This document shows positions 1 through 35,064 of a DNA stretch of 35,064 nucleotides, one piece after another. A program made the position numbers and the translations under genes. How positions within the stretch are numbered: the first letter of the stretch is position 1; each line of letters opens with the position of its first letter. The notes under the pieces are model-generated. The model had not been told where the DNA came from, searched no databases, and was given only the letters and a program-made list of their open reading frames with translations. The DNA comes from Gammaproteobacteria bacterium (GTDB lineage: Bacteria; Pseudomonadota; Gammaproteobacteria; GCA-001735895), in the NCBI GenBank assembly GCA_024763185.1, contig JANTFY010000003.1, forward strand, positions 1 to 35,064, given 5' to 3'.

Positions 1-252
1 TGGATTATAAACGATCGCAATCCGGCTACGCGCCCCCGCTTCAACACTTTGCAATTCACACAAACGCTCCACTGACACCACTGGCACCATAACGCCTCGC
101 CAGGATATCAGTCCATGAAACCAGTCTTCTTGCGTGTCTTCGGTTTGTGGCTGGGTATAACCGATAATTTCAGCTACGGCCGAATTGGGCAACAACAGCT
201 GAAACTCGTTCAGGGGTAATTGCATACAACGAATTGAATCTGTTTCAGCCAT
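1..252 (-). CDS. chpC: CheW-like adaptor ChpC (5' part; runs off the window edge)
   Basis: Not in the ORF track. Manual translation from ATG at 252 gives MAETDSIRCMQLPLNEFQLLLPNSAVAEIIGY...DWFHGLISWRGVMVPVVSVERL...RIAIVYNP, open to position 1. LLLPNxAVAE and GxxxWRGxxVP are typical of ChpC/CheW, and it lies directly downstream of chpA. Confidence 0.88.
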   Translation of the reverse strand, partial: MAETDSIRCMQLPLNEFQLLLPNSAVAEIIGYTQPQTEDTQEDWFHGLISWRGVMVPVVSVERLCELQSVEAGARSRIAIVYNP

Positions 253-279
253 GATAGTGTTCCGCTTTAAACGTCATTT

Positions 280-3200
280 TCAACCCACCAGATCGGCAAT
301 ATTTTCTATCAACTCCGACTCCTGATAGGGTTTTCCCATATATCGGTTAACCCCGATTTGCATGGCATGCTCACGGTGTTTGGAACCGGTTCGAGAGGTA
401 ATCATGATAATGGGAATATCACGAAACCTGGATTCGTTCTGCATGTGCGACGCCAGTTCAAAACCATCCATTCGCGGCATTTCTATGTCCAGCAACATGA
501 CATCGGGATGATTCTCTTCCAACTGTGCCAGTGCATCCACACCGTCCTTGGCGGTAACCACATCGTACTGATTACGTGTCAATAACTTGGTGGCGACCCG
601 GCGCATGGTTATCGAATCATCCACCACCATCACCAGCTTTTTCGCTGTAGCAGTCGTCGGGACTTCTTCTTTTGCTTCAGCTTCGGCAATTACCTGGGTT
701 GTCACACCGTGTCGTATCAGGCCGTTGATATCCAGAATCAACACCACCAGGCCATCGGCAAGGATACTCGCACCGGACAGGCCTTTAACCTGGCTCAATT
801 GCTTGCCCAGGGGTTTTACCACGATCTCGCGGTTCCCGATTATTTCATCAATATGCAGAGCCACTCTCAAATCACCGGAGCGCAGCAAGATCACCGGCAC
901 CTTGGCCGTGGGATCAGAGACATGAAATCCATTGCTAATGTCGAGCAGAGTGGTCAGGTAAAACAAACCATAGGATTGTCCTGCATAATCCAGCGTCGGT
1001 TTTTCCTGCTGGTAAAACTCCATCATCTGGTCGGACTCGATGCGTGTAATGCCTTCAATATTGATCAAGGGCAAGGCATAGGATTCTTCGCCCGCGCGCA
1101 CCAGGATAGCTTGATTGATGGACAGCGTGAAAGGCAGGCGCGCGGTGAACACAGTCCCTTCCGGACTGGTCGATATCTGCAATGTACCACCCAGTTGTTT
1201 GATGCCGCTATCCACCACATCCATACCGACACCACGCCCCGCAACCTGCGTTACCTGGTCTGCGGTACTGAACCCAGGCTCCAGGATAAACTGGATAATA
1301 TCGTTTTCGGCCAGCGTTTCATTTTCACCCAGCAGCCCCAGTTGCAGTGCTCTTCCGCGCACCTTATCGACATCCACGCCGGCACCATCGTCAGAAATTG
1401 TGACCACCACGTCGGAACCATCACGTGACACGTCGATGGAAATCGTTCCGGTTTCCGGCTTGCCCTTGTTGATCCGCTCTATCGGGGTTTCTATACCGTG
1501 TGAAATGGCATTACGAATAATATGTTCCAGCGGTGCCACCATGCGGTCTAACACCTTGATATCCACTTCGTTGTGCTCACCACTGATTTCGAGTTCGGCT
1601 TTTTTACCCAGCTCAGAGCTGGTCTGGCGCACCAGGCGACGCATGCGCGAGGTCAGACCCGAGAAGCGAACCATGCGACTGCGGATCAAACCATCCTGCA
1701 GATCGGTATTTATCCTTGATTGCTGCAGTAACAGGGTTTCGGAATCCTTAACCTGATCACCGAGTATGTGCTGCAGGCTCGACAAATCATCAACCGATTC
1801 GCTCAGGGCCTTGGATAACTCCTGGATCTGGGTATAACGATCCATCTCCAACGGATCAAAACTCTGTGTCAGCTCGGCATCCTGACGGTGACTGAAATGG
1901 ATTTGCGCATCGGTTTCGGCCTCCAATGCGCGTAATTGATTTTTCAGGCGTAAGATCGTTTGCCCCAACTCGCCCAGATTGGAACCGAAGGAGGACACCT
2001 GTTGCTCCATTCGGGCGCGATAGATACTGACCTCGCCCGCAGAATTCACCAGATTATCCAGCAGATCGGAACGCACCTTGACAACATCCTGGTCGCTACT
2101 GCGTCGATCCTGTGCAGGGGCATCAGTGACACGACGATGATGCTGATCGGGGTGTCGCTTTTCCTCAAACTCGATCTGGTCCGGCTCAAGGGCCTTAGCA
2201 CCTGCTTCAGCGCCCTCTGTTACCTGCTCTGTCTCCCTGCGATCATTGACAGGCTGACCGTTGCGTAATTGTTGCAGCAAGCCGATCTGTTGTTGCGAAG
2301 AATCCAGCGGCTGGTGATTTTTTGCCTGCTCCACTTGCTTCTGTAATAGATCAAAACTGTCGTGCAGGGACGCTATCAGGTCTTCGGACTTATCAACCCG
2401 GTTATCAATCAAGGCAATAAACAGGGATTCAAGCTCATGGCTCAGGTCACTGATCGCCTCAAAGCCTGCCATCTTGGCTCCACCCTTAAGCGTATGCAGG
2501 TAGCGCTGCAGCTCCATGACCAGGCCAAAACTGGGCGCATCATCATTTTCCACATCCTGCTCTGCCCATGCGTGCAGGGTATGGTCACTCATCTCCAGCA
2601 GGTCCGTCGCCTCTTCGATGAAAATCTCGACCAGCTCATCATCATACTCGGTTTCATGTGACGTGCTGGCCTCATTCATCATCGTCAAGGTATCAATGAA
2701 CTGGCTGGAGGGTTGATCATCCTGATCGGGCAATTCAACGGTGTGGTTGTCCAGTGACTCCATCAGGTTTTCAAGATCCTGTTTCAGGGAGTCATCTAGC
2801 TCTGGCATGGTATGGGTTTCAACCAGCTCCCGGGTCATCTGGGAAATGGCCTCACTACCCTGTTGGTAAAGCTGTAAAACTTCATCATCAAAGGCTGAAC
2901 CCTGTTCGAGGATGACCTTTAAGGGTTTTTCCAGCAAGCTTGCCAGCTGCCCTATAGGGCCTATATCCGCAGTACGTGAGGCGCCATTGATGGTGTGCAG
3001 TGCGCGGTAAAGATCTTCTGTGGGAACTAATTCCGACTCTTTTTCTGACTGCTCAAGGACGGAATTTACGGTGTTTAGGTGCGACTCGACCTCTTGTTGG
3101 TAGATTATCAGCAGTTCCGGGTCGAGCTGTAACCCGTTTGTTTCTGTCGTCAACGGCAGATCTGTTTCGGGTAGCCGGGTTTCGGACAGGACTTCCTCTA

Positions 3201-6200
3201 CCTCTCCGCCAGGCATGGCCTCCATTTCGTTTAATACGAAAGGGTCCGGGGGGGTCTCCTCTTGTGATATTTCAGCTTCAGCTAAAGTTACTTCCGCTGC
3301 ATAAGTTTGCTGCATGTCATCGCTGGTTTGCTGTTCAGCGCCAACGGGCTCTTCTGGTTCAGCTATCTGCGCATGCTCCGGCTCTTCGGTGGCTTCCTCC
3401 CCCTCCTGTTCCGTTTTTAAGGGCTCCGAAATCTGCTCGGCAGCCTGGTGCTTGGTCTGTCTGATCTCCAGCACCTGATCCGCTTTAAATTCAGCCAGGG
3501 CTCTTGCCAGTCCACGCAGATAGGGAATATCGGCAACCGGGGGTTTCTCTGTTTTTAATTCTTCCACCAATTGCGGCAAAGCTTCTGCAGACAGACCGAT
3601 TGCATCGATAACCTGCTCCGAGGGCATGACACTTTTATCAATTATCCGGTTTAGCAGATTTTCATAGTCCCAGGCAAATTCGCCAATTTTCATGGCGCCA
3701 ACCAAACGTCCCGATCCCTTGATGGTGTGAAATGAACGACGGATATTTTTCAATGCATTTTCATCTTCCGGATGCAGCTTCCAGTCCTGTTGCTGCTGGC
3801 GGATATTCTCTGACTCCTCTTCGGCTTCTTCCAGATAGATTTCCAGGATTTCTTCATCGCTACCGGGTTTTAATACCGGCATATCATCCATAACCGGAAT
3901 GACTTTTACTGTGCCTGTTTCGGACTCTGGCTCGCTCTCAGGCTCAGCCTCCTGCAGCTCTTCAGCCACCATTTCCGGCAATGGCTCTGCTTCAAATTCC
4001 TGCTCTACTTCTGCCTCAGCCATTTGCTCTGGTACCGATTCAGGTTCCTGCTCCAGTTCTATTTCAAGTTCTGGTGTCGGCTCGGATTCCTGTACCACCT
4101 CAGGCTCAGGTTCAAATACCGGTTCTGGCTGTGGTGTTTTCAGTGCTTCCACAATCGGTTCAGGTTGTTCAACATCTGCACTTTGCCAACCTTCAACACC
4201 GGGGTCTTCGCTATAATCCGGCTCAGGCGCAACATCAACCTCTGCAATCGGCAGCTGGGGTGGCTCCATATCCACAAGGGGCTCAAGCACCTCTGTTCCC
4301 TCGAACACAATCTCCTGATCCGCTTGTTCTGCCTGCACTTCTTCCTGTTTATTCTCGGCCTCCGCTGGCGCTTCCTGCTCAAGTGGTTGCGGAACACCCA
4401 TCACCACCGTTTGTTCAATCGACTCCCGGTCGTTGTCACTGATTGGCGCGTCCTGTTGTCCGATATTTTCTTCGTTAAAAGACTCTGACGGCTCCGAGTG
4501 AATAACTTCAGATTCTGGTGTTGCTCCGTTTAGCGGTTCTCTCACAACCTCCTGCAGTGCCTCAGCAGGGATCTGGACCGTTGGCTCACCGGCCTCTTGT
4601 TGCACTAATGGCGAGATGACTTGAGTGGATTGCTGGTCTGTATCAGATGTTTGCGCGGGTTGTGTATCAAGAACACCCTCAAGTTGTTCGAGGTCTGTAT
4701 GGATAGCGCTGACCACACTGTCCACCGATGGTTTCTCGTCAACTTCTGTCTTTGCTGCCTCGTGCTTGGCCTCTGCCGCCTCGGCATCAACTGCTAAGCC
4801 AGCTTCCCGGTTATCCCGGTCCACCTCCAGTAACACGGTTGCTTCGATATTCTCCTCGACTTCTTCATCCACTTCATCAATCAGTAGATTTTCCTGGTCT
4901 TCTAGCGGCGGCTCAGATTCTCCAGAGCCTTTTGATTTACCTTCGAGCAGCAACCGCAGTTGGTTGTCAGCGAAATCAAGGATAGATTCGGCATCACTGC
5001 GCTGTTCTCCCAGTGCCTCCAGAAAATATTCAATACTGACCACGACCTGAGACAACTGGTCAAGCCGATGAGTATCCATGAATTCGGCGATATCCTGCTC
5101 TTTAAGATAGCGCACCAGGCCATCGACAACCGAAACAGCACGCTCCTGATTGAGCAAATCCAACGCCCCCCGGGTTTCCATCAACAGCGTTTTACATAAC
5201 TCCAGATTCTGTGACTTCGTTGAATCCTTGATAAAGTCCAGAATGGCATCCTTAACCTTTTGAATATCATCGAGCGCAGCCGTTACCACGCCGGACAACA
5301 TATTGTCCATTTCGAAATTTTTCGACGCTGTCGTACCCGTAACCTCTTGATCATCCTGTTGAACAAGCTGGCCCTTGTGCATCAGTTCGAGTGCCTGATC
5401 CACTTGTAACAACTCGGCTGCCATGGCAAGGAATTTTTCCTGATCGGGTTGTTCTTTACCTTCAACCACATCCGAGATTAATTTGATCTGCGCCTCGATA
5501 ACCTGACGCTGGGGTCCAAGCCCTATCATCGCCAGGGTATCTGAAATAACGTGTAATTCGCGTGGAATTTCTATTAACTGGTCGGTTTGGGCCATGTCTC
5601 CATTGACATACACCTCCACCGAAGACTTGACCTGCTCAAGATCGGCCTTGACAGCATCGGATACCGTTTTCAACAGCTCCTGATTGGGTCCGGCGATATT
5701 GGCTTCGTTCTTATCATCGTCAGCCGGCAAAAACTGTTCCAGTCGGTAGGCGGTTTTAATCGCCTGACTTTTAGGCCCGTCACACTCCGGTTGCGCAATG
5801 TAATACAGAAAGTTTTTAATCAACTCGATCGGTTGCTGACGTAATAACTCTTTCTCACCTTTTAAAATCATGTTGCGGAAAATCTGGTCGACTTTTCCCA
5901 TCAACATCTTGACCGACATGCCCAGGCTCAGATCGTCACGAGATACCGACTCTATCAGGGCCCCTACTATCCACCAGAAGCGCGCTACCTGCTCGGATGA
6001 GGAACGCTCCTCCATGATCTCGGTAATTTTTTCCAGGCGTTTCAGGTTTTTATCAACATCTTTGTCGCGGATGACGCCTAACAGGGAAAACTGGTAAGCG
6101 GTGCGCACCTTTTTCGCCAGTAAACGGGATGCCTGGTTTTTATCATCATCGATGGCATCGACTTCGCTGTCATCCATATGCATGGACAGGTCAGGCAGGA

Positions 6201-6618
6201 ATAATAATTTCTCGGAAAATAAATCCTCGTTCTTTGCTGCCCTGATATCGTTCAGAATGGGCAGGATGGAAATCGGAATATCTTTATGTCCGGCCTGAAT
6301 ATGTTCCAGATAATCAGGTAACTGCAGTACGGCCCGTAACAGCACCTCGAGAGCCTGCTCATCCTGCTGCTCGTTTTTAGCAATATGCTCACACAGGGAG
6401 CGCATTTCTTCGGTCAGCATGGCCGCACCATACTGCTCGATCATGGTTAATACGCCCTGCGTATCAGCCAGTTTTGATTGCACTGAACTCAGTATCGAAG
6501 CATCCTTCTCTTCGATATAAATATTGAGTTCACTGCGTATCGTGGCAAGATTGTCATCAATGGACTTTTTCACCCATCCCAAGGCACTTTGTTTTATGGA
6601 TGTATGTTTAAAATCCAT
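280..6618 (-). CDS. chpA: Pil-Chp hybrid histidine kinase ChpA (multiple Hpt, HATPase, CheW and C-terminal receiver domains)
   Basis: Hpt motifs FHTIKGSGR, LHTINGASR and LHTLKGGAK; kinase boxes HIIRNAISHGIE, DDGAG and GFST..VAGRGVGMDVV; CheW domain; receiver VVDDS...LLDIEMPRMDG...KP. ATG at 6618 preferred (AAGG upstream) over TTG at 6624. Confidence 0.96.
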   Translation of the reverse strand: MDFKHTSIKQSALGWVKKSIDDNLATIRSELNIYIEEKDASILSSVQSKLADTQGVLTMIEQYGAAMLTEEMRSLCEHIAKNEQQDEQALEVLLRAVLQLPDYLEHIQAGHKDIPISILPILNDIRAAKNEDLFSEKLLFLPDLSMHMDDSEVDAIDDDKNQASRLLAKKVRTAYQFSLLGVIRDKDVDKNLKRLEKITEIMEERSSSEQVARFWWIVGALIESVSRDDLSLGMSVKMLMGKVDQIFRNMILKGEKELLRQQPIELIKNFLYYIAQPECDGPKSQAIKTAYRLEQFLPADDDKNEANIAGPNQELLKTVSDAVKADLEQVKSSVEVYVNGDMAQTDQLIEIPRELHVISDTLAMIGLGPQRQVIEAQIKLISDVVEGKEQPDQEKFLAMAAELLQVDQALELMHKGQLVQQDDQEVTGTTASKNFEMDNMLSGVVTAALDDIQKVKDAILDFIKDSTKSQNLELCKTLLMETRGALDLLNQERAVSVVDGLVRYLKEQDIAEFMDTHRLDQLSQVVVSIEYFLEALGEQRSDAESILDFADNQLRLLLEGKSKGSGESEPPLEDQENLLIDEVDEEVEENIEATVLLEVDRDNREAGLAVDAEAAEAKHEAAKTEVDEKPSVDSVVSAIHTDLEQLEGVLDTQPAQTSDTDQQSTQVISPLVQQEAGEPTVQIPAEALQEVVREPLNGATPESEVIHSEPSESFNEENIGQQDAPISDNDRESIEQTVVMGVPQPLEQEAPAEAENKQEEVQAEQADQEIVFEGTEVLEPLVDMEPPQLPIAEVDVAPEPDYSEDPGVEGWQSADVEQPEPIVEALKTPQPEPVFEPEPEVVQESEPTPELEIELEQEPESVPEQMAEAEVEQEFEAEPLPEMVAEELQEAEPESEPESETGTVKVIPVMDDMPVLKPGSDEEILEIYLEEAEEESENIRQQQQDWKLHPEDENALKNIRRSFHTIKGSGRLVGAMKIGEFAWDYENLLNRIIDKSVMPSEQVIDAIGLSAEALPQLVEELKTEKPPVADIPYLRGLARALAEFKADQVLEIRQTKHQAAEQISEPLKTEQEGEEATEEPEHAQIAEPEEPVGAEQQTSDDMQQTYAAEVTLAEAEISQEETPPDPFVLNEMEAMPGGEVEEVLSETRLPETDLPLTTETNGLQLDPELLIIYQQEVESHLNTVNSVLEQSEKESELVPTEDLYRALHTINGASRTADIGPIGQLASLLEKPLKVILEQGSAFDDEVLQLYQQGSEAISQMTRELVETHTMPELDDSLKQDLENLMESLDNHTVELPDQDDQPSSQFIDTLTMMNEASTSHETEYDDELVEIFIEEATDLLEMSDHTLHAWAEQDVENDDAPSFGLVMELQRYLHTLKGGAKMAGFEAISDLSHELESLFIALIDNRVDKSEDLIASLHDSFDLLQKQVEQAKNHQPLDSSQQQIGLLQQLRNGQPVNDRRETEQVTEGAEAGAKALEPDQIEFEEKRHPDQHHRRVTDAPAQDRRSSDQDVVKVRSDLLDNLVNSAGEVSIYRARMEQQVSSFGSNLGELGQTILRLKNQLRALEAETDAQIHFSHRQDAELTQSFDPLEMDRYTQIQELSKALSESVDDLSSLQHILGDQVKDSETLLLQQSRINTDLQDGLIRSRMVRFSGLTSRMRRLVRQTSSELGKKAELEISGEHNEVDIKVLDRMVAPLEHIIRNAISHGIETPIERINKGKPETGTISIDVSRDGSDVVVTISDDGAGVDVDKVRGRALQLGLLGENETLAENDIIQFILEPGFSTADQVTQVAGRGVGMDVVDSGIKQLGGTLQISTSPEGTVFTARLPFTLSINQAILVRAGEESYALPLINIEGITRIESDQMMEFYQQEKPTLDYAGQSYGLFYLTTLLDISNGFHVSDPTAKVPVILLRSGDLRVALHIDEIIGNREIVVKPLGKQLSQVKGLSGASILADGLVVLILDINGLIRHGVTTQVIAEAEAKEEVPTTATAKKLVMVVDDSITMRRVATKLLTRNQYDVVTAKDGVDALAQLEENHPDVMLLDIEMPRMDGFELASHMQNESRFRDIPIIMITSRTGSKHREHAMQIGVNRYMGKPYQESELIENIADLVG
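3865..4945 (-). repeat. Low-complexity acidic Glu/Pro-rich linker inside ChpA
   Basis: Translation includes EPVFEPEPEVVQESEPTPELEIELEQEPESVPE...EAEPESEPESE. About 350 aa between the N-terminal helical bundles and the first canonical Hpt; boundaries approximate. Confidence 0.7.
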
Positions 6619-6630
6619 GCTCAACCTTTA

Positions 6631-8775
6631 CTAAGCCTGTTTATATTCTTGATCGATATTGGGCAGATCATTCACATCGTGAATAATCGTGCTGTCTACC
6701 ATTTCCACCCCGGGCAGTTTAAAACCGGCCACAGATCGGTGTAGCGCCTTAACCATGTTGGAAAGCTCACCAATCGATTCGGAGGCTTCCGCTGATCCGT
6801 CAGAGGTTTTCAGAGTGATTTTCTGAATTTCATTCATCGATTCGGTAATATCCACACTGTCTTTTGCATGCTTCTGGGTCGCGTTGGAAATCTGCAAAAT
6901 ACGTTGCGCGAGGTTGGTGGATACGGTTTCGATCTTATCCAGCGCGCTACCCGCATCTTCTGCCAGGTTTGCCCCTTCCACCACGTTGGAGGTACTTTGC
7001 TCCATCGAGGAAATGGCTTCGTTGGTATCGGTCTGGATGGTTTTTACCAGTGCCTCGATCTGCTTGGTTGCATCACCGGTTCTTTCCGCCAGTCGCTGAA
7101 CTTCGTCGGCAACCACCGCAAAACCACGGCCGGCTTCACCCGCCATCGACGCCTGTATGGCTGCATTCAATGCCAGAATATTGGTTTGGTCAGAGATCTC
7201 AGTAATCAGGTTTACGATATCGCCGATTTCCTGGGAGCTTTCTCCCAGGCGCTTGATCCGCTTGGAGGTTTCCTGAATCTGTTCTCGAATCGATTCCATA
7301 CCGGATATTGTTTTACGCACTGTCTCTCCACCTTTGTGCGCTATGTTCACTGAGTTTCTGGCTACATCGGCCGAGTCTGAAGCATTCTTCGACACTTTAC
7401 TCATACTTTCCGATATCTCTGTGATCGAAGAGCTGGCTGCAGAAATCTCACGCGCCTGCTGTTCACTGGAACTGGCCAGTTCACGTGTTGTGGACTGGGT
7501 CTTTTTTACAGCCGTGGTTACATGTTCAGCCGTATCATTGATGGTACCCACCAGGTCGCGAAGCGCATCGATGGAGTAGTTCACGGAATCGGCTATAGCA
7601 CCGGTAATATCCTCGGTCACCGTGGTGTGCGTGGATAAATCACCATCAGCGAGGTTGGTCATTTCATCAAGCAAACGCAGGATCGCTCGCTGATTTCGTT
7701 CGTTTTGCTCCTGTGATTCAGTCAGCTGCCTGGCTGAATCCCTTACCAGTTGTACCCCCAGCAATATCAGGAGAATAACCGCAACAATACCAGCCACGTA
7801 TGCCAACAGGTTGAATATCTGCAAGCGGTCGTCGTACTGCGAAATACTGCTTTCAAAATCCCGCGAAGCTTTCAGAAGCTTGGGACTGATCGCCTGAATA
7901 TCACTGGCTGCATCCCTTACCTCAAACAATTGCGGGGAGTTTTGCAGGATCTGGTTTACATTCTTTTTAACCACCGAAAAAAGATCTGCCAGTTGCAGTA
8001 ACTGGCCGACCACTTCATCACCGGTAAACTGGTTAATTCCCAACTCCTTGTTGCCTTCCAGCATGGCAATCAGGATACGTTCAATCAGCGCCGTTTCGCG
8101 ACCAAACTGGTCTGCCGCGGCCATGACCACGTCACCGCCATTCATAATCTGGTTAAGACTGTTTTGCACACTCTGTATCAATGCCAACTGCCTTGAGGCG
8201 GTGGCTATGTCACTTCGGGCCGCCTTGCTTTTTACCAGTATTTTGACCACTTCATCCGAAATAACCAGCAACTCCGGAATCGACTCGTTGATCAGCGTGA
8301 CATACTCGCTTACGGTCTCGATGGATTCACGCGCTTCCAGAATAGTGACGATACCCTGATTGTATTCACTCCAGGCGGATTCGATATTTTCCAGGCCTTC
8401 CTGCAGTTCAAACGGAATGGGTGGCAAATTTTGATCACTGTCACCCGCTTTCAAACGGTTAAGGGTACTGACAAATCGCGCCTGGTATCTTTTCAACTGA
8501 ACAAATGCCGCTGAATTACCGATCGAGGCTTCCAGCGCGAAGGTGGCAATCTGCTGAGAGACAACCTGTTGCTCATTGGCTATGGAGGCATAGGCCTTAC
8601 CATATCGCGCCTGAATCGTTTCGTAATTAAACAGGAACACCATGACCAGAATGGATAAAATGATGCCAAACGAATAAATCAGAATTAATTTATTACCCTT
8701 AGCAGCCGTTCTACCTGACTGCCCACCCGTTTTGCCAGATGAAAACATACCTTTAAATTTATCCAGTAGCGGCAT
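6631..8775 (-). CDS. pilJ: Methyl-accepting chemotaxis protein PilJ
   Basis: Two TM segments flanking a periplasmic domain, a HAMP region (NLADGDLS...[12 protein letters not shown]) and the signalling hairpin [39 protein letters not shown] 8775 follows a G-rich RBS; GTG 8781 is the alternative start. Confidence 0.95.
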
Positions 8776-8806
8776 AGACACCCCCCATTAAAAAATTACT
8801 CATGGT

Positions 8807-9340
8807 TTAAACCACCTTAAGAAATTGCTCATGATTCACCAGTTTTTCGATGCTAAACACGTTCCACTGTGACTGTTCATCATTGAAAACACCATCCAGA
8901 TAAGGCTTAAGCACACCCATCCCGCCAGCATCTGATTGTTGCTTCGACTCCGGCTTAAATCGCCTTAACCCAAACACCTCTTCGACCAGCAACCCGGCCA
9001 CCACGTCATGCCTGTTAATCACCAGGATTCGACGTTGAGATGCTGAATCGATGTAATCCCCATTCAAATACAGGTTCATATCCAGGATCGGCATCAATGT
9101 TCCTCGCACGTTCGCCAGACCTTTAACCCAGGTTTTTACCCCCGGCACCCGGATCGTACCCGGTGGCGGTAATATTTCTGCCACTTCACTCATGGCTGCG
9201 ATCAATTTTTGCCCGTTCAGACGAAAACCGATTCCAACCCAGTCTTCAGCCACCTTGGTGCCACTGGGCAACCCCCTGGCGTTTACACGGCACTGGTGAT
9301 CTATGTCCTGTAGCAGCTCAAATGGCGTGGTAGCGACCAT
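8807..9340 (-). CDS. pilI: CheW-like protein PilI
   Basis: WVGIGFRL...VAEIL...VPGVKTWVKGLANVRGTLMPILD; located between pilH and pilJ. Confidence 0.93.
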   Translation of the reverse strand: MVATTPFELLQDIDHQCRVNARGLPSGTKVAEDWVGIGFRLNGQKLIAAMSEVAEILPPPGTIRVPGVKTWVKGLANVRGTLMPILDMNLYLNGDYIDSASQRRILVINRHDVVAGLLVEEVFGLRRFKPESKQQSDAGGMGVLKPYLDGVFNDEQSQWNVFSIEKLVNHEQFLKVV

Positions 9341-9344
9341 TGAG

Positions 9345-9707
9345 CTAATTTAAGACCTTTTTGATACGGCCGATCAGATCCGCCTCATTGGCCGGTTTTA
9401 CGATGTAATCCTTGGCGCCTTGCCGCATACCCCAGATCTTGTCGGTTTCCTGATCCTTGGTGGTAATGATAATGACCGGAATTTTGGCCGTAACCGGATT
9501 TCGACTTAAATCACGCGTCGCCTGAAAACCGTTTTTGCCCGGCATTACCACATCCATCAAAATACAGTCCGGTTGAATTTCGATCGCTTTTTCGATGCCT
9601 TCTTCGCCATTAGTGGCCACAGACACCTGTATCTGGTTTTTTTCAAGAATGGTTTTGAAGACATGAACCTCGGTGGGAGAATCGTCAATAATTAAAATAT
9701 GAGTCAT
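9345..9707 (-). CDS. pilH: Single-domain response regulator PilH
   Basis: ILIIDDSPTE...ILMDVVMPGKNGFQATR...TKDQETDKIWGMRQGAKDYIVKP, a classic PilH signature. Confidence 0.95.
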   Translation of the reverse strand: MTHILIIDDSPTEVHVFKTILEKNQIQVSVATNGEEGIEKAIEIQPDCILMDVVMPGKNGFQATRDLSRNPVTAKIPVIIITTKDQETDKIWGMRQGAKDYIVKPANEADLIGRIKKVLN

Positions 9708-9740
9708 AACCTTAATCCTCTTAGTAAACTAACCGATGGG

Positions 9741-10160
9741 TTACGCCCCGTTAACATGGGATGTAATCGCACCAATCAGGTCTTCTTTGGAAAAGGGTTT
9801 GGTTAAATACTCTTCCGACCCGACAATACGCCCTCTTGCACGATCAAAAATACTGTCTTTACTCGACAGCATAATGACCGGCGTGGCTTTAAAGGTCTGG
9901 TTATTTTTAATCAGTGCACAGGTCTGATAGCCATCAAGCCTTGGCATCATGATGTCCACAAAGATAATATCCGGATGATGTTCTGTAATTTTAGACAGGG
10001 CTTCAAAGCCATCGGTCGCGGTTACAACATCACAACCCACCTTCTTGAGTAAAGTTTCTGCACTTCTTCGTATTGTTTTACTGTCATCAATCACCATCAC
10101 CTTAACATTTAACTGCAAGGCTTCAGCTGGATTGCCTGACTGTTGAGACTCGTCGCTCAC
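9741..10160 (-). CDS. pilG: Single-domain response regulator PilG
   Basis: KVMVIDDSKTIRRSAETLLKKVGC...FVDIMMPRLDGYQTCALIKNN...RGRIVGSEEYLTKPF; GTG start preceded by GGGGGAG. Confidence 0.96.
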   Translation of the reverse strand: MSDESQQSGNPAEALQLNVKVMVIDDSKTIRRSAETLLKKVGCDVVTATDGFEALSKITEHHPDIIFVDIMMPRLDGYQTCALIKNNQTFKATPVIMLSSKDSIFDRARGRIVGSEEYLTKPFSKEDLIGAITSHVNGA

Positions 10161-10195
10161 ATCTCCCCCGATTCGATTAAGGTTGATCTTCTGTC

Positions 10196-10233
10196 AACTC
10201 GTTAACAGTCGATTATAGACAGTTTTACGAGTT
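10196..10233. promoter_or_regulatory. Imperfect inverted repeat centred on a putative pilG -10 box (TATAAT on the minus strand, 10212-10217)
   Basis: AACTCGT-taa-CAGTC-gattata-GACAG-tttt-ACGAGTT; the outer 7-bp arms pair perfectly. Confidence 0.4.
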
Positions 10234-10365
10234 AAACCAGTAATTTAATAAAAAATTATAAAGTAAATTCTACGCTAATATTTAATACCGGCAAGCGCCG
10301 AAACATTTTCCAAAAAACCCTAAAAACAGTAAAATACCGGTATATACATCTATATAGACTTTTCT

Positions 10366-11661
10366 ATGAGTGCACTCAATCTACCTTCAGTACCCCATTT
10401 AATAACCGCCAACGCTCATCCTATTGAAGAAATCGAGCGTCACATCCTGGATCACCAGGACGATATTGAAATCTGGTTAAGACAACAATTTAACAACACT
10501 CCGGCCCCGTTCTATGCCAGCGTGGACCTGAGAAATGCAGGCTTCAAGCTGGCCCCGGTAGACACCAATCTTTTTCCAGCTGGTTTTAATAATTTAAACC
10601 CAGCCTCCAAGCCACTGTGCATCCAGGCCATACAGGTTGCACTCGAACACTTTTGCCCCGAGGCCAAAGGTCTCCTGATCATCCCGGAAAGCCATACGCG
10701 CAACCTTTTTTATCTGGAGAATGTCGCCACCATCCAGGAATACGTCAGCCTGGCCGGTTATCGTTGTTACCTTGGCAGCTTGCGCGATGACATCCAAAGC
10801 GCCAGCACCATTAACCTGCCATCCGGGAGAGAAATCATTCTTCACCCCATCGAAAGGCACGGTGACTACATAAGTATAGGCGACTTTACGCCATGTGCAG
10901 TGTTATTAAACAACGATCTGTCCGGTGGACGTCCGCAAGTTCTTGAAGGCATCAATCAGGCCATCATCCCCCCTCTGGATCTGGGCTGGTCCAATCGTTA
11001 CAAATCCGACCATTTTCAGCTCTATGATGAGGTTGCCAACAGTTTTGCAAACCTTATAGACATAGACCCCTGGTTGATTAATCCGCTGTTCAAAAACTGC
11101 GGCGCGATTGATTTTATGAAACGGGAAGGCGAGGACTGTCTGGCAGAAAATACCGAATCCCTGCTTGCCCGTATCCAGAAAAAATACGATGAATACGGCA
11201 TAGAAGACAAACCTTATATTGTCATCAAGGCCGATCAGGGTACTTATGGCATGGGCGTGATGGTGGCATCCTCGGCCGATGATGTAAGGCAACTGAACCG
11301 CAAACAACGAACCAAAATGTCGGCTTCCAAAGAAGGAGGGGATACTTCAGAGGTGATTCTGCAGGAAGGCGTACCGACCCGTGAGACCTGGGGCGACAAT
11401 AAACTCACGGCGGAACCGGTCGTCTACATGATCGACCATTACGTGGTTGGAGGGTTCTACCGTATGCATTCGAAAAAAAGTGCCACCGACAACCTCAACT
11501 CTCCCGGCATGTCCTTCGAACCCCTGGCGTTTGCCGAAGCCTGTAACACGCCGGACAAACAGCTGGCGGATGATGCCTGCCCCAATCGCTTTTATGCCTA
11601 TGGCGTGATCGGTCGCCTGGCGTTGTTGACAGCAGCGCGGGAAATTAAAGCCGCCAATTAA
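10366..11661 (+). CDS. gshA: Glutamate-cysteine ligase, TIGR02049-type GshA
   Basis: PFYASVDLRNAGFKLAPVDTNLFPAGFNNL, PESHTRNLFYLENV, KADQGTYGMGVM and EPVVYMIDHYVVGGFYR; directly upstream of gshB. Confidence 0.93.
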   Translation: MSALNLPSVPHLITANAHPIEEIERHILDHQDDIEIWLRQQFNNTPAPFYASVDLRNAGFKLAPVDTNLFPAGFNNLNPASKPLCIQAIQVALEHFCPEAKGLLIIPESHTRNLFYLENVATIQEYVSLAGYRCYLGSLRDDIQSASTINLPSGREIILHPIERHGDYISIGDFTPCAVLLNNDLSGGRPQVLEGINQAIIPPLDLGWSNRYKSDHFQLYDEVANSFANLIDIDPWLINPLFKNCGAIDFMKREGEDCLAENTESLLARIQKKYDEYGIEDKPYIVIKADQGTYGMGVMVASSADDVRQLNRKQRTKMSASKEGGDTSEVILQEGVPTRETWGDNKLTAEPVVYMIDHYVVGGFYRMHSKKSATDNLNSPGMSFEPLAFAEACNTPDKQLADDACPNRFYAYGVIGRLALLTAAREIKAAN

Positions 11662-11674
11662 ACGAGCACAGCAA

Positions 11675-12649
11675 ATGACCCAAGCCAGGCAACCTAAACT
11701 GGGCATCATCATGGATGCCATAGAATCCATCAAACCCTATAAAGACAGCAGTTTTGCCATGCTGCTGGAAGCACAAAATAGGGGGTGGACGATTTATTAC
11801 ATGCTTCAGCACGACTTGTATATGGAGAACTCCATCAGTTATGCCGACTGCCAACTGATTAAGGTGACTGACTCAAACCACGATTACTACCAGTTGACCA
11901 CCACCCAGACCATTGCTCTCAGCGATCTTGACGTTATCCTGATGCGCAAGGATCCGCCATTCGATCTGGAATACATCTACACCACTTACCTGCTCGAACA
12001 GGCGGAAGAACAGGGCACACTGGTCGTTAACAAAGCCCAGAGCCTGCGAGACTGTAATGAAAAACTATTCACGCGCGAATTTCCGCAGTGCTGTAGTCCA
12101 ACACGCGTCTCGCGCAAGCCAGCTCGCCTGCATGAGTTTTTATTGCAACACCAGGATATCATTATAAAACCGCTGGACGGCATGGGAGGGCGCTCCATCT
12201 TCCGTATCAAACAGGGCGATCCCAACACCAATGCCATTATTGAATCCGTTACGGAACACGGTAGCAAACAGGTCATGGTTCAGAAATTCATACCCGAAAT
12301 TGAAGCCGGTGATAAACGCATCCTGTTGATAGACGGAAAACCGGTTCCTTATGCACTGGCACGGATTCCGGCAAAAGGGGAAAACCGAGGCAACCTTGCC
12401 GCTGGCGCCACCTCAAAAGGGCAGCCACTGAGCGAAAGAGATTTGTGGATATGCCAGCAGATTGCCCCCAGTCTGCGCCGCAAGGGGCTGTTATTTGTCG
12501 GCATCGATGTGATCGGTGACTACCTGACCGAAATCAACGTCACCAGTCCAACCTGTATTCGCGAACTGGATAACGAATATAATCTCAACATCAGTGCCGA
12601 ATTATTTGACTGTATCGAAAACAGATTGAACAGCGCTAAAGTCGCCTGA
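11675..12649 (+). CDS. gshB: Glutathione synthetase
   Basis: KDSSFAMLLEAQ, LMRKDPPFD, KPLDGMGG, RGNLAAG and EINVTSPTC. Confidence 0.97.
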   Translation: MTQARQPKLGIIMDAIESIKPYKDSSFAMLLEAQNRGWTIYYMLQHDLYMENSISYADCQLIKVTDSNHDYYQLTTTQTIALSDLDVILMRKDPPFDLEYIYTTYLLEQAEEQGTLVVNKAQSLRDCNEKLFTREFPQCCSPTRVSRKPARLHEFLLQHQDIIIKPLDGMGGRSIFRIKQGDPNTNAIIESVTEHGSKQVMVQKFIPEIEAGDKRILLIDGKPVPYALARIPAKGENRGNLAAGATSKGQPLSERDLWICQQIAPSLRRKGLLFVGIDVIGDYLTEINVTSPTCIRELDNEYNLNISAELFDCIENRLNSAKVA

Positions 12650-12713
12650 TACCCTTATCCACAAAATCTACTATATTTAGATCAAACCGACCTTGAATCC
12701 TTCCGATCAAATC

Positions 12714-13610
12714 ATGACAGATGCAAACCAAGCCGCACCCGCTACCCGAAAAATAGCAGCCAGTGATCGCCTCGGATTCACGCTGTTCCTGGCCTTGTCC
12801 GTGCACGTTATTTTCATTCTCGGGGTAGGATTCACCCAGTCCGATGCTAACCAATCCGATTCCACCCCCAGCCTGGAAATTATCCTTGCTAACAGCGAAA
12901 GCCTGGAAGAACCCGATGATCCGGATTACCTGGCGCAGACCAACCAGAAAGGCGGCGGTAACCAGGAAGAAAAAGCCCGTCCCAGCGCCGCCGTATCCGC
13001 AGCTACCCCGTTAGACCAGCAAGGCTTGTCGGATCGTTCGCAAACCCAGAAAACCGCGAACAGGGTTAAAATCGAAAAGATCTACTATATCAACCAAAGG
13101 TCTGCTCAACGCCAGATCGCCAAGGCCAAAATTAACGACAAGGCCACACCTAAAAACAAAAGCCTCGACGACATCCAACAGCAACAACGGGATATCGCCA
13201 GCCTGCGCGCCGAAATCCGCAAAATGACCTCGGCCTACGCCAAACGTCCGCGCGAAATCGTCTTAACTGCCAACACGCGCGAAGCGGTTGAGGCCGGATA
13301 CCTGGCCAGCTGGGTCAATAAAATTGAACACATCGGTAACCTGAATTACCCGGCCGAGGCCGAAGTCAACAAGATCGAAGGCAGCTTACGCCTCAATGTG
13401 CGCATTAACTCAGCCGGACAGGTGATCGATGTCACCGTCACCCATTCATCAGGAAAAACCATACTCGACCAGGCGGCCCGACGCATTGTCAAACTGGCTG
13501 AACCCTTTTCACCCTTTCCCGCCCGCCTAAAAGAAAAAGCGGACCAGATCGTCATCGTGCGGACCTGGGAATTCAATTCCAGCCAGTTCTCCACTCACGG
13601 CAAATCCTGA
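12714..13610 (+). CDS. tonB: TonB family energy transducer (TonB3-like, pilus-associated)
   Basis: N-terminal TM with SxxxH (ALSVH), YLAQTNQKGGGN and a C-terminal TonB domain (IEHIGNLNYP...SSGKTILDQAARRIV...IVRTWEF). Its position between gshB and algH matches Pseudomonas tonB3. Start uncertain (TTG 12693 possible). Confidence 0.88.
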   Translation: MTDANQAAPATRKIAASDRLGFTLFLALSVHVIFILGVGFTQSDANQSDSTPSLEIILANSESLEEPDDPDYLAQTNQKGGGNQEEKARPSAAVSAATPLDQQGLSDRSQTQKTANRVKIEKIYYINQRSAQRQIAKAKINDKATPKNKSLDDIQQQQRDIASLRAEIRKMTSAYAKRPREIVLTANTREAVEAGYLASWVNKIEHIGNLNYPAEAEVNKIEGSLRLNVRINSAGQVIDVTVTHSSGKTILDQAARRIVKLAEPFSPFPARLKEKADQIVIVRTWEFNSSQFSTHGKS

Positions 13611-14176
13611 TGCCCAGCAGCCACGATAACCTGGTAGGACAATACCTGCTGGCCACACCCAGCATTCAGGATCCTCTGTTCGCATCCAGCCTCGTGTTCA
13701 TGTGCGAACACAGCAAGGAAGGCAGCATGGGTGTCGTGGTTAACCATCTCTCTGACCAGACACTGGAAAACATCTTCAACCAACTGGACATTGAATGTGA
13801 ACATCAGGACATACTCGATATCCCCGTTTTTATCGGTGGACCGGTAAAATTACAACAGGGGTTCGTACTGCACAGCGCCCCTACGCAATGGGAAAAAACC
13901 ATCAATATCGGTGAAGGCATTTACCTGACCAGTTCGCGCGATATCCTTGAAGCCATTGCACATAATACCGGGCCGCAGAAATTCATCGTGTTACTGGGTT
14001 TCTCTGGCTGGTCCGCAGGACAACTGGAACAGGAACTGCAGGATAACGCCTGGCTCACCGCGCGCTCGAACCCTGACATTACCTTCAGTGCCGATATCGA
14101 CCACAAATGGCAGATGGCATTTGATACGCTCGGTTTTGATCTCGACTCCCTGTCGCCAATCAGCGGAAATGCATGA
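13610..14176 (+). CDS. yqgE: YqgE/AlgH family protein
   Basis: LLATPSIQDPLFASSLVFMCEH..GSMGVVVN, GGPV, LGFSGWSAGQLEQELQDNAWL and C-terminal SGNA; start overlaps the tonB stop (TGATG). Confidence 0.94.
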   Translation: MPSSHDNLVGQYLLATPSIQDPLFASSLVFMCEHSKEGSMGVVVNHLSDQTLENIFNQLDIECEHQDILDIPVFIGGPVKLQQGFVLHSAPTQWEKTINIGEGIYLTSSRDILEAIAHNTGPQKFIVLLGFSGWSAGQLEQELQDNAWLTARSNPDITFSADIDHKWQMAFDTLGFDLDSLSPISGNA

Positions 14177-14603
14177 ATCCCGCCCTGTCACGGTGCTTGG
14201 TTTTGATTACGGCACCCACTGGATAGGCTGCGCGGTCGGCCAGTCACACACCCGAACCGCTTCGCCGCTGCAACCCGTTAAAGTAATCAGGCAACAACCC
14301 GATTGGGACAAGATTGCACAATATATTAAAGACTGGCGGCCGGACCGACTGATTGTCGGCCTGCCCACCACCATGGCCGGTGAAGAACACGCCATGACAC
14401 AAAAAGCCAGGCGATTCAGAAACCAGCTGCAGGGACGTTTCAATATCAAAACCGAGCTGATTGACGAAAGGCTGACCACGCGCGAGGCCTGGCAAATTGT
14501 CGAGCAAAGCGCCCAGAAACAGCAATCAAAACCGCAGCTAGACTGCATTGCCGCAGTCTTAATCACCGAAACCTGGCTGAATGATCAATCGGGCCAAACC
14601 TGA
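14169..14603 (+). CDS. yqgF: YqgF/RuvX family nuclease (pre-16S rRNA processing)
   Basis: From ATG 14169: MHESRPVTVLGFDYGTHWIGCAVGQ...IVGLP...IDERLTTREA...LDCIAAVLI. The track's 5' extension to 13947 overlaps yqgE and is not used. Confidence 0.93.
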   Translation: MHESRPVTVLGFDYGTHWIGCAVGQSHTRTASPLQPVKVIRQQPDWDKIAQYIKDWRPDRLIVGLPTTMAGEEHAMTQKARRFRNQLQGRFNIKTELIDERLTTREAWQIVEQSAQKQQSKPQLDCIAAVLITETWLNDQSGQT

Positions 14604-14692
14604 TAAATGAAACTGTCCTGTGCCGCGCTGTCGACCCAACAGTAAAAAAACTAGGCAAGGTCGTAAAGATCATTTTGCATCAACGACAAGTA

Positions 14693-14701
14693 TGGTATAA
14701 A
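14693..14701 (+). promoter_or_regulatory. Putative extended -10 promoter for pyrR-pyrB-pyrC'
   Basis: TGgTATAAA about 30 nt before the pyrR start; TTGCAT at 14675-14680 has a suboptimal 15-bp spacing. Confidence 0.4.
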
Positions 14702-14732
14702 GCGCCTAACTTCCAAGCCTGGCTATACACGA

Positions 14733-15233
14733 GTGACCGATTTATCTGTCGAAACACTGATCAACCAACTCACCGAGGCACTGGCTCCTTTATTTTATAC
14801 TGACGATCAACCCATCATCGTGGGCATAGAAACCGGTGGTTACCGCATCGCCCAGGCCCTGCACGAAAAGCTGAGCCCAGATACCGAGCTGGGCAAACTC
14901 AACATTACCTTTTATCGTGATGATTACACCAAGATCGGCCTGCACCCGACGGTAAAACCCTCCAGCCTACCCGGAACCATCGATGGCAAAACCATTGTGC
15001 TGGTGGATGACGTCCTGTATTCAGGGCGCACGATACGCGCCGCGATGAATGAACTGTTTGATTACGGTCGCCCCGAAAAAATCCTGCTCGTCATACTGGT
15101 AGACCGCGGCGGCCGCGAACTGCCTATCCAGGCCGACTTTATCGGTACCCGCCTGCCACTGGAGAACAACCAGCAAATAAAACTGGAAGGAACTGATGAG
15201 CTCAAACTCAGCATTCTGCACACTGACGATTGA
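14733..15233 (+). CDS. pyrR: PyrR family regulator / uracil phosphoribosyltransferase
   Basis: [13 protein letters not shown] loop [27 protein letters not shown] and [17 protein letters not shown]. Confidence 0.94.
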
Positions 15234-16201
15234 TGAAAAACAACAACCTACAACTCAGCAGCGAAGGAAAACTCAAACACTTCCTCAGCATTGAAGGCCT
15301 TAACCATTCCATCCTGAGCGACATTCTCGATACAGCAGAATCCTTTACCTCCGTCACCGAGCGCAGTATCAAAAAGGTGCCCATATTACGTGGCAAAACG
15401 GTTGCCAACCTGTTTTTTGAAGCCAGCACACGAACCCGCTCAACCTTTGAACTGGCCGCCCAACGCCTGTCTGCGGATATACTCAACCTGAATATAGATA
15501 CCTCAGCCGCGGTCAAGGGCGAATCGCTGCTGGATACCCTGCACAATCTTGAAGCGATGCAGATTGACATGTTTGTCATTCGCCATCAGGACAGTGGCAG
15601 CGCACATTTTTTTGCCCAGCACGTGAACCCAGGGGTTAGCGTGTTAAATGCCGGTGACGGTCAACACGCACACCCCACCCAGGCCATGCTTGACATGTTT
15701 ACCATTCGTCGTCACAAACATCAGTTTGAGAACCTGACGGTGGCCATCGTCGGTGACATTAAACACTCACGCGTGGCCCGCTCTCAAATTCATGCGCTTA
15801 ACCTGCTCAATACCGGGCAGGTCAGGGTGGTAGCCCCACCCACGCTGCTACCGGAACAGGCCGAAACGCTCGGCGTACAGGTTTATCACAAGCTCAACAA
15901 GGGGCTCAAGGATGTCGATGTGGTCATCATGTTGAGACTGCAAAAAGAACGCATGACCGGGGCATTGTTACCCAGTGAAAAGGAATACTTTCGCCAGTAC
16001 GGGCTGACCGCAGAACGCTTAAAACTGGCCAAAGCGGATGCCATCGTGATGCATCCCGGGCCTGCCAACCGCGGCATAGAAATCGAATCCTCGGTCATGG
16101 ACGGCAATCAATCTGTCATTTTGCAACAGGTCACCTATGGCATCGCGGTTCGCATGGCCGTGATGTCGATGATCGTCTCCGGTGCGGTTGAATCTTCATG
16201 A
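15233..16201 (+). CDS. pyrB: Aspartate carbamoyltransferase catalytic subunit
   Basis: [37 protein letters not shown] and MHPGPANRG; coupled to pyrR by TGATG. Confidence 0.97.
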
Positions 16202-17469
16202 AAACACACATAAAAAACGGTCGACTGGTAAACCCTGCCTCACAACGAGATGAAGTCGCTGATATTTTTATCGACAACCAGCTGGTCGTCGCCATTCGCA
16301 CCAAACCCGAAGGCTTTGCAGCCGATCAAACACTCGACGCCACCGACAAACTAATCATTCCCGGCCTGGTGGATGTGCAGTGCCGGGTACGCCAGCCTGG
16401 CTCCACCCAGAAAGCCAATACCAGCACCGAAACCAATGCGGCAGCTCATGGCGGTATCACCAACATTTGCATACCACCCGATGCCAACCCGGTGACCGAT
16501 AATGCGGCGGTGGTGGAATTGATCCATCACAACAACCAAAAAGCCGGCAACCGCTGTCACCTGTATACCATCGGTGCCCTAAGCAAGGGCTTGCAAGGTG
16601 AACAATTAAGCAACATGGGCACCCTTAAGCGCTCGGGCTGTATTGCCCTGAGCAATGCCCTGCACCCTTTTGCCAATAACCTGGTGCAACGCCGCGCCAT
16701 GGAATATGCATCCGGGCAGAACATGCTGGTGGTGATCCAGCCTTATGATCATGCGCTGTATGCCAATGGTTGTGCCCACGAGGGTGCACTCGCCACTCGA
16801 CTGGGACTGCCACCGATCCCGGAGGCTGCAGAAACTGCTGCACTGGCTCGGGACATTGAACTGGTTGCACAAACCGGCGCGAGAACCCATTTCGGACAGT
16901 TATCCTGTGCGCGTTCGGTAGAGAAGATTCGTAAAGCCAAAAAAGACGGCCTGCCGGTCAGTGCGGATGTGGCCATGCATCAGTTATTCCTGACCGAACG
17001 CGATATTAATGACTTTGACACCAATAAACTGACCATACCCCCCCTGCGTAGCGAAACAGATCGTGATGCGCTGCGTGAAGGCATCAGTGACGGCACAATC
17101 GATTGCATCTGTTCAGACCATCAACCGCATGATATTGATGCCAAACTTCAACCTTTTCCATCCGCCGAACCCGGCATCAGCGCGCTGGATGTCTTTTTAC
17201 CGCTGCTGTTTCGACTCATTGATGAAAACATCGTCAGCCTGCAACAGGCTCTGTCTTTAACCACTATAAATCCGGCGAAAATTTTTAAACTGCCCGCTGG
17301 ACAGATCGCTAGCGGAGAGCTGGCTGATCTGGTCATTGTAGACACAATGTGCCATTACCAATGCAATACTGCCGATTTTTATTCTGCCGGCAAAAACAAC
17401 GCGTTCCAGGGTTGGGACTTTTCAGCCCGGGCAGAAACCACCCTGGTTGCAGGCAAACTTATTCAATAA
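16198..17469 (+). CDS. pyrC: Dihydroorotase-like protein, probably catalytically inactive PyrC' (ATCase scaffold)
   Basis: Amidohydrolase fold motifs [17 protein letters not shown] and SDHQPH, but the metal-binding HxH is replaced by QCR; coupled to pyrB by ATGA. Confidence 0.88.
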
Positions 17470-18354
17470 CTATTCAGAGGTTTTCAGCGACAGCAAAATT
17501 CCGCTGGCTATGGCCAGGGCGCCGATGATGTGGTACCAGAATAATTGTTCACCCAGATAAACGATCGCCATCGCTGTTCCAAGCACCGGCATCAAGTGTA
17601 TAAATTGTCCGGCACTCGCGGCACCCACCAGCTTTACACCCTGATTCCACAGTAAAAATGCCCCGACGGAAGCAAATGCGGCGACATAAAATATGGTCAT
17701 CATGTTTGCAGCATTTAGCTGCAAAACCGGCTCATCAAAAACATTAAACCAATGGAACGGACCCAGGAACAACAGCCCGACAATCATATTGAATAACAGG
17801 AATGCCTGGGCGGAAAGTGCAGTGGGTCGCCAGCGCAAACTGATCGAGTAAACAGCCCACACAAAGGCCGCCGTTAATACCCACAAATCACCCTGGTTAA
17901 AAGACAGCGCCAACAGGTTTTCGAGGCTTCCGCGCATTACCAGCAGCAACACGCCGGCGCTGGAAATCACAATGCCGATCAATTTGATGCCGGAAATGGG
18001 TATACCCGGCTTGATTCGCGCCAGCAGGATAATCAACATCGGAATAAAACTATTGATCAACAAAGCGTTGGTCGCAGTAGACTGTTGCAGCCCCAGGTAA
18101 ACAAAAGTATTAAAGCAACTGACGCTTAACACGGACATAAATACCATGCGCACCAGGTTTTGCCGAATGACGCCCCATTCTGATAGCAGCAAGCGGATAC
18201 TGAAAGGTAAAAACAGCAGCAAGGCGACAGACCAGCGCCAGTAAGCCAGGGTGATGGGGGCGATATCGGATGCCATGGCCCGGCCCAGTACAAAGTTACC
18301 AGACCAGAACAAAGCCGAGCCGCTTAACATCAGGTAGGCCCAGTTTTTTGACAT
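17470..18354 (-). CDS. DMT/EamA family transporter
   Basis: About 10 hydrophobic helices in two EamA repeats (FWSGNFVLGR...PITLAYWRW; GDLWVL; LGEQLFWYHIIG). Confidence 0.9.
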   Translation of the reverse strand: MSKNWAYLMLSGSALFWSGNFVLGRAMASDIAPITLAYWRWSVALLLFLPFSIRLLLSEWGVIRQNLVRMVFMSVLSVSCFNTFVYLGLQQSTATNALLINSFIPMLIILLARIKPGIPISGIKLIGIVISSAGVLLLVMRGSLENLLALSFNQGDLWVLTAAFVWAVYSISLRWRPTALSAQAFLLFNMIVGLLFLGPFHWFNVFDEPVLQLNAANMMTIFYVAAFASVGAFLLWNQGVKLVGAASAGQFIHLMPVLGTAMAIVYLGEQLFWYHIIGALAIASGILLSLKTSE

Positions 18355-18363
18355 GACAGGGAG

Positions 18364-19521
18364 CTAGTTATCCCTGGGCAGCGTCAATTCATCCGGAAAG
18401 GGTTGCTCATTCAGATTGTGCCGACTGTCACCCCGATGTTGCTCACCACCAAAGTTAATCTTCCATTCCAGGTTAGTGCTCGAATCCGCGTAGGCCAGCG
18501 CGCTTTTGATTGAAATCTTGTCGGCCTTGTATAAATCATACAGCGACTGATCGAAGGTCTGCATGCCCACGGTATCACCTTTCTCCATGATCTCCTTGAT
18601 TTCGTTGAAGTTACCTTCACGTAATAACTCGGCAATGTACGGCGTATTCATCATGATTTCGACGGCACAGGCGAGCTTGCCATCCATCGCCGGCACCAGG
18701 CGCTGGGAGATAACCGCTTTCAGGTTCAACGATAAGTCCATCAACAGCTGTTCACGCATATCAACCGGGAACATGTTCATCATCCGGTCCATGGCCTGGT
18801 TGGAGTTAACCGCATGCAGGGTCGTCAGGCACAAATGCCCGGTATCCGCGTAATTGATCGCCGCCTGCATGGTTTCACGGTCACGCGCCTCACCGATCAT
18901 GATCACTTCGGGTGCCTCACGCAAGGCTTCGCGCAGCGCATTTTCATAAGACAAGGTATCGATACCCACCTCGCGTTGCGAAATGACCGATTTATTATGC
19001 TTGAACACAAATTCAATCGGGTCTTCGATAGTCAGTATATGACCACCTTCGATGCCGTTTCGATGATTGATCATGGAAGCCAGCGTGGTCGATTTACCCG
19101 AACCGGTTGACCCCACCACCAGCACCAGGCCGGTTTTTTCCATGACAATTTTCTTCAAGATCTGCGGCAGCAACAATTGATCAATGGTCGGAATCTCCCA
19201 CTTGATGTAACGGATGACCATGGAAACTTCGGAACGCTGAATAAAGATATTAACCCGGAAGCGCCCGACGCCCACCAGGGTAAAGCCCAGGTTCAATTCG
19301 CGGTTGATTTCAAAATCGGTGACCTGCTCATCAGTCAACAGGCTGTAGGCCAGTTTTTGTACCTGCCCCGACTTGAGGGCATTTTTTGCCATGGGTCCGG
19401 TGCGCCCGTCCAGCTTCATATTGGGCGGCGCGCCGGTGACAAAAAACAGGTCAGAGGCCTGTTTTTCCGCCATTATTTTTAAATATGGCTCCAGAAGTTT
19501 GGTAGTGGGTTCACGACTCAT
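18364..19521 (-). CDS. pilU: Second PilU-like type IV pilus retraction ATPase
   Basis: ASDLF, GRFRVN, Walker A GSTGSGKST, TIEDPIE, IGEARD, TGHLCLTTLH, SLNLKAVISQRL and GMQTFDQ; lacks the PilT AIRNLIRE motif. Confidence 0.87.
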   Translation of the reverse strand: MSREPTTKLLEPYLKIMAEKQASDLFFVTGAPPNMKLDGRTGPMAKNALKSGQVQKLAYSLLTDEQVTDFEINRELNLGFTLVGVGRFRVNIFIQRSEVSMVIRYIKWEIPTIDQLLLPQILKKIVMEKTGLVLVVGSTGSGKSTTLASMINHRNGIEGGHILTIEDPIEFVFKHNKSVISQREVGIDTLSYENALREALREAPEVIMIGEARDRETMQAAINYADTGHLCLTTLHAVNSNQAMDRMMNMFPVDMREQLLMDLSLNLKAVISQRLVPAMDGKLACAVEIMMNTPYIAELLREGNFNEIKEIMEKGDTVGMQTFDQSLYDLYKADKISIKSALAYADSSTNLEWKINFGGEQHRGDSRHNLNEQPFPDELTLPRDN

Positions 19522-19523
19522 GC

Positions 19524-20696
19524 TTATATCATTCCACCTGGTCTATCGTCATCAGCTTCTTCCAGTTCAAAATCATCCCGATGGTCTTCCACCAGCCCCG
19601 TTTTTCGTGCCGTATCGCTTTCCAGCTTGATACGCAGACGAATGTCGTTCACCGAGTCGGCGTTACGCAAGGCATCTTCAAAAGTTATCTGGCGCTCTTC
19701 ATAAAGATTGAATAACGCCTGGTCAAAGGTGATCATGCCTTGTTCGTTGGATTTTGCCATCAATCCTTTCATTTCATGCACCTCGCCCTTGAAAATCATA
19801 TCGGCCATCAGTGGCGTATTGAGCATGATCTCGACCGCGGGAATACGACCCACGCCATCGATACGCGGGATCAGGCGTTGCGACACCAGCCCTTTCAGGT
19901 TCAACGACAAATCCATCAATAACTGCTGTCTTCTTTCCTCGGGGAAAAAGTTGATGATTCGATCCAGCGCCTGGTTGGTGCTATTGGCGTGTAACGTGGT
20001 CAGGCAAAGGTGCCCGGTTTCGGCAAAGGCAATGGCGTGTTCCATTGCTTCACGGTCACGCACCTCACCGATCAAAATAACGTCCGGCGCCTGGCGCAGG
20101 GTGTTTTTCAGCGCGATTTCATAGGTATCGGTATCCACCCCCACCTCACGTTGTGTCACCAGGCAGTTTTTATGTTCATGCACAAATTCAACCGGGTCTT
20201 CGATGGTAATAATATGCCCGTAACTGTGACGATTGCGATAATCCACCATCGACGCCAGCGAGGTTGATTTACCGGAGCCGGTGCCACCCACAAAAATAAC
20301 CAGACCGCGTTTGGTCATGGCTATTTCCTGCAGGGTATTGGGAAGATTCAGCTCTTCAAAGCTTGGGATTTCTGAGTTAATGATACGCAGCACCAGGCCG
20401 GTACTGCCACGCTGTACAAAAGCATTGACACGAAAGCGGGCCACACCCGGCAAGGCAATGGAAAAATTACATTCCTGGTTTTCTTCAAACTCAGACACCT
20501 GTTTGTCATTCATGATCGAACGCGCCAACATCTGGGTATGATTGGGCGCCAGGATCTGTTTAGAAACCGTATTGATCTTGCCATCAATCTTCATTGCCGG
20601 TGGAGATCCGGAGGTAATGAACAAATCCGAGCCATCCTTGCTGACCATCATGCGTAACAGGTCATGCATAAACCCGATCGCTTTATTTCTATCCAT
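19524..20696 (-). CDS. pilU: Type IV pilus retraction ATPase PilU
   Basis: GSDLFIT, GGTGSGKST, ALKNTLRQAPDVILIGEVRD, QALDRIINFFPEERRQQLLMDLSLNL and ALRNADSVNDIRLRIKL. Confidence 0.94.
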   Translation of the reverse strand: MDRNKAIGFMHDLLRMMVSKDGSDLFITSGSPPAMKIDGKINTVSKQILAPNHTQMLARSIMNDKQVSEFEENQECNFSIALPGVARFRVNAFVQRGSTGLVLRIINSEIPSFEELNLPNTLQEIAMTKRGLVIFVGGTGSGKSTSLASMVDYRNRHSYGHIITIEDPVEFVHEHKNCLVTQREVGVDTDTYEIALKNTLRQAPDVILIGEVRDREAMEHAIAFAETGHLCLTTLHANSTNQALDRIINFFPEERRQQLLMDLSLNLKGLVSQRLIPRIDGVGRIPAVEIMLNTPLMADMIFKGEVHEMKGLMAKSNEQGMITFDQALFNLYEERQITFEDALRNADSVNDIRLRIKLESDTARKTGLVEDHRDDFELEEADDDRPGGMI

Positions 20697-20737
20697 TTGT
20701 GCTCCTGTTAGTTACGTTCAAGTTTAAATTCAGGTGA

Positions 20738-21772
20738 TTACAGTGAATCCGGATTGGCCGCCTTACGCTGCGCCTCTTCCTTACTGATCAGCCCCTGCGC
20801 CAGAATCTGTTTGAGGTTCTGGTCCAGTGTCTGCATGCCGACCGATTGACCGGTCTGGATAGCCGAGTACATCTGCGCTACCTTGTCTTCTCGAATCAGG
20901 TTTCTGATCGCCGGGGTACCGATCATGATTTCATGCGCCGCAATTCGACCGCCACCGATTTTTTTCATCAGTGTTTGCGAAATAACCGCCTTCAGTGATT
21001 CCGACAACATCGAACGCACCATGGCCTTTTCCGCCGCCGGAAACACATCCACGATACGGTCGATGGTTTTGGCCGCCGAACTGGTGTGCAGGGTACCAAA
21101 AACCAGGTGACCGGTTTCGGCCGCAGACAACGCCAGGCGAATGGTTTCCAGGTCACGCATCTCGCCCACCAGAATGGTATCCGGATCTTCACGCAGTGCC
21201 GAGCGCAGGGCCTCGTTAAATCCCAGCGTATCTCGATGTACCTCGCGCTGGTTGACCAGGCATTTTTTACTTTGATGCACAAATTCGATGGGATCTTCCA
21301 CCGTTAGAATATGGCCATATTCGGAATCGTTTTTATAATCGATCATGCCCGCCAAGGTGGTGGACTTACCCGAACCGGTGGGGCCGGTAACCAGCACGAT
21401 ACCGCGCGGGTACTCTGATATTTCCTTGAATATAGCGGGTGCGCCCAGGTCTTCCAGAGTCAGGATCTTGGATGGAATCGTTCTGAATACGCCGCCGGCT
21501 CCGCGGTTATGGTTGAAGGCATTCACACGAAAACGGGCCAGGCCGGGGATCTCGAAAGAAAAGTCGGTTTCCAGGAACTCTTCAAAATCCTTGCGCTGCT
21601 TGTCACTCATGATGTCATACAGCATGTCATGTACCTGTTTATGGTCCATTTCCGGCACATTGATTCGACGTATATCGCCATCCACCCGGATCATGGGTGG
21701 CAACCCGGCTGATAAATGCAAATCGGAGGCACCCTGTTTCACGCCAAAGGCCAATAGTTGAGCTATATCCAT
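20738..21772 (-). CDS. pilT: Type IV pilus retraction ATPase PilT
   Basis: MDIAQLLAF..ASDLHLSAGLPPMIRVDGD, GPTGSGKSTT and the AIRNLIRE motif; 344 aa. Confidence 0.98.
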   Translation of the reverse strand: MDIAQLLAFGVKQGASDLHLSAGLPPMIRVDGDIRRINVPEMDHKQVHDMLYDIMSDKQRKDFEEFLETDFSFEIPGLARFRVNAFNHNRGAGGVFRTIPSKILTLEDLGAPAIFKEISEYPRGIVLVTGPTGSGKSTTLAGMIDYKNDSEYGHILTVEDPIEFVHQSKKCLVNQREVHRDTLGFNEALRSALREDPDTILVGEMRDLETIRLALSAAETGHLVFGTLHTSSAAKTIDRIVDVFPAAEKAMVRSMLSESLKAVISQTLMKKIGGGRIAAHEIMIGTPAIRNLIREDKVAQMYSAIQTGQSVGMQTLDQNLKQILAQGLISKEEAQRKAANPDSL

Positions 21773-21820
21773 GTTTATTCCACTTGGTAAGAATTAGTTA
21801 TAAAGGGAGATTACTATTTT

Positions 21821-21960
21821 GATACCCTGGCACGCCTAGAGATTTTATTCTGAGACAAGGCAAAAATGCACGGCAGAGCCCAGTCTGCATGGAGAAAATG
21901 GGCATTTGAGTCCATTTTAAACGCTGGATAAGAATAAAAGGTCATTCGTGCAAAGGTCTC
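21821..21960. mobile_element. Degenerate 140-bp palindromic MITE-like element
   Basis: Terminal inverted repeats GATACCCTGGCACG / CGTGCAAAGGTCTC (11/14 match); sub-terminal inverted pair TTTTATTCT (21843-21851) / AGAATAAAA (21931-21939); internal hairpins at 21873-21888 and 21895-21918; ATTTT on both sides (21816-21820, 21961-21965). Confidence 0.7.
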
Positions 21961-22049
21961 ATTTTAGTTATTATTGTGTATTGTAGTGTTTATTATTCTT
22001 TTTACAGGAAAAAGCACACCCTCTAACAGGCTGGACTATAGCAAATCAC

Positions 22050-22733
22050 ATGAGCAACATCGAAAATAATCTTGCATCAGTTCGCCAGAAAATTATCGAC
22101 CAATGCCTTGCCAGTGGACGACAGCCGGAAAAAGTCACATTACTGGCGGTGAGCAAAACCAAACCCATTAGTGATATCGAACTGGCCTATCAGGCCGGGC
22201 AAAGGGATTTTGGTGAAAACTACCTGCAGGAAGCCGAGAAAAAAATTAACGGTATCAGCCATAAAGACATCATTTGGCATTACATCGGCCCCATACAATC
22301 CAACAAGTCACATAAAATCAGTGAACTGTTTGACTGGGTACACAGTGTAGAACGCTTAAAGGTCGCTAAACACCTGGACAAATTTCGCCCGCCACATAAA
22401 CCGCCCTTAAACATATTATTGCAGGTCAATATTGACCAGGAACCGAGCAAATCAGGTATCGATGTTCAGGACATTCTGCCATTGGCGGATGAAATCGCAT
22501 GTTTACCACAGCTGAAATTGCGCGGGCTGATGGCTATCCCGGCCATTCGAAAAGATTTTGAAGCCCAGCGTGAACCGTTTAAAAAAATGCAACAGGCATT
22601 TCAAACCCTGCAACAACAGCACCCGCAGTGCGACACCCTGTCGATGGGTATGAGTGCCGACATGCAGGCGGCCATTGCAGAAGGCTCCACACTGGTTAGA
22701 ATAGGCACTGCAATTTTTGGCGCACGTGATTAA
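22050..22733 (+). CDS. yggS: PLP homeostasis protein YggS/PROSC
   Basis: LLAVSKTKP, FGENYLQE, WHYIGPIQSNK and LSMGMSAD...GSTLVRIGTAIFG. Confidence 0.96.
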   Translation: MSNIENNLASVRQKIIDQCLASGRQPEKVTLLAVSKTKPISDIELAYQAGQRDFGENYLQEAEKKINGISHKDIIWHYIGPIQSNKSHKISELFDWVHSVERLKVAKHLDKFRPPHKPPLNILLQVNIDQEPSKSGIDVQDILPLADEIACLPQLKLRGLMAIPAIRKDFEAQREPFKKMQQAFQTLQQQHPQCDTLSMGMSADMQAAIAEGSTLVRIGTAIFGARD

Positions 22734-22745
22734 TCGGGCAACTAA

Positions 22746-23579
22746 ATGACTACTCCTCTCTCAACAACACCCGCTACCATCTGCTTTATTGGGGCCGGCA
22801 ACATGGCAAGCAGCCTGATCGGTGGACTGATTTCCAATCAATATCCGCCCGATCACATCATAGGCAGCGATATCGATACGCAAAAACTGTCCCAGTTACA
22901 GCAGGCCTATAATATCCGCACCGAAACGGATAACCATCGGGCTGTCGAACAGGCAGACATCGTTGTTCTGGCGGTTAAACCCCAGATCCTGCAAGCTGTT
23001 TGCAGGGGCATAAAAAATCTCCATCACCACCCCCTGTTTATCAGTATCGCCGCCGGAGTTCGCGAACCGGATATCAATCGCTGGCTGGGGAATGATCAGG
23101 CCATCGTACGCTGTATGCCCAATACCCCGGCTTTGGTAGGCCTGGGCGCCAGTGGCCTGTATGCCAACAACGCGGTCAGCGCGGAGCAGAAACAAAATGC
23201 CGAGCGCATTCTGCAAAGCATCGGTATCACGGTGTGGGTGGATGAAGAGTCCCGGCTGGATGCAGTGACTGCCATCTCGGGTAGCGGACCGGCTTATTTC
23301 TTTCTGTTTATCGAGGCCCTGCAACAGGCCGCACAGCAACTCGGGCTCGATGAACAAACAGCAAGCCGCCTGGCCAAACAAACCGCTCTTGGCGCGTGCA
23401 CCATGGCCATGGATAATGACGTGACCACCTTACGACAACAGGTCACCTCTAAAGGCGGCACGACCGAACAGGCCATCAAAAGCTTCCAGCAAAACAAACT
23501 GCAGCAACTCGTACTGGACGCCACGCGCGCTGCTGAACTACGCTCCAGGGAACTCGCCCAGGAACTCGGCAAAGATTAA
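22746..23579 (+). CDS. proC: Pyrroline-5-carboxylate reductase
   Basis: FIGAGNMA, LAVKPQ, RCMPNTP, AISGSGPAY and VTSKGGTT. Confidence 0.97.
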   Translation: MTTPLSTTPATICFIGAGNMASSLIGGLISNQYPPDHIIGSDIDTQKLSQLQQAYNIRTETDNHRAVEQADIVVLAVKPQILQAVCRGIKNLHHHPLFISIAAGVREPDINRWLGNDQAIVRCMPNTPALVGLGASGLYANNAVSAEQKQNAERILQSIGITVWVDEESRLDAVTAISGSGPAYFFLFIEALQQAAQQLGLDEQTASRLAKQTALGACTMAMDNDVTTLRQQVTSKGGTTEQAIKSFQQNKLQQLVLDATRAAELRSRELAQELGKD

Positions 23580-23601
23580 AACCTATAGAGACATTGATAC
23601 C

Positions 23602-24210
23602 ATGGGATCGAATTACCTCACCTCACCTTTACTACTTGTCATTAATACGCTGTTCGATCTTTACGTATTACTGGTGATGTTGCGCTTCATTTTCCAGATG
23701 TTACGCGCCGACTTTTACAATCCCATCTCCCACTTTGTGGTACGCGCCACCACGCCACCACTTAAGCCCTTACGCAAGATTATTCCCGGTATCGGTGGCC
23801 AGGATATGGCTGCGCTGGTATTGTGCCTGCTGATCCTGATGATCAAGTATTTCATCATTCGCGCAATGGGGGCCGGAGTCATTGATATCGGCAATGTACT
23901 GGCGCCGGTAGCCAAAGCCAGCATTGGCGGGCTCATTATCATCGGGCTGGCCGACATGGTCGCTACCTTTATCAATATTTTCCTGTTTGCGATTATTATC
24001 CAGGTCATTCTGAGCTGGGTGAACCCGGGCGCCTACAATCCCGCCATCAGCCTGATTAATACCGTCAGTCGACCGGTCATGCGCCCGATACAACGATTTA
24101 TTCCACCCCTGGGCGGGCTGGACCTGTCGCCCCTGTTTGCCACCCTGGGCCTGATGGTTATAAAAATGCTGGCGATTCCACCGATCATATTTTTAGCCTC
24201 CAAACTATAA
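23602..24210 (+). CDS. yggT: YggT family membrane protein
   Basis: Two YGGT repeats (RADFYNPISHFVVRATTPPLKPLRKIIP; ILSWV...PIQRFIPPLGGLDLSP); follows proC. Confidence 0.93.
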   Translation: MGSNYLTSPLLLVINTLFDLYVLLVMLRFIFQMLRADFYNPISHFVVRATTPPLKPLRKIIPGIGGQDMAALVLCLLILMIKYFIIRAMGAGVIDIGNVLAPVAKASIGGLIIIGLADMVATFINIFLFAIIIQVILSWVNPGAYNPAISLINTVSRPVMRPIQRFIPPLGGLDLSPLFATLGLMVIKMLAIPPIIFLASKL

Positions 24211-24408
24211 ACCGTTTGCCCAGAACCCTGCAGGCCGAAACTGTCGAAAAATACGATTACACAGCTTGAGCACGCACACGGGTGATTCACCGGCCTGGGG
24301 GAGAATAATCGAATCTTTTTGATTTAATTCGTTCTATAATGGGCACAGGGTCAGAAAAGATACTTATAAGAATCCTTTTCTTACTTTATGAATACACTGG
24401 AGGAATCA

Positions 24409-24843
24409 ATGAAAAAATTATTACAACTCATAGGCTTGAGCCTGCTGTTCGCGTTTCATTCCATCGCTTTTGCTGAAAGTTCACAGACCATCGGCGATTA
24501 CATTGTCCACTACAACGCCATTTCTACCGAGTCCCTGCCACCCGCTGTAGCCCGTGCCTATGGCATCACGCGCAGTAAAAACCGTGGCCTGCTGAATATT
24601 TCCGTGCTGAAAAAAGGCGGGAACTTCGAAGGTGTCGAGGCAACTATTGACGTCAGTGCCACTAACCTGACCGGCCAGTTACGTGATATCAAGTTGCGTA
24701 AAATTCAGGAACAGAACGCGGTGTACTACATCAGTGAATTTTCTGTCGCCGACCAGGAAACACTGGACTTTTCCATCAAGGTCACCACCGCCGATAACAA
24801 AACCGGCAACATGAAACTGCGCCAGCAGTTTTTCAGCAACTAG
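24409..24843 (+). CDS. DUF4426 family exported protein
   Basis: GGAGG RBS before ATG 24409; signal peptide ending AFA; VHYNA..LPPAVARAYGITRSKNRGLLNISV, NLTGQ and AVYYI. Confidence 0.85.
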   Translation: MKKLLQLIGLSLLFAFHSIAFAESSQTIGDYIVHYNAISTESLPPAVARAYGITRSKNRGLLNISVLKKGGNFEGVEATIDVSATNLTGQLRDIKLRKIQEQNAVYYISEFSVADQETLDFSIKVTTADNKTGNMKLRQQFFSN

Positions 24844-24861
24844 ACCTTCACGGGTTCGACA

Positions 24862-25311
24862 TCAGGCGTTCACTTCCGCCTGGTGCCGGGCCCGAATGAA
24901 ATCGCTGTGTGACACGTACAACAGGTCGGCCACCTTGCGCAGCAGATGCTCTTCATAATGGTGTTTTTCACCATCGGCGTAAGCCACTTTCCACATTAGC
25001 TCGATAACCTTCACTTTTCCGCGCTGATCCAGTTGTTCATTCATCAGGCGCGTGATGTGCTGCAAAGACACCAGTTGATCGGCCTTTTCATGAGCGCTTT
25101 GCAGCAAGGTATCCACCTCTTCCTCGCATAAGGAAAGATGCTGTAACAACAAGTTTCGGATACTGGCCAGTTCCGTTTCGTCCTGCTCAAAATCGGCACG
25201 ACTGACCTCGATCAACAGAATGGCCGTGGCCAGGTCTATAGCCATCGCAGGCTCGTCTTTGTTGAAGCGCTCAAAAGTGGGTTTAAAAAATCGGTCGATT
25301 AAAGCTTTCAT
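24862..25311 (-). CDS. TerB family (tellurite-resistance-like) protein
   Basis: ATAILLIEVSRAD...E and MWKVAYADGEKHHYEEHLLRKVADLLYVSHSDFIRAR. Confidence 0.85.
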   Translation of the reverse strand: MKALIDRFFKPTFERFNKDEPAMAIDLATAILLIEVSRADFEQDETELASIRNLLLQHLSLCEEEVDTLLQSAHEKADQLVSLQHITRLMNEQLDQRGKVKVIELMWKVAYADGEKHHYEEHLLRKVADLLYVSHSDFIRARHQAEVNA

Positions 25312-25345
25312 TTCCTCATTCTAAAAACCCATGGATTTTTATTCA

Positions 25346-25408
25346 ATAGATAAAACCGATTGATAAATATTTATTGATTGATTAAAAAACCTGATAGCGG
25401 CACACTAT
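25346..25408. promoter_or_regulatory. Putative OxyR binding region in the divergent terB-like/oxyR spacer
   Basis: ATAG-N7-CGAT at 25346-25360 and a perfect ATAG-N7-CTAT at 25394-25408, in an AT-rich spacer upstream of oxyR. Confidence 0.6.
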
Positions 25409-25433
25409 TAAGACTTCCTTATCCAGTTAAGCC

Positions 25434-26354
25434 ATGACCTTAACCGAACTCAAATACATCGTTGCCGTTGCCCAAAAAAAACATTTCGGACAAGCCGCAC
25501 AAGCCTGTTTTGTCAGCCAGCCTACCTTGAGTATCGCCATCAAAAAACTGGAAGAAGAACTCGATATCAAGCTGTTCGAGCGCAGCTCGAAAAATGAGAT
25601 TCGCATTACCGATATCGGCCAGCAGGTCATTGAACAGGCGCAGAAGGTATTACGTGAAACCCAGGTCATCAACGAGATTTCCCAACAGGGCAAGGACCCT
25701 TTATCGGGCACCTTTCGCCTCGGTGCCATTTACACCATTGGCCCCTACCTGTTGCCCAACCTGATTCCGCGCATCAATGAATCCGCACCCAATCTGACGT
25801 TGATTATCGAAGAGGATTTTACCGCCAACCTGTCAACCAAGTTAAAACAGGGTGAGCTCGATGCCATTATCATCTCCTACCCTTATGATGAAGCGGGAAT
25901 CGAAACGGCACCATTGTATGAAGAACCCTTCGTTGTGGCTTTACACTCAAGGCACGAATGGCTACAAAAAGAACAGATTTCCGTCAACGAACTGGTCGGC
26001 CAGGACCTGATGCTGCTCGGCGCCGGGCACTGTTTCAGGGACCAGGTGATACAGGCTTGCCCACAGTGCATGGAAAGCAATAACGAACTGACCCGCACCC
26101 TCGAAGGCAGCTCACTGGAAACCATCCGTCACATGGTTGCAGCCGGAACCGGCATTACCGTACTACCCTGTACCAGCATGATGCACAGCCAGCAAAATCA
26201 TGATCTGATCAGCATCAAGTCCTTTGCCAACCCCCAACCCAGTCGCACCGTTGCATTGGCCTGGCGCAAGCATTATCCGCGCAAGGAGGCGATCCAACAG
26301 ATTATCGACAATATCCAACAGTGCCAGTTACCGGGTACACAATCCATTCGTTAA
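25434..26354 (+). CDS. oxyR: Hydrogen peroxide-sensing LysR regulator OxyR
   Basis: LysR HTH (HFGQAAQACFVSQPTLS), GAIYTIGPYLLP, redox motif GHCFRDQVIQAC (C-x8-C) and GSSLETIRHMVA. Confidence 0.95.
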   Translation: MTLTELKYIVAVAQKKHFGQAAQACFVSQPTLSIAIKKLEEELDIKLFERSSKNEIRITDIGQQVIEQAQKVLRETQVINEISQQGKDPLSGTFRLGAIYTIGPYLLPNLIPRINESAPNLTLIIEEDFTANLSTKLKQGELDAIIISYPYDEAGIETAPLYEEPFVVALHSRHEWLQKEQISVNELVGQDLMLLGAGHCFRDQVIQACPQCMESNNELTRTLEGSSLETIRHMVAAGTGITVLPCTSMMHSQQNHDLISIKSFANPQPSRTVALAWRKHYPRKEAIQQIIDNIQQCQLPGTQSIR

Positions 26355-26360
26355 AGGACA

Positions 26361-29012
26361 TCAAACACCGACACAGTCGACATAGATAGTTACACCTGGA
26401 TAATTAATTACCCCACTTCCATCTCCATTGGAGCCACCAGAAACTTCACATATATGTCCCTGTCCGGTATCACTGCCTTCCACAACCTCAACAGCATAAG
26501 AAGAGCCGTTATCCAACTGAGATGAAAAGGTATAGGTACCATTATCATCAATGAAAAGGTCATCACCACCATTATTGGTCAATGTGAAAGTACCGATGGC
26601 GCCACTTACTTCAACGACAATACCAAAGGGACCTAGCGCATGATTCCCGTAACGGGCAATAAAAATATCCTCGCCGGAGGATTCATTCAGATAACGAAGA
26701 CCATGCCCAGCAACAAAGATGTTATCCACTGGGTCAAGAACAATACTTTCAGCCTGGTCTGTTGCAACAGTACCATCTTGTATGGTCCACTGCAGAACTC
26801 CATCATTATCTAGTTTACTTAAGAAATAGTCGTACTCACCCAAGTTACTATTTCCATAGAGTGCGCCAGCAGTTGCTCCAGTTACATAGATATTGGAAGC
26901 CGAGTCCAGGTCAATACCCCTGATCCATTCACGTTCGACCGTGCCCATTTGGGTAATCCACTGCAAATCCCCGTCACTATCCAGCTTAGCGATAAACACA
27001 TCTATTTCACCATTATTGGTTCCATTCCAGTTACCCCAGGTATCACCTCCTATGTAAATATTATTATCACTATCCAGAACGATACTATAGCCATTATCAT
27101 ACGAGTCAGTTCCTAACTGCTCTGTCCAGAGCCTGCTACCCGTTGAAGTATATTTTGTAACAATCACATCGGTGAAGCCAAGGCTGACATTTCCATCCAA
27201 ATCCCCACCTGTATAACCTACCACAACCACATTATCATCTGAGTCCACAGCTATTTCATAACCGTATTCATAATTATTAGTTCCCGGTTGCTGGGTCCAT
27301 TGATGGTCACCATCCGGGTTATATTTGGAGATAAAGATATCCCGCCCAGCATGACTACTGTTTCCATTTAAGCCATTTTCAGTCATGCCTGTCATGTAAA
27401 CGTTGCCTTCACTGTCCAGGGCCACATCATATCCTATGTCGGATTCAATACCGCCGTTTACGACCGTCCATTGATGATCACCATCCAGATTATATTTACT
27501 CAATAGAATATCCCGCCCCCCACTATTAACATACCCATCCAGGTCACCGAAGGTATCCCCGGTTATATATAAATAACCTCTTACATTATCCAAGACCAAA
27601 CCACGAATTTCATCATCCTCTTCACTTCCATTTAAAACGGTCCAGATAAAATCTCCATCTGACGAATATTTACTAATAAAGAGATCCCCCCTTCCATTAT
27701 TGGATTGACCATCAAGATCTCCTGCCGCTTTTCCAACCACAAACAAATCACCTGACGCATCTAGTGCTATATCGTTGGCATAATCATGAAGTACTCCTTC
27801 CATAGTTCCATTCTGGACGAACCAAGCCAAGGTGGGTGGACCTCCGGGATTTGCAGTATTTGCCGTTATGCTGACAGAATCAGGATTACTATCCAGTTCA
27901 CCATCTGTGACGGTTAAATTGACAACATAATTACCCTCTATATCAGCAATAAATGTGGGCGTTTGAGAATTCGCATTTATTAGCGTTGTAGAACTACCAT
28001 CGGGCACAGACTGAAATACCCAGGTAAAACTCAATTCATCATCATTGGGGTCAGAACTTGATTCACCATTTAACAAAACCGTTGACCCTACATCCACACT
28101 TTGATCATTTCCTGCATTTGCAACCGGCCTGCCATTGCTGTTTACTGCAGCAGTAATAATGACCTGGTCCTGGTCGCTATAGGTGCCATCATTCACCTCC
28201 AATTGCAGCAAGTATTCTCCCTCCACATCAGCCATAAATGAAGTCTGTACCTGTGCCATGTTTTCTAACACTGCTGTACTGCCATCTGGCCTGCTGACAA
28301 AACCCCATAGGTATGTCAGCTGATCGCCATTTACATCGATACTTGCCGAACCATCAACCGTCACCAGGCGTGGAGCCAGAACACTCTGATCATCACCAGC
28401 ATTAGCATTGGGTGGTAGATTCATACCATCCGGCAGCCCACCACCATACTCAATAATTGACTCATGAAGTTGATCCCTTGCATCTTCAACACTAACAAGG
28501 ACTCTGTTCAAAGCATTCTGTGTATCCTCACCAAAAGATGCACTGGAAAAATCTGTTTGTGCTGGCAATAAATTAACTAAATTATCATCCAGAGTGATAA
28601 CTCCATTATCTGGGTCACCATCACCATCTACAGTTTGCAATAAACGCGCAACATTAATGGCCGCATCTTCATCACCGGGAAACAAGGTATAGGGGGAAAT
28701 GGGACCTTGCTGTACCCGTACATTACCCAGATTAACCGCCCCCAGAGAAAATCGCACCATATCGCCAACATTACACGTATATTCCCCAAGCTGATTGGTT
28801 ATACCTGTATGACCTGATGAACAGGTATATCTCAATCCCTGAACTGGGTCATCGATAAACTGACCGGTGATAGTCTGGGCACTCGAGCCACCACTGCCTC
28901 CACCACAGGACATCAACAATACAGATAAGACGGTAGCCAAAAAATAACCCGCCACCTTCGGCAACGAAACGCCCCCATGAAGAGGCTTGATACGGTCTGT
29001 TATTTGTTTCAT
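26361..29012 (-). CDS. Large acidic lipoprotein: N-terminal domain, 2 PKD-like domains, SBBP beta-propeller and C-terminal beta-rich domain
   Basis: Lipobox-like VLLMS-C followed by GGGSGGSS; two PxANAGxDQSV...xGSxSxD...LTxxW units; about 7 repeats of xxIALDxxGNxYxTG.T.G.L.G..N.G..DxFxxKY...G...W. Start uncertain (ATG 29012 or TTG 29039). Confidence 0.85.
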   Translation of the reverse strand: MKQITDRIKPLHGGVSLPKVAGYFLATVLSVLLMSCGGGSGGSSAQTITGQFIDDPVQGLRYTCSSGHTGITNQLGEYTCNVGDMVRFSLGAVNLGNVRVQQGPISPYTLFPGDEDAAINVARLLQTVDGDGDPDNGVITLDDNLVNLLPAQTDFSSASFGEDTQNALNRVLVSVEDARDQLHESIIEYGGGLPDGMNLPPNANAGDDQSVLAPRLVTVDGSASIDVNGDQLTYLWGFVSRPDGSTAVLENMAQVQTSFMADVEGEYLLQLEVNDGTYSDQDQVIITAAVNSNGRPVANAGNDQSVDVGSTVLLNGESSSDPNDDELSFTWVFQSVPDGSSTTLINANSQTPTFIADIEGNYVVNLTVTDGELDSNPDSVSITANTANPGGPPTLAWFVQNGTMEGVLHDYANDIALDASGDLFVVGKAAGDLDGQSNNGRGDLFISKYSSDGDFIWTVLNGSEEDDEIRGLVLDNVRGYLYITGDTFGDLDGYVNSGGRDILLSKYNLDGDHQWTVVNGGIESDIGYDVALDSEGNVYMTGMTENGLNGNSSHAGRDIFISKYNPDGDHQWTQQPGTNNYEYGYEIAVDSDDNVVVVGYTGGDLDGNVSLGFTDVIVTKYTSTGSRLWTEQLGTDSYDNGYSIVLDSDNNIYIGGDTWGNWNGTNNGEIDVFIAKLDSDGDLQWITQMGTVEREWIRGIDLDSASNIYVTGATAGALYGNSNLGEYDYFLSKLDNDGVLQWTIQDGTVATDQAESIVLDPVDNIFVAGHGLRYLNESSGEDIFIARYGNHALGPFGIVVEVSGAIGTFTLTNNGGDDLFIDDNGTYTFSSQLDNGSSYAVEVVEGSDTGQGHICEVSGGSNGDGSGVINYPGVTIYVDCVGV
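26645..27830 (-). repeat. About seven ~57-aa SBBP-type propeller repeats
   Basis: Repeats are visible in the translation. At DNA level, 27297-27347 and 27468-27518 (171-bp period) match at 40/51 nt by manual alignment. Confidence 0.8.
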
Positions 29013-29031
29013 TTCCTTTAAACCCACCCTG

Positions 29032-31512
29032 TTAAACAAATTTTCGGTTAAATAATGATTTTCTCCTCAACCCGAAGACCCACACTAGAAATGCACTCAG
29101 CACTTCAACTGCAAAAGCCCCGCTGGAACCACCGTCTGAATCATTATCCGGATTACCGCCAACATCTACCGTATTGGCCACCACCCCCTCGCCACTCACG
29201 TGAAGGGTAATCGGATTCTCGTCACCATCATTTGATGGAATATCCAGACTGTCGTTAAAATCGGCCACGGATGTAGGTGAGAACCTGATGGTTATTGCAC
29301 AGGTTTCACCCTGGCTTAAGGTTTGAGCTGAGCAGGTATCATTGTCCAGCTGGAAAGGGTCTGCCAGGGGATTTGACACCGCAATCTGCCCAAGAACCAG
29401 GTCAGCGCTTCCGTTATTGGTGATATCGACCTGTTTTGTTGCAGTGCTGTTTTCAGCCACTCTACCAAATGGAAGCTGGAGGTCATCCACCGGGTCAACA
29501 GCATCCGTGACGGCAATATCCGCTACGGGTTGTGCCACGCCTGTGCCGGTTACTGTAACAATCACCGATGGCTCATCGGCATCATTCGATGGAATATCCA
29601 GGTTGTCATTAAAAATACCTGCGGATGTGGGTTCAAATTGAACTTCAAAGGTACAGCTGGAAGCTGGTATTACAGTCTGCCCACTGCAATGATCATTGAT
29701 CAGGCTAAACGGCAGAGCAACCACATCCACACTGCCGATATTGCCAATAACCAGGTCGGCATCTCCAACATTTGAAATGGTTACGGTTTGTACGCCACTG
29801 GTGGCCAGGGTTCTGGCCCCAAAAGCAATCTGCAAATCATCTGGCGGAGCGATTGAGTCCACTACCGTGATATCCGGAACAGGAACACCAATACCATGAC
29901 CTTGTGCACTGACGGTCACCACCGATTCATCCGCATCATTGGAAGGAATTTCAAAACCATCCGTGAAAGCACCGGTTGAAGGCGGCGTAAAGCGGATGGT
30001 TAAGGCACAGTTAGAGAGTGGTGCCAGGGTTTGACCAGAACAACTATCCGCTTGAATGACAAAGTCATTGTTAAGCAGATTCTGATCTACCACCAAGCCG
30101 AGAATAAGATCCGCATCACCGCTGTTGGTCACGGTTATGCTGTGATCTGCAAAAGATAACTCGGTAACGTCACCAAATAGAAGTTGAAGATCATCAATGG
30201 GTGCAACAGAATCTGTTACAACAATTTCAGGCGAAGTTACCCCTGCACCCTGAGCGTAAATATAAGCAGCACCCAGGTCGGTAATAAAACCCGTTTGAGC
30301 GTCATAATAATCTTCTCGCCAGGCTCCAATAATGGCATGTTCATCACCCAGGGCAACCGAGCCCCCATAGATATCCATTCCTGAACCATCTGACGCCGTC
30401 AGATGCTGGATTTCAGACCAATCTCCTGCCAAGTCAATCTGGTAGAGATAGGCTGAACCGGCCAATGACCCATTATCGTCGTAGGTGCTATACGAACCGA
30501 TCAGGACCTGATCTCCCTGTATGGAAATCGACTCACCAAAACCATCGTAGGGGAAATTGACCGTACCATCAAAATCGGACGCATTTAATATCTGTTCTTC
30601 TGTCCAGGTGGCGCCATTCCTATTAAACACATAAACCGAGCTGGCAACATAATTGCTCAATGCCACATGAACATAGCTGTTGTTGGATACCATGGCCGTA
30701 TCACCGCTGACCGCAACGGCATGACCAAACCAGTCGTCCACGGCATTATCGGATGCCAACAACTTCTGCTGTTGAGCCCAGCTATCTTGTGAGCGAACGA
30801 AAATATAGGCACTGCCTCGTCGGGCATGCTTATCTTTCGCACCTACCACGACAGTGTCCCCATCAATGGCGACGGCATTGCCAAAGTTGTCGCCGTAGTC
30901 AGAGTCATCGGGGCGAATTTTCTGTTGTTCACTCCAGGTTGTACCACTACGTACAAAGACATAAGCTGCACCGGGCGGATTAGTTTCATGAACACCGTCG
31001 CCCAGTTCCTGAGCGTATTCAGCCCCGATCACCACCGTATCGCCATCTATAGCCACGGCATGTCCAAACTTGTCATCATCCGAGCCATCGGAAGCGATCA
31101 GTTTTGCCTGTTCCGTCCACACAGTCCCGCTGCGAACAAACACATAGGCTGCGCCTGTATTACTTCCAGATACAGAAGCACCTTCAGCCCCGACAACAAT
31201 CGTGTCACCATCCATAGCGACTGCACGCCCAAAAAAATCATTCGATGCACCATCTGATGCCGTCAGTTTTTGTTGCTCCGCCCAATCACCCGATACAGCG
31301 TCACGTACCAAGACATAGACCGCACCCGTTGAACCAGAATTGGAACCGATAGCAGCCGTATCTCCACTTATCGAAACTGCACGTCCAAACTGATCATAAT
31401 CGGCTCCATCCGAAGCAAAAATTTTAACTTCGCCCGTCAGGTCAGCCGATACTGTGAATGGAATTAAAAGAACTAAGAAAGAAAAAAACCGAATAACCTG
31501 ACCAAAGACCAT
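29032..31512 (-). CDS. Secreted surface protein: FG-GAP beta-propeller, three Ig-like (choice-of-anchor D/ASH-like) domains and a GlyGly-CTERM-like tail
   Basis: GGAG RBS before ATG 31512; signal peptide MVFGQVIRFFSFLVLLIPFTVSA; repeats KLxASDG...DxFGxAVAIDGDTxVVGA...GAAYVF; three PxIxVxD..P.DDLQ..FG...DxCSxQT......C.....F.P...IPSND.DE units; C-terminus DGGSSGA-hydrophobic-RRK. Confidence 0.88.
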   Translation of the reverse strand: MVFGQVIRFFSFLVLLIPFTVSADLTGEVKIFASDGADYDQFGRAVSISGDTAAIGSNSGSTGAVYVLVRDAVSGDWAEQQKLTASDGASNDFFGRAVAMDGDTIVVGAEGASVSGSNTGAAYVFVRSGTVWTEQAKLIASDGSDDDKFGHAVAIDGDTVVIGAEYAQELGDGVHETNPPGAAYVFVRSGTTWSEQQKIRPDDSDYGDNFGNAVAIDGDTVVVGAKDKHARRGSAYIFVRSQDSWAQQQKLLASDNAVDDWFGHAVAVSGDTAMVSNNSYVHVALSNYVASSVYVFNRNGATWTEEQILNASDFDGTVNFPYDGFGESISIQGDQVLIGSYSTYDDNGSLAGSAYLYQIDLAGDWSEIQHLTASDGSGMDIYGGSVALGDEHAIIGAWREDYYDAQTGFITDLGAAYIYAQGAGVTSPEIVVTDSVAPIDDLQLLFGDVTELSFADHSITVTNSGDADLILGLVVDQNLLNNDFVIQADSCSGQTLAPLSNCALTIRFTPPSTGAFTDGFEIPSNDADESVVTVSAQGHGIGVPVPDITVVDSIAPPDDLQIAFGARTLATSGVQTVTISNVGDADLVIGNIGSVDVVALPFSLINDHCSGQTVIPASSCTFEVQFEPTSAGIFNDNLDIPSNDADEPSVIVTVTGTGVAQPVADIAVTDAVDPVDDLQLPFGRVAENSTATKQVDITNNGSADLVLGQIAVSNPLADPFQLDNDTCSAQTLSQGETCAITIRFSPTSVADFNDSLDIPSNDGDENPITLHVSGEGVVANTVDVGGNPDNDSDGGSSGAFAVEVLSAFLVWVFGLRRKSLFNRKFV
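30255..31440 (-). repeat. Seven FG-GAP (FG-GAP_2-type) repeats
   Basis: FGRAVSI, FGRAVAM, FGHAVAI, FGNAVAI, FGHAVAV, FGESISI and YGGSVAL cores, each followed by a GAAY/GAVY/GSAY/SSVY strand. Confidence 0.85.
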
Positions 31513-31555
31513 GACAACTTCTCCATTTGCGGCGAGGGACACTACGGAGAAGTTA

Positions 31556-31583
31556 AGTCACATAAAGTCACAAAATAGTCACA
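31556..31583 (-). promoter_or_regulatory. Three direct heptamer repeats (TGTGACT on the coding strand); candidate SARP operator
   Basis: AGTCACA at 31556-31562, 31566-31572 and 31577-31583 (periods 10 and 11 bp), just upstream of a possible -10 (TAGTGT, about 31539-31544) of the surface-protein operon. Confidence 0.65.
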
Positions 31584-31644
31584 GTTGCAAAATACAACTC
31601 TTGGTTATGACTTAAATCAAAAGTTGTGATTAAAATCGGAAAAA

Positions 31645-32490
31645 CTATTTGGGAGCCTGGGCACACAGTTCGCAGAATCCTCCGCAAACTTCGGGTTCTG
31701 CCTTAATGGTTTCATAAAGATGGAGGGTTTTTTGCGATGGCTTGATGCCAAAAGTCTGCTTTAGCATTTGATGACAACGTTCAAACAGGGCCAGCGCTTC
31801 AGAACGGTTGCCCTGGGCACTGTGACAACGCATCAGACCCCGACAATACTCTTCAGACAGCGGGTCGAATTCGCGTGCTTTTTCATACAGCGTGATCACT
31901 TTTCTACAGTCACTGCCGTGATGACGATAATATGCGATCAGCAGCTTGATAATACGCATAAAACGCGAGCGTAAACGTTCTCTGAGCGGTAACATCCAGC
32001 CAACAGCGTTTTCCTTTTCCAGGAACAAACCCCGATTAAGGGCAAACAGCTCTTCAATCAGTTGCTGTAATTTGACTTTTTCATCCTGGCTGTCGTTTTC
32101 CAAATATCGACCCAACTTGTTTAACAGCGCTTCCAACACCCAGGTGTCCACCCAGCAATACTGATCATTCAGGCTTAAGTGACCTTGTTGCACATGGAGT
32201 GCATCCGGTCCAATCATTTTCCTTAGACGTGACAGGGTGGTTGTGTATGCACTATGAGCCTGGTCACCTTCAGAATCTGGCCACAAGGATTCGGTGATCA
32301 GGAACTCGCTAACATTTTTGCCACCGAAGGCGATTAATACCTGAAGCAATTGAACCGGTTTATTTTGGGCTTTGCCCCTGAAGTGAATTTTTGCCCCATT
32401 CAGGCGTACGGAAAAATGCCCCAAAGTAGAAGTTTGCAGAGGATAAGATCCATAAGATTGATCGTAACGAGTTGTTCTTTCGGGACCCAT
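31645..32490 (-). CDS. Stand-alone SARP/AfsR-family transcriptional regulator (winged HTH + BTAD)
   Basis: TLGHFSV...LLQVLIA..G..VS...ESLWPDS.......TTLSRLRKMIG (OmpR-type wHTH), then CWVD, RGLFL...W....RERLR, DPLSEEYCRGLMRCH..GNRSEAL..FERC...LKQTFGIKPS..T..LY (BTAD). Confidence 0.9.
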   Translation of the reverse strand: MGPERTTRYDQSYGSYPLQTSTLGHFSVRLNGAKIHFRGKAQNKPVQLLQVLIAFGGKNVSEFLITESLWPDSEGDQAHSAYTTTLSRLRKMIGPDALHVQQGHLSLNDQYCWVDTWVLEALLNKLGRYLENDSQDEKVKLQQLIEELFALNRGLFLEKENAVGWMLPLRERLRSRFMRIIKLLIAYYRHHGSDCRKVITLYEKAREFDPLSEEYCRGLMRCHSAQGNRSEALALFERCHQMLKQTFGIKPSQKTLHLYETIKAEPEVCGGFCELCAQAPK

Positions 32491-32642
32491 TTTCTAAAAC
32501 CTTGCCTTAATACCGGCACTTACCACTTTTGTTATTTTGAACGGGAATATAACTATTTTTCAATTCCAATGTATTGATGGAAGTCACCCTTGGCACCATT
32601 TAGCTTTATAATTCAGCCTTGTTAAAACAACCGATAAAGCCA

Positions 32643-32954
32643 ATGGTAAAACATGATATCACCCGGCAAGAGTTGGAACGCGGGAAAATAAACAGCGAGA
32701 CCGCGCGCATCGCCTGGAAGGAACTGCAACGCTATTTTGCCGGGGGTTACACCCTGCTGGTCAGCGACGAACTCGACTTGATCGAGGTGGCCTACCAGAT
32801 GCAGCAGGACAATGCGTCACAGATCGAACAGTGGATGCAAAACACACAGATTCAGCAGGTCAGCAATGAACAGGCACGTGAGTGGTTTAACAACGATGCC
32901 GAACTATGGGCCTGTGTGATCAAGCCCTGGGTGTTGATTCAAGCGGTGGATTAA
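32643..32954 (+). CDS. DUF2288 family protein
   Basis: KINSETARIAWKELQRYFAGG...V...LDLIEVA...D....I..W...LWACVIKPWVLIQ; ATG 32643 chosen (TTG 32619 possible). Confidence 0.85.
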   Translation: MVKHDITRQELERGKINSETARIAWKELQRYFAGGYTLLVSDELDLIEVAYQMQQDNASQIEQWMQNTQIQQVSNEQAREWFNNDAELWACVIKPWVLIQAVD

Positions 32955-33787
32955 TCGTCCAGTTGCTCCAGAATATTCACCAGCGCGTAGCCATCCAGCA
33001 CATTCAACCAGTGGGTAAAGCCCTGAATCAGGCGTGTTGATTTTTTACCGATGGCCGGGACATTGCCCATGTCCTGACTGTAGCCCGACACGATCGGGTC
33101 ACCCAGCGCCCCGGTTACCGTTGAACGCACAACGGAGAAGTATTCGATATCCGGATGCTGACGCGTATTCAGCCAATGCAACAGGCGCCCGGGTATGGCC
33201 GGCACGATATCGTTCAACAGCCCCTGCGAACGACGCAGCATGTCGTAGGTTTCACCACCCAGCATTTCTTTCAGAATACGTACCGGTAAGGGGTCATCCA
33301 ATTCATCCAGGCCTCGATAGGCCAGTGCTGTACCCAGGTGTGGACTGGCAATTGTCACCAGCGCCTGGACATTGGGAGGGCAGCCGTTGCGCACCAGGGC
33401 CATGCGTGCTACCACGCCGCCGAGGGAGTGCCCGGCAATAATCACTTTTTCAGAAGGGTAATGATCCACAATCCAGCGTATGGCAGCGGTCACCACGTTG
33501 GCCTGAATAATCAGGGGGGCCTCAGAATTTACCTGTAAATTGATCACCTTGTTTTCTTCCTGGTAACCCGGTAACGGTATCGGAATCAGCCCGGCCGGTG
33601 CTCCCAACAGGATACCGGCCCGCTTCCAGCCAAACTGTTGCAAAACGGGCACCACACCGGATTGCTCCCAGGAAAAAATGTTACCCTGATAGCCATGCAC
33701 CAACAGCAGTACATCGGCCCTGGCCGTGCCTGTCAGCATCAGCCACGAAAATAGCGCGGCAGCAATCAGTTTGTTAACAGCTTTCAT
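32951..33787 (-). CDS. Secreted alpha/beta hydrolase (lipase/esterase-like)
   Basis: Signal peptide ending ARA, oxyanion LVHG, nucleophile elbow GHSLGG, TIASPHLGT, candidate Asp (GDPIV) and His (FTH). Confidence 0.87.
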   Translation of the reverse strand: MKAVNKLIAAALFSWLMLTGTARADVLLLVHGYQGNIFSWEQSGVVPVLQQFGWKRAGILLGAPAGLIPIPLPGYQEENKVINLQVNSEAPLIIQANVVTAAIRWIVDHYPSEKVIIAGHSLGGVVARMALVRNGCPPNVQALVTIASPHLGTALAYRGLDELDDPLPVRILKEMLGGETYDMLRRSQGLLNDIVPAIPGRLLHWLNTRQHPDIEYFSVVRSTVTGALGDPIVSGYSQDMGNVPAIGKKSTRLIQGFTHWLNVLDGYALVNILEQLDD

Positions 33788-33878
33788 CTTTTCATCCGAA
33801 TTTTATGATCACCATGATAGGCAATTTGAATATTATGCATTATTATGCTCGCCAATAATATTAGTATTTGCTTATATA

Positions 33879-34229
33879 ATGCACAAGAAACCTGATTATA
33901 TTTTTGATGTCGATCTGCACGACTTTCAACAACGCGTGATTGAAGCCTCACACCAGAAACCTGTACTGGTGGATTTCTGGGCTGACTGGTGCAGCCCCTG
34001 CATAGCCATCGCCCCGGTATTAACTCGGGTTATTGAATCCTTTGCTGGCCAGGTGCAACTGGCCAAGCTGGAAGTGGACGAAGGCGATAACATGAAACTG
34101 GCCGGGCACTATCGGGTCAGGGGTTTTCCAACCATTATCCTGTTTAAAAACGGAGAAGAGCAGGACCGATTCAGTAGCGCGCGCCCTTCCCATTTTATTA
34201 AAGAGTTTATCGACTCACATATAATTTGA
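33879..34229 (+). CDS. Thioredoxin (WCSPC active site)
   Basis: PVLVDFWADWCSPC and YRVRGFPTIILFKNG; ATG 33879 chosen because the track's start (33726) overlaps the divergent hydrolase. Confidence 0.9.
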   Translation: MHKKPDYIFDVDLHDFQQRVIEASHQKPVLVDFWADWCSPCIAIAPVLTRVIESFAGQVQLAKLEVDEGDNMKLAGHYRVRGFPTIILFKNGEEQDRFSSARPSHFIKEFIDSHII

Positions 34230-34313
34230 GCACTGCATAATTCTATTGGATGCCGGCAATTTTATTGTCATCCTTGAACTATACTCACAGGGAAAAATAA
34301 AATAAGGATCGCA

Positions 34314-35064
34314 GTGCCTGCTAATCTCCCCGAAAAAATCGACCGCTTCATCATCAAGGACGTGCTTGGCAAAGGTGCCCAGGGCGTGGTTTACCTGGCC
34401 ACCGACCCCACGTTGAATCGCCAGGTAGCCATCAAGGCCGTTTCCTTACGCGATAATTTCCAGCAACAGCAGACCATCGACAACCTGCTGCAGGAAGCCC
34501 GTACCGTCAGCCAGTTGCAGCATGCCAACATCATCAGCATTTACGATGTCGGTAGCTATCAGCATAAACCTTACCTGGTACTCGAATATGTCGAGGGTGA
34601 AACACTGCAATCAAAACTGCGCCGGCCAATTCCGCAACAACAGGCACTGAAGATTATTCGAGACGTTTTAACAGGCGTCGCCGCTGCACACCACGAAGGC
34701 ATTATTCACTGCGACCTGAAACCGGCCAACATCATGATCACCTCCGAGGGGCAGGCCAAGGTGGCTGATTTCGGGCTGGCATTACTGGCGGACAGTCACT
34801 ATGAGGATAATGAAAACCTGATCGGCACACCCCAATACATGGCGCCGGAATACATCGAAACCCGGCAACACCAGACCGTGTCCGATGTGTTTTCACTGGG
34901 CCTGATTTTTTATGAATTACTGACTGGACAGAAAGCCGTCGACGGCGCCGATATTTATCAATTACTCAATGCCATTGCCAATCACTCGATCCAGGCCCCT
35001 TCGCGACTCAATGAAAGCATCGATGAGCGACTGGATGCATTGATCTTGAAGGCGCTGGAAAAAG
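34314..35064 (+). CDS. Hanks-type Ser/Thr protein kinase (5' part; runs off the window edge)
   Basis: Not in the ORF track. GTG 34314 after AAGGA translates MPANLPEKIDRFIIKDVLGKGAQGVVYLA...VAIK...EAR...HANII...IIHCDLKPANIM...ADFGLA...GTPQYMAPE...SDVFSLG, with no stop before the window end. Confidence 0.93.
   Translation, partial: MPANLPEKIDRFIIKDVLGKGAQGVVYLATDPTLNRQVAIKAVSLRDNFQQQQTIDNLLQEARTVSQLQHANIISIYDVGSYQHKPYLVLEYVEGETLQSKLRRPIPQQQALKIIRDVLTGVAAAHHEGIIHCDLKPANIMITSEGQAKVADFGLALLADSHYEDNENLIGTPQYMAPEYIETRQHQTVSDVFSLGLIFYELLTGQKAVDGADIYQLLNAIANHSIQAPSRLNESIDERLDALILKALEK

Follow-up and report, generated by a model that had tools for sequence, protein, structure and literature searches.

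What is a putative SARP-type activator gene doing beside two genes for large exported proteins in a gammaproteobacterium, and do the three form a self-contained unit in which the regulator drives its neighbors? The window (the whole stretch of 35,064 nucleotides that we analyzed) comes from a hydrothermal-vent gammaproteobacterial MAG that is 79% complete. An earlier note on this DNA had described three co-oriented genes between oxyR and DUF2288, and had proposed a switchable adhesin or surface-coat cassette controlled by its own SARP. The layout is as the note described: 26361-32490 is filled by three co-oriented ORFs on the minus strand, a regulator gene followed, beyond a spacer with heptamer repeats, by two genes for exported proteins.

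25434..26354, plus strand: left flank, gene for an OxyR-like LysR regulator (core genome, outside the cassette)
26361..29012, minus strand: acidic lipoprotein, 883 aa, with a lipobox, an unnamed 160-aa N-terminal domain, two PKD domains, a 7-blade SBBP propeller and a C-terminal beta-rich domain
29032..31512, minus strand: exported acidic FG-GAP protein, 826 aa, with a signal peptide, seven FG-GAP_2 blades, three choice-of-anchor-D Ig domains, a Gly/Asp-rich linker, a hydrophobic C-terminal helix and RRK
31645..32490, minus strand: putative 'small' SARP-type activator (wHTH + BTAD), 281 aa, assigned by Pfam BTAD, AlphaFold/Foldseek and clade placement
32491..32618, minus strand: region upstream of the regulator gene and right edge of the insert, with a sigma-70-like site from 32563 to 32534
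32619..32954, plus strand: right flank, DUF2288 gene (E 4.9e-31; core genome, outside the cassette)

A cassette inserted between two core genes

The earlier note had suggested looking for an empty oxyR-DUF2288 site in related genomes, and we found one: in 9 of 11 genomes of the genus, the oxyR-like gene directly neighbors the DUF2288 gene (among NCBIfam models the left-flank LysR gene matches OxyR best, with 264 bits that fall short of the 329 cut-off). Moreover, GC3 is 0.36-0.48 in the three cassette genes, compared to 0.59-0.63 in five flanking core genes. Because the flanks are adjacent in most relatives and the insert is poor in GC3, we take 26355-32618 to be a horizontally acquired cassette. 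Among 60 other genomes of the taxonomic family, we found no orthologue of the FG-GAP protein at E<=1e-30, except for one partial match. In two further samples from the same study, contigs run through the cassette and across both of its junctions with no indels; thus, the cassette is not an assembly artefact.

Two exported proteins, one of which is a recurrent partner of the regulator

The first cargo gene encodes a protein with seven FG-GAP_2 stretches (PF14312, 300.8 bits, E 1.6e-91) and three HYDIN/VesB-like Ig domains that also match choice-of-anchor D (NF012200, 143.2 bits; cut-off 45). Its start is likely ATG 31512, with GGAG 8 nt upstream; the alternative listed start, GTG 31542, falls within the -10-like hexamer described below. 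Residues 2-790 are 47% identical to, and collinear with, orthologues that follow related regulators. The note had proposed tabulating regulator neighborhoods, and the pairing does recur: a homologue of the FG-GAP protein lies directly downstream of the regulator in 8 of 80 loci (phmmer 2.8e-207 to 2.2e-27), all of them in the 17-row clade of the window regulator. When we considered the clade loci with enough downstream DNA (n=11), we found an FG-GAP gene in eight, a PKD lipoprotein like the second cargo protein in one, and other genes in two.

The second cargo ORF starts at 29039 or 29012, and ATG 29012 sits 19 nt past the stop of the FG-GAP gene. Its product carries SBBP repeats (PF06739, 109.7 bits; cut-off 20.5), read in translation as seven blades of D-x-[FLIV]-[ILV]-[STA]-[KR]-[YL], and, by eye, a lipobox LLMSC with its Cys (KVAGYFLATVLSVLLMS-C-GGGSGG; LLS-C-GGGG in a same-genus homologue). 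We rejected identity with the LipL53 equivalog (NF047494), since the score of 184.7 bits is under the cut-off of 400. Of 23 other loci examined that encode the N-terminal domain of the lipoprotein, just one has the regulator beside it. Thus, of the two-protein module that had been proposed, the FG-GAP partner recurs with the regulator, and the lipoprotein partner is not conserved. Both cargo proteins have a pI of 4.05.

We considered where these proteins reside, as the FG-GAP protein had been assigned a GlyGly-CTERM anchor, an assignment that failed with two profiles. Its last 50 aa gave no NCBIfam sorting-signal match at E<=10 (the GlyGly-CTERM model being TIGR03501), and its tail is absent among the GlyGly-CTERM matches of the source genome at E<=1. 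Against a profile that we built from 11 same-genus tails passing TIGR03501, it scored 1.8 bits and ranked 95 among 5058 ORF tails. Furthermore, rhombosortase (TIGR03902) was not found in the 79%-complete source genome, and the orthologues of the FG-GAP protein end in fn3-like domains with no anchor. All of this would suit a cassette that works while its products are neither surface coat nor adhesins, the FG-GAP protein being anchored in the inner membrane and periplasmic, the lipoprotein facing the periplasm, and their roles being binding or enzymatic. We consider this reading less likely than not. In overall design the tail is that of a sorting signal, with GGSSG, a hydrophobic run of 17 residues and RRK, and on visual inspection it looks like tails from the genus that do pass the model. 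Rhombosortase exceeds the cut-off in 24 of 31 genomes of the family; within the genus it does so in 10 of 13 other genomes. Choice-of-anchor domains, moreover, owe their NCBIfam name to co-occurrence with C-terminal sorting signals, and in the wider regulator family the cargo is often a PEP-CTERM-type or propeller surface protein. Both proteins may be exposed at the cell surface; a role of the cargo as adhesin or surface coat would be a reading from its domain types.

A SARP-domain regulator without the sensor part of its relatives

The note had also identified the regulator as a SARP/BTAD protein, and both profiles and structure prediction agree with it. The BTAD domain matches PF03704 over residues 114-262 (63.3 bits, cut-off 22.1; E 4.3e-17); the wHTH scores just 18.5 bits with Trans_reg_C, under the cut-off of 26.2, and residues 47-104 match AfsR (8hvr_I) weakly by sequence (E 6e-4). 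The AlphaFold model of the whole protein (mean pLDDT 89.9) matched the AfsR SARP protomers 8k60_J and 8hvr_I in Foldseek (E 1.4e-10, TM 0.63-0.71, 257-263 columns), which come from transcription initiation complexes; with EmbR included, the matches range from E 1e-10 to 7e-8 and TM 0.60 to 0.71. Thus, the regulator is predicted to be a SARP-domain protein, in which an OmpR-type winged helix and BTAD form one SARP fold. It ends in a clade-specific conserved CxxC tail. Its closest database homologues are 54-55% identical and 288-429 aa long, and homologues at ~40% identity include receiver-SARP forms.

In the phylogeny of SARP domains, the window regulator nests within a clade of long STAND-SARP regulators (17 rows, SH-aLRT 99). 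These long relatives, of ~1,080 aa, begin with a MalT-type STAND NTPase, continue with TPR and close with a SARP domain at the C-terminus; their N-terminal 400 aa match the MalT model (E 1.3e-36), and the match to MalT-like TPR is weak. The family with this domain order has at least 561 loci, counted in one genome per species. The window regulator has neither the MalT-type NTPase nor the TPR part, so that ~800 N-terminal aa are missing compared to its nearest genomic relatives, and a search of the rest of the 79%-complete source genome turned up no STAND part encoded separately. Judging from these comparisons, the regulator is a stripped, sensor-less derivative of the long STAND-TPR-SARP family, with some uncertainty as to how and when the truncation arose. 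Stand-alone SARP forms (282-339 aa) also occur in other clades, where dnaE or ppc lies beside them and boxes and cargo come after them.

The window also lacks a conserved unnamed ORF of ~65 aa that lies behind the boxes in 39 of 80 related loci. This small ORF family comprises 2,719 clusters at 50% identity and matched no Pfam or NCBIfam model; upstream of it, 36 of 39 regions show a 7-mer repeated at 11-nt spacing.

Conserved direct heptamers ahead of the cargo genes

The spacer between the regulator and the FG-GAP gene holds four elements.

31594..31627, minus strand: imperfect 13-nt inverted repeat just past the regulator stop, 85% complementary and part of the predicted spacer RNA fold
31556..31583, minus strand: three direct TGTGACT heptamers (SARP-type box), supported by repeat scan, shuffles and conservation in 11 related loci
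31539..31544, minus strand: -10-like hexamer TAGTGT, 11 nt past the third heptamer
31516..31554, minus strand: perfect 9-nt inverted repeat AACTTCTCC...GGAGAAGTT, which brackets the -10-like hexamer and covers the ribosome-binding site

The three heptamers (31583-77, 31572-66 and 31562-56) are identical, are spaced by 11 and 10 nt, and make up the sole tandem array in 26000-33000. We found a single instance of the two-box pattern in the window, where shuffles lead one to expect 0.03, and the spacer copy is the only intergenic match to the box pattern across the assembled genome. The heptamer repeats pointed out in the earlier note thus proved to be a conserved SARP-type box: in 11 related loci (L021, L023-L031, L052), YGTRACY-N4-YGTRACY sits between the regulator gene and the cargo. 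In gammaproteobacterial relatives, TGTGACY-N4-TGTGACY precedes a -10-like hexamer upstream of the FG-GAP orthologues (TACTGT, TACGTT, TAATTT or TACGGT, 10 nt past the second heptamer). The window differs from these orthologous loci in having three boxes, a promoter-proximal pair 10 rather than 11 nt apart, and a hexamer at 11 rather than 10 nt. Across the loci, a YGTRACY-type pattern lies <=900 nt downstream of 15 of 78 regulators, compared to 24 matches on both strands of the whole 2.2 Mb, and its sequence varies by regulator clade (TGTGACC, TGTAACC, CGTAACC, TGTAAGY and others). According to the accessible portions of two papers, SARP sites are direct heptamer repeats with 4-bp spacers and an 11- or 22-bp periodicity near the -10 element (PMC7040171, PMC10936776). 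The spacer has this layout of direct heptamers at ~11-nt periodicity beside a -10-like element, the periodicity in the window being 11 and 10 nt.

The 13-nt inverted repeat is a candidate terminator hairpin for the regulator gene. When folded in silico, the spacer RNA pairs the ribosome-binding site (z -3.33; 0 of 200 shuffles fold as well), and a regulatory role for the 9-nt inverted repeat is conceivable. Upstream of the regulator itself (32491..32618) we found no TGTGACY box, and the sigma-70-like site there is weak, with 9 of 12 consensus matches from a scan that yields no more sites than shuffles.

If the regulator were what is left of a long STAND-SARP gene in decay and no longer activated anything, the cargo would be constitutive or otherwise controlled and the heptamers would be fossils. 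The loss of the sensor part, with no separate STAND part found in the genome, and of the small ORF might reflect decay; the boxes are unevenly spaced, and three of five regulator SNPs between samples are non-synonymous, too few to weigh. However, the regulator ORF is intact with a high-confidence fold and retains all 16 invariant columns of a 20-sequence alignment (in which it is itself one row). The same heptamer stands in all three boxes, and both the -10-like hexamer and the ribosome-binding site are undamaged. L052 likewise has no small ORF, yet retains boxes and cargo, and in other clades short stand-alone regulators occur naturally. Moreover, in truncated AfsR proteins the NOD and TPR domains inhibit activation and their removal raises activity, according to the accessible part of PMC10936776. 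We therefore consider decay improbable. That the repeats are bound by some other factor, such as a CRP-family protein, with the SARP gene a mere neighbor, is very improbable: they do contain the CRP half-site TGTGA, and CRP-family genes adjoin two distant family members (L069 and L072), but the repeats are direct rather than inverted and one helical turn apart, they travel with SARP genes over many loci with a sequence that shifts by regulator clade, and 36 of 39 regions ahead of the small ORFs repeat a 7-mer at 11-nt spacing.

A model for the cassette

We consider it probable that 26355-32618 is a cassette in which a sensor-less SARP, a TGTGACT box and a promoter drive a two-gene operon of exported propeller/Ig proteins. 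If the regulator behaves as AfsR does at the afs box, two or three of its protomers would bind side by side on the TGTGACT direct repeats, one helical turn apart and overlapping the -35 region of a promoter with the -10-like TAGTGT, and would recruit RNA polymerase. The presumed operon would yield the FG-GAP protein, held by or sorted through its hydrophobic C-terminal tail, and then the PKD/SBBP lipoprotein. DNA binding, activation, operon structure, cell location and adhesive role are predictions of the model; what the analysis shows is the domains and fold, the boxes and their conservation, the regulator-cargo pairing, the empty site and the foreign base composition. Control by its own SARP, as claimed for the module, is supported in silico by SARP fold, conserved boxes and recurrent FG-GAP pairing; the lipoprotein is not a conserved partner.

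The analogy with AfsR also indicates that a SARP domain alone can be active. Since the STAND/TPR part, which restrains the SARP domain in AfsR, is missing here, output would probably be set by the amount of regulator, perhaps by its CxxC tail, and not by a ligand. We doubt the description "switchable", since the sensor part found in its nearest genomic relatives is gone from the regulator.

Relation to known systems

AfsR of Streptomyces coelicolor (PDB 8hvr, 8k60) resembles the window regulator in the fold of its SARP domain, and resembles the long relatives in joining that domain to a STAND NTPase and TPR. The order is reversed in the long relatives, where a MalT-type STAND and TPR come first and SARP last. 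Just as afsS follows afsR, a small ORF usually comes first behind the box in the long relatives, a likeness of position; the window copy has neither STAND/TPR nor small ORF, and in place of antibiotic pathways the predicted targets are propeller or sorted proteins that are exported. MalT, the E. coli STAND activator, resembles the long relatives in their N-terminal 400 aa and, weakly, in TPR. Whereas MalT has a LuxR-type HTH at its C-terminus, the long relatives end in wHTH + BTAD, and the window regulator has no MalT-like part.

Alike in size class (281 aa) and wHTH + BTAD build are the 'small' actinomycete SARPs ActII-ORF4, DnrI and RedD. In contrast to these, the window regulator descends from a family with C-terminal SARP domains, not from the small SARPs of actinobacteria, and has a clade-specific CxxC tail, its host is a gammaproteobacterial vent MAG, and its cargo is two surface-type proteins. 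As described in the available parts of the sources, small SARPs are pathway-specific activators encoded beside their targets, with heptamer repeats spaced 11 nt (PMC7040171), and the afs box, like those of the window and relatives, has two 11-bp direct repeats over the -35 region with a weak -10 a few bp on (PMC10936776).

GSU1771 of Geobacter sulfurreducens, a characterized regulator from a Gram-negative bacterium, has its SARP region at the C-terminus and is linked to exosortase and biofilm genes and to the synthesis of exopolysaccharide (PMC10599522). As far as the accessible portion of that paper describes it, GSU1771 differs from the window regulator in having an N-terminal receiver domain, in being a global regulator whose deletion raises target expression, and in that no heptamer box is described for it. 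The claim that no such system had been described thus holds in part: our literature search found no paper on the cassette architecture, but the mechanism is textbook SARP design and GSU1771 was already characterized (PMC10599522). What is new, as far as our searches show, is the reversed-order STAND-TPR-SARP family and the small-protein family, both unstudied.

A broader interpretation, which we hold tentatively and at somewhat short of even confidence, is that the full module consists of a MalT-type STAND/TPR sensor-SARP fusion, a two-heptamer box, a ~65-aa beta-beta-beta-alpha first gene and variable sorted surface cargo (PEP-CTERM/VPLPA-CTERM, CFI-box, FG-GAP/NHL/SBBP propellers). It would be a general surface-make-up switch across Proteobacteria, Nitrospirota and other phyla, and the window would hold a minimal mobile derivative. 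If so, nothing beyond the SARP domain and its box need be captured to give a self-driving cassette of surface proteins.

To our knowledge, SARPs have been studied almost wholly as activators of actinomycete antibiotic pathways. A survey, in its accessible part, doubted proteobacterial hits as typical SARPs (PMC7040171). Here a proteobacterial lineage combines a true SARP fold with conserved SARP-type boxes, its predicted targets being exported surface-type proteins. What results is a promoter-regulator pair open to testing: 130 bp of DNA plus a protein of 281 aa that carries no sensor domain whose input would have to be supplied. In vent and symbiont biology, the cassette would exemplify surface proteins and a dedicated activator moving together into a variable chromosomal spot.

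Genes of the cassette and their assembly

The segment at 26361-32490 is occupied by three minus-strand ORFs, set out here with the repeats that lie between the first two and with the flanking genes:

32490-31645, minus strand: regulator, 281 aa; BTAD above the Pfam cut-off, OmpR-type winged helix below threshold
31583-31577, 31572-31566 and 31562-31556, minus strand: three identical TGTGACT heptamers, spaced by 11 and 10 nt
From ATG 31512 (likely start), minus strand: FG-GAP protein; seven FG-GAP_2 repeats (Pfam) and three Ig-like domains of the choice-of-anchor D type (NCBIfam)
From ATG 29012, 19 nt past the FG-GAP stop, minus strand: lipoprotein, third ORF of the cassette
Left flank: LysR gene with OxyR as its best model, score below the cut-off
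Other flank: DUF2288 gene (Pfam match)

We placed the FG-GAP start at ATG 31512 because GGAG lies 8 nt upstream of it and the listed GTG at 31542 falls in the promoter. In its translation, the FG-GAP protein begins with a Sec-type N-terminus, and its C-terminal end reads as a linker rich in Gly and Asp, then GGSSG, 17 hydrophobic residues and RRK. In the lipoprotein, a lipobox and a 160-aa unnamed head are followed by two PKD domains and by an SBBP propeller (Pfam/NCBIfam and reading), with seven SBBP blades legible in the translation. Each cargo protein has a pI of 4.05, and the two occur together in this window only.

The window is the entire contig C3 of a 2.47-Mb MAG (323 contigs, 79% complete), and the sequencing runs that contain its DNA are labelled hydrothermal vent metagenome. 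Within the same study, contigs assembled from two further samples cross the cassette and its two junctions; they differ by a few substitutions and contain no indels. Thus, the short regulator is no assembly artefact. Elsewhere in the window, a Chp/Pil-type chemosensory cluster (280-10160, minus strand) of ordinary core content encodes a 2114-aa ChpA-like Hpt/kinase/CheW/receiver protein, a PilJ-type MCP, CheW and two receivers, and PilT/PilU-type ATPases lie at 18364-21772.

A short regulator in a clade of long ones

The earlier note had called the regulator a SARP-type protein, and structural comparison bore this out. We modeled it with AlphaFold from a 20-sequence alignment (mean pLDDT 89.9), and the best PDB matches of the model were the AfsR SARP protomers of the transcription initiation complexes 8k60 and 8hvr, and then EmbR (256-276 aligned columns, E 1e-10 to 7e-8); the next match had an E of 0.02. 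By sequence search alone, the regulator matched AfsR weakly.

Scanning one genome per species by pattern, we found at least 561 loci encoding relatives of the regulator and kept the best 80. Most relatives among these 80 are ~1,070-1,140 aa long with the SARP domain at the extreme C-terminus, and the N-terminal part of these long relatives matches the MalT NTPase (E 1.3e-36) and, more weakly, AAA_16, TPR and MalT-TPR; the domain order is opposite to that of AfsR. In a tree built from 77 SARP domains, the window regulator falls within a 17-row clade (SH-aLRT 99) whose complete members are long. We considered the "short" (L028) and "mid" (L029) rows as natural short forms but rejected this reading, as both are fragments of longer genes that are frameshifted or broken; the clade's short and mid rows comprise a frameshifted gene (genome G013), a broken ORF (locus L029) and a 749-aa form (genome G006). 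Genuine stand-alone SARP forms (282-339 aa) belong to other clades, and some adjoin dnaE or ppc. In one related locus (L093:8724-10753), ppc is followed by two small SARP genes in tandem, each stand-alone (280 and 294 aa), and these by a small ORF and the gene of a VPLPA-CTERM protein.

Since the nearest proteins in the databases (54-55% identical) measure only 288-429 aa, N-terminal shortening may be common near the window lineage. A metagenome scan with the regulator gave eight loci, all at 38% identity or less and none closer than those of the genome collection, and a search of the window's genome (79% complete) for a separately encoded STAND part found none. After the BTAD, the last 12 codons of the regulator (31645-31680) include a C-terminal CxxC (FCELC), shared by 11 of the 15 clade members but by only 1 of 64 in the rest of the family. 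This tail may have outlasted the loss of the sensor domains as a redox or metal input.

Heptamer repeats upstream of the FG-GAP gene

The three heptamers are the sole tandem array within 7 kb (26000-33000), and the two-box pattern has a chance expectation of 0.03 in the window, based on shuffles. Between the regulator stop and ATG 31512, TAGTGT begins 11 nt beyond the third heptamer. The only other box matches in the assembled genome (contigs C114 and C140) have one mismatch each and were treated as chance, since both lie inside long ORFs and a reversed-pattern control gave one match. SARP targets are described (PMC7040171, PMC10936776) as direct repeats of a heptamer, separated by 4-bp spacers and set one or two helical turns from each other, the 3' repeat lying near the -10 element, and the AfsR box as 22 bp, with two 11-bp repeats overlapping a poor -35. 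The window spacer, as read from its sequence, matches this layout.

The recurrence of heptamer repeats, which the earlier note had named as a sign of a system, was found in related loci. Loci L021, L023-L031 and L052 carry TGTGAC[CT] or CGTAACC twice at 11-nt spacing, and in most of them TACTGT, TACGTT, TAATTT or TACGGT lies 10 nt past the second heptamer. The pattern YGTRACY-N4-YGTRACY occurs within 900 nt downstream of 15 of 78 regulators, with 24 matches in total in 2.2 Mb of loci (both strands). Judged from these patterns, the box is conserved in relatives. In two of these loci (L029:7800-8900 and L030:750-1700), the interval between regulator and box holds many copies of a repeat containing GTGGGAG/TCCCACA and a minus-strand ORF of 172-176 aa, which we take to resemble a REP-associated tyrosine transposase.

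A perfect 9-nt inverted repeat (AACTTCTCC / GGAGAAGTT, 31516-31554) flanks the -10-like hexamer TAGTGT and spans the RBS. In the predicted fold of read-through RNA from the regulator gene, the RBS is paired (z -3.33); a transcript starting after the hexamer would be without the 5' arm of the repeat. A terminator-like hairpin within the 5' end of the lipoprotein gene (28986-28948) was set aside because the scan count did not exceed that of shuffles, as were sigma-70-like sites, for which the scan yielded no excess over shuffles. An Rfam search of 26000-33000 returned no family.

A conserved small ORF behind the boxes of related loci

Among the best 80 of the at least 561 loci, a conserved small ORF of ~55-95 aa lies beside the regulator in 39 (for example L023:10490-10678, L026:11003-11215 and L064:10951-11151, plus 36 other loci), downstream and on the same strand in 36 of these. 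The small-ORF consensus reads M-E-x-Y-I-V-R-I-Y-R-R ... G-x-V-E ... F ... E-L-x-x-I-L. We examined the DNA upstream of it in a set of 41 matches, from which two without the anchor motif were dropped (L020 and L028 are one place), and found a 7-mer repeated at 11-nt spacing within 220 nt in 36 of 39, with cores including TGTGACC, TGTAACC, TGTAAGY and CGTACC.

The small-ORF family is large (2,719 clusters at 50% identity with E ≤1e-3; 985 at E ≤1e-10), and its members, where the sources name any, are called "hypothetical protein"; there was no Pfam match for four members and no NCBIfam match for three. The model of the small protein has three strands and a helix (beta-beta-beta-alpha; pLDDT 76.9), and Foldseek against the PDB gave no usable match (best E 1.0). 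In one related locus (L090:1403-1945), the small-ORF domain is fused to PilZ in a 180-aa protein (Pfam PilZ, 6e-6), a fusion hinting that the small protein is connected with c-di-GMP signaling. As the first gene past the box, right after a large SARP gene, the small ORF is reminiscent of afsS, which follows afsR. The small ORF is missing from the window and was not found in a six-frame search of the window's genome. Locus L052 likewise has the box and then the FG-GAP gene directly, without the small ORF.

Which cargo accompanies the regulator

Recurrent pairing of the regulator with propeller/Ig surface proteins, which the earlier note had proposed to look for, holds for one cargo protein but not for the other. 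Among the best 80 loci of at least 561, an FG-GAP homolog lies directly downstream of the regulator in eight, all in the window's clade; in the 11 clade loci whose downstream DNA is long enough, the cargo is FG-GAP in eight, a lipoprotein in one (G013) and something else in two. The five best FG-GAP homologs are 43-48% identical to the window protein and collinear with it over residues 2-790; beyond the equivalent of residue 790, they have fn3-like domains and no hydrophobic tail. The lipoprotein of G013, a genome of the same genus, is 50% identical to the window's third gene over its first 300 residues, and the head domain is found on proteins with differing C-terminal parts. Across 60 genomes of the taxonomic family, only 1 of 23 further head-domain loci (again G013) has the regulator, small ORF and box adjacent. 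On these gene neighborhoods, the lipoprotein type itself is unlinked to the regulator.

In the wider family, we compared 43 downstream proteins from 35 loci to Pfam, and 24 plus two more to NCBIfam. Recognizable exported or surface-type cargo was present in 27 of 79 loci with a called regulator (FG-GAP and G013 loci counted; best 80 of at least 561).

Table. Exported or surface-type cargo beside the regulator in the wider family
FG-GAP: 8 loci
PEP-CTERM/VPLPA-CTERM-type tails: 8 loci, several at or slightly under model cut-offs
DUF7948 + DUF11: 2 loci
DUF1302: 2 loci
PKD/cadherin-like lipoprotein: 1 locus
TPS/ShlB: 1 locus
Lactonase-type propeller: 1 locus
NHL/SBBP/VWA and CFI-box-CTERM protein together: 1 locus
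NHL/YDG giant protein: 1 locus
Propeller + SdrD_B: 1 locus
RHS: 1 locus

Other loci have unrelated neighbors (RadC, aminotransferase, IS66, BadF/BcrA, HlyD-GAF, response regulators and a MalT-like fragment), and at seven loci the downstream proteins had no family match in Pfam/NCBIfam; some of the remaining loci stop at a contig end. Thus, unrelated neighbors, which would speak against a system, are not the rule in the close clade but are partly so in the distant family.

Anchors of the two cargo proteins

Of the two different anchors that had been proposed, the lipobox of the lipoprotein is plain by reading, but a GlyGly-CTERM on the FG-GAP protein is unsupported by profile: its last 50 residues had no NCBIfam match at E ≤10, its tail was not among the TIGR03501 matches of the window's genome, and it ranked 95 of 5058 with a profile built from 11 same-genus tails that pass the GlyGly-CTERM model. 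By eye, the tail does resemble those same-genus tails. We leave it as either sorting-signal-like, with no class assigned, or a plain membrane anchor. A 1710-aa ORF on another contig of the window's genome (C110, ending at 5244, plus strand) has a tail that scores 21.1 bits with the same-genus profile, so the organism probably uses GlyGly-CTERM sorting, although rhombosortase was not found in its 79% complete assembly; elsewhere in the genus, rhombosortase is above the cut-off in 10 of the 13 genomes.

The insertion site

An empty site between the OxyR-like and DUF2288 genes, for which the earlier note had proposed to compare related genomes, was present: the gap measures 3-90 nt in 9 of the 11 genomes of the same genus that were compared. 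One other (G011, L110:4900-10090) has a different 5-kb insert with an ECF sigma gene and an 1101-aa Ser/Thr kinase-TPR gene, and another has no OxyR-like gene within 10 kb. Genome G007 (L107:1-10000) also has another insert at this junction, where a C39-peptidase ABC exporter and its HlyD partner adjoin DUF2288. The junction seems to be a spot of variable content.

The cassette has a GC content of 46.1%, compared to 50.2% in the rest of the contig, and its genes have a GC3 of 0.36-0.48, compared to 0.59-0.63 in five flanking core genes. Beyond the window's genome, a search of 60 genomes of the taxonomic family gave no FG-GAP orthologs, apart from one partial match. Within the cassette there is no integrase or transposase, and no target-site duplications were seen by eye at the insert edges.

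A candidate mechanism and its relation to known systems

The best reading is that a sensor-less small SARP would activate one promoter through repeat binding, in an AfsR-like manner. According to work with truncated AfsR (PMC10936776), inhibition of the SARP domain by the NOD and TPR domains lasts until ATP is bound. Given this inhibition, a regulator that is missing the STAND/TPR part would be expected to be a constitutively competent activator, for which the remaining possible modulators would be its own promoter and the C-terminal CxxC motif.

The earlier note knew of no described system of this kind. We likewise found no paper on this architecture in the literature on SARP/BTAD with proteobacteria, FG-GAP, Gammaproteobacteria or PEP-CTERM, but the design is not without a Gram-negative precedent: GSU1771 of Geobacter, the one characterized case found, has a receiver domain and a C-terminal SARP region and is described as controlling EPS, biofilm and electron-transfer genes (PMC10599522). 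Judged from its genes and their setting, the cassette is a variation on the known SARP design. Its copy of the regulator module is a stripped, mobile form, and a more interesting lead than this copy is the parent family, together with the small ORF.
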